From Thermoanaerobaculia bacterium (GTDB taxonomy: Bacteria > Acidobacteriota > Thermoanaerobaculia > Multivoradales > UBA5704): a DNA stretch of 64,000 nucleotides. The position numbers and the translations under genes were made by a program. The stretch spans positions 31,678 through 95,677 of the forward strand of contig JBGAGQ010000019.1 of the NCBI GenBank assembly GCA_044226625.1, in the 5' to 3' direction. The notes beneath the pieces were generated by a model. The model saw only the letters and a program-made list of their open reading frames with translations, made no database searches and had not been told where the DNA came from. Numbering within the stretch: the first letter of the stretch is position 1; the number at the start of each line of letters is the position of its first letter. This document shows, piece by piece, positions 1-64,000 of this stretch.

Positions 1-959
<959 letters not shown>

Positions 960-1181
960 GTGCGGTCACCACGGAGGAGGGCGACCGGGCCTCCCCTTGG
1001 GAAAGGACCTAGACCGGACCGCGATCTCGCTTCCGAAGCTCTGGAGCTCCTTCTTGAGCGCGGATCATAGCAGCGGAACGAGCGCTCCCCGCAGTCGCAG
1101 AAGGGGGGCCTTCGGGGCGGAACGGAGTCAACGCAGCCAGCTCAGGCAGCGCGGTCGGTCCGTCCGCCCCGGGGGGAAGGG

Positions 1182-2216
1182 TTACTGCACTTCGCCGGTG
1201 ATCAGGATCTCGAGCTTCGGAACTTTCTGGCTGTCGGTGTTGAGCACCAGGTTGGTCGCGAACGCCCCCTTCGGCGCGTTGGGCGACAGGGTGAGCCGGA
1301 TCATGTACTCCCGGCCTTCCTGGATCGGCTCGAACACGGCCTCGAGCCCTTTGGCGGCCAAGGGGTTGTCGATCGAGGTGAGCTTGATGTCCTCGCTCGC
1401 GAAGTTGCGGACGTTCATCGTCTTGGTCAGCTTCTCCTTGAGCGCGACCTTGCCGAAGTCGCCCGACGGGGGGGTGACCGCCACCACCGGCCGGACGAAG
1501 CCGGAGATCGGAATCTGCACCAACTTCTGTTTCGGATGGGTCGTGTGGACCGTCAGGTAGTCCGCGAGGCTTCCCACCGGGGCCGCGAAATTGTCGAGCG
1601 TCATCTCGATCTGCCACTGCTTGCCCTTGGCGTCGGGCAGCCGCTCGGTGTCGGTCGCCGGGTGGAACGTCGCCTTGATGAAGGGGAACGGCGACGAGAC
1701 GCTCTCGATCGCGAAATCCGAGCCGTCCGGCGCCCAGAGGCTCTGGACGATCACGCCCGCCTTCGCCTCGCCCTGCACGGTCAGATAGCGCGCGTAGCCG
1801 GGCTTGACCTGGATGTAGGGCTCGATTTTCGCCTGGATGGTCAGCTGGATCCGCGGGTTGTCGGTGTCGCTGGTGTAGACCGTGATCCCCTTCGAGATCG
1901 GACCGTTGAAGGTCGAAGTCTCGACCACGGCATGGACCTTCCCGGTCTGGCCCGGAGCGATCGTCTTGTCGAACTGCGCGACCGTGCAGCCACAACCCGG
2001 TTCGACGCGCTGGATCTCGAGCGCCCCCTGCCCTTCGTTCTTGATCAGGAAGTCGTGAACGATTTGCTCGCCTTTGGCGACCGTGCCGGCGTCGAAGGTC
2101 GCCTCGACCACCGTCGCCTTCGGCTTCGTGGTCGGAGTGTCCTCCGCTCGGGCCGCGAGGGCGAACGGAAGGGCGAGACAGAGCGTCAAAATGGCGCGCT
2201 TTTCCAGACGATTCAT
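1182..2216 (-). CDS. Secreted DUF1573-like Ig-fold protein
   Basis: Signal peptide MNRLEKRAILTLCLALPFALAARA; motif FDAGTV...FLIKNEG...L.I..V.PGCGCT...I.PGQ.G typical of DUF1573; host-like codon usage. Confidence 0.75.
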   Translation of the reverse strand: MNRLEKRAILTLCLALPFALAARAEDTPTTKPKATVVEATFDAGTVAKGEQIVHDFLIKNEGQGALEIQRVEPGCGCTVAQFDKTIAPGQTGKVHAVVETSTFNGPISKGITVYTSDTDNPRIQLTIQAKIEPYIQVKPGYARYLTVQGEAKAGVIVQSLWAPDGSDFAIESVSSPFPFIKATFHPATDTERLPDAKGKQWQIEMTLDNFAAPVGSLADYLTVHTTHPKQKLVQIPISGFVRPVVAVTPPSGDFGKVALKEKLTKTMNVRNFASEDIKLTSIDNPLAAKGLEAVFEPIQEGREYMIRLTLSPNAPKGAFATNLVLNTDSQKVPKLEILITGEVQ

Positions 2217-2337
2217 AGTGGCCTGCTCCTTGGCTAAAGACGTCTCGCCCAAAGGTCGAATGGGCGGATGCTACACTCTGCGGTCCCGAATCAGACCTCG
2301 TCCGCTCCGGATCTTCGACTCCACGACGACCCCGATC

Positions 2338-3735
2338 TTGAACATTCACCTCATCGCCATCGGTGGCACGGGCATGGCGCCGCTCGCGTGCTTGCTGCAA
2401 GAGAAGGGCCACCATGTCAGCGGCTCCGACGGGCCGCTCTATCCGCCGATGAGCACGCTGCTCGAAGGGGCCGGTCTCCGCCCTCTGGTCGGCTGGAATC
2501 CCGCGCATCTCGAACCACGTCCGGACCTGGTGATCGTCGGCAACGCCGTCCGCCGCGACAATCCGGAGGTGGTCGAGGCCGAGCGGCTCGGCATCGAGCG
2601 CCTGTCGATGCCGGAGGCGCTCGCGCGCTTCTTCCTTTCCTCCAGGCGTCCGCTCGTAATCGCGGGAACCCACGGCAAGACGACCACCACGGCGCTCGCG
2701 GCTTGGGTCTATACGCAGTGCGGCCGCGACCCCGGGTATCTCGTCGGGGGAGTACCCCGGGGGCTCCCGTCGAGCTTCCACATCGGGAGCGGCGAGCGCT
2801 TCGCGATCGAAGGCGACGAATACAACGCCTCCTTCTTCGACCGCGGCGCGAAGTTCCTCCATTACCAGCCCGAGACGCTGATCTTGACCAGCGTCGAGTA
2901 CGACCACGCCGACCTCTACCCCTCGCCCGAGGCGCTCCGCGACAGCTATCGAAGGCTGATCGCTTTGTTGCCCCCGAGCGGTTGCCTGATCGCCTGCGGC
3001 GACGACCCCGAGGTTCGGGCATTGGCCGAGCAGGCGCCCTGCCGGGTGGTCCTCTACGGACTGGGCCCGGAATGCACCCTGCGGCCGCTCGAGGAGGTCG
3101 AAGCGGCCGCCGAGGGGAGCCGCTTTCGAGTGGCCGATCCGTCCGAAGGGGAGATCGAGCTCCGCCTGCGCCTCGCCGGCGAGCACAACGTATCCAACGC
3201 CCTCGCCGTCTGGGCCGCGGCGCGGCGCGACGGATTGCCGGCCTCCGAGGTCGCCGCGGCGCTCACGAGCTTCGAAGGGGTGAAACGCCGGCTCGAGGAG
3301 CTTGGCACCTTCGGCGGCATCACCGTGGTCGACGATTTCGCCCACCATCCGACGGCGGTCGAAAAGACGCTGGGCGGCCTGGCTCAGCGCTACCCCGGCC
3401 GCCGCCTCGTCGTGCTGTTCGAGCCGCGGAGCCTCACCGCCGGACGAAGCTTCTTCTACGACCTCTACCGCAAGGCGTTCGACGTGGCCGGCCGGGTCCT
3501 CTTCGCGCCGACCTTCCACGCCGGCCGCCTCGCCGAGGGCGAACGGCTCGACTTTTCCCGCCTCGCCGAAGAGCTGAATCGCCGCGGCGTGAGCGCCGCC
3601 GCCATTTCGACCAACGCCGAGCTGCTCGCCGCCGCGCTCGCCGAGGCGCGCCCGGGTGACGTGCTGATCACCATGTCGTCCGGCTCGTTCGAAGGAATGC
3701 CCCAAAAGCTCGCCCAGGCCCTGGGAGGGCGCTAG
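2338..3735 (+). CDS. mpl: Murein peptide ligase Mpl (MurC family)
   Basis: IHLIAIGGTGMAPLA, GSD..LYPPMST, IAGTHGKTTTT, IEGDEY..SFFDRG.KF.HY, DDFAHHPTAV and FEPRS motifs match Mpl rather than MurC. TTG start is inferred. Confidence 0.85.
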   Translation: MNIHLIAIGGTGMAPLACLLQEKGHHVSGSDGPLYPPMSTLLEGAGLRPLVGWNPAHLEPRPDLVIVGNAVRRDNPEVVEAERLGIERLSMPEALARFFLSSRRPLVIAGTHGKTTTTALAAWVYTQCGRDPGYLVGGVPRGLPSSFHIGSGERFAIEGDEYNASFFDRGAKFLHYQPETLILTSVEYDHADLYPSPEALRDSYRRLIALLPPSGCLIACGDDPEVRALAEQAPCRVVLYGLGPECTLRPLEEVEAAAEGSRFRVADPSEGEIELRLRLAGEHNVSNALAVWAAARRDGLPASEVAAALTSFEGVKRRLEELGTFGGITVVDDFAHHPTAVEKTLGGLAQRYPGRRLVVLFEPRSLTAGRSFFYDLYRKAFDVAGRVLFAPTFHAGRLAEGERLDFSRLAEELNRRGVSAAAISTNAELLAAALAEARPGDVLITMSSGSFEGMPQKLAQALGGR

Positions 3736-3812
3736 AGGGCGGGCCCCCCGGGCGGGCTCGGGCGCTTCCGCGCCGCTTGCCCCGCCCCTCCCCTTGGCGC
3801 ACAATACCGGCC

Positions 3813-4286
3813 GTGCGTTTCCGTCCGATCCACGGGATCATCGCGGTGGTCCTGTTCGTCGCCGTGGGCATGATCGCCGAGCTCGCCTCGACCGGGCGGC
3901 TGGGACGTTCCTCCTTCGAGCAGGTAAGCGCCGGTCCGGACCAGTCCGTGTCGATCGACGTCTCGAAGCTGGCGCCGCTCGAGGTGCGGTTCTTTCGCTA
4001 TCTCAACCCGGCGAACCAGGAGGTCAAGTTCTTCGTCGGCCGCGACGGCGGCGGAACGATCCAGGTGGCGTTCGACGCGAGCGAGGTCTGTTTCAAGTCG
4101 AAGCGGGGCTTCCACCCTCAAGGCGAATGGGTGGTCTGCAACAAGTGCGACAAGGCGTTCCGGCTCGCCGGAGTGAACAACGGGCACGGGGGGTGCGAGC
4201 CGGTGCAGCTCGCCCATCGCGTCGTCGGAGATCGGGTCTTGATCGCCGAGCAAGACGTCCTCACCGGTTGGCGCTATTTCCGCTAG
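3813..4286 (+). CDS. DUF2318-like membrane-anchored Cys-rich (putative Fe-S) protein
   Basis: N-terminal TM helix; FDASEVC...GF..QGEWVVCNKC...GGCEP motif (the usual first Cys appears replaced by Ser). Confidence 0.7.
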   Translation: MRFRPIHGIIAVVLFVAVGMIAELASTGRLGRSSFEQVSAGPDQSVSIDVSKLAPLEVRFFRYLNPANQEVKFFVGRDGGGTIQVAFDASEVCFKSKRGFHPQGEWVVCNKCDKAFRLAGVNNGHGGCEPVQLAHRVVGDRVLIAEQDVLTGWRYFR

Positions 4287-4327
4287 GCTCGAAAGAAGCC
4301 CGATACAAGTTATTTGGAATCAGCGTT

Positions 4328-4357
4328 TTGACCGGAGCGGGCCGGGTGGTGTATCTT
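4328..4357 (+). promoter_or_regulatory. Putative sigma70 promoter of mglBA
   Basis: TTGACC (4328-4333), 18-nt spacer, TATCTT (4352-4357), about 30 nt upstream of the mglB ATG. Confidence 0.45.
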
Positions 4358-4385
4358 CCGGCCGATCCTTTGACGAGGTCAACCG

Positions 4386-4880
4386 ATGGCTTCAGCCGAT
4401 TTCATCCTCTACGAAGAGGAATACGCGAGCTTGGAGGAGGCTCTTCGGCGTCTGCGCCAAGAGGCCAACGCCAAGGCCGTCTTCCTGATCGACAAGAACG
4501 GCCAGCAGATCGCGGCTGCGGGGGAGATCGAGCAATTCGACGCGACCTCGCTCGCCTCCTTGACGGCGGGTAACGTCGCCGCGACCGACGGCCTTGCCAA
4601 GCTCATCGGTGAGCGCGAGTTTTCGGTCCTCTTCCACGAGGGCCAGCAGGACCACATCCACATCTCGATCGTCGCGCGGCGGGCGATCCTGGTCGTCATC
4701 TTCGACGAGCGCTCGTCGCTCGGCTTGGTGCGGCTCCGGGTCAAGCGCGCGAGCGTCGATCTGGAGCGAATTTTCGAAGTCATGCTGCAGAAAGGGGAGC
4801 GAGGGGATCCTTCGGCCGGCCCCACGAGCCCGTTTTCCGAGATCACCGACGAGGATATCGACGCTCTGTTCAGCGAGTGA
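4386..4880 (+). CDS. mglB: Roadblock/LC7 GTPase-activating protein MglB
   Basis: ANAKAVFLIDKNGQ, DATSLASLTAGNVAAT.GLAKLIGE.EF..LFHEG, SSLGLVRLRVK, SPFSEITDEDID.LF; directly upstream of mglA. Confidence 0.95.
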   Translation: MASADFILYEEEYASLEEALRRLRQEANAKAVFLIDKNGQQIAAAGEIEQFDATSLASLTAGNVAATDGLAKLIGEREFSVLFHEGQQDHIHISIVARRAILVVIFDERSSLGLVRLRVKRASVDLERIFEVMLQKGERGDPSAGPTSPFSEITDEDIDALFSE

Positions 4881-4964
4881 CGGCCAGGGGTTTCGCCCGG
4901 TGTCTCGGTTCTCTCGCTCCTCCATCCGTTCGCTGTCAACGTCGCCGACCGAGGTTGTTCGAAC

Positions 4965-5549
4965 ATGACGTTCATCAATTACGCGAGCAAGGAGATCAAC
5001 TGCAAGATCGTTTACTACGGGCCTGGGCTCGGTGGGAAGACGACCAACTTGCAGTACATCTACAACAAGACCTCGCCCGACTCGAAGGGCAAGATGATCT
5101 CCCTGGCCACCGAGGCGGATCGAACCCTGTTCTTCGACTTCCTGCCGCTCGACCTCGGCAGCATCCGGGGCTTCACCACCAGGTTCCATCTCTACACGGT
5201 ACCCGGGCAGGTGTTCTACGACGCGAGCCGGAAGCTGATCCTCAAAGGGGTCGACGGCGTGGTCTTCGTCGCCGACAGCCAAGAGGAGCGGATGGAGGCG
5301 AACATCGAGTCGATCCGCAACCTCGAGGCGAACCTCAAGGAGCACGGGTACGACCTGCCCACGATCCCCTACGCCCTCCAGTTCAACAAGCGGGACCTGC
5401 CCGGGGCGTTGGCGGTCGACCAGATGTACCGGGTCCTGAACTACAAGCGCGAGCCGACGTTCGAAGCGGTGGCGACGACCGGGATCGGCGTCTTCGACAC
5501 CTTGAAGTCGGTCGCCAAGCAGATCCTGATCGAGCTGCGTAAACGATAG
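4965..5549 (+). CDS. mglA: Small Ras-like GTPase MglA
   Basis: [69 protein letters not shown]. Confidence 0.97.
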
Positions 5550-5571
5550 CCCGAGGAGACCGCCGAAGAAG

Positions 5572-6288
5572 ATGGCCAAGCGTTGGCAGAAGGAAGACCT
5601 TGCGTACCTGAAGCGCTACGGCAAGACCAAGAGCCTCGACGAGCTTGCCGAACGGTTCAAGACCGATGAAAAAACCGTGCGGGCCGCCCTGATCGAGCTG
5701 GGCGTCTTGGACGCCAAAGAGAGCGCGAAAGGGGCGAAGGAGGCCAAAGAACCGGCCAAGGAGCCGAAGGACAAGCCGGCCGCCGTCTCCGCCCCGCCGA
5801 GCGGGCCGCGCCCCGGGGCCGATCCGTTGGTCGAGCAGCTGACCAAGGGGCTCGCCCATCTTCAGAAGCAGGAATGGTCCAAGGCCGCAGCCCAGCTCGA
5901 GAAGGTCGTCGCCGGCGATGAGCCCTCGCTCGCGGCGCGCGCGCGCCAGTTCCTGGCGATCTGCCGGCAGCGGCTGGCCGAAACCGATGGGGCTCCGGCG
6001 GCCGAGCCGGGCGATCCGTTCATCGAAGCGGTGATGCTGCGCAACCAGGGCGACGGCCACGGAGCTCTCGAGCTCGCGCGGCGCGGTGGGCGGGACAAGA
6101 AGGACGACCGGTTCGCTTTCCTCGTGGCCTCGATCCACGCCGCCGAGGGGCGGCTCGACGAGGCGGCCAAGGCGCTCTCCCAGGCGATCGAACTGAACCC
6201 CAAGAACCGAGTCCATGCGTTCCACGACGCCGATTTCATCGAGCTTCGCCGACACGCCGAACACCGTCAGCTCTTCGAGCTCCCCTAA
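5572..6288 (+). CDS. TPR-repeat protein with short N-terminal helical domain
   Basis: Helical repeats (LAHLQKQEWSKAAAQLEKV; LASIHAAEGRLDEAAKALSQAIELNP) and C-terminal AFHDADF. RBS GAGGAG upstream. Confidence 0.7.
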   Translation: MAKRWQKEDLAYLKRYGKTKSLDELAERFKTDEKTVRAALIELGVLDAKESAKGAKEAKEPAKEPKDKPAAVSAPPSGPRPGADPLVEQLTKGLAHLQKQEWSKAAAQLEKVVAGDEPSLAARARQFLAICRQRLAETDGAPAAEPGDPFIEAVMLRNQGDGHGALELARRGGRDKKDDRFAFLVASIHAAEGRLDEAAKALSQAIELNPKNRVHAFHDADFIELRRHAEHRQLFELP

Positions 6289-7309
6289 GCGCTCGCAGCA
6301 CGCCGGCGGCCTCTCGCTGGTCGCCGTGGGTGGCGGTACCGGGCTTTCCGTCCTCCTGCGCGGCCTGAAGCACCACGTCGGTTCCCGGCAGCTCCGGCAG
6401 CTGACCGGGGTGGTGACGGTGACCGACGACGGCGGCTCGTCCGGGCGGCTGCGTCGCGAGCTCGGCGTCCTGCCGCCCGGCGACATCCGCAACTGTCTGG
6501 TGGCTTTGGCCGACGACGAGGCGCTGCTCGCCCGCCTGTTCCAATATCGCTTCCCGGCGGGCGACGGTTTGCTCGGGCACTCGTTCGGCAACCTGTTCCT
6601 CACCGCGCTCACCGGCATCACGGGCGACTTCCACCAGGCGATCCTCACCGCCGAGTCGATCCTCTCGGTGCGCGGAAAGGTCTATCCGGCGACCCTCACC
6701 GACGTCGTCTTGCGGGGCCGGGGCGTCTCCGGCGCGGTCTACCAGGGCGAGTCGGAGGTCGGCGGGTCGAACGAGCCCCTGGCCGGCATCGAGATCGATC
6801 CGCCCGCCCCTCCGGCATTTCCGCCCGCGTTCTCGGCGCTCGAGCGAGCCGACCTGATCCTCCTCGGTCCCGGCTCGCTCTACACCTCGATCCTGCCGAA
6901 TCTTTTGATTCCGGGGATCCGCCAGGCGATCCAGCGTGGGCGAGCCCGGGTCTTCCTGCTGCTCAACCTGATGACCCAACCGGGAGAGACCGACCGCATG
7001 ATGGGCGCCGATCACCTGCGCGAGACCCAACGCTACCTCGGAGCCGGCCTGGTCCACGGCGTGCTCGCGAGCGCCACGCCGATTCCCCAACGTTGGGTCG
7101 ACCATTACGCCGAGGTCGGGTCGGAGCCGGTGCGCTACGTGCGCGAGGAGCTCGAGGCGATGGGGGTCGAGGTGGTGGAAGCCGACCTGCTCGCCGACTC
7201 GGCGGGCGAGGAGTTGGTGCGCCACGACTCGAAGAAGCTCGCCCGGGCCGCGCTCGAACTCGCGGCCCGCGGTCCCCGCCCCCAGGGCGAGGCGGGAGAG
7301 CGCCGATGA
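6215..7309 (+). CDS. yvcK: YvcK/GlmR (UPF0052, CofD-like) UDP-GlcNAc-binding protein; start uncertain
   Basis: VAVGGGTGLSVLLRGLK, VTVTDDGGSSGRLR, PPGDIRNCL, GHSFGNL, GPGSLYTSILPNL, NLMTQPGET, VRHDS.KLA. Confidence 0.88.
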   Translation: MRSTTPISSSFADTPNTVSSSSSPKRSQHAGGLSLVAVGGGTGLSVLLRGLKHHVGSRQLRQLTGVVTVTDDGGSSGRLRRELGVLPPGDIRNCLVALADDEALLARLFQYRFPAGDGLLGHSFGNLFLTALTGITGDFHQAILTAESILSVRGKVYPATLTDVVLRGRGVSGAVYQGESEVGGSNEPLAGIEIDPPAPPAFPPAFSALERADLILLGPGSLYTSILPNLLIPGIRQAIQRGRARVFLLLNLMTQPGETDRMMGADHLRETQRYLGAGLVHGVLASATPIPQRWVDHYAEVGSEPVRYVREELEAMGVEVVEADLLADSAGEELVRHDSKKLARAALELAARGPRPQGEAGERR

Positions 7310-8739
7310 GCCGAGAGAATCAGGGCACCCGCGCCCGGATCGCGGTGGTCCTCGCCGCGGGGCAGGGGACGCGCATGCGCTCGGACCTGCCCAAGGTGCT
7401 CCACCGGGCGGCGGGCAAGACGCTCCTCGCCTGGGTGCTCGACGCCGCCCGGGCCGCCGACTGCGAGCGGATTCTAGTGGTCGTCGGCCATGGCGCCGAT
7501 CGTGTGCGCGAGGAGCTTCAAGCCCCCGACGTCGAATGGGTGCTCCAGGCCGAGCAGCGTGGCACCGGCCATGCGCTGCAACAGATCGAGCCCTACGTCC
7601 GCTCGGACCCGGGCCACGAGGCGACGCTGCTCGTTCTTTCGGGCGACGCGCCGCTGATCCGCCCGGCCACCTTGAATGCCCTCGCCGAGCGGTCCGAGAG
7701 CGGCGCCGCCTGGGGGGGGCTCGCGACCGCCGACCTCGCCGACCCGGGCTCGCTCGGCCGCGTGTTCGGGACGCCGGACGGCGCCCTTCACTCGATCGTC
7801 GAGGCGCGCGACGCCACTCTCGAGCAGCGCCTGGTGACGCGGGTGAACGCGGGCCTCTACGCCCTGCCGGCGCCGGAGATCTTCGAATTTCTGAAGCGGC
7901 TGCGCGCGACCAACGCCCAGGGCGAGCTCTATCTGACCGACGCCGTCACCGATGCCGCCCGCGCGGGGCACCGGGTCGAGCTCCACACGCTCGAAGACCC
8001 CTCCGAGAGCTGGGGGATCAACGACCGACGGGAGCTCGCCCAGGCGCATCGGCGTCTGATCGACCGGCACCTCGACGACCTAATGCGCGCGGGGGTGACG
8101 ATCCTCGAGCCGTCGCGCACGTCGATCGAGCCGGGGGTCGCGGTCGGTCGCGACACGGTGATCCACCCCGAGGTGTCGTTGTCCGGGGCGACGGAGGTGG
8201 GCCCGGGCTGCGAGCTACGCCAGGGCGCCTGCCTCGCCGATACGGTCCTCGCCGAAGGGGTCACGGTCGAGGCGTACAGCGTGCTCGCCGGGGCGCGGAT
8301 CGAGACCGGCTGCCGCGTCGGCCCGTTCGCCCGCCTGCGGCCCGGAACGGTGCTCGGTCGCGGCGCGCGGGTCGGCAACTTCGTCGAGGTGAAGGCCTCC
8401 GATCTGGGCGCGGGCGCCAAAGCCGGGCACCTCGCCTACCTGGGCGACGCGATCGTCGGGGCCGACGTAAACATCGGGGCCGGCGTCATCACCTGCAATT
8501 ACGACGGGACGTCGAAGCACCGGACCGAGATCGGCGAGGGAAGCTTCGTCGGCAGCGACACGTTGCTCGTGGCGCCGGTCAAGATCGGCTCGAACGCCCA
8601 GACCGGCGCCGGGACCGTGGTGACGCAGGACGTCCCCGACGGCGCGCTCGCGGTGACGCGCGTCCGCCAGAAGAATTTGGCGGGGGCGGTCGAACGTTTG
8701 AAGGGGCAGCGCCGGGCTCGGGCGGACGGCGAAGCGTAA
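7306..8739 (+). CDS. glmU: Bifunctional UDP-GlcNAc pyrophosphorylase / glucosamine-1-P acetyltransferase
   Basis: VLAAGQGTRMRSDLPKVLH, NAQGELYLTD, GPFARLRPG, GNFVEVK, HLAYLGDA, ITCNYDG; ATGA overlap with yvcK. Confidence 0.97.
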   Translation: MSRENQGTRARIAVVLAAGQGTRMRSDLPKVLHRAAGKTLLAWVLDAARAADCERILVVVGHGADRVREELQAPDVEWVLQAEQRGTGHALQQIEPYVRSDPGHEATLLVLSGDAPLIRPATLNALAERSESGAAWGGLATADLADPGSLGRVFGTPDGALHSIVEARDATLEQRLVTRVNAGLYALPAPEIFEFLKRLRATNAQGELYLTDAVTDAARAGHRVELHTLEDPSESWGINDRRELAQAHRRLIDRHLDDLMRAGVTILEPSRTSIEPGVAVGRDTVIHPEVSLSGATEVGPGCELRQGACLADTVLAEGVTVEAYSVLAGARIETGCRVGPFARLRPGTVLGRGARVGNFVEVKASDLGAGAKAGHLAYLGDAIVGADVNIGAGVITCNYDGTSKHRTEIGEGSFVGSDTLLVAPVKIGSNAQTGAGTVVTQDVPDGALAVTRVRQKNLAGAVERLKGQRRARADGEA

Positions 8740-8755
8740 GCAAGGAGCGGGAACC

Positions 8756-10603
8756 ATGTGTGGCATCGTCGGATATGTCGGGCACCGGGACGTGGTGCCC
8801 CTTTTGATGGACGGCCTGGGCCGGATGGAATACCGCGGTTACGACTCCGCGGGGATCGTCGCCGTCGCGGACGGGGCGTTCCAGACCGCGCGGGCGGAAG
8901 GCAAGCTCGAAAACCTTCGCAACAAATTGGCGGTGTCGCCGGTCACCGGTGTCTACGGCCTCGGCCATACCCGCTGGGCGACGCACGGACCGCCGAGCGA
9001 GCGCAACGCCCACCCGATGGTCGACTCCAAGGGGCGGGTGGCGCTGATCCACAACGGCATCATCGAGAACTTCCTGCCGCTCAAGAAGCGGCTGCTAGCG
9101 GAGGGCTGGACGTTCTCCTCCGACACCGACACCGAGGTGGTGGCGAACCTCATCTCCTCCTATCTCGACGGCAGCACCCTACGCGACGCGGTCGCGCGCG
9201 CGATCTCCGAGGTCGAGGGGATGTACGCCTTCGCCGCCGTCACCACGGAAGGGGAGGGCCAGGAGATCGTCGCCACGCGGATGGGGCCGCCGCTCGTCCT
9301 GGGCCTCGGAGGCGAAGGGCAGAACGAGCAGTTCCTCGCCTCGGATCCGGGGGCGCTGCTCGCCTATACCCGCAACGTGATCTTCCTCGAGAACGGCGAC
9401 CTCGCCGAGCTGACGCCGGGCAAGATCGACATCTACGATCGCTCCGGGCGGCTCCTCGCGCCCGCTGAACGGCCCGTGCAGCGGCTCAACTGGGACCCGG
9501 TCCAGGCGGAAAAGGGGGGCTACAAGCACTTCATGGCGAAGGAGATCCATGAGCAGCCCCAGGCGGTTCAGGACACCTTCGCCGGCCGGGTGGATTTCGA
9601 GACCGGCGAGATCCTGTTCGACACCGTATCGCTGCCGGCCGAGGAGATCCGCAAGATCGAGCGGCTCCACCTGCTCGCCTGCGGCACCTCGTGGCATTCG
9701 GCGCTGGTCGGCAAGTTCCTGATCGAGACCATCGCCCGGCTCCCCGTCGAGGTCGACTACGGCTCGGAGTATCGCTATCGCGATCCGATCGTCGACTCCC
9801 GGGTGCTCGCCGTCGGGATCTCGCAGTCGGGCGAGACGGCCGACACGCTGTCGGCCATGGAAGCCGCCAAAGAGCGGGGCGCGCGGCTCTTTTCGGTCTG
9901 CAACGTTGTCGGCTCGCAGGCGACCCGCATCAGCCAGGGGGTCATCTACACGCACGCGGGACCGGAGATCGGCGTCGCCTCGACCAAGGCGTTCACCACC
10001 CAGCTGGTCGCCCTCTACTTGCTCGCGCTCTATTTGAAACAGCAGCGCGAGGGGAGCATCGACCGGTTCTATCTGGAAGATCTCGCCCATCTGCCGTCGG
10101 CGGTCGACCAGGTCATCCGCCGCCAGGAGGCGCATCTCGAAGATCTCGCGCGCCGGTACCACAAGGCCTCGAACTTCCTCTACCTAGGGCGTGGCATCAA
10201 CTACCCGATCGCGCTCGAGGGGGCGCTCAAGCTCAAGGAGATCTCCTACATCCACGCCGAGGGGTACCCCGCGGGCGAGATGAAACATGGACCGATCGCC
10301 CTGATCGACGAGAACCTACCGGTCGTGGCGGTGGCGACCGGCGACGGCGTCTACGAGAAGGTCCGCTCGAACCTCCAGGAGGTCCGGGCGCGCGACGGTC
10401 ACCTCCTGGTCGTCACCGACGGCGCCGCGGAAGATTTCGAGTCGCTCGCCCACGAGATCATCGAAGTCCCTCGCGTCTCGCCGCTCCTCCAGCCGATCGT
10501 GAACGTCATCCCGCTCCAGCTACTCGCCTACTTCATCGGCGTGCGCCGCGGCGCCGACGTCGACCAGCCGCGGAACCTGGCGAAGAGCGTCACGGTGGAG
10601 TAG
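8756..10603 (+). CDS. glmS: Glutamine-fructose-6-phosphate aminotransferase
   Basis: MCGIVG, EYRGYDSAG, HTRWATHG, SQSGETADT, VASTKAFT, GEMKHGPIALID, DQPRNLAKSVTVE. Confidence 0.99.
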   Translation: MCGIVGYVGHRDVVPLLMDGLGRMEYRGYDSAGIVAVADGAFQTARAEGKLENLRNKLAVSPVTGVYGLGHTRWATHGPPSERNAHPMVDSKGRVALIHNGIIENFLPLKKRLLAEGWTFSSDTDTEVVANLISSYLDGSTLRDAVARAISEVEGMYAFAAVTTEGEGQEIVATRMGPPLVLGLGGEGQNEQFLASDPGALLAYTRNVIFLENGDLAELTPGKIDIYDRSGRLLAPAERPVQRLNWDPVQAEKGGYKHFMAKEIHEQPQAVQDTFAGRVDFETGEILFDTVSLPAEEIRKIERLHLLACGTSWHSALVGKFLIETIARLPVEVDYGSEYRYRDPIVDSRVLAVGISQSGETADTLSAMEAAKERGARLFSVCNVVGSQATRISQGVIYTHAGPEIGVASTKAFTTQLVALYLLALYLKQQREGSIDRFYLEDLAHLPSAVDQVIRRQEAHLEDLARRYHKASNFLYLGRGINYPIALEGALKLKEISYIHAEGYPAGEMKHGPIALIDENLPVVAVATGDGVYEKVRSNLQEVRARDGHLLVVTDGAAEDFESLAHEIIEVPRVSPLLQPIVNVIPLQLLAYFIGVRRGADVDQPRNLAKSVTVE

Positions 10604-10611
10604 ACGCGATC

Positions 10612-10648
10612 CGGAGGGCGGTCCGCCCCACGGTCCGCCCTCCGTTTC
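10612..10648 (+). terminator. Putative intrinsic terminator after glmS
   Basis: CGGAGGGCGG (10612-10621) pairs with CCGCCCTCCG (10635-10644), followed by TTT; 8 nt after the glmS stop. Confidence 0.55.
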
Positions 10649-10655
10649 GATTACA

Positions 10656-10886
10656 CGGTCGAGGAATTCGATTTTCCGGTCCACGAATTCGTTCATCCGG
10701 TCCGGAAATTCGATTTTCCGGTCCACGAATTCGAATTTCCCGCCCCCGAAATCGTTCTCGCGGCTCCCGAATTCGAATTTCTCATCCCCAAATTCGATTT
10801 TCCGGGCCGCAAATTCGTTCACGCGGCCCAGAAATTCGATTTTTCGGCTCGCGAATTCCATTTTTTCTCTCAGGAATTGGATTTCG
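10656..10886. repeat. Degenerate tandem repeat, 11 x 21 bp (consensus approx. CGGTCCNNRAATTCGATTTTC)
   Basis: Units start at 10656, 10677, 10698, 10719, 10740, 10761, 10782, 10803, 10824, 10845 and 10866, almost all with an AATT-containing core (unit 5 has AAATCG). No unique spacers. Confidence 0.9.
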
Positions 10887-10933
10887 GGAGATCTTTGGAC
10901 ATTTCCGGGAGGCTGCTCCTCAGCAACTCGCCC

Positions 10934-11314
10934 TTACGACGGAACCGCCTCGTCTTCAAAAGGAAGGTCGGCCAGAGCGGCGAGGATCTCGACTTCGAGC
11001 GCTGCCGTGATCTCCGTAGCAAGCTCTTCGCGTGCCGATGTCGGCGCGGTGGCGGCCGGCCTCGCGGCATCGGTGCAGATCCGGCCTAAGAGAGCGAGCA
11101 GCTGATCGACTCGCGCAGCGCCGACACCCACGCTCGCCGCCATTCGGTCCAGCGTAGGGCGGGATGGGGTGGAATCTCCCGTCTCGTACCGACCGATCGT
11201 CCGCCGATCGAGGCCGGTTAGTTTTCCGAACTGGTCGCGAGATCGGCGGGATTTAGCCCGCAGAACGACTGCCACGAGGCGTACCGCTTCCCGTTCGGTT
11301 GAATTTCCTCTCAT
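10934..11314 (-). CDS. XRE-family helix-turn-helix protein (126 aa)
   Basis: LRAKSRRSRDQFGKLTGLDRRTIGRYETGDSTPSRPTLDRMAASVGV is a typical XRE HTH; GGGGAG RBS before ATG 11314. Confidence 0.8.
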   Translation of the reverse strand: MRGNSTEREAVRLVAVVLRAKSRRSRDQFGKLTGLDRRTIGRYETGDSTPSRPTLDRMAASVGVGAARVDQLLALLGRICTDAARPAATAPTSAREELATEITAALEVEILAALADLPFEDEAVPS

Positions 11315-11356
11315 CAAAACGCTCCCCGACGCGCGTAGCATCCTGCGCCATGCCGC

Positions 11357-11370
11357 GTCGAAAATTCGAC
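11357..11370. promoter_or_regulatory. Candidate operator GTCGAAAATTCGAC (copy 1)
   Basis: Near-perfect 14-bp palindrome in the divergent gap between the small HTH gene and the peptide gene; related copies at 13320 and 13374. Confidence 0.5.
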
Positions 11371-11464
11371 ACCCTTGAAGCCTTCGGGCTCACAGTCAAT
11401 TTCGGAGGGGCACACACGGCCCTAACGGCCGTGTCGGCTGGCGCCCTCCTTAGAGGATCCTCAA

Positions 11465-11740
11465 ATGGCCACTCGACGTCGCGTTCTTCAGGTTCAGGTG
11501 TTGTGCACTTGTCTTCTCGCTATCGTCCTCGTTTTTCCCTCGCCCGCTGGAGCGCTTTCGTTGGGAACCGGAGGGGTACTCCATCGCCTGGCCATCTATT
11601 TGTCGTCTGCTTGGGGCACCAGCTTTCTCTCCGAACGGGATGTTCGGAGCGATGGACCTGCTCGTCCCGGAGCGTCCGCGCCGTTGATCTCCCGCGAGAA
11701 TGGCTGCATGGTCGATCCAATGGGTCTCTGTAGCAACTGA
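11465..11740 (+). CDS. Small secreted peptide precursor (91 aa) ending ENGCMVDPMGLCSN
   Basis: RBS AGAGGA; basic N-region (MATRRR), hydrophobic core and PAGA cleavage site; convergent with the HTH-TPR gene (13-nt gap). Confidence 0.6.
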   Translation: MATRRRVLQVQVLCTCLLAIVLVFPSPAGALSLGTGGVLHRLAIYLSSAWGTSFLSERDVRSDGPARPGASAPLISRENGCMVDPMGLCSN

Positions 11741-11753
11741 GCTCGCGGAGCGC

Positions 11754-13229
11754 TCATCGCGTCCCGACCGAGCGCTCCCCGCGTTGACCCGACCAGCGGT
11801 CCAGCTCTCGCAGGAGGCGGTGAGCTCCGTCTGCTGTCGCCTCCTCCTGCAAAACGGCTTGCCAGAAGAGACGGAGGCTGGCCAGGAGCTGGTTTGGGAT
11901 CTCCTGCGAGGCGAAAATGAAAGCCGTCGTCGACGCGAGGGCTTTGACCTCCTGAACCCGCCCTCGCTCCAGCTCGAGGGCAGCGAGCTCAAGCGCAGCG
12001 AGCGCCGCATCGAAGGGAATTCTCTCTCGAGCGAATGAATTTAAGACAGTGCTGATTCCCTCGGCTGCCCGGTCCCGATCACCCAAGCCGGCGGCCACTC
12101 GCGCTTCGAGCCACTGACAACGCAATTCGTCGAGAGCGTATCCCTGGTCGAAGGCGATCTCCCGCAGCTTTTCGAGGTGCTCCGCAGCTTCACCAAAACG
12201 GCCGGCGCGACAACAGTGATCGATTCTCTGAAACCAAAGACTACATCGCCAGCGAGGTTCAGCATTCGACTCAATCCACGGGGCCGCCAGTGACAGTGAG
12301 GCGAGCGCGTCTTCGTAACGATCGAGGCTTGCAAGCGTAATCGAGCGACTCAGCAATACTCGAGCTCGCCCCGCCTCCGTTGCCGAAGCGGCAAGCGCGC
12401 GATCTTGAAGCAGCAACGCTTCTTGAGGTTGGCCCTGATTGAATCGGAGAGTTGCTTTGCAAAGAAGGAAGAATCCCTCATCGAGAGGGAACGCCGGTAC
12501 AGCTGCTCCGGCGGACCAGAGTTCATCCGACTTTCGGATTGCGTCTTCAGCTCTTGGCAGGTCCCCACCCACGCGCAACGCATTGCCGACAAAGGCCCAC
12601 GCAAAGCCTTGAAGCCTAAACTTCCAGCATTGACTGCCCGACGTTTTCTCGGCGATCAACAGCGCCAACCGAGCCGTTTGAAGAGCTTTGCCGACACTGT
12701 GCCCTGAGAGGTTGACACTTGCTTCGCAGATCCGTTCGCAGAGCGCCCAGTTGTGAAATCTCGCGTCATCGACAGCCCGCCTGCGCCTAGCCACCTCTGG
12801 GAGGCCTCGAAGTTGAAGCCAAAGCTCATCCGCCAGGTTCCTCTCCCTTCGGAGGCGCTCGGTAACCAGTTTTGAACCTGCTTTGGCCCGAACTACAGCG
12901 GCCGAGTATTGGGCTGCTCGACCAGCGGCAGCTTCGACCGCCCGGCGCTCAGCGGGCAAAAGGCTCGCTGGAGAGACGACTTCGATCGCCTCACTCGCCG
13001 GTAGCTGCGCCTCAGCCACGAGGGCCCGATCCACTGCGCCGGAGTCGTGCCCCAAGAGACGCGCAAACCGATCAAGTTGCCTCCTGTCGAACGTTCGCTT
13101 TCCCTTCTCGTACAGCGAAACCGTTCCCCGACCGATGTGAGCCGCGGCTTCCAGCTTCCCCTGGGTCCAGCCCGCGGCCTGGCGTAAACGGCGCAGGCCG
13201 ATGGCGAAGATCGGTATCGGTTCTCGCAC
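11754..13229 (-). CDS. XRE-HTH + TPR-repeat transcriptional regulator (491 aa)
   Basis: N-terminal LRRLRQAAGWTQGKLEAAAHIGRGTVSLYEKGKR; C-terminal TPR-like helices (AWAFVGNALRVGGDLPRAEDA; LASLDRYEDALASL; RAGRFGEAAEHL); GTG start with GAGGAGAG RBS. Confidence 0.85.
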   Translation of the reverse strand: MREPIPIFAIGLRRLRQAAGWTQGKLEAAAHIGRGTVSLYEKGKRTFDRRQLDRFARLLGHDSGAVDRALVAEAQLPASEAIEVVSPASLLPAERRAVEAAAGRAAQYSAAVVRAKAGSKLVTERLRRERNLADELWLQLRGLPEVARRRRAVDDARFHNWALCERICEASVNLSGHSVGKALQTARLALLIAEKTSGSQCWKFRLQGFAWAFVGNALRVGGDLPRAEDAIRKSDELWSAGAAVPAFPLDEGFFLLCKATLRFNQGQPQEALLLQDRALAASATEAGRARVLLSRSITLASLDRYEDALASLSLAAPWIESNAEPRWRCSLWFQRIDHCCRAGRFGEAAEHLEKLREIAFDQGYALDELRCQWLEARVAAGLGDRDRAAEGISTVLNSFARERIPFDAALAALELAALELERGRVQEVKALASTTAFIFASQEIPNQLLASLRLFWQAVLQEEATADGAHRLLRELDRWSGQRGERSVGTR

Positions 13230-13319
13230 CCAGTGCTCTCCTCTGTTTGGGCGGTCTCTGGAATGTTACGTGTTTGAGCGTCAGTTGGTGTGACAGCCCG
13301 ACCCATAAGAGGTCCGATT

Positions 13320-13387
13320 GTCGAAATTTCGACGGTCGATCTGCCTACAAGGCATGTTCATACGAAGGTGACCGTCGAAAAAACGAC
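13320..13387. promoter_or_regulatory. Two candidate operators (GTCGAAATTTCGAC at 13320-13333; GTCGAAAAAACGAC at 13374-13387)
   Basis: A perfect palindrome plus an imperfect copy 54 bp apart, between the divergent HTH-TPR gene and the Rhs operon. TTTCGACGGTC (13327-13337) and GACCGTCGAAA (13370-13380) also form an 11-bp inverted repeat. Confidence 0.5.
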
Positions 13388-13634
13388 GCCGCGTCGAGCG
13401 TGACGTGATCTTTCAAGGATCTTGCGTTCGACCCGCTTACGTTGATTCTAAGGTTCTCGCATGGATTTTCGGCGCTCCCGCAGTACGGTTTCGCGATCCG
13501 AAGGTGTTGGCCGACCCGCCCGATCGCATTCCAGCCCGAAACGCCAGAGCCGCAAACAGGTGTTGGCCACTCCGCGATTCAAAGGAACCCAGCGGCTTGT
13601 GACGGTGTTATACGAAAGCAACCTGGAGAATCCG

Positions 13635-14354
13635 ATGCCCGAGAACCACCCAACCAAGGCCTCTCCGCTCACCCCCTGGGCGCTTGTTTCCCTCTCGATC
13701 CTCATCGCCTGCCCGGTTTTGGCGGCGCCGTCGATCACCCAGGTCCCGAAAGGCCTTTCCGCACAAGGGATCACCCCGGGAGGGAGAGCGATCTGGTGGA
13801 GCGTCGCCTACGAGCATCCGGATTCGTTCGTGACGGTCGTACAACGCCTCGAAGAGAAGGTGGACGACGACCTCGACGGCACCGTGGCTTTCGGCTACGA
13901 CGGAGAATTGCCGGACACGTCGCTCTGGCTCGTGGTCGACGTCGCGACGGGGACGTACGGCACGTTCGCTCCGGTCGATTTCGGCGTGACAGAAACGGCC
14001 CTCCCTCCCGAGGCGGCGCAGTCCACCGCGGGGCGCGGTCCAGTAGACGAGTTCCTCGAGGCGGCGCACCCGCTGATCGACGTGCTTCTGGTTCGCCCCG
14101 GCCAAGGCGCTTGGGAGTTACGGGCGGGCGATGGCGCAGATGCCGATCAGGACGGCGGCATCGAAGGGGAGATCCGGTTCGCGATCGACGGAATGTCCCC
14201 CGTCGGGGCGACGGCGGCGCCACCGGCTCGCTACGCCGACGGCGACCGGCTGCTGTCGATCGACCTCGAGCATCTGGAGCTGTCGAGCCTGTTGGTTTCC
14301 CTCGCCCCGCCCCCTCCGGGTGCGGCCGCGGCCCAGGCGGGGGTGCGGCGATGA
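13635..14354 (+). CDS. Secreted hypothetical protein translationally coupled to rhs
   Basis: RBS GGAGA, signal peptide MPENHPTKASPLTPWALVSLSILIACPVLAA; acidic DxDxDG-like motifs; ATGA overlap with the rhs start. Confidence 0.75.
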   Translation: MPENHPTKASPLTPWALVSLSILIACPVLAAPSITQVPKGLSAQGITPGGRAIWWSVAYEHPDSFVTVVQRLEEKVDDDLDGTVAFGYDGELPDTSLWLVVDVATGTYGTFAPVDFGVTETALPPEAAQSTAGRGPVDEFLEAAHPLIDVLLVRPGQGAWELRAGDGADADQDGGIEGEIRFAIDGMSPVGATAAPPARYADGDRLLSIDLEHLELSSLLVSLAPPPPGAAAAQAGVRR

Positions 14355-17300
14355 GAGCTCGCGCGATCCTCCTCGGTTCCCTGATCGCCGCTTCGGCCGC
14401 GAACGCCCAGCAGCACCCGAACGTCGCCAAGGGCTTCGCGCCGGACAAGATCTTCGCGGTGGGCGACGTCGACTCGGTAAACGCCTTCAACGGCAACCTT
14501 TTGCTGACCCTGGGAATCGGCGCCCGGTACCCCCTGCGGGAGGGTTTCTCCTACGGCCTCTCGGCGGTCTACAACTCGACCGTCTGGGATTTCCGCGATT
14601 TCAGCGCCGGCTCGACCTCGACCACTCAGGCGCGGATCAGCCGGCGGTCGAACGTTGGCGCCGGCTGGCGCCTGTCGCTCGGGCAGTTGTATTCGCCCTC
14701 TCGGGAGGATCTGCCGTTCAACGACACCCAAGCCTGGATCTACGTCGGCCCCGATGCGGCGGAGCACCGGTTCTTTCCCCGGCTGCACGACGAGGATCCG
14801 GAGGATCCGGGTGACGTCGGCGTCAAGGACACCCTGCAGAAGGTCCAGTACACCCGGGACGGCTCGTACCTGCGCCTTCGGCTGGACGGCCCGGGCGGCA
14901 CGAAGACGATCGAGTTCCCGGACGGCCAGATCCACACGTTCGATTCCAACCGTCGACTGATCGAGATCCGGGATCGCTTCGCGCCGGGGGGCGTCCCGGC
15001 GAATTTCCTCCATGTCGACTACACGGACACCACCTGGACCCTCACGGATCATCCTCAAGGCCGCGTGCAGGTGCTCACGTTCTCGAACCTGATGCAGGAC
15101 ATGCAGCCGATCCAACGGCTCGACAAGGTGGAAATGACCGCCTTTGCTCTCCCCGGTCAACAGCCGCCGCCGACGGCGACCTGGACGTTCGGCTATACCT
15201 CCGCGGTGATCCCGCGCGCCTGCCCGGACTGCAACAATCTGCAAACCGACGACCCGTTGACGCCGCCGACGCTCGCCGTTCAATTCCTCACCTCCATCAC
15301 CCAGCCGGACGGCTCGGTCTGGTCGATGCCGCTCTCGGATTACGTCCTCGCCAATCCGCCCGGCTTCAACGACCTCGTCGGGCGGATCAAGGGACTGACC
15401 CTGCCGACGCTCGGCCGGTTGGAGTGGGATTACGGCTTCTATATCTTCCCGAGCTCCGCGACCGAACGCCGCCCGTGGGCGCAATCGTCGCGCGGCGTCG
15501 TGGTGCGCCGAAAGAAGACCGCGTCGGGAGCGGTCGAAGGGACCTGGACCTACTCGCCTCACCTTCAATTCGAAGGGACTTCGACCGAGTCGCAATCGCA
15601 GGAGCTGACCGTCACGGTGACGACGCCGCTCGGCGACAAGACGGAGAACTTCTTCTCGGTCTACGCCTTCGGCAACAACCCGCCCGGCGTCTATCCGAAC
15701 ATCCTCGATTACGGCCGGCCCTTCACGCCGAAGGTCTCGGACGGCCAGGGGCGGTTTCTCTCGACGCGGGTCTACGACTGCCAGCCGAACGGCACGGGGT
15801 GCGTGCCCGTCCGTTCGACCTGGGTGCGCTACGAGCAGGACTATTCTCCTGGGGTCGGCAACGACGGCAGCGGCGAAGGGCAGCTGCTCGATCCTCGCGT
15901 AGCGCAAATGCGCACGGCGTTCGAGGACGACTGTCCGCCGGGCTCGACCACCTGCGGGATCACGACGCCGGTTCCGCCGCCGACCGGGAGCTACTACTCC
16001 GACGAGGATTTTTCGAGCTTCGACGGGCTCGGCCACTACCGGACGCGCCGTCTGGGCGGCAACTTCCCCGACGTGACGTCGATCACCGAAACGACGAGCT
16101 ACAACCCTTTGCGGGGGAATTACGGCTCGCCCGGCTATTCGATGCTCCCTTCGAGCTCGCCCTGGCTCCTCGGGCTATATCAGGACATGACGCGTTCGAA
16201 CAACTCCGGGGAAAACTCCACGGTCGAGAGCTGCTTCGACGGGACGACCGGCTTCCTCCAGAGGAAGAGGGTACGGAAGTTCGGTCGCACGGCGGACGAC
16301 GTGCTGGTCGTCTATTCGCCGAACGGCGACGGCACGGTGGCTCGGGAAGATTGGTCCGGGGGCGACGGCGGCAACGTGCCGCTTGCGGAGCTCTGCGGCC
16401 TGACGCCGCCGGGCGCCGGCTACTCGCTCAAGCATTCCTACCAGCTGGGCATCCTGTCCAAGTCCGAATACCTGAAGGCGAGTGGCGGCGTGTTCGAATT
16501 TGCGGCGGTCGATCGAACGGTCGATCCGCGAACGGGTTTGATCTCGGCGGAAAACGACGTCTCGAAGCTGCAGACGACCTACGAATACGACACGCTCGGC
16601 CGTCTCACCTGGGTGCAGCCGGCGACGGGGCATGGGGCCTGGACGGAATACGTCTACAACCGGGCACTCAACTCGGGCTCGCTCGCGAAGGTCACGATCA
16701 ACCAGCATGGGAACGGTGCCAAAGGCAACGCGATCCTGACGACGAGCAGCCTGTTCTTCGACTCCTTCGGGCGCCTGATCAAAGAGCAACGGAAGATGCC
16801 CGGAGGCACGTTCTCGAACCGGGAAACGACCTACGACGCGATCGGCAACCGGGCGACACTCTCGGAGTGGGAGGCGGGCGTTCCTTCGCACCGGACTCAG
16901 TACCAGGACTACGATCCGTTCGGCCGTCCGCGGACGATCCAGCCGTCCGACGGCTCGGCGCACCAGGTGACGATCACCCGCTCGGGCGTGCGGAAGGTGA
17001 CCACGGGGACGAAGATCTGGGGGCCGTGCGGTTCGGGCGGCGCGCTCCAGGAGTGCACGAGCGAGACGATCCAGCTCTTCGACCAAATCGGCCGCTTGTT
17101 CCGGATCGACCAGCCGGTCGTCTGGCCGACGACCGCGAACCCAAACCCGGCGCCGCTTCGGACCAGCTACGCCTACGACGTCGGCGACCGGTTGAAGACG
17201 GTCAAGCAGTTCGATGCGGTGACCCAGGCGATCGTCCAGCAGAGAGATTTCACATACGACAACCGAGGCTTCCTCACTTCGGAGACGCATCCGGAGCTGG

Positions 17301-19444
17301 GAGGTGTCACCGGCAACGGCTCCGTGACCTATTCGAACTACGACGCCAAGGGGCACGCGCGCCAGAAGTTCGACGGGGTGTCGACTCTCACGTTCGAATA
17401 CGACAAAGCCGAGCGCCTGACCCGAGTGCGGGAACCTGGGACCTTCATCGGCTGCGGCACCAACGCCCATCCCCGTTGTTTGAAGGAGTACACTTTCGGC
17501 ACGGTCAATTCCGGCAACGACCTAAAACTCGGAAAAGTCCAGGTGGCGACGCGTTACAACTACCCCGTCCTCGGCACGACCGCCCACACGGTGGCGGTGG
17601 CGGAAACCTACGCCTATGCCGGTAAAGAAGGCCGCGCGTCGAAGCGGGACACCCAGGTCTATTTCAACGGCGCCGCCACGGAATCGTTCACCCAAGGATT
17701 CGTCTATGACGACCTGGGCAATCCATCCAGTTTGAGCTATCCCCTCTGCACCCACATGGGGTGCGCGCCGCCCCCGCCGCAAGTTCCGACACCGAAGATC
17801 GTGAGCTTTTCGTACTCCGAGGGCTTGCTGACCGGCGTGCCGGGCTACGCGAGCTCGATCACCTACAACTCGAACCAGACCATCGCCCAGGTGATCCACG
17901 TCAACAACGTGACCGACGTGATCGGTCTCGATCCGAACGCCCAGCAGCGTCCAGGCTCGATCCTGTCGAAGGTGACGACGACCTCGGCGAACCTGTGGAA
18001 CGCCGGGAACTATCTTTACGACGGAGCGGGCAACGTGAAGTCGATCGGCGGCTCGGGCTTCGCCTACGATCCGGCGAGCCGGCTGGTGACCGCGAACCTC
18101 TGGGACGGCACGGGCGCGACGGGCACGCCGCTCAAGACGCAGACCTACGGCTACGACCTGTTCGGAAACCTATTGGCGATCGGCGGCCAGGGCGGGCGGA
18201 ACACCCCGACGAACTCGACGACCAACCGGCTGAACGGCGCCGGGATGGCCTACGACGCGGCGGGGAACCTGACCGCCAACAACGGCGCCGTGCACGAATA
18301 CGACCCGTTCCACTTGATGTGGCACTTCCAGTCAGGGGCCGAAGACTGGCGTTACGTCTACACGGCGGACGACGAGCGGATCTGGTCGTTCAAGACGGGC
18401 GGTGTCTCCCGCTGGACGCTACGCGACCTGGGGAACCAGGTGCTGCGGGAGTACAAGAACGACGGCGGCACCTGGAGCGTGACGGAAGATTTCATCCATC
18501 GGGGCACGCAGCTCCTCGCGGCCGACACGACGACCGGGGTGAGCCACTTCCACCTGGATCATCTGGGAACGCCCCGGCTGATCACGGATCAGACGGGGAA
18601 GAAGATCGCGTACCACGTGTACTGGCCGTACGGGGAGGAGCTGACTTCCACGAGCCAGGATGTGGAGCGGATGAAGTTTACCGGCCACGAGCGGGATTTG
18701 AACGGGGCGGGCGGGGCGGGGGATGATTTGGACTACATGCATGCTCGGTTTTGCTCGCCCGTGGTGGGGCGGTTTTTGGGGGTGGATCCTCTTGGAGCAA
18801 ATCTAAGCAACGCCCAAAGCTGGAATCGCTTCGCCTATGTTAGGGGAAACCCACTACGGTTCATCGATCCTACTGGCGAGGTCCTGGCAATTGCCGGTAC
18901 GGACTCCGATAAACGGAAGGCCGAAAGCATTGCGAATAGCGGATTGTATGGGCAGGAGCTGAAGATTTCCTCCTCAGGTAAGTCCTCTCTCTCGAGCTCG
19001 GGTGAAGTGGGCCCACCAACCAAGGAGCAAGCGGCCCTCTCCGGATTACTCTCAAAGGTCATCGATGACAAAAAATCGACGAGCATCAGCGCAACTTCCA
19101 ATGATCCACAGGTGGTAGTGGGCAGTTTCAAGGCGAGCAGGATTGACGTATCCGACATGGCCGCTTTTGGCAATGGTCCTGGTGCATCGCAGGCCGGAGC
19201 GTTCGCCCATGAAGTTGCTGAACAATATGAGAAGCAAGTTCATGGCTCCGACTTCCCTGCTGGACATATGAGCGCGATGAAAACTGAATCAGACGTCACG
19301 GGCTTCACGCGAGGCCAGGAAAGACCGAGCAGGACACCTCAAGGGGATGTTAAGGTCTCGGTGCAGTATTCGAACGCATCAACTCAGGTAACCGTCGACG
19401 TGGTTCTAGACCAAAATGGAAGACTCAGTGTCTCGAGGCATTGA
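14351..19444 (+). CDS. Rhs/YD-repeat polymorphic toxin (~1697 aa) with Sec signal peptide and a zincin-like C-terminal domain
   Basis: Start MRARAILLGSLIAASAANAQQ; YD repeats (YEYDTLGRLT, YAYDVGDRLK, FEYDKAERLT, YGYDLFGNL); RHS core (HLDHLGTPRLITD, YWPYGE, KFTGHERD, DYMHARF, WNRFAYVRGNPLRFIDPTG); lower-GC C-terminal tip with AFAHEVAE. Confidence 0.93.
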   Translation: MRARAILLGSLIAASAANAQQHPNVAKGFAPDKIFAVGDVDSVNAFNGNLLLTLGIGARYPLREGFSYGLSAVYNSTVWDFRDFSAGSTSTTQARISRRSNVGAGWRLSLGQLYSPSREDLPFNDTQAWIYVGPDAAEHRFFPRLHDEDPEDPGDVGVKDTLQKVQYTRDGSYLRLRLDGPGGTKTIEFPDGQIHTFDSNRRLIEIRDRFAPGGVPANFLHVDYTDTTWTLTDHPQGRVQVLTFSNLMQDMQPIQRLDKVEMTAFALPGQQPPPTATWTFGYTSAVIPRACPDCNNLQTDDPLTPPTLAVQFLTSITQPDGSVWSMPLSDYVLANPPGFNDLVGRIKGLTLPTLGRLEWDYGFYIFPSSATERRPWAQSSRGVVVRRKKTASGAVEGTWTYSPHLQFEGTSTESQSQELTVTVTTPLGDKTENFFSVYAFGNNPPGVYPNILDYGRPFTPKVSDGQGRFLSTRVYDCQPNGTGCVPVRSTWVRYEQDYSPGVGNDGSGEGQLLDPRVAQMRTAFEDDCPPGSTTCGITTPVPPPTGSYYSDEDFSSFDGLGHYRTRRLGGNFPDVTSITETTSYNPLRGNYGSPGYSMLPSSSPWLLGLYQDMTRSNNSGENSTVESCFDGTTGFLQRKRVRKFGRTADDVLVVYSPNGDGTVAREDWSGGDGGNVPLAELCGLTPPGAGYSLKHSYQLGILSKSEYLKASGGVFEFAAVDRTVDPRTGLISAENDVSKLQTTYEYDTLGRLTWVQPATGHGAWTEYVYNRALNSGSLAKVTINQHGNGAKGNAILTTSSLFFDSFGRLIKEQRKMPGGTFSNRETTYDAIGNRATLSEWEAGVPSHRTQYQDYDPFGRPRTIQPSDGSAHQVTITRSGVRKVTTGTKIWGPCGSGGALQECTSETIQLFDQIGRLFRIDQPVVWPTTANPNPAPLRTSYAYDVGDRLKTVKQFDAVTQAIVQQRDFTYDNRGFLTSETHPELGGVTGNGSVTYSNYDAKGHARQKFDGVSTLTFEYDKAERLTRVREPGTFIGCGTNAHPRCLKEYTFGTVNSGNDLKLGKVQVATRYNYPVLGTTAHTVAVAETYAYAGKEGRASKRDTQVYFNGAATESFTQGFVYDDLGNPSSLSYPLCTHMGCAPPPPQVPTPKIVSFSYSEGLLTGVPGYASSITYNSNQTIAQVIHVNNVTDVIGLDPNAQQRPGSILSKVTTTSANLWNAGNYLYDGAGNVKSIGGSGFAYDPASRLVTANLWDGTGATGTPLKTQTYGYDLFGNLLAIGGQGGRNTPTNSTTNRLNGAGMAYDAAGNLTANNGAVHEYDPFHLMWHFQSGAEDWRYVYTADDERIWSFKTGGVSRWTLRDLGNQVLREYKNDGGTWSVTEDFIHRGTQLLAADTTTGVSHFHLDHLGTPRLITDQTGKKIAYHVYWPYGEELTSTSQDVERMKFTGHERDLNGAGGAGDDLDYMHARFCSPVVGRFLGVDPLGANLSNAQSWNRFAYVRGNPLRFIDPTGEVLAIAGTDSDKRKAESIANSGLYGQELKISSSGKSSLSSSGEVGPPTKEQAALSGLLSKVIDDKKSTSISATSNDPQVVVGSFKASRIDVSDMAAFGNGPGASQAGAFAHEVAEQYEKQVHGSDFPAGHMSAMKTESDVTGFTRGQERPSRTPQGDVKVSVQYSNASTQVTVDVVLDQNGRLSVSRH
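18539..18788 (+). repeat. Rhs-core direct repeat; copy A of a 250-bp segment nearly identical to 20055-20304 (diverged copies near 21411-21660 and 23217-23445)
   Basis: By-eye alignment shows only one mismatch (CTGGGAACG vs CTGGGGACG) between 18539-18788 and 20055-20304. Confidence 0.9.
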
Positions 19445-19830
19445 TGAGAACTTACGGATTGCTGTTCCTTCTGCTCACGACAGGGTGTGCCCGTTCCATC
19501 AGATGCAATCAGTGTCAGCCAGCCTTGGCGGATATCGTCTGGGGGTTCCATGAAGCGAGGATGGAGGCATCGCTTCGTTCTTGGGAACGGGGCGAGGAAA
19601 TTGATGGACCGATGTTCATGGAAGACGTGGAGTTTTTCGAAGGCGTGACAGGCCTCGAGCTGACAAATAAGAACTATTTTGGTGTATTGCCTTCGAGCGA
19701 CGATAAGAAGTTCTTCGCCAAATGGAGGTCTTGGTACAAGTCACACAAAGCGAGTCTCGAAATAGCATGCACTGCAGGGGGCAAGGTTTCCTTAAAAATT
19801 ATCCAAAGCCGAGCGCCCGGCACGCCTTGA
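19444..19830 (+). CDS. Putative cognate immunity lipoprotein
   Basis: TGATG overlap with the rhs stop; lipobox LLTTGC; lower GC; position typical of Rhs immunity genes. Confidence 0.7.
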   Translation: MRTYGLLFLLLTTGCARSIRCNQCQPALADIVWGFHEARMEASLRSWERGEEIDGPMFMEDVEFFEGVTGLELTNKNYFGVLPSSDDKKFFAKWRSWYKSHKASLEIACTAGGKVSLKIIQSRAPGTP

Positions 19831-19955
19831 GGGCGAGGGGACTACGTTTAGTTCCTCCCGCAACGATGGCTCTCTCGTCTCGCCTAACGGTCGCGTTTGG
19901 GGGCGATTCGTGACATTCTCCTTCTCCACATGTTCGAGCCGGCCAGGGTCGCCAG

Positions 19956-20909
19956 GTGCTGCGGGAGTACAAGAACGACGGTGGCAAGTGGAGCATGACA
20001 GTGGATTTCATCCACCGGGGTAGCCAGCTCCTCGCGGCGGACACCTCGGCCGGAGTGAGCCACTTCCACCTGGATCATCTGGGGACGCCCCGGCTGATCA
20101 CGGATCAGACGGGGAAGAAGATCGCGTACCACGTGTACTGGCCGTACGGGGAGGAGCTGACTTCCACGAGCCAGGATGTGGAGCGGATGAAGTTTACCGG
20201 CCACGAGCGGGATTTGAACGGGGCGGGCGGGGCGGGGGATGATTTGGACTACATGCATGCTCGGTTTTGCTCGCCCGTGGTGGGGCGGTTTTTGGGGGTG
20301 GATCGTGTAGGTGGGACCCTAGGGATTCCTCAGAGCTGGAATCGGTACTCCTACTCGTATGGCAATCCGATCAAGCTAGTCGATCGGGATGGGAATCACC
20401 CGGTTGTGATCCTCTTGATTGTAGCCGGTGTCGCACTGTTTTCAGAGCCTGAGGCCGCCAACGCGCCAGGTTCAAAGGCTGAGCACGATGCGGGGATTCC
20501 GGACAAGAGCAACATGGGCGACCTGTCGGCCGCAGCGAAAGCCGCGGCGGTTTACGTTAGCTTGGTAAATCTGTTTAGCGGAGATGAGAGCCGATCTAAT
20601 GAGCCGGAGGACGTTGAAAAACCTGCCACGGTTCAGGACAACAAGAAGAATGGCGACGAATATCGCGACCAAGTAGCAAAGGAGATTGAGGCACTGGGGA
20701 ATTCGACAAAGACCGAAGTGACAAAGAAGACGCCGTTCGGACAGCGCAAGGTCGACATAGAGGTGACCAAGGAGGGTAAGGTTGTGGGAGGCGTTGAGAC
20801 GAAAACCGGTGACTCTCGATACTTGCCATCTCAGCAGGCCAAAGATGAATACCTGAAATCAACGGGCTATGACGTGGTCGTTGTTCGGAAGCCACCTCCT
20901 GGAGAGTAA
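19956..20909 (+). CDS. Orphan Rhs module 1: core fragment + PD-(D/E)xK nuclease-like toxin tip
   Basis: Rhs core duplicate up to GNPIKLVDRDG; tip contains NKKNGDEYRDQV...RKVDIEV...VETKTG...QQAKDEYL. No clear RBS/start, so probably a silent cassette. Confidence 0.8.
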   Translation: MLREYKNDGGKWSMTVDFIHRGSQLLAADTSAGVSHFHLDHLGTPRLITDQTGKKIAYHVYWPYGEELTSTSQDVERMKFTGHERDLNGAGGAGDDLDYMHARFCSPVVGRFLGVDRVGGTLGIPQSWNRYSYSYGNPIKLVDRDGNHPVVILLIVAGVALFSEPEAANAPGSKAEHDAGIPDKSNMGDLSAAAKAAAVYVSLVNLFSGDESRSNEPEDVEKPATVQDNKKNGDEYRDQVAKEIEALGNSTKTEVTKKTPFGQRKVDIEVTKEGKVVGGVETKTGDSRYLPSQQAKDEYLKSTGYDVVVVRKPPPGE

Positions 20910-21212
20910 ATGATAAATATGGGAGATCTTCTGGGTAAATGGGTTTCCGATCCTGCAGACAAGGTGGCGCGTGCAGAGTATGGCGACACCTCGCTTGAGT
21001 TCCGTGCGAACGGCGATCTCATCTACACCATCTATGGCGCCACGAAAGACGAGATTGCGATTCTGAGCTATAGAATCTGCGGTGATGAGATAGTCACCAG
21101 CCAGTTGTCCTACCCTAGGGAGGAGGTCAGCAAATTGGCAATCGATGATCAGGGTGCCATGACGATTGAATTCGGCAATGTCACCTCGCATTATGTGCGT
21201 GCCAAGGAGTAG
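20910..21212 (+). CDS. Putative immunity protein for orphan module 1 (small beta-rich, LLGKW start motif)
   Basis: ATG immediately after the toxin TAA; acidic 100-aa protein with no signal peptide. Confidence 0.65.
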   Translation: MINMGDLLGKWVSDPADKVARAEYGDTSLEFRANGDLIYTIYGATKDEIAILSYRICGDEIVTSQLSYPREEVSKLAIDDQGAMTIEFGNVTSHYVRAKE

Positions 21213-21240
21213 TTGCACGCATGTGAGTTGAGATTCCCCG

Positions 21241-22367
21241 GATGACGAACAGATCTGGTCGTTCAAGACGGGCGGACTGTCCCGCTGGACGTTACGCGAC
21301 CTGGGCAACCAGGTGCTGCGGGAGTACAAGAACGACGGCGGCACCTGGAGCGTGACGGAGGACTTCATCCATCGGGGCGCGCAGCTTCTGGCCGCCGACA
21401 CCACGACCGGTGTGAGCCATTTCCACCTGGACCATTTGGGGACGCCGCGCCTGATCACCGACCAGACGGGCAAGAAGATCGCGTACCACGTGTACTGGCC
21501 GTACGGGGAGGAGCTGACTTCCACGAGCCAGGATGTGGAGCGTAGGAAATTTACCGGGCACGAGCGCGACTTCAACGGCGCGGGCGGGCCGGGGGATGAC
21601 CTGGACTACATGCATGCGCGGTTTCGCTCGCCGGTGGTGGGGCGGTTTTTGGGGGTGGATGAGGTTGAGGGCAGAGCAGATAGGCCCTAATCTTGGAACC
21701 GCTATGCCTATCGCATGGAAATCCGCTGAAAAGTATCGACCCGCACGGCAAGGATGAAATTTCAGCTCTGGCGAATGTCTATGCATCGGTCTCCCGCGCG
21801 ATCGTCGGCGTAGGCTCGGCAATACAAGACGTCGTCGATTCATTAAACGAAGGTGGTGTCGTGGGCATTGCCGCCGACACAGCCCTTGGGACGGCGGGGT
21901 CAGCGGTGCAAGGAATCGGTGACCTGTTCAACCTTGGTAGGTCAAGTGGCGACGCGATAGGCTCCGATGGGGACTCGTACGATGTCGGAAATGCGCTTGC
22001 TGCGGATCTTGGGCGGGCAAGCGGAATCGTGCTCACGATCGCAGGCACGGCTCAGTACAGCCTCGGAGCTAAGGCACCCCTGTACCGTGCCGTGTCGCAG
22101 GCAGAAATGTCTAGCCTTGCAGAGTCTGGGTCCTTCCAGCCCTCGCCGTCGGGGAGTATGTCGAAAGGTTTCTTCTTCTCGAAGGGTGATGCGGAAGCTT
22201 TTGCATCTCAAAAGTCGCGTATCGACGGGCCCCACTCCGTCGTTTCTGCTGAAGCTCCGACGCAGCTGGTAAGATCTTCTCCTCCCCATGTGGCTGGAGA
22301 AGGGCCCGGCGTCTATATACCGAACAATCGACTAAGCAGTGTAACGCCGAAGGTAACCCCGAGATGA
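21241..22367 (+). pseudogene. Orphan Rhs module 2 (disrupted): core fragment + ADP-ribosyltransferase-like toxin tip
   Basis: Core homology from 21241; TAA at 21688-21690 in place of Q in PQSWNRY and a frameshift near 21711 before GNPLKSIDPHG. The tip has LYRAVSQAE...GSF...KGFF...DAEAF. Confidence 0.75.
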
Positions 22368-22831
22368 ATCCCTTAGAGCTCATCATCTTCGACACCGATC
22401 CACATCTCGTAGAGACGTTTCGGCGAGGAATCGACCTTCCTTTCGTAAAGATTGTTCTAGGAAGCGGGCCGGAAGTCACCTCTTTCCAAAAGCTCGATGC
22501 GCTGTGGGGCAGCTGGATGATTGCCGAGCGTTTTGGAATTACACCGGACCCCGTACCCTATCGTGCAGAGGTCTTCCCGAACGCCGGTCCTTTAAGGGGC
22601 CTTCCTCCATTCATAGTCGCCGGTCCTAGTCTCGCACCGGGAGATAGTTTTTCGCCAAACAGAGGCCTTGAAATCAACCTGGACGGAATGCTGGATGCTG
22701 TTTCGCGATTTAACGCGAGCAGTGAGACTCCGATCCGGCGTTTGGGGACGATTCGTGAGAATCTCCTTCTCCACATGATCGAGCCGGACAGGGTCGCCGC
22801 TGCGATCGATGCAGCCTGGCGGAGACATTAG
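22364..22831 (+). CDS. Macrodomain-like putative immunity protein
   Basis: ATGA overlap with the toxin tip; pattern LELIIFDTDPHLVETF...VKIVLG...DAL...PPFIVAGPSL...LDAVSRFN...IRRLG follows the macro-fold strand/helix order. Confidence 0.6.
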   Translation: MNPLELIIFDTDPHLVETFRRGIDLPFVKIVLGSGPEVTSFQKLDALWGSWMIAERFGITPDPVPYRAEVFPNAGPLRGLPPFIVAGPSLAPGDSFSPNRGLEINLDGMLDAVSRFNASSETPIRRLGTIRENLLLHMIEPDRVAAAIDAAWRRH

Positions 22832-22851
22832 CGATGCTATGAGAGTTCCCC

Positions 22852-23445
22852 AAACCTGTTGGAGATAGGCGGACTGGGTGGGCGGAATACGCCACCGAAT
22901 TCGGCTACGAACCGCCCCGGGGATGGCCTACGACGCGGCGGGGAACCTGACGGCCAACAACGGCGCGGTGCACGAGTACGACTCGTTCCAACTGATGTGG
23001 CACTTCCAGTCGGGGGCAGAAGACTGGCGCTAGGTCTACACAGCTGACGATGAGCGGATCTGGTCGTTCAAGACGGGCGGTGTCTCCCGCTGGACGTTAC
23101 GCGACCTGGGCAACCAGATGCTGCGGTAGGCCAAGAACGACGGTGGTATCTGGAGTGTGACGGAGGACTTCATCCATCGGGGTAACCAGCTCCTCGCGGC
23201 GGACACCACGACTGGGGTGAGCCACTTCCACCTGGATCATGTGGGAACGCCGCGGCTCATCACGGATCAGACGGGTAAGAAGATCGCGTACCAAGTGTAC
23301 TGGCCGTACGGCGAGGACCTAACTTCATCAAGCCAGGATTTGGAGCGAATGAAGTCACCGGCCACGAGCGGGACTTGAACGGTGCGGGTGGGCCAGGGGA
23401 CGATCTGGACTACATGCATGCTCGGTTCTGCTCGCCGGTGGTGGG
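22852..23445 (+). pseudogene. Decayed Rhs core fragment without toxin tip
   Basis: Homologous to 18166-18769; TAG stops at 23031 and 23127, plus small indels; ends before the WNRY/DPxG junction. Confidence 0.85.
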
Positions 23446-23568
23446 AAGGTCACAATTTCGGCAAATCCTTCCCTTACCAAGGGTCTTCCGTACACAATTG
23501 GTGTTGCCGCCGTGAATAGGGAGCTAGTATCTGAATGTTGTGCCCTGGACTCGCACGAAGGAATAGGA

Positions 23569-23934
23569 ATGATCGAAAGGAAGCACCTGACCATCGGCCT
23601 CGAGTTTTATCGAGGCAACTCATCTCCAGTCGAAGGCTACTTCGAAGAGGGCGTTCCAAATCCCCGGCACCTCGATGAGCTAGGGGTCTCTGTGGATGCG
23701 GAGGAGGTATTCGACGAGGTAGCTGACTCGTTCAAACAATCCGGCCGCCTACAGGTCACTTTCAGCGGCACCCGAAGGGCATATGCAGAGCTAGGACGCT
23801 ATTTCCTGGCAATGTCGGAGTTCCAAGCGCTCAACCCCCAATACCACGACCACCTTGACCGGCTAGCTAAGGTTGAAGGAAAGAGGGAGGTCGAGCTCAT
23901 CGTGCGGCTACCGGGACCGCAGCGAGTAGAATGA
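23569..23934 (+). CDS. Orphan immunity protein (Imm32-like pattern)
   Basis: RBS AGGAATAGGA; LQVTFSGTRRAYAELGRYFLAMSE...YHDHLD resembles the G...L..LA..L..la...HxHLD pattern of Imm32-type proteins (from memory). Confidence 0.55.
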   Translation: MIERKHLTIGLEFYRGNSSPVEGYFEEGVPNPRHLDELGVSVDAEEVFDEVADSFKQSGRLQVTFSGTRRAYAELGRYFLAMSEFQALNPQYHDHLDRLAKVEGKREVELIVRLPGPQRVE

Positions 23935-24407
23935 GGTCCACTCCCCTCCTTGGAGTTGGGATTGGCGTTTTGCTGGTCCTGGCCTCTTGTGCGAGCGACG
24001 GTGGGCGAGCCAGAGAACCAAGCATCATCGAAGCATTGCGAACTTCCGCCCAGCCAGCCATTGACACTTTCACGGAGGACTTTCTGGCCGGAAAGTTGAA
24101 GCTAGAACCTCGGTGGCTGGCCGATCGGTCCATCCAACACGTTTACATTCGGATTGGTGGTTCGCGCGAAGAGGGAATCAACCACCTCGGCGTCGAGCGG
24201 CTCGGCGACTATTTCCTTTGCCTGTTGGAGATTCGTTTCAACAAGTCGACCGCGGAGATTCTGAACGACCGGAGGCTCCCCGTAGCGGATGCCTGCGCGC
24301 AAGGAGGTTGTGGACCCTGCTATTCGGAAGCATGGCCGATGAGTGACGATGCGCGTAAGGCCCTGGTTGCCTTTTGGCTCGAACGAGCGAGCGATTGGGC
24401 TAGGTAG
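23931..24407 (+). CDS. Lipoprotein, possible orphan immunity protein
   Basis: ATGA overlap with the previous gene; lipobox VLASC; Cys-rich C-terminus (CAQGGCGPC). Confidence 0.6.
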   Translation: MRSTPLLGVGIGVLLVLASCASDGGRAREPSIIEALRTSAQPAIDTFTEDFLAGKLKLEPRWLADRSIQHVYIRIGGSREEGINHLGVERLGDYFLCLLEIRFNKSTAEILNDRRLPVADACAQGGCGPCYSEAWPMSDDARKALVAFWLERASDWAR

Positions 24408-25985
24408 ACGCTGACTGTCGAACCCGCCACACCATGATCCCCCGCCCGCGCGCGACGGGCCGTAGCCAGGGCGCGAGGGGTTTACTTTCGAGCAGCGCCT
24501 TCGGCCGGTCGCGGAGGTCGATCTCTCCGACCACGAGATAGCCGACGTTCTGTTCGCGGAGCAGCCGTTCCAGCCGGTCGAGGTAGAGGCGCGGATTGTT
24601 TACTTCCGGTCCGAAGGCGTCGGGGATCGCGAGGTAAGGCCGTGAAAGATAGCGGCCGAGAAAGGGCGACGTCCCGGCGAAGCGGGTGTCGGCCGGTAGC
24701 TGTCTTTCGAGATTCAGGAGGGTTGCGATCTCCCACTCCGGGTGGCGCTCGATGAAGGCAGGGAGCCGGCGGAAGGCGGTTTTCGCTCCGAGGGAGAGGA
24801 CGAGCGCCGTGGCGGTGAGGAGCGCGATCGTTCGCGCGGCGGAGCGGAGGGTTCGCACGGCCGGTTCGCGGAGGGGGGCGGCGAACAGGATGGCGTTCGC
24901 GGCGGGGAGGAGGCAGAGCAGGAATCGGCCCCAGGTGAAGAACGAAAAGGCGACCGCGGCGAGAAAGATGGCCCCGGACGCGAGGAGCCAGGTGGCGCTG
25001 CGATCCCTTCGGAAGATCAACCAGGCGCCGGCCGTGAGGAAGAGCGCGGCGTGAAGTGGGGTTCCGACGAGCTGGGCGAGCCCTCCCTCGGTGAAGCGCC
25101 AGAGCTCGGAAAGGCCGCCGCGGAGGATTCCGACCGGGTCGGCGCGGACGATCTCGCCCAGACCTTTGAACGGCACCCGGTCGAGGTATGACCAGTCGGG
25201 GTAGCCGTAGAGCTTCCAGGCGACGTTCTTCCAGTTCTCGTCGTGGAACGGGTCTCCGAAGGCGGCGAAGCGCCAGGCCCAGAGGGCGACGAAACCCGGT
25301 AGCGCGGCGAGTCCGGCGTAGAGGAGGTGGCGCCATCGCGCCCCCGGAGCGTCTCGTCCGCCGAACCAGAGCGCGAGAAGCAGCCCGGGGACGAGGAAGA
25401 TCGCGTTGCCCCGGGTGAACGCGCCGAGGCCGAGGAGGGCACCCGCGACGAGCGCCGGTCGCGGACCGGGGCGCCGGAGGTAGATCAGTCCGGAGAGCAG
25501 AACGCCCGCCGCGAGGGCGGCGAACGTCATGTCGGTCGTCGTGTGCTGGCCGAGGATCCAGAGGTTCGGGTTGACCGCGGTCGCGGCAAACGCCCAGGCG
25601 CCGACGGACTCGCCGGCGTCCGATCCCGCGGAGCCGAGGCCCCCCTCTCCCAGCTCGCGCCCGGTGCGCCAGGCGATCCAGGCGAGCGCGGCCGCGGCGA
25701 GGTTCGAGAGGAGGCGCGCCGCCGCGAACGGATCGCCGATCGCGCCGCCGAGCGCCGCCGTGAGCAGCGGGTAGAGCGGTGGCCGGTAGGGGTCCCGCGG
25801 CAGCTCGCCCGCGAGGAGGGCTTCGGCCTGGGCGACGTAGCCGTCGCGCTCCGCAGAGCCCGCCTCTTCGACGCAGTGGTAGCGCGCTCCGAACAGCGCG
25901 AGGTTGACGAACAGGAGCCCCGCGGCGAGCGCCGCGCGGCGTGAAGCACCCGGATCTCGGTCTCGGAGCCGGGCGAGGAGGGACA

Positions 25986-25986
<1 letters not shown>
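24400..25986 (-). CDS. GT-C (ArnT/family 39-like) integral membrane glycosyltransferase
   Basis: Multiple TM helices; ERDGY...DPYRPPLYPLL, TTDMTF, LGAFTR motifs; overlaps the ftsB stop. Confidence 0.7.
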
Positions 25987-27853
<1,867 letters not shown>

Positions 27854-27907
27854 TCAAGCTTTTTCACGCTGAAACGAGATCTGCCGCGGTGCTAGAGTCC
27901 GCCGGCG

Positions 27908-29479
27908 ATGTCGGAGACGGCGGACGGCGGCCCGGCGAGGGAGAAACAGGCGGCGCGCGAGGACGGCGCCGCGGGAGCTCCCGCCGCCGCGTCGGGCCCC
28001 GGGCCGGCGGGCTCCGAGCTTCGCGTCGCTCGGTTCTTCGCCGTCCTCGCGATGACCGGGCTCGCCGCGGCTGCGATCTGCGGCGCGGGATGGTGGCGCG
28101 CCTCGCGCGGGCGCTCGGATCTCGCGTCGCTCTCTCCGGCCGCGCGGCAGGCGCTGTTCGAGGAGGCGCTCCACGACAACCCGGGAGCCTTCGTCCCGAC
28201 CTGGTATGCCCCGGCGATCGCCTACACGCTCCGCCCGGGGCAGCGCATCTCGGCCTGGGACGACACGTTCACGGCGAACGTTCTGGGCTATCGCACCGGC
28301 CCGCCCGCCAAAGCGCCGGGGACGTTCCGCGTCGTCTTCGTTGGCGACTCCTGGACCTTCGGCATGGGGATTAAGGAAGAGGAGTCGTTTCCCCGCCAGT
28401 TCCAGGCGCTCGCCGAACAGCTCGGCGCCTCGCCCGGTCGCCCGGTCGAGGCCTGGACCTTGGCGTTGCCGGGATACAACACGCTGAACGAGGTGGCGGC
28501 GCTCGAGTACTTCTATCCTCGCCTCCAGCCGGACGCGGTGGTCCTCGCGCCGTGCAGCAACGACATGGACACCTCGGCCGTGGTGCTGCCGAACGGCTCG
28601 CTCGCCCGATCGCAGGCCGAGAGCGACGAGTTCGGCGACGACCACTCCCGCGTCTACCGGAATCATCAGGTCGCTTCCTACACGTTCCTCGAGCGTTGGC
28701 GCGCCTGTTTTCGCGCGATCCATGCCGAGGAGGAGCGCCTCGCGGCGCGCAAGGTCCCCCTTCTTCTCTTCTTCACCGCGATCTGGGAGGAGCCGTTCGT
28801 CCACCGGTTGATCGGCGAGGGAGGGGTGCGTGCGCCGTATGTGATCACGCCCAAGGCCTTCACCACCGGGCGCTGGCGCAACCCGCCCCCCTATCGCCAC
28901 GGCACGCCCGAGGCGAATCGAGTCTTCGGCCGGATGGTCTATCGCGGCGTCGCCCAGACTCTGGGCTGGCCGCCGCCTCCGCCGGCGGGCGATGCGAGCG
29001 ACGTCCGGGTCTTCACGGCCGTGCCGGCCGGCGACTGGCGGACGGCGAGCGACCGCCTGCTCGAATCCGAGACGGCGAAGGCGATCCCGGAAGCTTACGA
29101 GCCTGGGCCGGGACGAGACGATCAGTGTGTCGGGCCGATGGACTGCGCGAGCGGTCTTATCGGCCGGGCGACCACGGTCCTGGTCCGACGCCGCGCCGGA
29201 GCGCGGCGGCTGGTGGTCGAGCTACGCCGGCTTCCTGAAGTCGGCCATCTTTATCCCTTGGCCGTCTCGCTCGGCATCCCCTCGCCCTCCGGGGGGACCC
29301 GGGCCGAGCTCACGTTCGAGGCGACCGGGGCCGAGACGCGCAGCATCGCGATCGACCTGCCCGCGGACCTCCCCGTCGGCGCGGCGGTCGATCTGGTGGT
29401 TCGAGCATCGGCGTCGGCGATCGCGCCGGACGGCTTTTCGAGCCGTTCGGCACGCATCGTGCAAATCCGTCAGGAGTGA
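27908..29479 (+). CDS. Membrane-anchored SGNH/GDSL hydrolase-family protein
   Basis: TM helix; RVVFVGDSWTFGMG (block I), LPGYNT (block II), CSND (block III), late RHGTPEAN. Confidence 0.75.
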   Translation: MSETADGGPAREKQAAREDGAAGAPAAASGPGPAGSELRVARFFAVLAMTGLAAAAICGAGWWRASRGRSDLASLSPAARQALFEEALHDNPGAFVPTWYAPAIAYTLRPGQRISAWDDTFTANVLGYRTGPPAKAPGTFRVVFVGDSWTFGMGIKEEESFPRQFQALAEQLGASPGRPVEAWTLALPGYNTLNEVAALEYFYPRLQPDAVVLAPCSNDMDTSAVVLPNGSLARSQAESDEFGDDHSRVYRNHQVASYTFLERWRACFRAIHAEEERLAARKVPLLLFFTAIWEEPFVHRLIGEGGVRAPYVITPKAFTTGRWRNPPPYRHGTPEANRVFGRMVYRGVAQTLGWPPPPPAGDASDVRVFTAVPAGDWRTASDRLLESETAKAIPEAYEPGPGRDDQCVGPMDCASGLIGRATTVLVRRRAGARRLVVELRRLPEVGHLYPLAVSLGIPSPSGGTRAELTFEATGAETRSIAIDLPADLPVGAAVDLVVRASASAIAPDGFSSRSARIVQIRQE

Positions 29480-29499
29480 GATCTAGGAAGGGGGTCGGT

Positions 29500-29871
29500 T
29501 CAACGGCCGAGCGCTTGCTCGATCGCGATGCGGATGCGCGCCTCGAGGTCCGCCTCGGTCGGGACGGGGATCTCGGGCGTCGCCCCCTGCGTCTCGCCCC
29601 CGCGGGCCTGGAGCCGCTCGACGAGGTCCCGGCTCCGGTCCCCGTAGCTCGGCGCGGGAAACAGGGCGCCGAAATACAAATGGTCGGGCACCTCGAGGTG
29701 ATGGAGCGCCTCGAGCAACAGGCGGAGGGTGAGCTCCTCTCGCTCCTCGAGCACCGCCTCGAGACCGCGGAGGCGGGGCGAGCGAGCCTGGAGCGACGCC
29801 ACCGTCTGGCCGGAGGATCGGATCAGGGCGTCGAGCAGGCGGAGCGCCTGGGCGGCTTGATCGTCGGGCAT
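29500..29871 (-). CDS. Small hypothetical protein, possibly a degenerate XRE-like HTH
   Basis: LDALIRSSGQTVASLQ...LEAVLEEREELTLRLLLEALHHLEVP..YF resembles XRE-type helices; divergent from pilM. Confidence 0.5.
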   Translation of the reverse strand: MPDDQAAQALRLLDALIRSSGQTVASLQARSPRLRGLEAVLEEREELTLRLLLEALHHLEVPDHLYFGALFPAPSYGDRSRDLVERLQARGGETQGATPEIPVPTEADLEARIRIAIEQALGR

Positions 29872-30052
29872 GGGCGAAGTGTACCAGCCCTCCTGCTGCC
29901 CGGTTCGACGAATCCGGGGGAGGGAGGGGGCCGAGGCGGTGGAAGTCGGACGCGGTGGGGCGCCGGAACAGGGGCTAAAGCGCCTTGCCGAAAGAGGTAT
30001 CCGAGTGTAGAGTCAGGTAACGATTTCATATATCAATAGGCGTATCTCCGCC

Positions 30053-30081
30053 TTGACATCGGTGTTTTTTGCTGGTAGCTT
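30053..30081 (+). promoter_or_regulatory. Putative sigma70 promoter of pilMNOPQ
   Basis: Perfect TTGACA (30053-30058), 17-nt spacer, TAGCTT (30076-30081), in an AT-rich gap. Confidence 0.6.
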
Positions 30082-30147
30082 CCAGTGAAGCTTTAACCCT
30101 TTCTCTGTAACCGGCCTTGTACAAAGGGCTTTTGGGGGCAAACCGCG

Positions 30148-31206
30148 GTGTTCTTCTCGCGCTCGAAGGGTGTCGTGGGGCTCGACATAGGGAGCTCGGC
30201 CATCAAACTGGTCGAGTTGAAGGAACGAAAGGCCGGTGAGTTCCACCTCCAGCGCCTGGGCGTCGAGCCGCTGTCGCCCGAGGCGATCGTGGACGGGTCG
30301 GTCATGGACTCGGCGTTGGTGGTCGACGCCATCCACCGCCTGAACGACCAGACCAAGGTCAAGAACACCAACTACGCCACCTCGCTGTCGGGTCACTCCG
30401 TCATCATCAAGAAGATCCAGCTCCCGGCGATGCCGCGCGAGGAGCTGGCCGAGTCGATCCAGTGGGAGGCGGAGCAGTACATCCCGTTCGACATCAACGA
30501 CGTCCGTCTCGACTACGTCGTCCTCTCCGACGGCGAGCCGGGGCGCGACCAGATGGACGTGCTGCTCGTCGCGGTCAAGCTCGACAAGATCAACGACTAC
30601 GTTTCGGTCGTGCGCCAGACGGGCAAGGTGCCGTCGCTGATCGACGTCGACGCCTTCGCGGTGCAGAACTGCTACGAGGTCAACTATGACCTCGACACGA
30701 GGAAGACCGTCGCCCTGATCAACATGGGCGCCGCGGTCACCAACATCAACATCCTGTCGCGGGGAACGACCGTCTTCTGGCGCGACATCTCGTTCGGCGG
30801 CAACCAGTTCACGGAGTCCCTGCAGCGCGACCTGAACCTCTCCTTCGACCAGTCCGAGACGCTCAAGCGCGGCCAGCCGGTCGATCGCTACTCGCCGAAC
30901 GACGCGCGCAACGTGCTCGACGCGGTGTCGGGCGACATGGCGAGCGAAATTCGAAAGACCTTCGACTTCTTCTCCGCCACCTCTTCCGAGGGGCCGGTCG
31001 ACGAGCTGATGCTGTCGGGCGGGTGCGCGCTCACGCCGAACCTCGCGCAGGTCCTGCGCGAGCGGTTCGGGATTCCGGTCGAGATCCTGAATCCCTTCCG
31101 GCGTGTGCGGTTCAACGAGAAGGACTTCGACGCCGCATGGCTGCAGTCGGTGGCGCCGATGATGGCCATCGCGGTCGGGTTGGCGATCCGCAAGCTGGGA
31201 GACTAG
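30148..31206 (+). CDS. pilM: Type IV pilus assembly protein PilM
   Basis: VVGLDIGSSAIKLVEL, WEAEQYIPF, VDAFAVQN, ALINMGA, GGNQFT, LSGGCA, AVGLAIR. Confidence 0.96.
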   Translation: MFFSRSKGVVGLDIGSSAIKLVELKERKAGEFHLQRLGVEPLSPEAIVDGSVMDSALVVDAIHRLNDQTKVKNTNYATSLSGHSVIIKKIQLPAMPREELAESIQWEAEQYIPFDINDVRLDYVVLSDGEPGRDQMDVLLVAVKLDKINDYVSVVRQTGKVPSLIDVDAFAVQNCYEVNYDLDTRKTVALINMGAAVTNINILSRGTTVFWRDISFGGNQFTESLQRDLNLSFDQSETLKRGQPVDRYSPNDARNVLDAVSGDMASEIRKTFDFFSATSSEGPVDELMLSGGCALTPNLAQVLRERFGIPVEILNPFRRVRFNEKDFDAAWLQSVAPMMAIAVGLAIRKLGD

Positions 31207-31210
31207 CGCG

Positions 31211-31864
31211 ATGATCAAGATCAACCTGATCGCCGAGGGGAAGCGGCCGACCTCGGTACGCAAGATCAAGCCGGTTCTGGAGGGCAAGGACCTCGCCCAA
31301 TGGGCGCTCGGCGTTTCGATCCTCCTCTGCCTCATCGGCTTCGGCATCTGGTGGTGGCTCTTGAACCGTCAGATCGCGACCAAGGATGCCGAGATCGCCG
31401 AGGCCCAGCGGAAGGTCGAAGAGCTCGCGCCGGTGATCCGGCAAGTCGAGGATTTCAAGCGGAAGAAAGAGGAGATCGAGCGCAAGCTCGGCGTGATCGA
31501 CAGCCTGAAGAGCGCGCAGCGCGGGCCCGTCCACGTGATGGACGACATCTCGCGCGCGCTGCCCGAGCTGCTTTGGCTCGACCGGCTGCGGATGACCTCC
31601 TCCAACATCGAGCTCGAAGGGCACGCCTTCAACACCAACGCGGTGGCGAACTTCATCGAGAACCTCGACAAGATGCCGGCCTTCGAAGAGCCGACGCTCC
31701 GCTCGACCGAGGAACAGGCGGGCGGCGTCTACCACTTCGTCCTCGACTTCAACTACTCGTTCGCGCAGAAGCCGGCGGCCACGGCGGAGACCGCCCCCGC
31801 CGCCGGTGGTCCGGCGGCCGCTCCGCCCATTCCGCCCGCGCCGGCCGCGGCGCCCGCGAGCTAA
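31211..31864 (+). CDS. pilN: Type IV pilus assembly protein PilN
   Basis: MIKINLI motif, TM helix, coiled coil, ALPELLWL; operon order. Confidence 0.93.
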   Translation: MIKINLIAEGKRPTSVRKIKPVLEGKDLAQWALGVSILLCLIGFGIWWWLLNRQIATKDAEIAEAQRKVEELAPVIRQVEDFKRKKEEIERKLGVIDSLKSAQRGPVHVMDDISRALPELLWLDRLRMTSSNIELEGHAFNTNAVANFIENLDKMPAFEEPTLRSTEEQAGGVYHFVLDFNYSFAQKPAATAETAPAAGGPAAAPPIPPAPAAAPAS

Positions 31865-31874
31865 AGGAAGAACC

Positions 31875-32576
31875 GTGAAGACCGGACTCGAAGGCAAGCC
31901 CTGGTACTACGGCTTTGGCGTCGGCCTCCTGGTCGGCGCCGTCCTGCTGCTCGCCGGCTACTTCTTGAAGCTCGCGCCGATGAAGGAAGAGATCGAATCG
32001 AAGGCGTCGCAGCTCGCGGAGCTGCAGCGGAAGATCCAAGAGGGTCTGACCTTCCAGGCCGATCTGCCGCGCCTGCAGGAGGACGTCCGCAACCTCGAGC
32101 TGAAGCTCGACAAGTCGTTGCGCATCCTGCCGACCCGCCGCAACACGCCCGACCTCCTGCGCAAGATCCGTTCGCTCGCCGAAGCGGGCGATTTCGACCT
32201 CAAGCGCTTCACCCCGGGCGGGCTCTCGGACAAGGATTTCTACAGCGAATGGCCGATTGCGGTAGGCGTCGAAGGCGGATACCACAGCCTGGCGCTGTTC
32301 TTCGACAAGATCAGCAACTTCTCGCGGATCATCAACATTGAGAACCTGCAGATCGACGCGTTCAGCGCGCAGAAGAACCCGCACACGATCACCGCGAGCT
32401 TCACCGCCAAGACCTTCGTCTACAAGGAGACCCCGCCGGCACCCGATCCCGTTCCGGGCGCTCCCGCCGGGGGGCTCGCCAATCCGGCCGCGGCCGGCCC
32501 CGCCGACATCGGCGGCCCGCCGCCCGGAGGCCCACCCGGGCTCAGCGGCGGTAGCCGTGGAGGTAGCCCCGAATGA
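31875..32576 (+). CDS. pilO: Type IV pilus assembly protein PilO
   Basis: TM helix, coiled coil, ILPT...PDLL, FYSEWPI.V.VEGGYHSL..FF..I..FSRII; GTG start. Confidence 0.92.
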   Translation: MKTGLEGKPWYYGFGVGLLVGAVLLLAGYFLKLAPMKEEIESKASQLAELQRKIQEGLTFQADLPRLQEDVRNLELKLDKSLRILPTRRNTPDLLRKIRSLAEAGDFDLKRFTPGGLSDKDFYSEWPIAVGVEGGYHSLALFFDKISNFSRIINIENLQIDAFSAQKNPHTITASFTAKTFVYKETPPAPDPVPGAPAGGLANPAAAGPADIGGPPPGGPPGLSGGSRGGSPE

Positions 32577-33136
32577 AGCCGCGCGCGATTTTCGCCCTGC
32601 TGGCCCTGTCCGCGCTCCTGGCCGGCCTCGCCGCCTTCGCGCAGGCGGGAGCCCCGCCCGCGGCGCCGGCCTCTCCGGGAGCGGCGGGCGCACAGGACTC
32701 CGCCGATCCCGTGGGCGGCTCGGATTACACCGGCGAGGGAACGGACCTCGGCAACATCGAGCAGATCCTCGAGGGGGAGGAGGAGGTCCTCTCCGGCGGC
32801 GGCTACACCTACGATCCGGGCAATCGGCGCGATCCGTTCAAGTCGCTGCTGACCAAGCCGGATCGGGTGGAGCTGCGCGGCCCGCGGCCGGAAGGAGTCC
32901 CCGGCTTGTTGATCGACGAGGTCGATCTGACCGGCATCTTCAAGACCAAGAAGGGATTCGTGGCGCAGGTCAAAGCGGCAAACCAGAACAAGAGCTACCT
33001 GCTTCGCGAAGGCGACCAGCTCTATGACGGCGACGTCGTGACGATCCGCCGCAGCGAGGTGGTATTCAAACAGATCGTCCAGGATCCGACCGCGCTCAAG
33101 CCGTTCCGCGAGGTCGTCAAGACGCTGGGTCCCTGA
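32573..33136 (+). CDS. pilP: Type IV pilus assembly protein PilP
   Basis: Signal peptide; YDPGNRRDPFKSL and LTGIF...SYLLREGD motifs; located between pilO and pilQ. Confidence 0.85.
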   Translation: MKPRAIFALLALSALLAGLAAFAQAGAPPAAPASPGAAGAQDSADPVGGSDYTGEGTDLGNIEQILEGEEEVLSGGGYTYDPGNRRDPFKSLLTKPDRVELRGPRPEGVPGLLIDEVDLTGIFKTKKGFVAQVKAANQNKSYLLREGDQLYDGDVVTIRRSEVVFKQIVQDPTALKPFREVVKTLGP

Positions 33137-33197
33137 TGGGAAACCCGGCATCGAGGTCGAGATCGTGACGGAGGCGAGTGCCATGGGAGATGTACTG

Positions 33198-35765
33198 ATG
33201 AGAACGCTGGGTTGCAGGGGGCGACGCTTCGGCGTGCCGCTCGCGATCGGGGTCCTGGCCCTAGGCGTCGGGTGTACCTCCTCGAAGCCCGCTCGGGTGG
33301 TCGAGGCCGCTCCGGCCGATACCGCGCGTGCGGACTCGAGGCCGACCGCCGAGGTGCCGACGTCGGCTTCCGCGAGCGAGGTGCGCACGATGGACGTGCG
33401 GGAGGGCGCGCCCGAAACCTACCTGGAGCTCGAGGCGAGCGCGCCGCTGGTCTGGACCAGCTTCCGCAACGCCGACGGCCAGGTGGTGCTCGAGCTGCCC
33501 AACTCCAAGCCCGGTCCCGATCTCGCGGACCTCTCGCCTAGCGCGGGCCTGGTCTCCTCGGTGCGTATCGAGCGCGACAGCCAGGGCACGCGCCCGCTCA
33601 TGCGGTTGATCCTCCAGACCCGTCAGGAGGTCGAGCACTCGGTCGTCGCCGAGGGCAACGCCTTGCGCCTCAAGCTGATGCCGGTCGAAGCGCAGGTCGC
33701 GGCCGGCACGGAATCCGCTCCGGCTCCGGCCCAGAGCCTCGCGTACGAGCCGGTCGAGGAAGAGGCCCCGGCGACGGCGTCCGAACCCGCGCCGCGCGCG
33801 TCCGAGCCGGTCGAGAGCGCCGGCCTCGGCACGCCCGACGCCCCGGTGACCGCCCCCGAGCCCACCGGCGCGCCCGCCACGCATCTCGACGAGATCGTCG
33901 TCGCACCTGGCTCCGAGCGGGCCACGGTCCGGCTCGCGGGCGACGGTGAGTTCCCCTACACCACCTTCGTGCTCGACGCGCCGAAGCGGTTCGTGTTGGA
34001 TCTACCGGGGGTCACCAACCGGTCCAAGCGGTCCTCGATCCCGGTCGGCGGCCCGGTGGATCGCGTTCGGGTGGCGCAGTTCCGCGGCTCCCCGAATCCG
34101 GTCGCCCGCGTGGTGTTCGATCTGAACGGGGAAGACGCGCCGCGCATCCAGCGGCTGGGCAACACCCTGGTCGTGACCTTTGGCGAGGGCGCGGGCGGCG
34201 AGGCTCCGGTCCGGACCGCCTCGTTCGCACCTCCGCCGGCGCCGGAACCGACCGCGAGCTACGCGGAGCCCTCCACCGGAGGCAGCGGCGCCGAGGAAAC
34301 GGCGGCCGACGAGCCGGCGCCGCAACCCGCCCGCCGTCCGGCCGCGAGCTCAGCGGGCGCCGGGCCGAGCGATCTCGACCTCGCCGGACGCCCGACCGCG
34401 ACGACCTCGACGACGGCCAAGCCGGTCGTCGCCACGGTGCGCGCGACGCCCGCGCCCCGCCAGCCCGGCAGCGTCGAAGAAGCCGGCACCACGGGCCAGG
34501 CGAGCTCAGTATCCGACTGCATCGGCGGCGGCAGCGACGAGCATCACTACGTCGGCGATCCGATCGACCTCAAGGTCACCAACGCCGACGTCACCGACGT
34601 CCTGCGCACGTTCGCGCAGATCAGCGGATTGAACATCGTGGTCCAGCCGGGGATCGGCGGGCAGGTGACGGCCGAGCTGGAGAACGTGCCCTGGGATCAG
34701 GCTCTCGCCCAGGTGCTCAAAATCAACAACCTCGGCTGCGAGCTCGAGGGCAACGTGATGCGCATCGCGCCGACCGCGGTCCTGCGGAAAGAGGCGAGCG
34801 AGCGGCAGGAGCTTGCCACCGCCCGCGCTCTGTCGGTGCCGCTCCGCACGGTGCTCAAGCGGCTTTCCTACGCCACGGCGCAGAATGTCGCGTCGGTGCT
34901 CCGATCGGGATCCTCGGGCATCCTCTCGCAGCGCGGCTCGGTGCTCGTCGACGACCGGACCAACACGCTGATCATCAAGGAGCTGCCGAGCTATCTCGAC
35001 ACCGTGATCGCGGTGATCGAGAACCTCGACACCCCCGAGCCGCAGGTGATGATCGAGGCCCGGATCATCGAGACGACGAAGAACTACATGCGTTCCCTCG
35101 GAATCGACTGGGGGATCAACGCGGTCGCCGACGCCGCCCACGGCAACACGACCGGGCTGGTCTTCCCTAACAACGTCCGCGGCAGCGGCGACGTGAACCT
35201 GGCGACCGGAGGCAACAACGGCTCGATCGGCCTCCGCTTGGGCAACGTGCTCAACACGTTTACCCTCGACTTGTCGCTCCAGGCGGCGGAGAGCGACGGT
35301 CTGATCAACATCCTGTCGGCGCCCAAGGTCGCGACGCTCAACAACCAGCGCGCCACGATCCAGAGCGGCGTCCAGATTCCGATCCAGACCATCGCCAACA
35401 ACACGGTCACCGTGCAGTTCGTCAACGCCACGTTGCGCCTCGACGTGGTGCCGCAGATCACCGCCGAAGGCACGGTTCTCATGCAGATCGACATCTCCAA
35501 GCGCGAACCGCAGGTCGCCCTGCTGGTTCCCGGCTCGTCGAACGCGCCGATCTCGACCAAGGACGCGAGCACCCGGGTCATCGTGCGCGATGGCGGCACC
35601 GCGGTGATCGGCGGGATCTACAAGATCTCCAACAACGACGGCAACGCCCGGGTTCCGGGCCTCGCCAACATCCCGCTTCTCGGCTACCTTTTCCGAAACA
35701 AGACGGTGAGCAACACGAACGAAGAGTTGCTCATCTTCATCACGCCGCGGATCATCAAGCTCTAA
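33198..35765 (+). CDS. pilQ: Type IV pilus secretin PilQ with AMIN domains (start may be 33165/33183)
   Basis: Lipobox-like LGVGC; AMIN domains (PKRFVLDL, RVRVAQF, RVVFDL); NVPWDQAL, DDRTNTLII, QVMIEARIIE, VPGLANIPLLGYLF, ELLIFITPRII. Confidence 0.96.
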   Translation: MRTLGCRGRRFGVPLAIGVLALGVGCTSSKPARVVEAAPADTARADSRPTAEVPTSASASEVRTMDVREGAPETYLELEASAPLVWTSFRNADGQVVLELPNSKPGPDLADLSPSAGLVSSVRIERDSQGTRPLMRLILQTRQEVEHSVVAEGNALRLKLMPVEAQVAAGTESAPAPAQSLAYEPVEEEAPATASEPAPRASEPVESAGLGTPDAPVTAPEPTGAPATHLDEIVVAPGSERATVRLAGDGEFPYTTFVLDAPKRFVLDLPGVTNRSKRSSIPVGGPVDRVRVAQFRGSPNPVARVVFDLNGEDAPRIQRLGNTLVVTFGEGAGGEAPVRTASFAPPPAPEPTASYAEPSTGGSGAEETAADEPAPQPARRPAASSAGAGPSDLDLAGRPTATTSTTAKPVVATVRATPAPRQPGSVEEAGTTGQASSVSDCIGGGSDEHHYVGDPIDLKVTNADVTDVLRTFAQISGLNIVVQPGIGGQVTAELENVPWDQALAQVLKINNLGCELEGNVMRIAPTAVLRKEASERQELATARALSVPLRTVLKRLSYATAQNVASVLRSGSSGILSQRGSVLVDDRTNTLIIKELPSYLDTVIAVIENLDTPEPQVMIEARIIETTKNYMRSLGIDWGINAVADAAHGNTTGLVFPNNVRGSGDVNLATGGNNGSIGLRLGNVLNTFTLDLSLQAAESDGLINILSAPKVATLNNQRATIQSGVQIPIQTIANNTVTVQFVNATLRLDVVPQITAEGTVLMQIDISKREPQVALLVPGSSNAPISTKDASTRVIVRDGGTAVIGGIYKISNNDGNARVPGLANIPLLGYLFRNKTVSNTNEELLIFITPRIIKL

Positions 35766-35788
35766 GGACTTAGGCTGGAGCGCGCACC

Positions 35789-36328
35789 ATGAACAGCAAG
35801 CTTCGACTCGCCGCCGCCCTTCCCCTCCTGGTCCTCGCCGGGATGTCTTGCAACGCGCGCACGGAACGGACGGAGGGTACCGTGCTCCTGACCGTCAGCA
35901 CGTTCGATCAGCTGCCGGCCTCGGTCTCGGTGTCCAACGGTCCGACCCAGCTGGGAACCGTGACGCTCCGCAGCGTGGCTAAAGACCCCACCGGAACGAC
36001 CAGCAGCCTCCAGGACATCCAGATCCGCTCGTACGAGGTTCGTTACGCCCGGCGCGACACCGGCACGCGGCTGCCTCAGCCCTTGGTCGAGTCGCTGTTC
36101 GGCAACGTCTCGGTCAACAGTACGGCCGCTTTCAACAACCTCGTCTTCCTGCGGACGGCGCAGCTCACCTCGCCGCCGCTCTCGGACCTGTCGAATTTCG
36201 GGACCGACCAGCAGACCGGCAGCCGGGTGATCCCCCTGCGGGTCACGATGCGGTTCTTCGGCCGTACACTTTCGGGGACCGACATCGTTTCCGATGCGGT
36301 TTCGTTCGACGTCGAAGTCGTCCCCTGA
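35789..36328 (+). CDS. Lipoprotein, beta-sandwich-like
   Basis: Lipobox-like LAGMSC; S/T/V-rich; 23 nt after the pilQ stop. Confidence 0.75.
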   Translation: MNSKLRLAAALPLLVLAGMSCNARTERTEGTVLLTVSTFDQLPASVSVSNGPTQLGTVTLRSVAKDPTGTTSSLQDIQIRSYEVRYARRDTGTRLPQPLVESLFGNVSVNSTAAFNNLVFLRTAQLTSPPLSDLSNFGTDQQTGSRVIPLRVTMRFFGRTLSGTDIVSDAVSFDVEVVP

Positions 36329-36344
36329 CGTAGGAGCTCAGACA

Positions 36345-38279
36345 ATGAACCCGCTGCGCAAGTCCACGTTCGCATTGCTGCCGGCCGCGCTGCTCGCGCT
36401 CGCCGCCTGCACTTCGAATTCTCCGTCCGAGCCCAAAGTCGACCCCGTGCCGCCGGTGCCGCCGGCGACCCAGATCACCTACAACATTACGGTCACGGCG
36501 AGCCCGTCGACCCTCGCGATCGGCAGCGGGCAGTCCAGCAACATCACCGTGCGCGCGGTGCGCGCCGATACGGGGCTGCCGCCGGCGAACCTGACGCCGA
36601 TCACCGTGGCCACCTCTCTCGGCACCTTCGGCTCGGCGGGCGGAGATGCGCAGGTCACGCTGCAGCTCACCAACGGCCAGGCCCAGACGGTGCTGTTCCC
36701 GGGCACGAGCTCCGGAGTGGCGACGGTGCGGGCTACGCTCGACCAGAGCCAAGGGTTCGCCAACGTGCAGATCGGCGCTGGCGCGACCTTCTTCATCTCC
36801 TTCGTCCAGCCCGCGGTCATCGATCCGCAAGGGGGTGAGACCGCGACCATCCTGGGCGGCGGGTTCGAATCGCCGGTTCGCGTGACCATCGGCTCGGCGA
36901 ACGTCCAGGTCGTCTCGGTGGCGCCGGACCGCATCCGGATCGTCACGCCCTCAGCGGTCCAGGCGGGCGTCCCGGTGTCGACCGGCCAGGCCGTGCCGGT
37001 GACGGTCGGCGTGACGATCAACGTCAACGAGCCCGAGCAGAAATCCGACTCGCTCGCGGCAGGCGTCACCTACGCCACCGGCGGCGGCGGCATCCAGCCG
37101 GTGATCACGTCGGTCACCCCGTCGTCGGGCAGCAACGACGGCGGCACCCGGATCACGATCAACGGATCGGGATTCCAGCCGCCGGTGCAGGTCTTCTTCG
37201 AAGGTGGCAGCCCGCGCATCTCGGTCGAGGCTCCGGTGGAGTCCTCCTCCGCGACGCGACTGATCGTGCTGTCTCCGGCCGCCCGCGGCTTCGGACAAGG
37301 ACTGCAGAACCAGAGCGTCGACATTCGCGTCAAGAACATCAACAGCGGCTTCGAGGGGACCACCTCGGGGGGATTCCGCTACGGATCGAACGTGCTGATC
37401 ACGGCGGTCGGGCCGAACGAGGTCGTCTACAACGTTCCGACCCAGGTGATCATCCAGGGCCAGGGCTTCGACGAGCCGCTGACCGTGGGCTTGGGCGGCT
37501 TCGCGGCGTCCGTCCAGTCGGTGACCGGCACGAGGATCGTCGCCCGTTCGCCGATCGTCTCGATCACGAACTGCACCGCGGTCGCTGGAACTCCGATGGC
37601 GCAGGTAACCAACATCGAGACGGGGGACACCGCCTCCTTCGCCGGCACCTTCCGCTATCGGCCGATCGATCCGGTCATCACCGGGGTGTCGCCGTCGAGC
37701 GGTGCGCAGGGCGGCAACACGCAGGTCACGCTGACCAGCGCCGTCTCCACGTTCACCGGCTTCGAATCGCCGGTGCGGGTGCTGTTCGGCGATCAACCGG
37801 CCTCCGTGGTGAGCGTCTCGCCGGGCTCGCTCGTGGTTCGGACTCCCGCCTTCACCGGCACCTTCCGGCAGGAGACCTGCACCTCGGGTTCCCTCACCGG
37901 AATGCGCAACGCGCCGACTCCGGTCACGGTGACGGTGACCAACCTGACCACCGGTTGCGACGACTCGATCACCAATACCTTCTCTTACGTGCCGTCCGAC
38001 ACGACCTGCCGCGTGACGCCTCCCGCCCCTCCGGTGGCGGACTTCACCTTCAGCAGCAACGGTCTGCAGACGATCTTTGCCGATTCGTCGAGCGGCACGC
38101 CGACCTCGTGGCTCTGGAACTTCGGTGATCCGGGCTCCGGCGCGAACAACACGAGCGGTCAGCAGAACCCGGTGCACACGTTCAGCGCAGCCGGGACCTA
38201 CACGGTGTCGCTCACCGTCTCCAACGCCGGTGGGACTTCGACGAAGTCCCAGTTCGTAACGGTTCCGCCGCCTCCATAG
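36345..38279 (+). CDS. Lipoprotein with Ig-like, IPT/TIG repeats and a C-terminal PKD domain
   Basis: Lipobox LAAC; PVITSVTPSSG..GGT.ITI.G.GF TIG motifs; PVADF...SWLWNFGD...NPVHTF..AGTYTVSLTVSN PKD motif; RBS AGGAG. Confidence 0.88.
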   Translation: MNPLRKSTFALLPAALLALAACTSNSPSEPKVDPVPPVPPATQITYNITVTASPSTLAIGSGQSSNITVRAVRADTGLPPANLTPITVATSLGTFGSAGGDAQVTLQLTNGQAQTVLFPGTSSGVATVRATLDQSQGFANVQIGAGATFFISFVQPAVIDPQGGETATILGGGFESPVRVTIGSANVQVVSVAPDRIRIVTPSAVQAGVPVSTGQAVPVTVGVTINVNEPEQKSDSLAAGVTYATGGGGIQPVITSVTPSSGSNDGGTRITINGSGFQPPVQVFFEGGSPRISVEAPVESSSATRLIVLSPAARGFGQGLQNQSVDIRVKNINSGFEGTTSGGFRYGSNVLITAVGPNEVVYNVPTQVIIQGQGFDEPLTVGLGGFAASVQSVTGTRIVARSPIVSITNCTAVAGTPMAQVTNIETGDTASFAGTFRYRPIDPVITGVSPSSGAQGGNTQVTLTSAVSTFTGFESPVRVLFGDQPASVVSVSPGSLVVRTPAFTGTFRQETCTSGSLTGMRNAPTPVTVTVTNLTTGCDDSITNTFSYVPSDTTCRVTPPAPPVADFTFSSNGLQTIFADSSSGTPTSWLWNFGDPGSGANNTSGQQNPVHTFSAAGTYTVSLTVSNAGGTSTKSQFVTVPPPP

Positions 38280-38363
38280 CGAGCGGTTGGGCCTTTCAGA
38301 ACCTCGCATCTTCGGGGCGGTCGCCTGGACGGGCGGCCGCCCCGGTTCGTATACTGGAGCGCT

Positions 38364-39428
38364 ATGAAGAGCCGTTCCCCTCTCTCCCTGCTCGCACTTC
38401 TCGCCTTGGTCGCGGTGGTGATCGGCATCGCCTGCGGTAAGGCGAGCCCCGTCGCGCCGAGCGGCACCTTCCTCTCGGTCAGCGCGTCGCCCACCCGCAT
38501 CGGGGTCAACGGCACCGCGACGATCTCCATCCTCGGCCGCACGGCGACCGGGACGCCGCTGCGTAGCGGAACCGAGCTCCGGCTGGCGACCAGCCTCGGC
38601 TCGATCGACCCGGTGGTGACCACGAACAGCAACGGCGAAGCGACCGCGACGCTGCACGCGGACGGGCGTCAGGGCACCGCGACGGTCGAAGTGACGACCG
38701 GCGTCGCCGACACCCCGCCGATGACCAGCACCTCCGAGCCGGTGGGCAACGCTTCCGGCACCGGAAGCGCTACCGTCACCGTGCAGATCGGCGAGTCGAC
38801 GTCGACCCAGCCGACGCTGCTCGTCTCGGTCAACCCGAGCAACATTCCGGTCTCGGCGCCGGGCGCCACTTCGACCTCGACGGTGACTGTGATCGCACGG
38901 AACGTGGACAACACCCCGGTCGCCGCCGGCCAGACGGTCGTGCTGGTGAGCACTCTGGGCACGTTCACCAACTCGCGCCCGCAGACCGACGCCAACGGGA
39001 TCGCGACCACCAAGATCAACGCCGGCAACCAAGCTGGCGAGGCGACGATCACGGCGATCCTCGGATCGAGCGCGCCGGCGACGACCACGCTCACCATCCG
39101 GGATACCCCGACCGCGATCAGCCTGACCGCCCAGCCCCGTCAGATCCCGCGCGCGGACGGGACGATTAACCTCGTCGCCAACGTGATCAACTCGCAGGGC
39201 CAGCCGGTCTCCGGCGTCCAGGTCGTCTTCATCCCCAGCCAGGGGGTGGGCAGTTTCGATCCGTCGGACCGCGACTTCACCGACTCGACAGGCGCCGCAA
39301 CCACGGCTTTGAAAGTCTTACAAGGCCAGCTCCCCCCCTCGGGCGGCAGTTTCACGATCACCGCTCAGGTGGCGGCCGGAAACGGCCAGTTCATCACCTC
39401 GACGCCGGTCGTGATCACGATCCAGTAG
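38364..39428 (+). CDS. Lipoprotein with invasin/Big_1-like Ig repeats
   Basis: Lipobox GIAC; repeated TNSNGEATATL / TDANGIATTKI / TDSTGAATTAL motifs. Confidence 0.82.
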   Translation: MKSRSPLSLLALLALVAVVIGIACGKASPVAPSGTFLSVSASPTRIGVNGTATISILGRTATGTPLRSGTELRLATSLGSIDPVVTTNSNGEATATLHADGRQGTATVEVTTGVADTPPMTSTSEPVGNASGTGSATVTVQIGESTSTQPTLLVSVNPSNIPVSAPGATSTSTVTVIARNVDNTPVAAGQTVVLVSTLGTFTNSRPQTDANGIATTKINAGNQAGEATITAILGSSAPATTTLTIRDTPTAISLTAQPRQIPRADGTINLVANVINSQGQPVSGVQVVFIPSQGVGSFDPSDRDFTDSTGAATTALKVLQGQLPPSGGSFTITAQVAAGNGQFITSTPVVITIQ

Positions 39429-39436
39429 CCCTCTTT

Positions 39437-39465
39437 CGGCCGGTGGCGAACCCCGCCACCGGCCG
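39437..39465. terminator. Strong GC hairpin after the pil-lipoprotein operon
   Basis: CGGCCGGTGGCG (39437-39448) and CGCCACCGGCCG (39454-39465) form a 12-bp perfect stem with a 5-nt loop; no clear U-tract. Confidence 0.4.
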
Positions 39466-39607
39466 GTTCCGAGAGGTTGGGTCGGCCGGCGCGCCGCGAA
39501 CGGCAAACCTGCTATGATTCATGTGTTTAGATCCATTTTGAGCTGGCGTCCGCGCGCCGCGAGTGCCTCGCTCCGCCCTTCGACCCGAAACGAATGACGC
39601 CCAGCCG

Positions 39608-41104
39608 ATGACCGACCAGCCGTTTCCCGATCGTGTGACCCAGTTGCGCCGACGATGGGAAGCGGACAAGACCTCTCGCCTCTTCCTGCAGCTGGCCGAG
39701 GAGTACCGCCAGCTGGGCCGTCTGCGCGAGTCGCTCGACGTGCTCGACGAAGGCCTGCGCGAGCACCCCGGCTATCTCTCGGCACTCGTCGCCAAGGGCC
39801 GCTGTCATTTGGAGCTCGACGAGCCCCAGGCGGCCCGCGAGGTCCTGGAGCGGGTCGTTCGTCAAGACGCCACCCAGGCCGTGGCGAGCAAGCTGCTCGT
39901 CCGCGCCTATATCGGCCTGGGCGAGCTGTCCCGCGCGCGAGAGCGCCTCTCCCTTTATGCTTTGCTGCATGAGAGCGATCCCGACGTCGCGGAGCTCCGA
40001 CGCCGTCTCGAGGCACCCGAGCCCGCTCCTCCGCCCGTCGTGGCCGTCGCGCGGGGAGGAACCCACGATCAACCTGCCGCCGAACCGACCGGCGCACCTC
40101 TTGCAGACCCGGTCCGGAGCGACACGATGAGCGAAGACATCTTCGATCTGGGGCCCGTCTCTCGAAAGCCGGCTCCGATTCCGCCGGCCGACGACCTGCT
40201 CGGGCTCTATGACGGCCTGGAGGCGGGCTCGCGTTCCGCCGGCGTCGAAGTCGCCTCCTCGGGCGAGATCTTCGGCGGCCTCGGCGGGCCTGAGAACCGC
40301 CGCCGCTGGGCAGACGCGCTCGCCCGCGGCGGAATCTTCGATCTCGCAGACCTGGGCGTTGGCCGGCCGGTGTCCTCGTCGGTCGCTTCGCGTCCGGAGG
40401 TCGTGCAGCCGACGGCTCCCATTCCGGTCCCGGCGTCATTCGAGCCGCCGGTCTTCCAGCCCGAGCTTACGGCGCCTGCGCTCGGCTTCGAGCCAGCTCC
40501 GTTCGAACCGCCGCGATTCGAGCTGTCACCCGCCGAGGAGCGTGCCGAGCCTGTCGCGCCCACCGTACCTGACACCGAGCCCATCGGGGAAACCGCCGGG
40601 GAGCTCGAGACCGAGACCGTCACCCTCGCCGCGCTCTATCTCCGGCAAGGTCATCGCGACGAGGCGCTGCGGATCCTCGGCCAGGTGCTCCGCCGCGAGC
40701 CCGGCAACGCCGCGGCTCATGAGCTCGCGGCCCGCATCCGGCAGTTGCCCGAGCAGGCTCCGGCGGTCGAGACCACGGCTCCGCTCGATTCCCCTTCCGC
40801 GGAAGAATGGGAGCCCGAGCCCGAGCTCTCCGACCTCGCGACGCGCCTCGCGCCGATCCAGGCTCCCGCCCTCGGTTTGGGCGAGGCGCTCGCCGAAGAG
40901 GCTATCGAGGCCCCGGAGGCCTTCGAGATCGCCGAGATCGAGCCGATGGTCATTCCGGAGCTGCCCGAAGCCGTCGAGGCCTCCGCGCCAACCGCCTCCG
41001 CGCCGGTCGCGTCGGCCCCCGCCTCGAAAGCGCGAGGCAAGATCCAACTGCTTTCCGCCTATCTAGAGCGGCTGCGCCGCGGGAGCGTCCCCGGTGTTTC
41101 TTGA
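39608..41104 (+). CDS. TPR-repeat protein with long Pro/Glu-rich linker
   Basis: SRLFLQLAEEYR...GLREHPGY.SA.V..GRC N-terminal TPRs; T.TLAALYLRQGH.DEAL.I C-terminal TPR. Confidence 0.8.
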   Translation: MTDQPFPDRVTQLRRRWEADKTSRLFLQLAEEYRQLGRLRESLDVLDEGLREHPGYLSALVAKGRCHLELDEPQAAREVLERVVRQDATQAVASKLLVRAYIGLGELSRARERLSLYALLHESDPDVAELRRRLEAPEPAPPPVVAVARGGTHDQPAAEPTGAPLADPVRSDTMSEDIFDLGPVSRKPAPIPPADDLLGLYDGLEAGSRSAGVEVASSGEIFGGLGGPENRRRWADALARGGIFDLADLGVGRPVSSSVASRPEVVQPTAPIPVPASFEPPVFQPELTAPALGFEPAPFEPPRFELSPAEERAEPVAPTVPDTEPIGETAGELETETVTLAALYLRQGHRDEALRILGQVLRREPGNAAAHELAARIRQLPEQAPAVETTAPLDSPSAEEWEPEPELSDLATRLAPIQAPALGLGEALAEEAIEAPEAFEIAEIEPMVIPELPEAVEASAPTASAPVASAPASKARGKIQLLSAYLERLRRGSVPGVS

Positions 41105-41450
41105 GGTCCTCTCCCGTATCGCGAATCGGATCGAAGGGGCGGTTGCGCTCTCCCTGGTCGCCGCCGACGGCATCGCCGTCGAATCGGTCTCGAACGACCC
41201 CGAGCTCGATCTCGAGGTGCTCTCCGCCGAGCTGATCGCCCAGGCGCGGTCGATCGGCGAGAATCACCGCGAGATCGCGATGGGCGAGATGCAGCAGGTT
41301 TCGGTGACCACCGACCTCGGCACCATCATGGTAAGTTCCCTGACGAAGGACTACTATCTCCTCCTGGTGCTGGGCAACGAAGGGAGCTACGGTCGCGCGC
41401 GTTTCGAGATGCGCCGCGCGTGCCTGCTCCTCGAGCCCGAGCTCGTCTGA
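41094..41450 (+). CDS. Roadblock/LC7 protein, MglC-like
   Basis: MFLEVL..I...IEGA.A.SLVAADGIAVE...YYLLLVL...GSYGRARF: a second MglB-family protein, between the pil cluster and accB. Confidence 0.8.
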   Translation: MFLEVLSRIANRIEGAVALSLVAADGIAVESVSNDPELDLEVLSAELIAQARSIGENHREIAMGEMQQVSVTTDLGTIMVSSLTKDYYLLLVLGNEGSYGRARFEMRRACLLLEPELV

Positions 41451-41488
41451 CGGCGGGAGCGCCACATTCACTCGAGGAAGAACGCGCC

Positions 41489-41995
<507 letters not shown>

Positions 41996-42014
41996 AGCCC
42001 GCGCCGGCCGCACG

Positions 42015-43375
<1,361 letters not shown>

Positions 43376-43379
<4 letters not shown>

Positions 43380-44041
43380 CCCGGGCGCGGCTCGCGCCGC
43401 CCCGGATCTACGTCATCGCCGACGTCAAGACGCTCGCGCCGATCTCCCTCGCCGACGGGGCCGAGGCGCTCGCCCAGGCGGGAGTCCTCTGGATCCAGCT
43501 GCGCGCCAAGCCCGCCGGTCTGCTTTCGGCCCGCGATCTCTACGCCGAAGTCGAGTGCGTCTGCCGGCGCCTCGAAGGAAGCGCCACCGAGCTTTGGATC
43601 GATGACCGGGCCGACCTCGCGGCGCTGTTCGCGCCGCGAATCAGCGGCCTCCACCTGGGCCAGGCCGACCTGCCTCCCGCTGCCGCGCGGCGAGCCGTCG
43701 GCGACTCCCTACCGATCGGCCTCTCGACCCACGACGAAGAGCAGGTTCTCGCGGCGGATCGCGAAGCAGAAGTCGACGCCGTAGCGGTCGGCCCGGTGTT
43801 TCCCACCGCGAGCAAAGAGCGCCCCGACCCCGTGGTCGGCCTCTCGTTCGTTCGCCGGGCGCGCGAGGCGACCGCCAAACCTTTGATCGCCATCGGCGGA
43901 ATCACGACAGAAAATGTCACCTCCTTGCTCGAAGCGGGAGCGGATTGCGCCGCGATCCTCGGCGCGGTCTGCCAGGGGCGGAGCGCCGCGGAGATCTCGC
44001 GCCGGGCGCGGGCGTTCCTCGCGGCGACGGAGGGAGCGTGA
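43376..44041 (+). CDS. thiE: Thiamine-phosphate synthase
   Basis: [44 protein letters not shown]; ATGA overlap with accC. Confidence 0.88.
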
Positions 44042-44547
44042 AGATTTACCTGGTCGGTTTCATGGGCGCGGGCAAGACCACGGTGGGGCGCCGCCTAGCC
44101 GAGCGGCTGGGCATCCGCTTCATCGATCTCGATCTAGAGATCGAGCGTGAGACCGGCCTTTCGGTCCGCGAAATTTTCCTGCAACGGGGCGAGCCCGTTT
44201 TCCGCCAATGGGAAAGGGAAGCACTCGAGCGCGCTGCCGCCGGGGACGACGCGGTGATCGCCACCGGGGGAGGTACCTTCGCTTCGTCGGCCAACGCAGA
44301 CCTGATGAAGAGAACCGGCCTCACCGTATGGCTCCATCCGACGTTCGCTACCCTGGCCGCCCGCATCGGTTTCGAAGGGAAAGAGGATCGCCCCCTGTTT
44401 CGCGACGAAACCAGCGCGCTCGCCCTTTATCGGGAGCGGCTCTCGGCCTATCGCGCGGCCGAGCTGACGATCGAGATCGGACCGGAGGAGACTCCGGAAG
44501 AGATCACGGCGCGTATCTTGCTGCGATTACCGCGGCCATCTTATTGA
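44038..44547 (+). CDS. aroK: Shikimate kinase
   Basis: IYLVGFMGAGKTTVG, DLD..IE, GEPVFR..E, ATGGG, RPL; GTG start overlapping the thiE stop. Confidence 0.93.
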   Translation: MKIYLVGFMGAGKTTVGRRLAERLGIRFIDLDLEIERETGLSVREIFLQRGEPVFRQWEREALERAAAGDDAVIATGGGTFASSANADLMKRTGLTVWLHPTFATLAARIGFEGKEDRPLFRDETSALALYRERLSAYRAAELTIEIGPEETPEEITARILLRLPRPSY

Positions 44548-44650
44548 AGGATCTCGATCTTTCCGATTGAGGTACGAATTTAGCCGGCGTGCGCGAGGAA
44601 TCCCGACGCACCGTTTTAGGATGTGGCATCGCAGAAATGAAAGGCTGGGC

Positions 44651-45388
44651 GTGCGCTACCTGATCTTGTCCGACATGCACGGCAATTGGGAGGCTTTCGA
44701 GGCCGTCCTGCGCCGCGCTCGCCGCAAACGTGCCGACGTCATTCTGGTCTTGGGCGATCTGGTCGGGTACGGCGCCGCGCCGAACCAGGTCGTCGAGGCC
44801 GTGCGGGACCTGGGCAAGATCCGGATCGTCCGCGGCAACCACGACAAGGTGGTGGCCGGGATCGATTCGGGCGGCCAGTTCAACGCCAACGCGCTCCAGG
44901 CGGCGATCTGGACCAACCGCCGCCTGACGCCGGCCAATCTGCGCTACATCCGCGACCTGCCCCGCGGGCCGATCGAGGTCGCCGAGGGGGTTTCGATCTG
45001 CCACGGCTCGCCGCTCGACGAGGACACCTACGTGTTCTCCGACCTCGACGCCTGGGAGATCTTCACCAGTTTTCCGTCGCCGATCACCTTTTTCGGCCAC
45101 ACCCATATCCCGTCGATCTTCACCTACGACCGCATGGGGATCGGCGTCCGGGCGCTCAAGGGGACGGGCCGCCTGGAGCTCGATCCGAAGACCCGCTATC
45201 TGATCAACCCGGGATCGATCGGCCAGCCGCGCGACCGCGATCCGCGCGCCGCCTTCATGACCTACGACAGCGAGCGCCGCGTCCTGCGCTGGCATCGGGT
45301 CTCCTACCCGATCGCCCGCGCCCAGGAGCGCATCCGCGAAGCCGGCCTGCCGAACAGCCTCGCCGAGCGGCTGGCCTACGGGGCCTGA
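44651..45388 (+). CDS. Calcineurin-like metallophosphoesterase
   Basis: SDMHGN, LGDLVGYG, RGNHD, HGSP, FGHTH, INPGSIGQPRD. Confidence 0.92.
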   Translation: MRYLILSDMHGNWEAFEAVLRRARRKRADVILVLGDLVGYGAAPNQVVEAVRDLGKIRIVRGNHDKVVAGIDSGGQFNANALQAAIWTNRRLTPANLRYIRDLPRGPIEVAEGVSICHGSPLDEDTYVFSDLDAWEIFTSFPSPITFFGHTHIPSIFTYDRMGIGVRALKGTGRLELDPKTRYLINPGSIGQPRDRDPRAAFMTYDSERRVLRWHRVSYPIARAQERIREAGLPNSLAERLAYGA

Positions 45389-45446
45389 CGGGATCGAAGG
45401 CGGGAAGGGCAAGGGAGAGGCGAAAAGCCTCCCCCGGGAGAATGCC

Positions 45447-47399
45447 CTACTCGACGCCGCGTCGCCGTGGCCAAAGCTCCACTCCCGGGCCGAGCAGCCG
45501 GCCGCAGATCGGTCGCCGCGAGGCGAGCAACCCACCGGGGCTCTCGGCCGAATCGGTGGCGACGCAGATCTGCCGGACCGCGGCGAGCGCCTCGGCAGGC
45601 GAGTTGAAGCGCAGCTCGAACGCGAAGGCGCCCGGCGGGGCCGGGTGTTCGGGCTCGACGAGCGCCGAGGAGAGTGGGGCGCTCGGGACCGAGACGAACA
45701 ACCGCTGGTCGGCGACGAGGTCGCCATACTGCAATCGACCCTCGACCCGCACGCGCTCCTGATCGCGCCGCACACCGGACAGCGCGCCTTCGACGCGCCA
45801 GAATCGAGGCGAGTAAGCGCTCGACGGCATCACGATCACCGACATCTCGCGGCACGGCGGGGCGGCGCACGGGAGCCGCGGCGGATGGAGGTTCAGCCTC
45901 GCGATCGCCCGCCAGCGCTCGCCGCTCCAGAGCGGCCCCTGCGCGATCTTGCGGAGGTCGGCGTAGAGCGCGCGAACGTACCGGTTCTCGATCCGGTTTC
46001 GTCCCTGCCGGAGGGAATCGAGGTAGCCCGCGGGGATCGCCCTCCGGAAGTGCCCGATGCGCCAAGGGCGCTCGGCCGGAAGCCGAGCGAGCAGCGGATC
46101 GCAGAGCGCGTTCTCGTCGACGACGATTCGGTCGAGCCCCGCCTGCATCCCGGTCGCCCCGACCGCGCCGGCGACCGTCACCGAATCGACGAGGGGAGGC
46201 CCGGTCCGGTCGAAACTGGCGAGATGGGCGGCGAGCGAGTTCCCCTTGAAGTAATACCCACGCTCATCGGTGATGCCTGTTTCGCCGGCCGTTCGATGAT
46301 CGTAGGCCGGCCGGTAACCGGCGCCGCTGGTCCAAGGCGAGCCGGGTAGGACGATCGCATAGAGGAGCAGCGCGGCGACCAGGAGCCCGGCGCGGCGTAG
46401 CGGCAAACGCCCGGCGACCTCGAATGCCGCCCAGAGTAGAACCGGCGTAAAGAGCCGCCCTGCCATGAAATCGCCGCCGATCCGGAGGAGGTAGGCGCAG
46501 TAGGCCGCCATGCCGAGCCCCATCCAGACTCCCGGCCGCCGTCGGAACAGAGCGAGACCGGTCCCCCCGATCAGAACGACGAGGGTAAGCGGATCCCACC
46601 GCGCCAGATTCGTCCCGTAGGCGATGCCCTGCTGCCAAAGCTCGGCCGCGGGAACGCCGTTGGCGAGCTTCGCGTACGCGGTGTTCGGAAACGGGAAGCC
46701 GTAGTAGACGATCGCGAACAGGGTCCAGGCGACGAACGGAAGGGCGCCGAGCAGCGCCCGACCGAGCGTCCGGCGCGGCGTCTCAACCGCCGGCCCGAGC
46801 AGCGCCGCGGCGACCGGCGGCCCGATCAGGAGCGCGAGGTCGTGGCGGCAGAGCAAGAGGAGCGCGGTAGTCGCCGCGAGCGCACCCGCGCTCGCCAAGG
46901 GCCGAGCGGGAAACGCCTCGTCCGGCCGCGCTCCGAGCAGCACCAAGAGCAAGGTCAGGAGGGCGAAGACCAGCGGGTTCTCGAGCCCCGACGAGGAGAA
47001 GTCGACGAAGGCTTTGGACGACAGGAGCAGACCCCAGGCGATCAACCAGCGCCGGGGATCGTCGAACAGCCGCCGGGAGAGCCAGAGGGTGACGAGACCC
47101 AGCAGCGCCGAGAGGAAGAGCGCGTTGCCCGCCGTGTCGGCGCTCAGGGTCCGAGCCGCCGAGAGGGCCAGGAACCAGAGCGGATGGGTAAACGCCTGGA
47201 CCCGCTCGTGCGGATTCCAGCGCGGACCGTTTCCGGCGTGGAGCTGCTCGACGCTGCGGAAGGTGATGCGCGCGTCGTCCGAGATCCAGGCGGTCCGGAC
47301 GAACAGGACGACGAACGCCAGGGCCACGAGGAGCGAAACGAAGAGCGCGAGGGCGCGCGCCCCCGCGCTCTCTCCGTTTGGCTCGTGTGGCCCGCTCAA
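45447..47399 (-). CDS. GT-C membrane glycosyltransferase, AftB-like
   Basis: WISDDARITFR...G.GP.WN..ERVQAFTHPLW, SSGLENP, YYGFPFPNTAYAK, GGDFMAGRLF motifs. TTG start just after the ccmF stop is inferred. Confidence 0.75.
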   Translation of the reverse strand: MSGPHEPNGESAGARALALFVSLLVALAFVVLFVRTAWISDDARITFRSVEQLHAGNGPRWNPHERVQAFTHPLWFLALSAARTLSADTAGNALFLSALLGLVTLWLSRRLFDDPRRWLIAWGLLLSSKAFVDFSSSGLENPLVFALLTLLLVLLGARPDEAFPARPLASAGALAATTALLLLCRHDLALLIGPPVAAALLGPAVETPRRTLGRALLGALPFVAWTLFAIVYYGFPFPNTAYAKLANGVPAAELWQQGIAYGTNLARWDPLTLVVLIGGTGLALFRRRPGVWMGLGMAAYCAYLLRIGGDFMAGRLFTPVLLWAAFEVAGRLPLRRAGLLVAALLLYAIVLPGSPWTSGAGYRPAYDHRTAGETGITDERGYYFKGNSLAAHLASFDRTGPPLVDSVTVAGAVGATGMQAGLDRIVVDENALCDPLLARLPAERPWRIGHFRRAIPAGYLDSLRQGRNRIENRYVRALYADLRKIAQGPLWSGERWRAIARLNLHPPRLPCAAPPCREMSVIVMPSSAYSPRFWRVEGALSGVRRDQERVRVEGRLQYGDLVADQRLFVSVPSAPLSSALVEPEHPAPPGAFAFELRFNSPAEALAAVRQICVATDSAESPGGLLASRRPICGRLLGPGVELWPRRRGVE

Positions 47400-47400
47400 C

Positions 47401-49638
47401 TCACGCGGCTCGTTCGGGCAACCGCTCCAACACCCGCGCGTCCCGGAACCGGAGCGCCATCGCCAGGCCGCCACCCCCGAGCATCAGATAGAGGCCGAAC
47501 CAGACCAGGCCGATCAGCGGCTTGGTCGTCACGTCGACCGCCAGGCTCGGCGGATTGCTTACCCCACCGAGCTCGACCTCGACGTGGCCAGCGGAGGCGT
47601 CGATCCGCGAGACCCGGATCGCACCGCCCCCGGGAAGGTCGACGGGTGGCGTTTCGACCTCGCCGCTGCCCGGGCTCAGCCGATAGACCGGCCGCACGGT
47701 GGAGGTCTTGCCGTTCCGGGTGACCGCGAAAATCGTCCCGATGGTGATCTGCTTGCCCGCCGACATCTGGGCGAGCGCGTTGCCGTCGGCGTTCAGGTCG
47801 AACCCCTCGAACTTGACCGTGAGGTCGCCCACCGCGCTCTCCTGCCCCTTCGCGAGCGACAGCTCGGGGCGACCCGGGTCGTACTGGATCGGCGAGACGT
47901 AGAGGTCGGAGGAGAGGGTCTTGCGGATATCGGGGTTCACCATCAGCTGCTGCGTGCGCTGGTTCAGGAACATTCGGGGGAAGAGCTTGTAGCTCTTACC
48001 TCCCGCCTCGACCACCTGGATCTCCATGCGGTCGCGCTGCTCCTCTGCGGTCGGCGGCAGGTAGCGGGTGAAGGTATAGGTTTTCCCGCCGCTCATGACG
48101 GGCTTGCCCTGGACCAGCGTCAGCTTGGTGCTCTCGTCGTAGGCCGACGAGGCGAGGATGCCGAGCAGCATCACGCCGACGCCCGCGTGGGCGAGATAGC
48201 CACCGGCCGCCCGGACCCCGCCGGCGCGCCATTTGGCGACCGTCTTGTGGAGGTTGGAGGCGAGCGCGAGCGCCGAGAACAGGACCAGCGCGATATCCAT
48301 CGCGTCGCGGACCTGCCAGACGACGAAGGCGACCGCGATCACCGTGCCGACGACCAGCGGTACGAGCATTTGGTGGAGCACCCGGCCCACCTCGTCCCCT
48401 TTCCACGTGAGGTAGGGGAGGAAGGTGAGCAGGACCGCGACGGCGATCGCGATCGGCTTGTTGACCAGGTTGTACCACTCGGGTCCAACCTGGCCGACGT
48501 TGGCCTGGAGGCGGGTGAGCAGCGGTGCGGAGGTACCGTAGGTGATGACGAACGCCGAGGCCGAGATCGCGATCGTGGCGAGCACCAGGAAGGTGCCGCG
48601 CGAGAAGATCGGATCCTCGTTGCGTTCGGTAGGTACCTCGCGCCAACGCGTGGCGAGCAGCAGGACCGACAGGCCGATGAAAGCGGTCATCAAGGCGATC
48701 AGCCAACCCGAGATGCCGAGGTCGACGAAGCTGTGGACCGAGAAATCGGCGAGCACGCCCGAACGGGTGAGGAAGGTGCCGTAGAGCACCGACAGGTAGA
48801 CCGCCGCCGCGATCAGGTAGTTGGCCCGCCGATAGCGCTTCTTGGTCCGCTCCATGTGGAGCCCGTGAACCAGGACGGTGAGGCAGAGCCAGGGAATCAG
48901 CGACGCGTTCTCGACCGGATCCCATCCCCAGAAACCGCCCCAGCCGAGGGTCTTGTAGGCCCAGTACCCGCCCATCAGAATCGCGCAGCCGAGCACCAGG
49001 AAGCCGAATAGCGCCCAAGGGTATGCTCGGGCGGCCCAGCCGTCGTAATCCCGTCGCCAGAGGGAAGCCATGGCGAAGGCGAACGGAATCGCGGTGGCCG
49101 CGTAGCCGATGAACATGATCGGCGGGTGGATGACCATCCAATCGTCCTGGAGCAGTGGGTTCAGCCCCTGGCCGTCCGCGGGCGACTGCGAGAGCATGAC
49201 GAACGGGTTCTCGCGCACCAGGATGAAGATCAGGCCCAGCAGCGTCGCGAGGTAGATCACCATCACCGGCGCTTCGCTCTTGCCCGCAGTGCGCTGGACG
49301 AACAGCCCGAGCATCGTCCCCCAGAACAACCAGATCAAGAAGCTCCCCTTCTGGCCCGCCCAGAACGAGGCGAACTGGTAATGCCCGGGAAGATCGAGGC
49401 CCGAGTACTGGAACACGTACTCGACGCGGAAGTCGCGCATCAAGAGGACCAGGATCAGCATCAACGCGGTCATGCCGATCGCGGCGGCGAAGCAGGCATA
49501 GGCGCGACGGCCGAAGGCGATCTCCGCCGCGTCGCCGCGGAGCGCCCGGGAGTAGCCCCAGACGGCGGCGAGCGCGAAGACCAGTGCGGCCCAGATCGAG
49601 ACCGCGCCGGGGAGGTAGAGATGGGTCAGTGCGTTCAC
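47401..49638 (-). CDS. ccmF: Cytochrome c heme lyase CcmF
   Basis: FWAGQKGSFL.W, GLNPLLQ..WM.IHPP, GGYWAY..LGWGGFWGWDPVENASLIPW, GTFLTRSGVL..SVHSF. Confidence 0.96.
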   Translation of the reverse strand: MNALTHLYLPGAVSIWAALVFALAAVWGYSRALRGDAAEIAFGRRAYACFAAAIGMTALMLILVLLMRDFRVEYVFQYSGLDLPGHYQFASFWAGQKGSFLIWLFWGTMLGLFVQRTAGKSEAPVMVIYLATLLGLIFILVRENPFVMLSQSPADGQGLNPLLQDDWMVIHPPIMFIGYAATAIPFAFAMASLWRRDYDGWAARAYPWALFGFLVLGCAILMGGYWAYKTLGWGGFWGWDPVENASLIPWLCLTVLVHGLHMERTKKRYRRANYLIAAAVYLSVLYGTFLTRSGVLADFSVHSFVDLGISGWLIALMTAFIGLSVLLLATRWREVPTERNEDPIFSRGTFLVLATIAISASAFVITYGTSAPLLTRLQANVGQVGPEWYNLVNKPIAIAVAVLLTFLPYLTWKGDEVGRVLHQMLVPLVVGTVIAVAFVVWQVRDAMDIALVLFSALALASNLHKTVAKWRAGGVRAAGGYLAHAGVGVMLLGILASSAYDESTKLTLVQGKPVMSGGKTYTFTRYLPPTAEEQRDRMEIQVVEAGGKSYKLFPRMFLNQRTQQLMVNPDIRKTLSSDLYVSPIQYDPGRPELSLAKGQESAVGDLTVKFEGFDLNADGNALAQMSAGKQITIGTIFAVTRNGKTSTVRPVYRLSPGSGEVETPPVDLPGGGAIRVSRIDASAGHVEVELGGVSNPPSLAVDVTTKPLIGLVWFGLYLMLGGGGLAMALRFRDARVLERLPERAA

Positions 49639-49740
49639 GGTCGAGTCCTCCTTGTCCTTCGGCGCCCTCCCGCCGGCTCCGTTCCGGGGCCGGCGCCGGG
49701 AAACAGACCGCCGAGCTTCGCTCCCGCCCGAATCCTGCGG

Positions 49741-50136
49741 TTAGCTGTACGTCTTCACTTCAGCGCCCTGGTACTTGCTCGGGCACTTGACCAGCAGCTT
49801 GCTCGCCTCGAACTGCTTCGAGACCTCGTCGTAGCGGCCGATCGCGACGACGCTGATCGCGTCGTCGAAATTGCCCGGCCGCACGCCGTGATAGCGCACT
49901 CGCAGCGGTTTCGAGGTGTTGGGCTCCAGGAGCGTGAAGGAAAGCGCCTTCTCGTCGTTCGAGTAATCGGCGCTCCCCTTCTGCAGACCGCCCATCACCT
50001 GCACCATGCGCTGCGAAGAGGTCGCCTGCTCGAAGCTCACGTAGGGCGTGAGGCTCTGCTGGAACGACATCAGCGAGAAGCCGGCGAAGCCGAGCAGCAT
50101 CAGGGCTCCCACGGCGTACCAGAGGTTGCGTTTCAT
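49741..50136 (-). CDS. ccmE: Heme chaperone CcmE (CxxxY variant)
   Basis: TM anchor, Y.GVRP.NF, FEA..LLVKCPSKY. Confidence 0.92.
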   Translation of the reverse strand: MKRNLWYAVGALMLLGFAGFSLMSFQQSLTPYVSFEQATSSQRMVQVMGGLQKGSADYSNDEKALSFTLLEPNTSKPLRVRYHGVRPGNFDDAISVVAIGRYDEVSKQFEASKLLVKCPSKYQGAEVKTYS

Positions 50137-50145
50137 GGCCGTCTC

Positions 50146-50274
50146 CTAGGACTTGCCCGTTCCGCCCGCTTCGAGACCGGCGAGCCGCCGGTCGATGCGT
50201 AGCAGGAAGAGGAAGAGTCCCGTCCAGATGATCAAGTTCACCGCGAAGATCCAGAACAGTCCGCCGAGCTCCAT
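50146..50274 (-). CDS. ccmD: CcmD-family small membrane protein (42 aa; below the ORF-track cutoff)
   Basis: Manual translation MELGGLFWIFAVNLIIWTGLFLFLLRIDRRLAGLEAGGTGKS: single TM helix plus charged tail, between ccmC and ccmE. Confidence 0.8.
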   Translation of the reverse strand: MELGGLFWIFAVNLIIWTGLFLFLLRIDRRLAGLEAGGTGKS

Positions 50275-50318
50275 GGTGTCCCTTTCCCGAATCGAAGGTT
50301 ACTCCGCGCCGGAGCCCG

Positions 50319-51005
50319 TTACGACGGGTCGTCCTCGCGGGCGTCGACGAGCGCTTGGGTGCGCGCGCGCAGGTTGTGAATCCAGAAGAACAGCACCGAG
50401 TAGGCGAGCGCCGAGCCGATCAAGACCGTGAACATCCGCGGATCGACATCGAGCTTGCGCTCCGAATTGAGCACCGGCTCCGGATGGAGCGACTCGGTGA
50501 TCCGCGGCACGATGAAGTAGAAGAACGGCGTCACCACCAGGGCGATCAGGGCGTAGACCGAGGAGATCCTCGCCCGGATCTCCCGATCCGCCATCGCGCT
50601 GCGCAGCGCGAGGTAGGCGCCGTAGAACAGGAGCACGACGACGATCGAGGTCTGGCGCGGGTCCCAGTTCCAGTAGGCGCCCCACTCGATCCGCGCCCAG
50701 AGCGAGCCGGTCACCGTGGCGAGCACGCCGAACAGCACGCCGCATTCCACCGCTGCCGCGGCCGCCCGATCGTGGCGCATCCGACGACCGCCCCAGAGGA
50801 AGCGGGCGCTGTAGATCGCCGCGGTGAAATAGGCGACGAACGAGGTCCAGGCCATGGGCACGTGGAAGAACAGGATCCGGCTCGATTGCCCGACGAAAGC
50901 AGGATCCGACCAGGCGTAGAAGAACGCGCCCCAGATGCAGAGCGACATCCCGAGCCAGAGCACACCGCGAAGTCCGAGCGAGATCGTTCGTGTCATGGGT
51001 TCCAT
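50319..51005 (-). CDS. ccmC: Heme transporter CcmC
   Basis: RILFFHVP.AW, TGSLWAR..WG.YWNWDPRQTS (WWD domain), SLHP. Confidence 0.94.
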   Translation of the reverse strand: MEPMTRTISLGLRGVLWLGMSLCIWGAFFYAWSDPAFVGQSSRILFFHVPMAWTSFVAYFTAAIYSARFLWGGRRMRHDRAAAAAVECGVLFGVLATVTGSLWARIEWGAYWNWDPRQTSIVVVLLFYGAYLALRSAMADREIRARISSVYALIALVVTPFFYFIVPRITESLHPEPVLNSERKLDVDPRMFTVLIGSALAYSVLFFWIHNLRARTQALVDAREDDPS

Positions 51006-51679
51006 ACCGCGGGAAAGAGCATGAGCCCTGCGATGGTGACCGAGCCATCATATAGAAGGAGCTGGGGGAGCGCGGGCCCGGCCGGATCGCCCGCGACGGC
51101 GTTCCGGGTGAGCTCGATCGCGAGCAGCAGGAGCGGCATCAGCACCGGGAAAGCGAGGACCGAAAAGAGCGTGCTGCGGCCGCGCGCCTGGCTCGCCAGC
51201 GCGGCGATCAGGACGCTGCCCGCCGCGAGACCGTAGCCGCCCGCAAACAACGCGACCACCAAAAGCGCGGGCGCCTTCACCTCGAGGCTCATCACGGCGA
51301 GGTAGAGCGGCGCGATCAAGGCCTCGATGCCGAGCAGTAAGCTCACCCCGAAGGCGAGCTTGCCAACGAACAGCGCGGACGGCGGCGCGGCCAAGCGAAG
51401 CGCGGTCGCGGTATGGCTCTCCTCCTCGTGGACGAACGCCCGCGGCAGACCGGCCGCGGCGGCGAACAGGAGGATCAGCCAGAGCATCGCGGGCAGGACG
51501 TTGATCGCGAGCGATTTGTTGGTACCGGCCGGGCCGAGGGCCGCGCTGGTCACGACCAGCGTGGTCACCGCGAACAGGGCGATCGCGTTCAAGGCGTAGC
51601 GGCTGCGCAGCTCGCAGCGCCAGTCCTTCGCGACGACCGCCCGCGCGCTACCGGCCCAGCTCGAGGTGGGAGACGACAC
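50993..51679 (-). CDS. ccmB: Heme exporter permease CcmB
   Basis: KDWRCELRSR, F..EEE..T...L, GK, VLAFPV.MP.L motifs; GTG start inferred. Confidence 0.9.
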   Translation of the reverse strand: MSSPTSSWAGSARAVVAKDWRCELRSRYALNAIALFAVTTLVVTSAALGPAGTNKSLAINVLPAMLWLILLFAAAAGLPRAFVHEEESHTATALRLAAPPSALFVGKLAFGVSLLLGIEALIAPLYLAVMSLEVKAPALLVVALFAGGYGLAAGSVLIAALASQARGRSTLFSVLAFPVLMPLLLLAIELTRNAVAGDPAGPALPQLLLYDGSVTIAGLMLFPAVWNP

Positions 51680-52262
51680 CCGAGACCTCCAGGGAGATCG
51701 GCGTGGCCACGACGACGAGGCCGCCGGCGTCCAGATGCTCGCCGAGCAGGGAACGCAAGGTGTTCTCGCCCTCAAGGTCGAGGTTCTGGAACGGTTCATC
51801 CAATAACAAGGTGCGCGGCCGGGCGAGAAGCGCCCACGCCCAGCGCAGGCGCTGCCGCATTCCGGAGGACAGGGCGCCCGCGAGACGGTCGGCCGGCAGC
51901 CCGACGCGCGCGAGCAACTCGCCCGCCCGGGCGGTCGGCAGGCCGCGCAGGCGAGCGAAGAACTCGAGGTTTTCGCCGGCGGAAAGCTCATCGTAGAAAG
52001 CGAGGTCGGGAGAGACGAAGCCGATCCGCGCGCGTCGCTCGGCGGGCGAGAGGGCGACTCCCTCCTCGACGTGCTCGATCGAGCCGCCGTCCGGCGCGAG
52101 CAGGCCGGCGAGGCAGCGCAGGAGCGTGCTCTTGCCCGAGCCGTTCGCGCCCCGGACGAGCAGCGCCTCGCCGCCGGAGACCCGGCCCGAAGCGGGCTCG
52201 AGCGCGCGCACTCGGCCGAATCGGCGCCGGAGGCCTTCGAACACCAGAGAGACGGAGCTCAT
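51648..52262 (-). CDS. ccmA: Heme exporter ATPase CcmA
   Basis: GANGSGKSTLL, LSSGMRQR, LLLDEPFQNLD; upstream of ccmB. Confidence 0.9.
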   Translation of the reverse strand: MSSVSLVFEGLRRRFGRVRALEPASGRVSGGEALLVRGANGSGKSTLLRCLAGLLAPDGGSIEHVEEGVALSPAERRARIGFVSPDLAFYDELSAGENLEFFARLRGLPTARAGELLARVGLPADRLAGALSSGMRQRLRWAWALLARPRTLLLDEPFQNLDLEGENTLRSLLGEHLDAGGLVVVATPISLEVSGVVSHLELGR

Positions 52263-52405
52263 CGCGAAGGAGTATATGGGGGGCTGGCGCGAGCGACACC
52301 GCCCACCGGGGCAGGAGACCCGCGCCTCCGGCCTCGCATTTGGAGAGGAACCTGGTAACATCGGGGTTTCGAGCAGTAGCTGCCTATCGAAGAAGGAGCT
52401 GAATC

Positions 52406-54304
52406 ATGAGCGCGCTGGGGCTCGCGATGGCTCGCCGAGACGCGGAGATCCATCCAGCGATTCTCGACGGCCTGCTCGGCCTCATGGCGAATCGAGGGCG
52501 GGACGGCCGGGACGTCGCCGGAGCCCGCGGCGGCGCGCTCGGCCACCTTCATTTCTGGACCACCCCCGAAGAGGTCGGCGAGCGCCAACCGATCCCGATT
52601 CGCGGTGGCCGCGCCTGGCTCGCGTTCGACGGCCGGATCGACGATCGCGAAGCGCTCTGGCGCGCGATGCCGGAGTTTCCGGGTCCTTCCCGTTCGCTCG
52701 GAACCACGAGCGACGCGGCGCTCGTCGCGGCGGCCTACGCGATTTGGGGACTCGACGCGTTCTCCCGGCTCCTCGGTCCTTTCGCGATCGCGATCTGGGA
52801 CGCCGAAGAGCGCCGGGCGATCCTCGCGCGCGACCCGCTCGGCGGCCGCGGCCTGGCCGTGGTGCTCGAAACGCATCGGTTGCTCGCGGCCTCCGAAGCC
52901 GGCGCGCTCGCCGCGGTGCTCGGCCGTGAGACGGAGCTCGATTTCGCCCGTGTCGCCTCGTATTTTTCGCTCGAAGACTCCGATCCCAGGCGCACTTTTT
53001 GTCCGTGCGTGCGTCAAATGTTGCCCGGCGAGATCCTCGTGGTCGAGGCGCAGCGCGAACGCTGGATTCGCCTTCCCCCGCCGCTTGCCGTATCGCCGGA
53101 GCTCGTCGCCGCCGATCCCGAAGAGCGCGCGCGAGAGCTCGGCCGTCGGCTCGACCTCGCGATCCGCTGCCGCCTGCGCTCGGTCGGTCGGCCGGCGGTC
53201 CTGTTGAGCGGCGGCCTCGATTCGTCGCCGATCGCGGCGCTCGCGCGGCGTGCGCTGCCGGAGCGGGAGGACCTGTGCGCGATCTCCTGGGTCTTTCCGC
53301 GCCATCCCAGGGCCGACGAGAGCCGACATCTCGCGGTGCTCGAGCGCGAGCTGGGCCTCGAGCTCCATGCCCTGCCGTGCGACGACGAGCTGCCGCTCGG
53401 CGACCTCGCGAGCTGGCCCTTGCACCCGGCCACCCCGGAACAGAACGCCTACCGCCGTTTCCATGAGCGCGCCTACGAAGCCGCGGCAGCGCTCGACTGC
53501 GGCGTCCTCCTCTCCGGAATGTGTGGCGACCAGCTCTATGGCGGCGCCGAATTCCGTCTTCGGGAGGCGTTCGGCGCCGGCCGTATCCGGGCGGCGGTGC
53601 GGGCGGTCGTCGCGCTCGCGGGCGGCGGCGCCCTGCGGCCCGCGCTCGGCGCGCTGTTTCCCGATCGATTGCGGCTGGAGCGCTCTGCCCGGCGGGCCGC
53701 CGAACGTTTCCCTTGGCTCACCGAGCGCGCGCTCGAGCTCCTCCCCGATCCGGTCGAGCGAGACGGCTGGGCGTCCGGCTATCGCCGTCCCGCCCAGGCC
53801 CGGAGCCTCCTTTCGGCGATGAACGGACACGGACTCGCCGTCGAGCGGCACTACGGCGACCGGCGAGGAGTCGACCTCCGCTACCCCCTGCGCGACCGGC
53901 GCGTCCTCGAGCTCTTTCTTTCCCTTCCCGCCGACGATCTCGGAATGCCAGAAGAGCCGAGGCCGATCCTGAAGCGCGCGATGAGATCCTTACTTCCAGC
54001 CTCGATTCTCGCGCGAACGGACAAAGCAACGTTTGAAGAGATTTTCCGCGCAGGCGTCTATCGGGATCCCAGCGGATCCTTGGCCGCAATATTGCTTTCA
54101 AAAAATGCAGCATGGCGTGAGTTTTTGCGTCCGGACTGGATTGAAAACGGCTGGAAAGATCGGAGCCTCGGCCTTTCTGGATTACTCGTTTGGTTAGCGC
54201 TTTCCTTTGAGCTTTGGCTTCGCCGACCGCTCGGCGCCTTCGAGCCCGCCGATTGGGGACGAGCTTTCGATTCCCGGGAGCAGCTGCGTCGAGCCGGACG
54301 ATAA
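52406..54304 (+). CDS. Asparagine synthetase-like protein, probable lasso cyclase (isopeptide-bond synthetase)
   Basis: Ntn-like N-domain lacking the catalytic Cys2 (MSALG...), FDGRIDDR, LARDPLG, LSGGLDSS PP-loop, SGMCGDQL, RYPLRDRRV; adjacent to a lasso-type precursor. Confidence 0.85.
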   Translation: MSALGLAMARRDAEIHPAILDGLLGLMANRGRDGRDVAGARGGALGHLHFWTTPEEVGERQPIPIRGGRAWLAFDGRIDDREALWRAMPEFPGPSRSLGTTSDAALVAAAYAIWGLDAFSRLLGPFAIAIWDAEERRAILARDPLGGRGLAVVLETHRLLAASEAGALAAVLGRETELDFARVASYFSLEDSDPRRTFCPCVRQMLPGEILVVEAQRERWIRLPPPLAVSPELVAADPEERARELGRRLDLAIRCRLRSVGRPAVLLSGGLDSSPIAALARRALPEREDLCAISWVFPRHPRADESRHLAVLERELGLELHALPCDDELPLGDLASWPLHPATPEQNAYRRFHERAYEAAAALDCGVLLSGMCGDQLYGGAEFRLREAFGAGRIRAAVRAVVALAGGGALRPALGALFPDRLRLERSARRAAERFPWLTERALELLPDPVERDGWASGYRRPAQARSLLSAMNGHGLAVERHYGDRRGVDLRYPLRDRRVLELFLSLPADDLGMPEEPRPILKRAMRSLLPASILARTDKATFEEIFRAGVYRDPSGSLAAILLSKNAAWREFLRPDWIENGWKDRSLGLSGLLVWLALSFELWLRRPLGAFEPADWGRAFDSREQLRRAGR

Positions 54305-54314
54305 CGAGGTTTCA

Positions 54315-54491
54315 ATGTCCCATTCTCCCCATTCCCCCATGTCCGAACCCACCGCCACAGGGTTCGCCACGCCGAAGCGGCCCTACGAAGCGCCCCGGTT
54401 GATCGAGCTGGGCGACCTTCGTACGCTGACGCTCGGGCCTTCCCCCGGCATCGGCGAGAGCGGCAACCCCGCTCTGTTCAAATCTCGCTAG
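54315..54491 (+). CDS. Lasso-type RiPP precursor peptide (core GPSPGIGESGNPALFKSR)
   Basis: Leader motif YEAPRLIELGDLRTLTL (YxxPxL...G...T at -2), Gly1, Glu8; RBS GAGG; alternative ATG at 54339. Confidence 0.85.
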   Translation: MSHSPHSPMSEPTATGFATPKRPYEAPRLIELGDLRTLTLGPSPGIGESGNPALFKSR

Positions 54492-54512
54492 CGGTTGTAC
54501 GAGGTGCAGACA

Positions 54513-57500
54513 ATGTCCGAAAATCCGACGCCTCTCTCGCGCCGTCTCAATTCTGCGAAGGGTCTCGTGCTCGGGATCGCCTTTCTCGCGTTCGCCGGTC
54601 CCCTGGCTCGGCCGGCGGCCGCGTTGACCTACCGCTACGACAACACCACGTCGGGTGCCGTCAACTTCTCGGCTGCGGCCGCGGGGTCCGCGGGCTGTGC
54701 GACGCCGCTCGTGCGGACCTTTACGGTGTCCGATTCGTTCACCGTTTCGAGGGTCGGCCTGGGCTTCAACGTCAGCCACACCAACCGGGGCGATGTGCGG
54801 GCCACCCTGGTGGCACCGAGCGGAACGTCGCTCCAGCTGATTGCGGGAAACGCGGGGGGAGGCGGCGACACGGACGACAACTACGACATCCTGATCTCGT
54901 CGAACACGGAAGGTGTGCTCGACGACAACGACACCGACCCGACGGCGGCTCCCTTTTTCAATCGCATCGTTCCGGTGGCGACCATCGATACGACGTTTTC
55001 CGGCGTCGCCGCGGCAGGGACCTGGACGCTGAACGTCTGCGACATCAACAACAACGGGACGAACGGCACGTTCAACCGCGCGTACCTGACTCTATCGAGC
55101 ACGACGGCGGCGACCTCGACCTGCACCGGCACTGTGTCCTTCGACTGGGGGGCCAACGGAAACGTCGTAGCGTTGACCACGGCGACGGTGGGCGACGTCA
55201 CGATCACCCAGGGTGCGACAAGTGATTTCGCCGGCACCGGGGCGAGCGCCGGCGGTACGTTGGGCAACGAGATCGTCACCCGTACCACGACGAACGGTAA
55301 CCACACCGGCTACTACTCGATGTCGATGGACGCCTCGGCGCTCGCCGGTACCCAGGACAACGAGGCCGTGGGTTTGGCGTCGACCCTTACCTTCTCGCGC
55401 CCGGTGCGCGATCTGCGATTCACCTTCCTCGACGTCGACATCACCGGTGCCGCGTGGGAGGACCAGGTCGAGATCGTGGCGACCGGCCCCTCCGGGAGTC
55501 AGGTGCCGTACACCATCGCGGCGGTCGCCGGCGGAAACGCCCAGCTCGCGGGCGACCTGGCCGAAGGAGACGCATCGGCGGCGGTCACCGCCACGACCGG
55601 CAATCTTGACGTGCAGTTCTCCGGCGCGGTGTCGTCGCTGACGATCAACTACAGCCAAGGGGACGACCCGGCGAACGAAAACGCTTTCATGGTGGTCGGC
55701 ATCAGCGACTTCTCGTTCTGCGCTTACGACTACGGCGACGCCCCGAACACTTACGGCACGCAGCTGGCGGGCGGCGCCCGCCACGCGATGGGCGACCGCA
55801 CGCTCTACCTCGGCACCAACCCGCCGGACGGCGAGGCCGACGGCCAGCCGGCCGCGGGGGGAGCGACGGCGACCCCCGACGACACGACGCAAGTCGGGGG
55901 CGTCGACGACGAGGACGGCGTGGCGACGTTCCCCAACTACGCCTCTCCCTCGACGAGCTATACGGTGAGCGTGACGGCGGTGAACCTCTCGACTACCACC
56001 GCGGCCTCGCTGGTCGGCTACATCGACTGGAACCGAGACGGCGATTTCGCCGACGCGAACGAGATCTCCGCGACGACCAACGTACCAGCGAACACCTCGT
56101 CGCCGACGGCGTTCAACGTCACCTGGAGCTCCGTGCCGACGAACGCGGGGGGCACCACTTCGACCTACGCCCGGTTCCGAATTTCGTATACCGCGTCGGA
56201 GGTGACCTCGCCCACCGGGGTCGCGACCAGCGGCGAGGTCGAGGATTACCAGATCCCCGTCAATACCCTTCCGGTGACCCTCGCTTCGTTCTTCGCCGCG
56301 CGGACGGCCCGAGGCCTCGAGGTCGAGTGGACGACCGAGACCGAGACGTCGACCGTGGGGTATGCCCTGCTCGGCCGCAAAGGCCCCAAGGACCCCTGGC
56401 GGCGCTTGACCCCAAAGATGATCCCGGCCCGCGCGCTCGATCGGCTCGCGCCCCAAAGTTACCGGGCCGTGCTGGCTGACGAAGTATGGACCGAGCTGCT
56501 CCTCGAGGACGCCGGAATCCTCGGCGAACGGACCCGTCGCGGGCCGTTCGCCCTGGACCGCCGTTATGGCCGGGTCTCGACCGCCGAGCCGATCGACTGG
56601 ACGGCGGTCCGCGCCGAGATCGCGGCGGCGGACCAGGTGGACCAAGCAGCGCGGCGCGCCCAGACTCGGGCCGCGACCGCTCCGGCCGCCGAGCTGCGGG
56701 TCGACAGGGACGGCATCTACCGCGTGAGCTACGAGAGCTTGCGCGCCGCGGGGATCGACCTCGCCGGGGCGAACGTCGACCGTCTGTCGATCGAGGTCGC
56801 CCGGACCGGGCAGCCGGTGCCGATCTTCGTCCGGGGAGGCGACAAGAACTCAGGTATCTTCGGTCCCGGCGGTTACGTCGAGTTCCGCGGCGAGGCGCTC
56901 GCCGGAAGCCTCTATACCCGCACCCGGGTCTATCGCTTGACCTCCAAGCCGACCCGACCCCCGGCGCGCGTCGCGATCGAGGACGGCGCCCCCGCGGGAG
57001 CGACGGCCGCCTCCTATCCCGAAACGCTCGCGATCGACCGGGATCTGATCTACAGCTTCGCCTCGCCGAACGGCGACCCGTGGTACGAGGCGCCGGTGCT
57101 CGCCCAGGCGAGCCCGGCCGAGAAGAGCTTCCCGATCGAGGTCGACGCGCTCGCCGGATCCGACGCCCGGCTCCATCTCGAGCTCTGGGGGGTCACCAAC
57201 TGGCCCTCGACGCCCGATCACCATCTCGAGATCTCGCTCAACGGTACCCAGCTCGTCGACGAGCGCTTCGACGGCCTCGTGCCGCGGAGCTACGACCTGC
57301 CGCTCCCCGCGGGCCTGCTGTTCGAGGGCACGAACACGCTCACCGTCCGCCTGCCCGGCGACACGGGCAACGCGTTCGATCTGGTCCACGTCGACCGCTA
57401 TGCGCTGACGTACCCGCGGCGCTTCGCGGCGCGAGAGGGGAGCCTGCGGTTCCCGAGCGCGCCCGGCCGGATCGAGGTCTCCGACCTCCCCTCGTCCGAC

Positions 57501-58742
57501 GTCGTCGTCTACGCGAGGTCTGGCGCCTCCCGGGTGGCCAACGTCGCCGTCGAGGGGGCGGGCGGCTCCTACCGGGCGTCGTTCTCGGTTCCCGGAGGAA
57601 GCGCCGGAGCTCGCGCGGGCTCGGTGGACGTCGTCGCGTCGTCCTCGCTGCTCGTGCCCGCGATCCAACCGGCGCGCACGGTGGCGGCCGACCTGGGCTC
57701 CCGGCGGGCGGACTACCTGGTGATCACCCACCCGAGCCTCGCCGGAGAGCTCGCCCCGCTGGTCGCGGCGCGCGAAGCGGAAGGATTCAAGGTCAAGGTG
57801 GTCGACGTCTTCGATCTGTATACGGCTTATAGCGGCGGCGAGGTCGATCCGGCGGCGATCCGGAACTACCTGCGGTACGCCGCGCAGCAGCTCGGCGCCC
57901 GTTACGTCCTGCTGGTCGGCGCGGACACCTACGACTATCTCGACCATCTCGGGATCGGCTCGGTGAGCCTGATCCCCACGCCGTACGTCCAGACAGACGA
58001 CCTGATCCGCTTTACGCCGGCCGACTCGGTCTACGCCGACCTCGACGATGACGGGGCGCCCGATCTGGCGCTCGGCCGCCTTCCCGCGCGCACGGCGGCC
58101 GAGCTTCATCTGCTGATCAGCAAAACCCTCGCGTTCGACGGCACGCGAACCGGCGCGCTGCTCGCGGCCGACGGCACCGACGCGGAGGGCGCCCGGACGT
58201 TCAGCTCGATCAGCGACCAGCTCGCTCCGCAGCTGCCGGCCGGCTGGCCGCTCGCGCGCACCTATGTCGACGACCTCGGGGCCGAGACGGCGCGCGCGCA
58301 GCTGATCGCGGCGTTCAACCAGGGGCCCGCGTTGGTCCACTTCGTCGGCCACTCGGGACCGACCGTCTGGAGCTTCCAGGGGTTGTTCTCCTCGGCCGAC
58401 GCCGACGCGCTCACCAACTTCACCGGGCCGTCGCTGGTGGTCCAGTGGGGATGTTGGAACACGTACCACGTGGCCCCGGAGCTCGATACCCTGGCGCACC
58501 GGATGCTGCTCGCCGGGCCGCAGGGAGCGGCCGCGGTGATCGGCTCCTCGACCCTCTCGCGCACCGAGTCGGACCAGCTGCTCGGACCGGCTCTCCTCGG
58601 CCGGCTGGCGGTTCCCGGCGCGACGATCGGCGAGGCGTTGAAAAACGCCAAGCGGGCGATCGCGGCCGGGCCCGGCGACCTGCGCGACGTGCTCCTCGGC
58701 TGGACGCTGCTCGGCGACCCCGCCCTGAAGCTCCGGCGATGA
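54513..58742 (+). CDS. Secreted multidomain C25 (gingipain-family) cysteine peptidase with P-domain and GEVED domain (~1409 aa)
   Basis: Signal peptide; P-domain (SHTNRGDV.ATLVAPSGT...GTWTL.V.D); DYGDAP...IDWNRDGDF...YARFR...GEVEDY; C25 motifs ADYLVIT, YVLLVG, GRLP, HFVGH, WGCWN, LLGDP. Confidence 0.85.
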   Translation: MSENPTPLSRRLNSAKGLVLGIAFLAFAGPLARPAAALTYRYDNTTSGAVNFSAAAAGSAGCATPLVRTFTVSDSFTVSRVGLGFNVSHTNRGDVRATLVAPSGTSLQLIAGNAGGGGDTDDNYDILISSNTEGVLDDNDTDPTAAPFFNRIVPVATIDTTFSGVAAAGTWTLNVCDINNNGTNGTFNRAYLTLSSTTAATSTCTGTVSFDWGANGNVVALTTATVGDVTITQGATSDFAGTGASAGGTLGNEIVTRTTTNGNHTGYYSMSMDASALAGTQDNEAVGLASTLTFSRPVRDLRFTFLDVDITGAAWEDQVEIVATGPSGSQVPYTIAAVAGGNAQLAGDLAEGDASAAVTATTGNLDVQFSGAVSSLTINYSQGDDPANENAFMVVGISDFSFCAYDYGDAPNTYGTQLAGGARHAMGDRTLYLGTNPPDGEADGQPAAGGATATPDDTTQVGGVDDEDGVATFPNYASPSTSYTVSVTAVNLSTTTAASLVGYIDWNRDGDFADANEISATTNVPANTSSPTAFNVTWSSVPTNAGGTTSTYARFRISYTASEVTSPTGVATSGEVEDYQIPVNTLPVTLASFFAARTARGLEVEWTTETETSTVGYALLGRKGPKDPWRRLTPKMIPARALDRLAPQSYRAVLADEVWTELLLEDAGILGERTRRGPFALDRRYGRVSTAEPIDWTAVRAEIAAADQVDQAARRAQTRAATAPAAELRVDRDGIYRVSYESLRAAGIDLAGANVDRLSIEVARTGQPVPIFVRGGDKNSGIFGPGGYVEFRGEALAGSLYTRTRVYRLTSKPTRPPARVAIEDGAPAGATAASYPETLAIDRDLIYSFASPNGDPWYEAPVLAQASPAEKSFPIEVDALAGSDARLHLELWGVTNWPSTPDHHLEISLNGTQLVDERFDGLVPRSYDLPLPAGLLFEGTNTLTVRLPGDTGNAFDLVHVDRYALTYPRRFAAREGSLRFPSAPGRIEVSDLPSSDVVVYARSGASRVANVAVEGAGGSYRASFSVPGGSAGARAGSVDVVASSSLLVPAIQPARTVAADLGSRRADYLVITHPSLAGELAPLVAAREAEGFKVKVVDVFDLYTAYSGGEVDPAAIRNYLRYAAQQLGARYVLLVGADTYDYLDHLGIGSVSLIPTPYVQTDDLIRFTPADSVYADLDDDGAPDLALGRLPARTAAELHLLISKTLAFDGTRTGALLAADGTDAEGARTFSSISDQLAPQLPAGWPLARTYVDDLGAETARAQLIAAFNQGPALVHFVGHSGPTVWSFQGLFSSADADALTNFTGPSLVVQWGCWNTYHVAPELDTLAHRMLLAGPQGAAAVIGSSTLSRTESDQLLGPALLGRLAVPGATIGEALKNAKRAIAAGPGDLRDVLLGWTLLGDPALKLRR

Positions 58743-59494
58743 CGGACCTCCTCGGGCCGCGGCCGGGGGAGGCGATCCTCCGGTTCGGCCCGGGCGAAGC
58801 GGGATTTCGTTACACCCTCGTCGACCGTACTCTCTGGACCGACCGGCCCCTCCTCTGCCTCGGGCCTCCGGAAGCACGCGGGCTACTGCCGCCGCCTTCG
58901 CCGTCGTGGAACCCGCCGTTCGACGCGAGCGCGGAGCCCGACCGCTTCGAGGAGCTCGCGCTCGGCCCGCCGATCCTCACCCTGCTCGCCGAACGCGGCG
59001 TCTGGGCCCTGCACGCGAGCGCGGTGTTCCTGGGCGACCGGCTGTTTCTGCTGGTCGGAGAATCCGGACGTGGCAAATCCACGCTCGCGGCGCATGCGGG
59101 GACCACCGTCCCGGGTTGGCGGCGCGCCGCCGACGACCTCGTCCCCTTCGAGCTCCGCGATGGCCGGCTGCTCGCCCACCTCGACTATCCGCAGCTCAAG
59201 CTCGACCCGCCCCGGCGGTCCGTCGCTCCCGCGCCGGCCACGGCCCTGATCGTCCTCGCCGGCCCGGGCTCGGCGGTCCATCCGGAGCTCACGGCGCTCC
59301 GGCCGAGCGAAACCGCGCAGCTCCTCTGCGCCCAGACCGTCGCCGCGCGCCGCTTTCCGCCCGATCTGCTGGCCGCCCACTTCGATGCCTGCGCCGAGTT
59401 GGCAAAGGTCGTACCCGCCTACCGGCTCGCGCTGCCGCGCGATCTGGCGCGCCTCGGCGAGGCGGCGGCCCAGATCGACACCATCCGCTCCTGA
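58739..59494 (+). CDS. HPr kinase-like P-loop kinase (lasso-cluster type)
   Basis: LHASAV...LLVGESGRGKSTLA...AADD; ATGA overlap with the C25 gene stop. Confidence 0.8.
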   Translation: MTDLLGPRPGEAILRFGPGEAGFRYTLVDRTLWTDRPLLCLGPPEARGLLPPPSPSWNPPFDASAEPDRFEELALGPPILTLLAERGVWALHASAVFLGDRLFLLVGESGRGKSTLAAHAGTTVPGWRRAADDLVPFELRDGRLLAHLDYPQLKLDPPRRSVAPAPATALIVLAGPGSAVHPELTALRPSETAQLLCAQTVAARRFPPDLLAAHFDACAELAKVVPAYRLALPRDLARLGEAAAQIDTIRS

Positions 59495-59622
59495 GCCGCC
59501 CCGGCTCGCGGCCGCGGATTCGTCGCGTTCCCATCGTCATCTCGGCGGTCCGTTTCCGCTTCTTCCGGTAGGGGAGTGCCTCGGGTGGCCCGAGGCCTGC
59601 CGTCCCGATCGGAGAACGCGCC

Positions 59623-62600
59623 ATGCCGAAACCAGGTTCCTTCCGCCGGGCCGCCCTCGCGGCGGCCCTCCTCCTCGCCTCGCTGATACCGCTCCTCGTC
59701 GGACCAGCTCGCGCCGCCGTATCGGTCGGTCCCGCGATCTGCATCGAGCCGGCGCCGGTCGATCCTCCCGGTCCGACGCTCACGCCCTGGAACTACGAAC
59801 GCGACTCCGGCGAGTACGTCTGGGGCGAGCATCAGTTCTACGAAGATCCGGGCGATACGGTGTTCACCCTGGCGCGCGATCTGATCAGCCTGGGAAGCCA
59901 GCAGCCGGCGGCCTACACGGACGTCCTCCTGTTCAACTTCGCGCAGTTCGATCCGCCAGAAGGGATCCCCGTTCCGCCGGGAGGGACCCGTCGCCTGATG
60001 GAAGCGTCGCTCGAGAACAAGGGTCTGTCGCTCCTGGTCAACTACAGCGACGCGCTGATCGATCCGGCCCAACCGGTCCGGTACGGCAAACCGACCTTCT
60101 TCCAGTCGATCGACGGCCACCACCAGAACACGCAGACCAACCCGACGGTGCCGTGGAGCGGCTTTTCGCAGACCTTCGTCTCCGCGACTCGAGGCGCGTT
60201 CGGCTGCGCGTTCGACAAGCTGCCCGTGGCGGTCGACCCGGTGCCCGTGGGCCCGCTAGCCCGGCTGGCCGCCCCGGCGGCGCCGGCGGGCGGAACCGCG
60301 GGGATCATCGTCACTCCGGCGACGCCGATCTGCGACGACCTCTACGTCACCGCGGGGATCGGCTACGGCCTCTCCGGTCTCGATCCCGACCCGGCCCAGC
60401 AGGTGATGGCGGCACAGGCGCAGACCGATCTGCTGATGCGTCGCGACCCGACCACCGGCCGTTGGAACGACGTATCGCAGGAGATCTGCCCCTCCGGCGC
60501 GCCGCGCATCCCCGCCGCGGCCACGGCCGGCAACAGCTCGGGCGTTGTATTCCAAGATCTGACCGGCGACGGTTGGGCGGACCTCTACGTCGGCCGCCAG
60601 GGAGACGACTACGCGGGGGCGACCAACGTCCTTCTGATCAACGACGGCACCGGCTGTTTCCGCGACGAAACCGGGACGCGAATCCCGGGAGAGCTGGTCC
60701 GCGCGACGAACGAGGTCGCGGCGATCGACCTCGACAAAGACGGGGACCTCGACCTCGCGGTCGCCGACCGGTGTGCTCGCGCCGGGTGCGGCCCGGAGAG
60801 CGAGGACTACGTGTTGATCAACAACGGCACCGGGTTTTTCACCGTGGCGTCGATCGCCCCGGGCGTCCGCACCGACAGCCGGAGCGTCGCCTTGGGCGAC
60901 CTGAACAAAGACGGCTATCCGGAGATCGTTTTCGGCAACGCGGGGTCGGACGGCTTCAGCCAGAACCTCGTCCTGACCGCGGCCGAGGACCACCGGATGG
61001 AGATCTACGTCAACAACGCGGCCACCGGCGGGACGCTCAACACGTTCACCGACTTCATGTTCCCGATCCTCGACACCGGCGCGCCGAATTTCCCGGTCGA
61101 GCACATCGTGACCGCGCCGCTCACTCAGCAGGTGCTGCTCGCCGATCTGTTCAGTCCGAATGCCAACGTCCCGGACGGCTGGCTCGATCTGGTGATCGTC
61201 TCGCATCGCGACATCCTGAAGACCGACACCTACGTCGGCGCTTCCGCCCGCGTCTGGGTGATGGCCAACACCGCCAACTGGACCACCGCGCCGCCGCCGT
61301 ACCTGCGCTCCTACACCGCGGTCGGCCAGCCGTGGGTGAAAACCGTGGCGATCGCCGACTTCGACAACAACGGCTTCAAGGATCTGTTCGAGGGGCGCGG
61401 CAACCGGTGGAGCGGCGTGCTGCCCGATCTCGCCGCGAACCTGGGGAGCGCGGCTCCTCCGTTCAACCCGTGGAACGGCAGCGATCCGTTCGTCGGCTTC
61501 AAGAGCTACCAGACCATGCCGGCAACGGAGCACGGCTACGGTTTCGATTTCGCCGACCTGGACGGCGACGGATCGCTCGACGCGCTCCAGACCTCGCGAG
61601 GCTACGACTACCTGGTGTTCAACCTGCTCGGCGCGAGCGAGGCCGACCATCGCGAATACGCCTCGCCCACCGCGGGGACCGGCAAGACCAGCAACAAGCG
61701 AGGCCGCCAGGTACCGCAGGGAATGGAGGACGGCGTGTTCGCCGACTTCGATCGGGACGGCGACCGAGACGCTCTCCTCGGCTCGCAGCGCACGCCGGCC
61801 TGGCCGTTCTGCGCCGACACGAGCCCGGACTCGATCGTCCTGGTGAACGCGGGCAGCGGTACGTTCGGCTATGACTCGCTCTACACCGCCTCGACCTGCT
61901 CGACCGACGACGCGCGGATCGACTTCGGCGCGCGCACCTCGCAGCCCTATCCGGGCATCGGCGACCGGGCGGTCGCGGGGGATCTCGACAACGACGGAGA
62001 CGTCGATGCGATCGTCCATCTGTTCGAAATCCTGCCGAGCGGCTACTCCGGACCGACCCCGCTCGTCTCGGCGCCGCTCTTCCCGAACGCGATCGGCACC
62101 TACTCCTTCGGCTGGCGCTATCTGAAGAACATCGTCGGCGAGGCGGGCGCCGGGGCCCACTGGTTCAAGGACGTGGCCCCCGCCCAGATGAAGAACGCCT
62201 CCGGTGCCTACGATCCGGCGTGGAACCGTGGCCTCGGCATGGACGTGCTCGCGGACTTCGACAACAACGGGGCGCTCGATCTCTACTCGACGCTCGGCTT
62301 CGCCAAAACCGCGGCCGAGGTTTCAAGCGTCTCGCAGACGCGCGATCTCTTGTTCCTGAACGGCGTGGGCGGCCAGCCGAAAGGCGACCTCACCGAGTCG
62401 TCCGCGGCGAAGCTGGCGCCCTCTTGCACGGATCAGGTTCTTGGCGACACGTCCTTCGTTTCGTGCGGTTCATTTGGCATCGCGCAGGGCGACGTCGACA
62501 ACGATGGAGACGCCGACGTGGCGGTCGCCCATTTCGCGCAGGGGGCTCGCACCAACTACCCCTGGCTGTTGATCAACGGCCTTCCCTCCGGCGGCACGAT

Positions 62601-63333
62601 GGTCGACGCCTTCGTCGCCCGCACCCAGCCCGCGCTGTTCTCACCCGTCATCCACACCGCCCCGACCGACCCGGCGGGCAATCCCACGCCGGGCATGGAT
62701 CACGCGATGTTTCCCACTTTCGCCGATCTCGACGCGGACGGCGACCTCGACCTGGTCTATCAAGTCGTGGACGACCTGCCGCGGGTGCTGCTCAACACGG
62801 GGACCGACTCGAACAACGACGGACTGATCAGCGCCGCCGATTCCCCGCCGCCCGGCAATTTCATCGACGTCACGCCGACGATCCTCACCCAGTATCGGCG
62901 TTCCACCGATTCGCAGGATCTCGTCGCGTTGGACGTCGATCAGGACGGAGACCTCGATCTCGCCAACGATCCGTTCTCCGATCGCGTCACGTTCTGGCGT
63001 AACGACCTCCCCGCCGACCCGGGCCGCCCGGTGGTCACCGAAATCTGGCCGCGCGTCGGCTCGATCCGTCGCGCCAAGATCCGACTCGAAGGGGTGGAGC
63101 TCACCGGCGTCGTGAAAGTTCAGTTCCGCTTCGCGGGAGGCGTGATCTGCGAGCAGGCGACCACCGCCCCGGTGGGCACCGACGGCAAGCACCTCGACGT
63201 GGTGATCCCGCAAACCTGCCCGCTCGGCCTCGCCCAAGTACGCGTGCTGCGCGCGAAGCCGTTGTGCTCGAACCCGACCGTGACGGTCCAGAAATGGAGC
63301 CGCCAGTACTTCGGCTACTTCATCCAGGGGTAA
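59623..63333 (+). CDS. Secreted FG-GAP/VCBS-repeat (beta-propeller) protein with C-terminal Ig/TIG-like domain
   Basis: Signal peptide; more than 10 D-x-D/N-x-DG-x-x-D loops (DLDKDGDLD, DLNKDGYPE, DFDNNGFKD, DLDGDGSLD, DFDRDGDRD, DLDNDGDVD, DVDNDGDAD, DLDADGDLD, DVDQDGDLD). Confidence 0.88.
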   Translation: MPKPGSFRRAALAAALLLASLIPLLVGPARAAVSVGPAICIEPAPVDPPGPTLTPWNYERDSGEYVWGEHQFYEDPGDTVFTLARDLISLGSQQPAAYTDVLLFNFAQFDPPEGIPVPPGGTRRLMEASLENKGLSLLVNYSDALIDPAQPVRYGKPTFFQSIDGHHQNTQTNPTVPWSGFSQTFVSATRGAFGCAFDKLPVAVDPVPVGPLARLAAPAAPAGGTAGIIVTPATPICDDLYVTAGIGYGLSGLDPDPAQQVMAAQAQTDLLMRRDPTTGRWNDVSQEICPSGAPRIPAAATAGNSSGVVFQDLTGDGWADLYVGRQGDDYAGATNVLLINDGTGCFRDETGTRIPGELVRATNEVAAIDLDKDGDLDLAVADRCARAGCGPESEDYVLINNGTGFFTVASIAPGVRTDSRSVALGDLNKDGYPEIVFGNAGSDGFSQNLVLTAAEDHRMEIYVNNAATGGTLNTFTDFMFPILDTGAPNFPVEHIVTAPLTQQVLLADLFSPNANVPDGWLDLVIVSHRDILKTDTYVGASARVWVMANTANWTTAPPPYLRSYTAVGQPWVKTVAIADFDNNGFKDLFEGRGNRWSGVLPDLAANLGSAAPPFNPWNGSDPFVGFKSYQTMPATEHGYGFDFADLDGDGSLDALQTSRGYDYLVFNLLGASEADHREYASPTAGTGKTSNKRGRQVPQGMEDGVFADFDRDGDRDALLGSQRTPAWPFCADTSPDSIVLVNAGSGTFGYDSLYTASTCSTDDARIDFGARTSQPYPGIGDRAVAGDLDNDGDVDAIVHLFEILPSGYSGPTPLVSAPLFPNAIGTYSFGWRYLKNIVGEAGAGAHWFKDVAPAQMKNASGAYDPAWNRGLGMDVLADFDNNGALDLYSTLGFAKTAAEVSSVSQTRDLLFLNGVGGQPKGDLTESSAAKLAPSCTDQVLGDTSFVSCGSFGIAQGDVDNDGDADVAVAHFAQGARTNYPWLLINGLPSGGTMVDAFVARTQPALFSPVIHTAPTDPAGNPTPGMDHAMFPTFADLDADGDLDLVYQVVDDLPRVLLNTGTDSNNDGLISAADSPPPGNFIDVTPTILTQYRRSTDSQDLVALDVDQDGDLDLANDPFSDRVTFWRNDLPADPGRPVVTEIWPRVGSIRRAKIRLEGVELTGVVKVQFRFAGGVICEQATTAPVGTDGKHLDVVIPQTCPLGLAQVRVLRAKPLCSNPTVTVQKWSRQYFGYFIQG

Positions 63334-63431
63334 GGCGACCGGTCCGCGCAACTCCTCGTGTTTCATCGCGCGTCTCGGTCGCGCCGGCGGCGAGCCGCGC
63401 ATCACGCCGTACGAAATAGGAGAACGAAAGT

Positions 63432-64000
63432 ATGTTCAGGCTCAACAAGTTGCGTCGCATCGTGGCCGCCTCCCTGATGCTCACGATGCTCGTCCTCTGC
63501 GCCCCCCCGCGCGCCGCGAAAGCCGACGAACCGGTCACGGTCACGACGGTCATCGTGGTCGGAGCCGCGGTGACCACGATCGCCACCGGAGCCGTTTGGC
63601 TCTGGGATCGCTTTTTCGGCGACGACAAGAAGAAGGTCTGTACGACGACGACCACGACGACCACCACGACCGATTCGTCCGGACATACGACGACCACGAC
63701 GACCACGACCACCAGCTACTCGATGAGCCCGGCGCAGATCCGCATTCCGGAGGACGTTCCGGGGCTCAAGCTGCCGCCGGGAGTGAAGATGTCGGAGACC
63801 ACCTGGTTCGACGGCCGGGACGACCAGCATCTCGACCTGCGCTACCAGAACGTGGTGGGCCACGCGAGCATCCTCGATCCGGGTCTTCCGCCGGACGTCG
63901 TGGAGGTCACTTACGACGTCAACCGGGAGACGATCTTCCGCTGGGACCGCCCTCCGGGCACCGCCGGACAGGCGAGCCTTCTCGATCTCTCTCTGCTCGC
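63432..64000 (+). CDS. Secreted hypothetical protein with poly-Thr tracts (3' end outside window)
   Basis: Not in the ORF track. RBS AGGAGA; MFRLNKLRRIVAASLMLTMLVLCAPPRAAKA-DEPVTV...KKVC-T10-DSSGH-T9-SYS...; frame open to the window end. Confidence 0.8.
   Translation, partial: MFRLNKLRRIVAASLMLTMLVLCAPPRAAKADEPVTVTTVIVVGAAVTTIATGAVWLWDRFFGDDKKKVCTTTTTTTTTTDSSGHTTTTTTTTTSYSMSPAQIRIPEDVPGLKLPPGVKMSETTWFDGRDDQHLDLRYQNVVGHASILDPGLPPDVVEVTYDVNRETIFRWDRPPGTAGQASLLDLSLL

Follow-up and report, generated by a model that had tools for sequence, protein, structure and literature searches.

Gene organization at the locus

Three genes are found in the order 135-aa HTH-only gene (minus strand), 91-aa open reading frame (ORF; plus strand) and 491-aa XRE-HTH+TPR gene (minus strand) within the 64,000-nucleotide stretch of DNA that was analysed, hereafter called the window (Table 1). 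The 91-aa ORF and the 491-aa regulator gene converge, and their stop codons are separated by 13 bp. A convergent HTH-TPR gene and small ORF had been described in an earlier note on this DNA, and every element of that description was found in place. The 135-aa gene, which is divergent from the 91-aa ORF and was absent from that description, completes the module. This layout resembles that of peptide-based cell-to-cell signalling systems known so far from Gram-positive bacteria, and by this analogy a signalling role is putatively assigned to the module.

The Acidobacteria are a diderm phylum that is dominant in soils and barely cultured. The host of the module is a member of the Acidobacteriota (class Thermoanaerobaculia), and its assignment as a diderm, also proposed earlier, is supported by a secretin gene in the window (35283-35759) and by six Omp85 matches in the genome. 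The module sits in a low-GC island alongside Rhs competition genes. A 21-bp tandem array is present downstream of the short regulator, and another was seen at the C69 copy; arrays of this kind occur genome-wide (105 TRF rows of period 21) and were rejected as a feature of the cassette.

Table 1 Features of the three-gene module, in window coordinates.
Feature	Position	Strand	Basis or detail
Short XRE-type HTH regulator, 135 aa, without sensor domain	10934..11341	-	Pfam HTH_31, E 1.2e-8
Candidate operator 1, palindrome GTCGAAAATTCGAC	11357..11370	.	GTCGAA-N2-TTCGAC
GC-rich inverted repeat ACGGCCCTAACGGCCGT	11416..11432	+	fixed position, -49 from precursor start
Shine-Dalgarno-like AGAGGA	11452..11457	+	7 nt before ATG of precursor
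Exported-peptide precursor (putative), 91 aa	11465..11740	+	independent family HMM, alignment A1
Signal peptide (by inspection), residues 1-30	11465-11554	+	n/h/c layout
Core motif G-C-M-V-D-P-M-G-L-C, residues 80-89	11702..11731	+	family consensus
Hairpin just past precursor stop	11744..11781	+	arms 11744-11755 and 11770-11781, 92% complementary
XRE-HTH + TPR regulator, 491 aa	11754..13229	-	Pfam, AF2, structural alignment
TPR-type superhelix of 491-aa regulator, residues 145-483	11781-12797	-	AF2
Long linker helix of 491-aa regulator, residues 92-141		-	AF2
HTH of 491-aa regulator, residues 7-58	13056-13211	-	AF2
Candidate operator 2, perfect palindrome GTCGAAATTTCGAC	13320..13333	.	91 bp upstream of 491-aa regulator GTG
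Imperfect copy GTCGAAAAAACGAC of operator-2 palindrome	13374-13387	.	sequence

The putative exported-peptide precursor

The product of the 91-aa ORF begins with MATRRR, continues through a hydrophobic core to PAGA/L and a linker, and ends in the tail ENGCMVDPMGLCSN. The signal-peptide-like start, linker and C-terminal motif reported in the earlier note are all present, the signal peptide having been called by inspection and from alignment A1; 14 relatives show the same n/h/c layout. Beyond the signal peptide, a pro-region helix extends to W50 and is followed by the linker and by one C-terminal loop, the core motif of which stops two residues before the C-terminus.

A profile HMM derived from 150 family representatives, with the 91-aa ORF itself not among them, matched only one of the 766 stop-to-stop frames (at least 40 aa) in the window. 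That frame is the 91-aa ORF (E 2.9e-7, 25.9 bits), and because an independent HMM singles it out alone, the ORF is regarded as a real gene. A single-sequence search of its own genome with the 91-aa ORF returned no paralogue (next best E 0.3); the family came to light by tblastn around regulator homologues and by profiles. No family model for the precursor was found in Pfam or NCBIfam, and the Pfam matches to conotoxin (E 0.037) and defensin (E 0.48) were weak and non-significant. The GC3 of the ORF is 0.59 with a flat codon-position GC, compared with 0.63-0.66 for the neighbouring regulators and 0.73-0.86 for four other precursors in the same genome. GC3 was discarded as a coding test, as it is uninformative inside the low-GC island. 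Selection on this particular copy is not demonstrated, given the flat codon-position GC and the lack of a close orthologue (the best match to the 491-aa regulator is 45% identical).

The two regulators

The 491-aa regulator starts with GTG and contains a Pfam HTH_31 match at residues 9-62 (E 7.8e-11, 42.6 bits, cut-off 27), together with TPR_2 and TPR_12 matches that fall under their cut-offs; no signal peptide or membrane segment was seen in it. Its AF2 model (pLDDT 89.2) comprises the HTH, a long linker helix and a TPR-type superhelix. The best structural matches to this model are all TPR proteins (Z 17-22.5). In VIA-align the highest-scoring entries included LGN (Z 22.5), RapJ (4gyo, Z 21.6, rmsd 3.9, 292 aligned) and NprR (5dbk, Z 19.6), so that the TPR domain matches peptide-bound Rap/NprR receptors at Z 19-21.6 across about 290 residues. 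As judged from the model, the match to Rap is unspecific, since the eukaryotic LGN scores equally high. PlcR, PrgX, Rgg, ComR and AimR were not among the 50 structural matches listed and are not thereby excluded. Sequence searches with the regulator returned only generic HTH and TPR matches (RapH, E 2.3e-3). A complex prediction that paired the TPR domain (residues 125-484) with the 30 C-terminal residues of the precursor gave a score of 0.20 (mark, 0.32), which gives no verdict either way.

The short regulator shares 33% identity over 69 aa with the HTH of the 491-aa protein (E 5e-5). Such a partner is common in the family: a divergent XRE-HTH gene is present at most 450 bp from the precursor in 76 of 104 family precursors, and 20 of the 69 of these genes that could be measured encode fewer than 200 aa.

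A recurrent cassette in Thermoanaerobaculia

Homologues of the 491-aa regulator were surveyed for small exported ORFs next to them, as the earlier note had proposed. Such ORFs adjoin these regulators, G-x-x-x-D-P-x-G is their conserved core, and the contrary outcome, which had been named as counting against the proposal, did not occur. A convergent precursor is found at most 700 bp away from 49 of 59 full-length homologous regulators (median gap 88.5 bp), a convergent regulator is present at 27 of 34 peptide-centred loci, and all four XRE-HTH-TPR paralogues (4/4) in the same genome adjoin a motif ORF. The family was detected in 90 of the 92 genomes of one Thermoanaerobaculia family, at up to 38 copies per genome, with more than 1,100 genomic matches across the 92 genomes and 1,872 protein clusters. 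In a protein atlas, matches were confined to unnamed Acidobacteriota clusters. Literature on RRNPP/RRNPPA or tetratricopeptide peptide quorum sensing in Acidobacteria and on quorum sensing in Thermoanaerobaculia contained nothing on the family; the sponge-symbiosis papers and the community or survey papers that it did contain were judged irrelevant from their listings. Among 78 loci inspected with 6-kb flanks, the regulator occurs in 78 and a precursor of at least 90 aa in 59, with the next cluster in 14; no conserved enzyme, transporter, immunity or protease gene and no conserved phage genes were found across these flanks. We conclude that the cassette is real, previously undescribed and RRNPP-like, with a mechanism that is inferred. 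The module in the window is best explained as one diverged, single-loop copy of this lineage-specific three-gene cassette.

The consensus from 210 motif instances is [DKE][NEA]-G-C-x-[ILM]-D-P-x-G-x-C. The unit G-C-x-[ILM]-D-P-x-G-x-C is repeated one to four times per precursor, and the last Cys is at most 5 aa from the C-terminus in 72 of 91 precursors; the median length is 105 aa, and some members exceed 100 aa. The variable positions of repeats within one precursor resemble each other more than those of different precursors (0.43 vs 0.20, a difference not attained in any of 2000 shuffles), and in 25 close pairs these positions change faster, with a conservation of 0.57 compared with 0.76 for the leader and 0.90 for the scaffold. 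The predicted structure of a 3-loop precursor shows no compact fold (pTM 0.28), and no dibasic pattern was seen beside the loops. Some paralogous regulators carry an HxxxCxxC N-terminus on the same TPR domain, for which Pfam zf-HC2 was above its cut-off in one of five tested, and one paralogue of this type adjoins a Cys-less precursor. The presence of one TPR domain on two types of N-terminus fits a ligand sensor that is wired to different outputs.

Within the family, the copy in the window is unusual in ways that could suggest a decaying remnant, an ORF that is no longer functional although the family is real. Two or more loops are present in 73 of 91 relatives and only one is present here, an unrelated linker replaces the first-loop position after W50, GC3 is below that of the other precursors of the genome, and the score to the family HMM is weak. 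Decay is nonetheless very improbable. The open frame retains an intact signal-peptide layout, a Shine-Dalgarno element, the full terminal motif and the two upstream elements of fixed position; neither flanking regulator is disrupted, and the 491-aa protein is confidently folded in its model. A single loop is also seen in 18 of 91 family precursors, and the low GC3 is common to the whole island and may reflect origin rather than decay.

The earlier suggestion that the two Cys residues form a disulfide loop stands as plausible, a Cys pair lying on either side of the motif in most members, yet such a loop is dispensable: both Cys are missing in 15 of 113 family frames, and these frames keep G-x-x-x-D-P-x-G. 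Searches of the genome, which is 97.9% complete, found two DsbA-like genes and neither DsbB nor VKOR. In a diderm, Sec export delivers a peptide to the periplasm. A self-directed envelope signal may be considered, in which the peptide stays periplasmic or is re-taken and reports export, envelope or redox state with no communication between cells. Delivery by Sec, the presence of Omp85 and a secretin, the missing DsbB and VKOR, and the lack of an outer-membrane exporter linked to the cassette agree with this idea, and a Cys pair could render the ligand redox-sensitive. It is nevertheless improbable, as a general state sensor would hardly account for the many paralogues with distinct variable positions, and Cys-less variants exist.

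Candidate operators, transcript elements and the Rhs neighbourhood

The 14-bp palindrome GTCGAA-N2-TTCGAC occurs in four copies in the 6.6-Mb genome, two of which are in the two promoter regions of this module; the chance expectation for the window is 0.39. Candidate operator 1 lies 16 bp upstream of the ATG of the short regulator and 108 nt upstream of that of the precursor. Candidate operator 2 falls in the region common to the 491-aa regulator and a divergent p240-Rhs operon. Upstream palindromes of other precursors are fixed in position and variable in sequence, with an inverted repeat centred at -130 to -90 in 24 of 86 precursor upstream regions (shuffle mean 8.2, maximum 12). Perfect half-sites with 6-nt arms common to both promoter regions were found in only 2 of 38 modules, compared with 1.4% of controls. 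In a relaxed test, a near copy of the precursor-side palindrome was present upstream of the cognate regulator in 4 of 17 modules, compared with 14 of 646 mismatched pairs.

The GC-rich inverted repeat ACGGCCCTAACGGCCGT may be either a 5'-UTR hairpin or a DNA site. An xGGCC-N3-7-GGCCx element begins at -52 to -44 in 34 of 86 family upstream regions, the RNA fold of 11405-11467 has an energy of -27.6 kcal/mol (z -2.8), and G-U strand-asymmetry counts for the repeat are near even (28 vs 31). A Shine-Dalgarno-like motif is present at -16 to -5 in 76 of 86 family precursor genes. The hairpin past the precursor stop (RNA fold -24.2 kcal/mol, z -2.4), which overlaps the convergent regulator gene at its 3' end, is a possible terminator without a U-tract, as judged from its sequence.

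An Rhs gene (14378-19444; RHS_repeat E 5.4e-16) is divergent from the 491-aa regulator, as had been pointed out, but the suggestion that the module controls it is unsupported for the family in general (0 of 78 loci). Rhs was rejected as a conserved target, with no Rhs homologue in 869 kb of homologous loci; in this copy alone a candidate operator is present in the intergenic region between regulator and Rhs operon. The resemblance of DPxG to the Rhs autoproteolysis motif, flagged in the earlier note as possibly coincidental, is most likely a coincidence, since the whole family has the motif irrespective of Rhs.

A further explanation is a regulated secreted effector, in which the regulators sense another cue through the TPR domain and turn on the adjoining gene, the exported loops being the output rather than the ligand. 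Working either in the periplasm or beyond it, such outputs could bind metal or calcium, resemble the loops of protease inhibitors, or serve in competition or as antimicrobials. Conserved linkage and shared promoter palindromes suit plain transcriptional control, and the linkage would be no less expected of regulators that simply control the peptide gene. Toxins and inhibitors, too, have hypervariable positions set in a constant scaffold bracketed by Cys, this copy shares its island with competition genes, and the non-significant conotoxin and defensin echoes point the same way. Set against this are the lack of a conserved immunity, export or maturation gene beside the cassette, the unusual cost to a genome of as many as 38 copies, every one with its own sensor regulator, the predicted TPR fold of peptide-binding type, and the Cys-less members, which keep only G-x-x-x-D-P-x-G, contrary to what a disulfide-dependent toxin or inhibitor fold would lead one to expect. 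An effector is a possible but rather unlikely account.

A proposed signalling circuit

The preferred reading, to which we would give an even chance, is that the cassette encodes an exported peptide that is read by the adjoining TPR regulator in a self-regulating circuit, as in the RRNPP systems of Bacillota. The precursor would be exported by Sec, its signal peptide removed and its pro-region cut off to yield a short G-x-x-x-D-P-x-G peptide, usually Cys-bracketed and here containing ..GCMVDPMGLC... The peptide would build up outside, re-enter the cell and bind the concave TPR groove of the neighbouring cytoplasmic regulator as its ligand, thereby affecting DNA binding. The 491-aa regulator and a competing sensor-less short paralogue would both bind the 14-bp palindrome at the two module promoters, so that the proposed circuit would control its own expression as well as that of its signal. 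Each paralogous pair would have a 'word' of its own, spelled by the three variable loop positions. A candidate for import is the one Opp-type binding protein gene in the genome (SBP_bac_5, Opp/Dpp-type, E 1.6e-90).

The module was compared with the operational RRNPP signature, five criteria taken from PMC10075063. For the propeptide, a length of 10-100 aa (here 91 aa) and a Sec signal are specified, the latter represented here by the n/h/c layout and PAGA/L as seen by inspection and in alignment A1 only. For the receptor, the signature specifies 250-500 aa (here 491 aa) and TPRs, which are seen in the AF2 model and structural matches and are below the cut-off in Pfam; the specified spacing of -60 to 400 bp compares with 13 bp here and with the family median given above (PMC10075063). 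In the same paper, HTH-TPR peptide signalling is framed as a trait of Bacillota and their phages, with Firmicutes and viruses having been screened (PMC10075063).

Signalling is favoured by these features and by the conserved regulator-precursor linkage in a minimal cassette, the TPR fold aligned to peptide-bound Rap/NprR, the C-terminal motif, the divergent variable positions, the likeness of repeats within precursors, the lack of a compact precursor fold, the shared operator, the TPR domain on a second N-terminus and the Opp-type binding protein. Duplication history alone could yield both repeat likeness and paralogue linkage. To act in a diderm, a signal has to leave across the outer membrane and cross two membranes on its way back, and this return, with one Opp-type binding protein only and no linked uptake gene, weakens the signalling reading. 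The RRNPP peptides known so far are linear, carry no modification and lack Cys-bracketed repeats, and this difference weighs against the reading, as do the negative searches for DsbB and VKOR, the unspecific fold match to LGN, the generic sequence matches and the occurrence of the two-operator arrangement in only 4 of 17 modules. The wider proposition that soil Thermoanaerobaculia run as many as a few dozen parallel private peptide channels per genome, in each of which a Sec-exported G-(C)-x-[ILM]-D-P-x-G-x-(C) peptide has its own cytoplasmic TPR sensor with an XRE or anti-sigma-like zinc-finger head, is judged somewhat less probable than even.

If correct, this would be the first case of peptide quorum sensing through cytoplasmic receptors in an outer-membrane-bearing bacterium, and no larger expansion of such systems is known. 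It would extend the known range of HTH-TPR peptide communication beyond Bacillota and their phages, and would call for an explanation of how a peptide gets across the outer membrane twice. Orthogonal peptide-sensor-operator triplets would also become available as a large natural library. Synthetic peptides and purified proteins would allow a direct test of the signalling hypothesis without culture of the host.

Comparison with known systems

No modifying enzyme, as expected beside the precursor of a RiPP cluster, was found, and no other family occurs in more than 14 of the 78 loci (6-kb flanks). The immunity gene, ABC exporter and double-glycine leader of class II bacteriocins are likewise lacking, the leader being of Sec type by inspection. 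Precursors of the yeast alpha-factor type are exported with several near-identical tandem peptides and spacers, and the cassette precursors, putatively exported, share the tandem short-peptide copies within one precursor; those pheromones are, however, eukaryotic, with a membrane receptor and dibasic processing, and the cassette loops lack a dibasic pattern. In Agr, a short, ring-closed peptide carries hypervariable positions that set specificity groups. The cassette peptide is similarly short and hypervariable, with a putative ring, but neither the AgrB thiolactone formation nor the membrane histidine kinase of Agr is linked to it, and its ring would be a disulfide, dispensable in some members, rather than a thiolactone. 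The arbitrium system AimR-AimP of Bacillus phages has in common with the cassette an HTH+TPR receptor, an adjoining Sec-exported propeptide (putatively so in the cassette), a C-terminal peptide and a location on mobile or accessory DNA; it differs in peptide type, gene order and host phylum, and conserved phage genes are lacking around the cassette.

The RRNPP/RRNPPA systems are the nearest relatives in design, with NprR-NprX and PlcR-PapR (HTH + TPR receptors) closest in layout and Rap-Phr closest in fold. At the sequence level no membership is seen, the matches being generic HTH and TPR ones, and the cassette differs in its diderm acidobacterial host, its convergent genes and the additional HTH paralogue, truncated or lacking a sensor, that is usually part of the module. 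In place of a short unstructured oligopeptide it has the unit G-(C)-x-[ILM]-D-P-x-G-x-(C), repeated one to four times. Internal repeat duplication has been reported in Phr propeptides as well (PMC10075063). As in RRNPP systems, the receptor is cytoplasmic, is 250-500 aa long and combines an XRE-type HTH at its N-terminus with a TPR superhelix, and a small adjoining gene encodes a propeptide, here putatively of Sec type, with a conserved element at its C-terminal end. Also in common are the lack of genes dedicated to export or maturation, the presence of many paralogous pairs in one genome, and a palindromic box, here a candidate, at the promoters of both receptor and peptide.

Gene content of the cassette

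The three-gene module of the window, in which the small ORF for a putative exported-peptide precursor is accompanied by a short, HTH-only regulator and a long HTH-TPR regulator, was confirmed as one copy of a cassette that is real, large and undescribed. It is flanked by glmS on one side and by an Rhs operon on the other. Lying between the two regulators, the small ORF runs away from the short one, with 123 bp from start to start, and towards the long one, with 13 bp from stop to stop, which bears out the earlier note's claim of an HTH-TPR protein converging on a 91-aa ORF. The HTH match of the long regulator was above cut-off and its TPR matches were below threshold; the AF2 model (pLDDT 89.2) placed an HTH at residues 7-58, a long linker helix at 92-141 and a TPR superhelix at 145-483, and showed neither a secretion nor a membrane segment. 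The HTHs of the two regulators share 33% identity (E 5e-5). The small ORF begins with MATRRR, a hydrophobic core and PAGA/L, continues as a helix to W50 and a Pro/Gly/Ser-rich linker, and ends in ...ENGCMVDPMGLCSN; AGAGGA lies 7 nt 5' of its ATG.

Features of the module and the neighbouring island (positions in the window)
Feature	Position	Strand	Remarks
glmS	8756-10603	+	
21-bp array (TTCGATTTTCCGGTCCACGAA unit), about 9 copies	10646-10864		between glmS and short regulator
Short regulator, 135-aa XRE-type HTH protein	10934-11341	-	Pfam HTH_31, E 1.2e-8
Candidate operator 1 (GTCGAA-N2-TTCGAC copy)	11357-11370		between short regulator and precursor
GC-rich inverted repeat	11416-11432		
Precursor, 91-aa small ORF	11465-11740	+	
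Long regulator, 491-aa, XRE HTH	11754-13229	-	HTH_31, E 7.8e-11
Candidate operator 2, perfect palindrome	13320-13333		91 bp upstream of long regulator
p240, 240-aa exported protein	13632-14354		no Pfam family
1688-aa Rhs protein	14378-19444		
317-aa ORF with RHS core motif	19956-20909		
Copies of Rhs segment 1289-1487	21241-21711 and 22920-23354		88-91% identical

Open frames arise cheaply in DNA of high GC content (67% in this genome), and 766 stop-to-stop frames of at least 40 aa were counted in the window. Codon-position GC was flat in the small ORF (0.62/0.57/0.59), and a single-sequence search found no paralogue of it in its own genome. The comparative evidence for a real gene was decisive. 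Searching the 1.5-kb flanks of regulator homologues with the small ORF (tblastn) gave similar ORFs at the same position, and an independent family profile, made from 150 database representatives with the small ORF not among them, matched it alone among the window's frames (E 2.9e-7, 25.9 bits). The small ORF is a diverged family member with one loop, the loop being a single G-C-x-[ILM]-D-P-x-G-x-C repeat; among 91 relatives one loop was present in 18, two in 35, three in 30 and four in 8.

Linkage of regulators and precursor

The association could be followed in both directions, as the earlier note had suggested checking for small exported ORFs with a G-x-x-x-D-P-x-G tail beside HTH-TPR homologues. 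Of the 19 best-matching regulator homologues from relatives, 17 are adjoined by an ORF with the motif, as are all of the XRE-HTH-TPR paralogues in the window's own genome (4/4). Across 78 further loci, a precursor converges on 49 of the 59 testable full-length regulators at a distance of no more than 700 bp, the median gap being 88.5 bp. Starting from the precursor, a convergent regulator was present at 27 of 34 peptide-centred loci. Of the seven exceptions, two are rows for a single locus truncated at a contig end, one is a script overlap artefact, and the other four are low-scoring precursors next to a same-strand TPR protein. The third gene, a divergent XRE-HTH, lies within 450 bp upstream of 76 of 104 distinct precursors (median 159 bp start to start). 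Its product, measurable in 69 cases, is shorter than 200 aa in 20 (the class of the window's gene), 200-399 aa in 35 and full length in 14. When 78 loci were surveyed with 6-kb flanks, only regulator and precursor, plus the regulator's antisense shadows, recurred; the next cluster was found at 14 loci.

The precursor family

Common to the precursors are an N-terminus resembling a signal peptide, a conserved helix with Trp as its last residue, the loop repeats and an early stop after the last Cys, which falls within five residues of the stop in 72 of 91. From 210 loop instances the consensus was [DKE]-[NEA]-G-C-x-[ILM]-D-P-x-G-x-C, in one to four copies per precursor; Gly precedes the first Cys in 206 of the instances. 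Both Cys are absent and G-x-x-x-D-P-x-G is retained in 15 of 113 profile-positive frames, for example L060:1351-1749 (on contig C125 of the window's own genome, G000; two GAAIDPHG units, the second ending at the stop), locus L052 (three IDP[NT]G units), and L058, L061 and L063. Since the Cys-less members keep only this element, the invariant core is G-x-x-x-D-P-x-G rather than the Cys pair, and the motif picked out in the earlier note coincides exactly with it.

A profile of 15 precursors, searched against 1.84 billion representatives, matched 1,872 protein clusters at E ≤1e-3, 749 of them at E ≤1e-10; lengths were typically 100-135 aa. Neither Pfam nor NCBIfam has a model for the family, which in the protein atlas appears only in unnamed Acidobacteriota clusters. 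Precursor genes also occur in tandem: five MRVLR... precursors lie in L121 (13.3 kb), and three profile matches lie within 1.3 kb in another genome (G454:C158:6603-7882).

Variable loop positions and regulator fold

The three variable positions of each loop agree at 0.43 within a precursor versus 0.20 between precursors, a value reached in 0 of 2000 shuffles, but as repeats arise by duplication, this likeness cannot count as separate evidence for a function. Among 25 pairs of close precursors, conservation rose from the variable positions (0.57) through the leader (0.76) to the scaffold (0.90). A model of a three-loop precursor consisted of the signal helix, one more helix and tiny hairpins (pLDDT 67, pTM 0.28); a compact domain was not predicted.

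The modelled TPR domain of the long regulator matched LGN (Z 22.5), RapJ with peptide (Z 21.6; rmsd 3.9, 292 aligned), the phage phi3T Rap (21.2), RapF (20.6) and NprR (19.6 and 19.0), and Foldseek ranked the matches similarly. These scores are tied, so the model shows the fold class, that of peptide-binding TPR superhelices, and not membership of one family. Sequence search gave generic HTH and TPR chains only; RapH scored E 2.3e-3. The same TPR domain recurs in some 20 paralogues per genome, with an N-terminal HxxxCxxC segment in place of the HTH (L011-L018 and L060 in G000). This segment is of the anti-sigma zinc-finger type; Pfam zf-HC2 was over cut-off in one of five tested. One such paralogue lies downstream of, and in the same orientation as, a Cys-less precursor.

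The best-supported reading of the cassette is an RRNPP-like mechanism, in which the peptide would be exported, processed, taken up and bound by the regulator; we put its chances at about even. The main rival, in which the small ORF would encode a regulated secreted effector, we hold to be rather unlikely.

Candidate regulatory DNA

Of the four GTCGAA-N2-TTCGAC sites in the 6.6-Mb genome, two lie inside this module, as candidate operators 1 and 2. Among 86 precursor upstream regions, 76 have an SD-like motif and 24 an inverted repeat centred at -130 to -90 (shuffle mean 8.2, maximum 12) whose sequence differs from module to module. In 4 of 17 modules, versus 14 of 646 mismatched pairs, a sequence close to the -110 palindrome was found upstream of the same module's long regulator; a stricter version of the test gave only 2 of 38 modules. 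We read the -110 palindromes as candidate paralogue-specific operators. A second, GC-rich inverted repeat starts at -52 to -44 in 34 of the 86. The arms of this repeat, near -47, change on both sides between modules, and a CTCC...GGAG pairing overlaps the Shine-Dalgarno site in 27 of 86 precursor genes; these elements may act either in the RNA or as DNA sites.

The low-GC island and the Rhs locus

The module lies with Rhs genes and Rhs segment copies in a low-GC island (about 10600-24000; GC 0.58-0.63 versus 0.677 for the genome) that begins directly after glmS. GC3 of the module is 0.59-0.63, versus 0.73-0.86 in the genome's other modules, and the nearest regulator elsewhere is only 45% identical to the long regulator. 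The island, possibly of foreign origin, resembles an Rhs locus with orphan tip cassettes; among the ORFs scanned, neither an integrase nor a transposase was recognized. Relatives of p240 (34-36% identity) lie directly upstream of two other Rhs genes in the same genome (G000:C124:6585-7184 and G000:C58:251490-251996), which makes p240 a conserved companion of these Rhs genes. The earlier note's link between cassette and Rhs did not hold as a conserved neighbourhood (0/78 loci), but the divergent p240-Rhs operon shares the region that contains candidate operator 2, so the window's copy may control Rhs locally.

The 21-bp array was considered as a cassette feature and rejected. The C69 module has another, different 21-bp array downstream of its short regulator (L048:445-726), and such arrays are spread genome-wide, with 105 TRF rows at period 21 and 41 at period 42 that fall into several sequence families; the arrays are thus a feature of the genome.

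Distribution and host envelope

Relatives are labelled as MAGs of Thermoanaerobaculia, Thermoanaerobaculaceae or Acidobacteriota, a few as Holophagales. In the window's family (f1), 90 of 92 genomes have matches at E ≤1e-5, with up to 38 per genome and more than 1,100 in total. In a sample of the same order, matches at that threshold were found in 48 of 201 genomes (f1 32/33, f4 8/8, f11 4/10, f3 3/8) and in none of eight other families sampled. An even sample of the phylum gave 6 of 401 genomes at E ≤0.001, with strong matches only in three f1 genomes; the other three were marginal (E >4e-4), with neither motif nor regulator nearby. As the earlier note had proposed from a secretin gene, the host is by its gene content a diderm, with six Omp85 matches and three secretin matches, one inside the window. 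Two DsbA-like genes (one within a 426-aa open frame) and one Opp-type binding protein are present; searches of the 97.9%-complete genome for the DsbB and VKOR families found neither.

Comparison with RRNPP systems

PMC10075063 recognizes RRNPP systems by five features, namely a propeptide that is small and is exported by Sec, a receptor that measures 250-500 aa and contains TPRs, and direct adjacency of the two genes; its detector was run on Firmicutes and viruses. A literature search found no paper tying RRNPP to Acidobacteria. The window's module shows four of these features, and the fifth, Sec export, is putative, as judged by inspection. The cassette differs from known RRNPP systems in its host phylum and diderm envelope, in a peptide unit that is repeated and mostly Cys-bracketed, in the convergent arrangement of its genes, and in the sensor-less paralogue that usually accompanies it.

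Follow-up and report, generated by a model that had tools for sequence, protein, structure and literature searches.

Lasso peptides are usually described as products of self-contained A-B-C(-D) clusters. The locus considered here pairs a lasso cyclase and a precursor with a gene for a secreted C25 cysteine peptidase, which raises the questions of how the peptide loses its leader and what, if anything, the peptidase has to do with it. The locus lies in a 64,000-nucleotide stretch of DNA, called the window below, from a soil-type Thermoanaerobaculia MAG of the Acidobacteriota (6.6-Mb assembly, 97.9% complete, 5.5% contamination). Cyclase, precursor, C25 peptidase and kinase genes follow one another on the (+) strand at 52406-59494 (Table 1). 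As a single reading, held with some reserve, this is probably a functional lasso operon that borrows its recognition protein (B1) and leader peptidase (B2) in trans and includes a C25 peptidase as a putative dedicated partner outside the cytoplasm, and its lasso cyclase, precursor with a strongly conserved core, HprK-fold kinase and secreted PorU-like C25 peptidase are the fixed parts of a conserved acidobacterial family. A preliminary description of the locus had offered two alternatives, B genes acting in trans or a distinct system linked to the C25 peptidase; both find partial support and they are compatible with each other.

Table 1. Features of the lasso operon in the window and of the B genes on another contig of the host genome
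Feature	Coordinates	Strand	Description
Lasso cyclase (C)	52406..54304	+	AsnB-like, 632 aa, SGGLDS ATP-pyrophosphatase motif, no N-terminal Cys
Precursor, whole ORF	54315..54491	+	58 aa
Precursor leader	54315..54434	+	40 aa, Y24-x-x-P27-x-L29 ... G33 ... T39(-2)
Precursor core GPSPGIGESGNPALFKSR + stop	54435..54491	+	predicted G1-E8 macrolactam
Secreted PorU-like C25 cysteine peptidase	54513..58742	+	1409 aa
HprK/PEPCK-fold P-loop kinase (putative)	58739..59494	+	251 aa, Walker A GESGRGKST (residues 107-115)
B2 leader peptidase	G000:C21:61250-61585		73.2 bits
B1 PqqD/RRE	G000:C21:61683-61883		59.3 bits

Operon layout and expression

The genes are tightly packed, with 10 nt between cyclase and precursor (54305-54314), 21 nt between precursor and C25 gene (54492-54512) and an ATGA overlap of C25 stop and kinase start (58739-58742). 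This layout of four co-directional genes was already part of the preliminary description and agrees with ORF reading, Pfam and NCBIfam; the one correction concerns the precursor start, placed at 54316, for which the actual ATG is at 54315, preceded by a GAGG ribosome-binding site 6 nt upstream. Pfam and NCBIfam scans of the window found no B1, B2 or ABC exporter between 52.4 and 64 kb, as the preliminary description had said. Directly upstream on the minus strand lies a cytochrome c maturation operon with the ABC ATPase CcmA (51648-52361) and CcmB, and these ABC genes are part of that divergent operon and are not an exporter of the lasso operon.

A promoter/terminator scan of 51800-59900 returned no promoter-like and two terminator-like sites, fewer than in shuffles and both within the C25 gene, and is uninformative. 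In one study, contigs from two RNA libraries overlap 52394-57201 in part; one of them spans the cyclase stop to the precursor start, and none lies over 51500-52393. They give a weak hint of expression, and such contigs may contain DNA. Only small shares of the runs are represented, as contigs and not reads and from a single study, and operon parts without contig coverage carry no meaning.

Recurrence of the module in relatives

Neighbourhoods were compared for the best 20 cyclase matches among 201 genomes of the order. An orthologous C25 gene adjoins the cyclase in 18 of them, a precursor is present in 18 (17 by tblastn, one by motif scan) and a kinase in 15, while B1 and/or B2 were detected by tblastn in only three, leaving 17 loci without. 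In a second set of 20 loci, 11 have the C25 gene next to the cyclase, some of them in two further families of the phylum (G283, and G385 with two copies), which brings adjacency over both sets to 29 of 40 loci. At least four gene orders occur (C-A-C25-K, C25-C-A-K(-B1-B2), K-RRE::A-C25-C and C25-A-C-K), and the flanks are unrelated. Because adjacency to the cyclase holds in 18 of 20 loci, through at least four gene orders and in two other families, the C25 gene, judged by its neighbourhoods, is no chance insertion and belongs to the lasso system. The preliminary description had offered a link with the system as one of its alternatives and had suggested looking for cyclase, precursor, C25 and kinase genes recurring without B genes. 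They do recur, and the contrary case, that cyclase/precursor pairs never co-occur with C25 genes, fails on these 18 loci. A search of open-access papers and bioRxiv found no paper linking a lasso cluster with a C25 or PorU-like peptidase.

In the cyclase tree all 28 C25-adjacent cyclases form one clade (SH-aLRT 99) with five non-adjacent ones, apart from generic lasso cyclases. The C25 tree mirrors most of the cyclase-tree groupings, including some that cut across taxonomy. Both trees come from quick IQ-TREE runs and carry SH-aLRT values as their only support; the cyclase tree omits the fragments L180, L181 and L190, and the C25 tree omits rows with fewer than 600 residues covered (L053, L044, the first copy of L199, and L180). 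A strict co-variation of core type and C25 type was ruled out as a rule by G047 and G146, which have GESGxP...F[KR] cores, yet C25 genes in the other C25 clade.

These patterns bear on the idea that the C25 protein is a co-regulated passenger, a secreted nutritional or surface-remodelling protease that shares the promoter and has no molecular interaction with the peptide. A passenger would hardly be expected to stay adjacent in 29 of 40 loci across families of the phylum and through at least four rearrangements with unrelated flanks, although five clade cyclases (L037, L042, L193, L196 and L198) have no C25 gene within the stretch fetched. Its gene also overlaps or abuts the kinase gene at the stop/start in the window, G007 and G101, and the two trees agree on the taxonomy-crossing groups. 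The host genome has just two C25 genes, and the second (contig C133) has no peptide genes around it. What speaks for a passenger, besides the five clade members, is that no exporter occurs in the scanned loci, that the lasso-linked C25 proteins differ greatly in their N-terminal parts (P-domain/GEVED, SdrD_B repeats and others), in the manner of adhesin-like proteins, and that contact between peptidase and peptide is so far our own deduction. On balance a passenger role is unlikely.

Cyclase, precursor and predicted peptide

The cyclase matches Pfam Asn_synthase (3.8e-35) and GATase_7 (3e-18), and its top NCBIfam match is lass_lactam_cya at 213.6 bits, under the cut-off of 525. SGGLDS is intact and Cys2 is absent, as first described, and the gene encodes an ATP-dependent asparagine-synthetase-like macrolactam cyclase of the kind found in lasso clusters. 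It falls in a clade (SH-aLRT 99) that includes cyclases from loci with B1 and B2.

The canonical lasso leader with Thr at -2, read from the sequence in the preliminary description, is confirmed by NCBIfam NF033521 (lasso_leader_L3), which the precursor passes with 30.5 bits against a cut-off of 19. With Y(-17), P(-14), L(-12) and T(-2) in the leader, and G1 and an acidic residue 8 in the core, it has the features of a lasso precursor. Leader Y, P, L and G, together with T(-2), do not vary across 17 aligned precursors, which come from loci with B genes and from loci without them. In the core of the same 17, G1, G5 and S9 are invariant, position 8 is D or E throughout, position 3 is Ser or Thr in 16, and the C-terminal residues are the least conserved part.

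The window core would form an eight-residue ring (G1-E8), an S9-L14 loop and a two-residue tail, with F15 and K16 as candidate plugs. Microcin J25 has a Gly1-Glu8 eight-residue macrolactam, two bulky plugs near the C-terminus and a very short tail, and the predicted ring, plugs and tail of the window core resemble it, from these features alone. The gene sets differ, as the MccJ25 cluster has a fused B and an ABC exporter and is not known to include a kinase or C25, whereas the window locus has kinase and C25.

Topology cannot be read from sequence, and the product might be no threaded lasso but a branched-cyclic or linear phosphorylated peptide, comparable to the linear polyphosphorylated peptides made by a similar pairing of kinase and RRE. 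Related kinase/RRE cassettes yield linear peptides, as in the lpp clusters of Bacillota, where an HprK-like kinase and an RRE act on a small precursor (PMC13381572). Those clusters have in common with the present system the combination of an HprK-like kinase, putative here, with an RRE, and differ in having no cyclase and an S26-type leader peptidase. Here, a cyclase gene always lies beside the precursors, and the invariant G1 and D/E8 are a ring-closure signature, which makes a non-lasso product highly improbable. The words C25, gingipain and Acidobacteri are absent from the paper on lpp clusters.

B1 and B2 elsewhere in the genome

A whole-assembly search found exactly one PqqD/RRE protein (B1) and one Transglut_core3 protein (B2) in the host genome, side by side on another contig, C21, within a second, complete lasso cluster that has its own cyclase, kinase and YxxPxL precursor. 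The statement that leader peptidase and RRE are lacking therefore holds for the window locus, which contains neither, and fails for the genome. Similarly, of the suggestion that B genes act in trans, the existence of B1 and B2 elsewhere stands firm, and the action itself is plausible, since the motif for recognition and cleavage, YxxPxL...T(-2), is retained in the window precursor. Assignment of C21 to the same organism rests, in a MAG with 5.5% contamination, on binning and on the same arrangement in congeners, namely the three genus relatives with the module (G007, G038 and G048). RREs tell WxxP from YxxP leaders (PMC13381572), which bears on whether one RRE may serve both YxxP precursors of the host genome.

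The separation is widespread. Among 17 module genomes whose locus itself lacks B2, 15 encode a clear B2 at another site. The single-contig genome G385 has its sole B2 at 3.00 Mb and its best PqqD at 1.79 Mb, each as a lone gene well away from the two module copies at 1.48 and 2.18 Mb. G003 (98% complete, 30 contigs) has a C-A-C25-K locus, and a search for PqqD found nothing there at E<=0.01; for B2 it shows no more than a 26-bit signal inside a 523-aa frame and a 19-bit signal inside a 975-aa frame, and its B1 and B2 are either unassembled or else dispensable.

Maturation could then be independent of B proteins, the leader being removed by a housekeeping protease or by C25 itself, with the scattered B genes serving other lasso clusters only. 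G003, with neither a detectable PqqD nor a lasso-type B2, and the 17 of 20 module loci without B genes fit this, and a 2019 study by Zyubko et al. reportedly describes lasso synthesis that needs neither a leader nor a leader peptidase. Two f3 genomes have lost the YxxPxL motif as well, but in both an RRE is fused to the precursor (RRE::A). The invariance of leader Y, P, L and T(-2) in 17 precursors, that of G003 included, indicates ongoing RRE/B2-type recognition. In G117, G011, G032 and G071, B1 and B2 lie together with C25 in one locus, so C25 is not a substitute for B2 there. Moreover, all C25 proteins read have Sec-type signal peptides, yet Gly1 has to be free in the cytoplasm for the ATP-dependent cyclase to act. 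We regard B-independent maturation as distinctly unlikely, and action of B1 and B2 in trans on the window precursor as the probable route.

Kinase and candidate phosphosites

The kinase matches NCBIfam HprK_rel_A at E 6.6e-6, under the cut-off, and 10 of 12 family members match the same model. Its AlphaFold model (pLDDT 89) has Foldseek matches to PEP carboxykinases and to the HprK/P chains 3tqf, 1kkl and 2qmh; a search of PDB sequences with the family profile gave generic P-loop matches only. The predicted fold and the sub-threshold family scores together suggest that the 251-aa protein is an HprK-fold kinase. An alignment shows its N-terminal domain to be shortened in the host genus.

In paeninodin the phosphoacceptor is the C-terminal Ser. 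The analogy with the window peptide, raised in the preliminary description, finds no support, as the C-terminus is the least conserved part of the core, and in the window core Ser is penultimate. Ser3 offers a different model, for in the bsf cluster of Bradymonas sediminis (BsfA, B1, B2, C, D, K and N), BsfK phosphorylates core Ser3 with assistance of the RRE (PMC10368454). Bsf/paeninodin-type clusters share with the present family the YxxPxL leader, the split B1/B2 logic, the AsnB-like cyclase and the HprK-like kinase, putative in the window, and Ser3 itself corresponds to the position that is Ser or Thr in 16 of 17 precursors here. They differ in that B1, B2, the ABC exporter (D) and the nucleotidyltransferase are all missing from the window locus, that the secreted C25 peptidase is a fixed member here and that a C-terminal Ser is not conserved. 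Pfam scans of five related module loci likewise found no ABC exporter.

The C25 peptidase

The C25 protein has a Sec-type signal peptide (about residues 1-37), Pfam domains P_proprotein (79-192), GEVED (500-581) and Peptidase_C25 (1068-1407, 1.3e-67) and a PorU-like region at 728-1407, and it ends 2 residues past the C25 domain, with no domain after it. The predicted catalytic residues, His1280 (58350-58352) and Cys1314 (58452-58454), align with the His and Cys of PorU and gingipain R2, and neither varies among 16 lasso-linked C25 proteins. The nearest solved relative of residues 985-1407 is PorU 6za2 (E 3.5e-10), with GH(S/G)GP and Cys motifs aligned.

As a transpeptidase, PorU cuts off a C-terminal segment and couples cargo to the surface (PMC8545088). 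As the T9SS sortase or C-terminal signal peptidase it is both the best solved relative and the best NCBIfam family, and it shares the catalytic dyad. The likeness has limits: the protein scores 140.9 bits with T9SS_sortase (NF033707) against a cut-off of 420 and 139.2 bits with PorU_rel_Nterm, also under cut-off, nothing follows the C25 domain, and the gene stands within a peptide operon of an acidobacterial host. PorV had no match in the host genome, in a search whose positive control was weak, and the one Por_Secre_tail match (27 bits) is on another contig. The sub-cut-off scores, the lack of a PorV match and this single Por_Secre_tail match elsewhere rule out a true T9SS PorU.

Astexin-type clusters have a dedicated isopeptidase, which is cytoplasmic, with B present and typically no ABC exporter. 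By analogy, C25 might be a hydrolase that serves self-protection or recycling by opening or degrading the lasso peptide. Its loci likewise keep a conserved protease gene without an ABC exporter, and the catalytic dyad is invariant. The protease family is a different one, however (clan CD C25 against the prolyl-oligopeptidase type), as are the cytoplasmic location and the in-cluster B of the astexin type, and the nearest solved relative of C25 is a sortase-like transpeptidase. Such a hydrolase appears very unlikely.

Two narrower ideas were set aside or weakened. Tat 'hitch-hiking' export of the peptide with C25 was rejected, as the 12 readable N-termini, judged by eye, look Sec-type with AxA sites and lack a conserved twin-arginine. 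Arg/Lys-specific C-terminal trimming by C25 is weakened: a conserved F-[KR] is confined to the GESGNP core subgroup and absent from GDSG-type cores, and lasso plugs alone can explain it. A complex prediction that paired the 45-aa precursor with C25 residues 728-1409, each supplied as an alignment, gave a score of 0.01 and a mark of 0.32 and is informative neither way.

Proposed pathway and significance

In the favoured reading of a lasso operon with borrowed B proteins, the RRE (B1) would bind the precursor through its YxxPxL leader and B2 would cut after T(-2)-x, both being supplied in trans by the second lasso cluster on the other contig. The cyclase would link Gly1 to Glu8 into an eight-residue ring with F15/K16 as plugs, and the kinase may phosphorylate a conserved Ser, the invariant S9 or S3. 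C25, exported by Sec with its His/Cys dyad intact, would serve the finished peptide, once outside the cytoplasm, as its dedicated partner. It may process or anchor the variable C-terminal tail in PorU-like fashion, or the constrained peptide may control the protease. Against this reading count the lack of an exporter in the five scanned loci, while the peptide is cytoplasmic and C25 is secreted, as well as G003 without detectable B1/B2, the mismatch in G047 and G146 and the five clade cyclases without a fetched C25.

The family departs from the self-contained cluster in three ways: the leader-cutting genes of a conserved lineage are commonly unlinked, even lone and scattered in one single-contig genome; the recognition domain is fused to the precursor in two relatives; and a secreted clan-CD cysteine peptidase is a fixed operon member. 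Should the protease act on the peptide or the peptide on the protease, lasso peptides would gain a new kind of accessory step or a new physiological function, and the many PorU-like peptidases outside type IX secretion a first functional handle.

A broader and doubtful proposal is that, outside Bacteroidota, PorU-like C25 peptidases work beyond the cytoplasm as dedicated partners of kinase-modified ribosomal peptides, with the lasso peptide as substrate or as switch or inhibitor, in a multi-phylum system running on trans-encoded, shared B1 and B2. As part of this tentative proposal, a substrate peptide might lose its variable tail and have its ring-bearing part passed to a surface acceptor, as by a sortase. 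A pattern search with the cyclase alignment (SGGLDS) gave clear relatives at three of 80 loci, the rest being mostly generic AsnB or lasso cyclases from many phyla.

Operon organization and expression

The lasso operon with a C25 peptidase is real, and the peptidase is its most unusual part. The four co-directional genes of the preliminary description were confirmed at 52406-59494, all on the + strand. For the cyclase, the top NCBIfam model is the lasso isopeptide-bond cyclase at 213.6 bits, short of the cut-off of 525 for that narrow model; its SGGLDS motif is intact and Cys2 is absent. The precursor starts 10 nt past the cyclase stop, downstream of a GAGG site, the C25 gene follows 21 nt beyond the precursor, and the kinase start overlaps the C25 stop as ATGA. 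HprK_rel_A, matched weakly by the window kinase, is also matched by 10 of 12 relatives, and the AlphaFold model (pLDDT 89.2) gave Foldseek matches to PEP carboxykinases and to HprK/P chains 3tqf, 1kkl, and 2qmh. Kinases of this genus lack about 60 N-terminal-domain residues found in all other aligned family members.

Features of the operon, its surroundings, and related loci
Feature	Location	Strand	Description
ccmA, ccmB, ccmE, ccmF	45447-51991 and 51648-52361	-	cytochrome c maturation operon, upstream, divergent
ccmA	51648-52361	-	part of the same operon
Lasso cyclase	52406-54304	+	632 aa; Pfam Asn_synthase 3.8e-35, GATase_7
Precursor	54315-54491	+	58 aa; NCBIfam NF033521 "lasso RiPP family leader peptide" 30.5 bits, cut-off 19 passed
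C25 peptidase	54513-58742	+	1409 aa; Pfam P_proprotein 79-192, GEVED 500-581, Peptidase_C25 1068-1407 (1.3e-67)
HprK-like kinase	58739-59494	+	251 aa; GESGRGKST P-loop; HprK_rel_A E 6.6e-6 (weak)
FG-GAP repeat protein	59623-63333		1236 aa; downstream of kinase
Precursor, second cluster	L003		RYISPRL...LTR|S
Cyclase, second cluster	L003		565 aa; 28.6% identity to window cyclase
HprK-like protein, second cluster	L003		314 aa
RRE::precursor fusion	L045:18318-18749	-	family f3
RRE::precursor fusion	L197:14696-15289	-	family f3

The start of ccmA lies just 44 bp from that of the cyclase. The FG-GAP gene is found behind the module only in this genus; its C-terminal 143 aa (window 63003-63333) are also encoded, at 98.6% identity, where contig C8 ends (88031-88459 of 88459 bases), which represents either a paralogue or an assembly-breaking repeat. 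Neither B1 (a PqqD-like RRE), B2 (a Transglut_core3-type leader peptidase) nor a peptide exporter was found at 52.4-64 kb, as the preliminary description had stated for that stretch, and the window ends where contig C5 ends.

Contigs from two RNA libraries match parts of 52394-57201 at 95% or more, one piece (54117-54353) bridging the cyclase stop and the precursor start. They begin at 52394 and 52403 and leave 51500-52393 empty, whereas coverage by DNA runs is complete. The hint of expression is weak, since the contigs come from a single biofilm study and DNA carry-over is possible.

Searches of open-access full texts and of bioRxiv turned up no account of lasso genes clustered with a C25 or PorU-like peptidase.

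Conservation and inheritance of the C25 module

Among 201 genomes of the order, 78 had a cyclase match at E ≤ 1e-30. Self excluded, the top 20 of these matches gave a first set of neighbourhoods, five of them broken by contig ends. In tblastn searches with the window proteins, a C25 orthologue adjoined the cyclase in 18 of these 20 (the misses being G025 and G043), the precursor was present in 17 and in one more by motif scan, the kinase in 15, and B1 and/or B2 in just 3. For a second set of 20 loci, 401 genomes of the phylum were searched with a precursor profile (n = 11), and further cyclase matches were added (n = 9). Here C25 adjoined in 11, and these reach beyond the order into two families (G283, and the single-contig G385 with two copies); six of the nine C25-less loci were generic lasso clusters with distant cyclases.

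The order cyclase-precursor-C25-kinase (C-A-C25-K) occurs in the genus of the window genome (G000), family f4, G101, and G022; other arrangements are C25-C-A-K, C25-C-A-K-B1-B2 (G117, G011), and K-A-C25-C (f3). From genome to genome the module has unrelated flanking genes (Pfam, 62 ORFs of 8 loci). The preliminary description had considered that homologous cyclase/precursor pairs might never co-occur with C25 genes, the peptidase having been inserted by chance into an ordinary split cluster. The neighbourhood analysis it proposed refutes this by the adjacency in both sets, the varied gene orders, and the unrelated flanks: the C25 gene is not a chance insertion. G000 has just two C25 genes, the other one (on C133) without peptide genes nearby.

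In a quick IQ-TREE analysis of 39 cyclases, all 28 C25-adjacent cyclases and 5 non-adjacent ones formed one clade (SH-aLRT 99), separate from generic lasso cyclases including the second copy of G000 on C21. A tree of 28 linked C25 proteins, built on their conserved C-terminal stretch of 825 residues, recovered most of these groupings, among them three that contradict taxonomy: the genus of G000 (f1) with f4, G101 (f7) with G022 (f11), and G117 (f1) with f11; G047 and G146 were exceptions. Because the trees largely agree, also against taxonomy, the module was inherited as a unit, and it was probably transferred as one. At L041, a locus on contig C15 of G047, cyclase and precursor are flanked by two C25 proteins, one of 1446 and one of 2852 aa, both bearing SdrD_B/DUF11 repeat stalks; their peptidase domains are closely related and sit on adjacent tips of the C25 tree, with branches as short as 0.15.

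Possible role of the C25 peptidase

Residues 728-1407 resemble PorU-type sortases (NF033707, 140.9 bits; NF052324, 139.2 bits; both far under the cut-offs), and among solved structures PorU 6za2 comes closest (E 3.5e-10). In the alignment, the catalytic His and Cys of PorU and of gingipain R2 fall on the His of VGHSGP and the Cys of QWGCWN (His1280 and Cys1314), and neither residue varies among 16 linked C25 proteins. Read by eye, the window protein has a Sec-type signal peptide, as do all linked proteins with readable N-termini, and it stops right behind the catalytic domain; the enzyme is thus predicted to work outside the cytoplasm, and so could not provide the cytoplasmic cyclase with the free Gly1 it requires. 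In several loci C25 coexists with B1/B2, so there it is not a substitute for B2.

Persistent linkage, the overlapping or abutting C25 stop and kinase start (window, G007, G101), and co-inheritance argue for a functional tie of C25 to the peptide. The enzyme may cleave or transfer the variable tail of the peptide in a PorU-like manner, it may be controlled or inhibited by the constrained peptide, or it may degrade it. No exporter was found by Pfam in five module loci.

Leader removal

The preliminary description suggested, as one of two possibilities, that B genes act in trans. The G000 assembly, a metagenome-assembled Thermoanaerobaculia genome (Acidobacteriota) of 6.6 Mb in 133 contigs, is 97.9% complete with 5.5% contamination. 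Six-frame searches of all of it found a single Transglut_core3 and a single PqqD gene, adjoining outside the window at C21:61250-61883. They belong to a second, complete kinase-type lasso cluster (L003, C21:52000-69022) with precursor, cyclase, HprK-like protein, B1, and B2, whose precursor has the YxxP leader in common with that of the window. L003 is flanked by groEL and a small OMP-like gene and, on the other side, by a giant SdrD_B-repeat protein (>1329 aa) broken by the contig end; in relatives such as G047, stalks of this type bear a C25 domain. The split arrangement recurs in the genus relatives G007, G038, and G048, and G127 has the B1/B2 cluster and lacks the window-type cyclase.

Of 19 first-set genomes with a C25 module, the window genome counted, two have B2 inside the locus (G011 and G117, where it is the sole B2 of a single-contig genome). 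A clear B2 lies elsewhere in 15 of the remaining 17, mostly beside a second cyclase; G086 (69% complete) has a match of just 27 bits. Tallies for these genomes and for genus relatives include G145, an unpublished genome on which no claim depends. In the closed acidobacterial genome G385 (L181, L182, L200, L201), two C25-cyclase-precursor loci lie at 1.48 and 2.18 Mb. Far from both stand its single B2 (3.00 Mb) and its best PqqD (1.79 Mb), each a lone gene with no cyclase, kinase, or precursor within 8 kb, making this a fully scattered lasso pathway.

G003 is the case that speaks for leader removal without B genes, a less probable route: in this genome, 98% complete in 30 contigs, no PqqD match reached E ≤ 0.01, and the only B2-like matches scored 26 and 19 bits, within 523- and 975-aa frames. 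Against this, the aligned precursors keep the leader motif and T(-2) unchanged wherever the B genes lie, which, together with the 15 genomes with B2 elsewhere and the lone genes of G385, favours shared B1/B2 that would act in trans on window-type precursors.

Precursor and core peptide

The window leader has Y24-x-x-P27-x-L29 and Thr at -2, and the core is GPSPGIGESGNPALFKSR. Alignment of 17 precursors shows no variation at Y(-17), P(-14), L(-12), G(-8), T(-2), G1, G5, and S9, and position 8 is occupied by Asp or Glu in every one, the pattern expected of a Gly1-Asp/Glu8 macrolactam. The subgroup of the window has the core GxSPGxGESGNPxxF[KR] followed by 1 to 14 unconserved residues, and by analogy with microcin J25 F15/K16 would be candidate plugs and the rest a short tail. 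A collection of 5.8 billion proteins includes 21 homologues of 57-63 aa, at least one of which NCBI names "lasso RiPP family leader peptide-containing protein".

The C-terminal Ser of the paeninodin analogy shows no conservation, unlike S9 and, in most precursors, S/T3. In the bsf system of Bradymonas, Ser3 is the residue phosphorylated by the kinase, with the RRE assisting (PMC10368454).

G014 and G002 (f3; loci L045 and L197) encode the precursor as an in-frame fusion with a PqqD-like domain, no stop codon separating the two. An RRE-precursor fusion is not known to have been described before. A-C-L-L-R-H replaces YxxPxL, and T(-2) and the core are retained. Identity between the two fusion proteins is 45% over 139 aa, and their RRE part matches the C21 B1 of G000 at E 2e-7.
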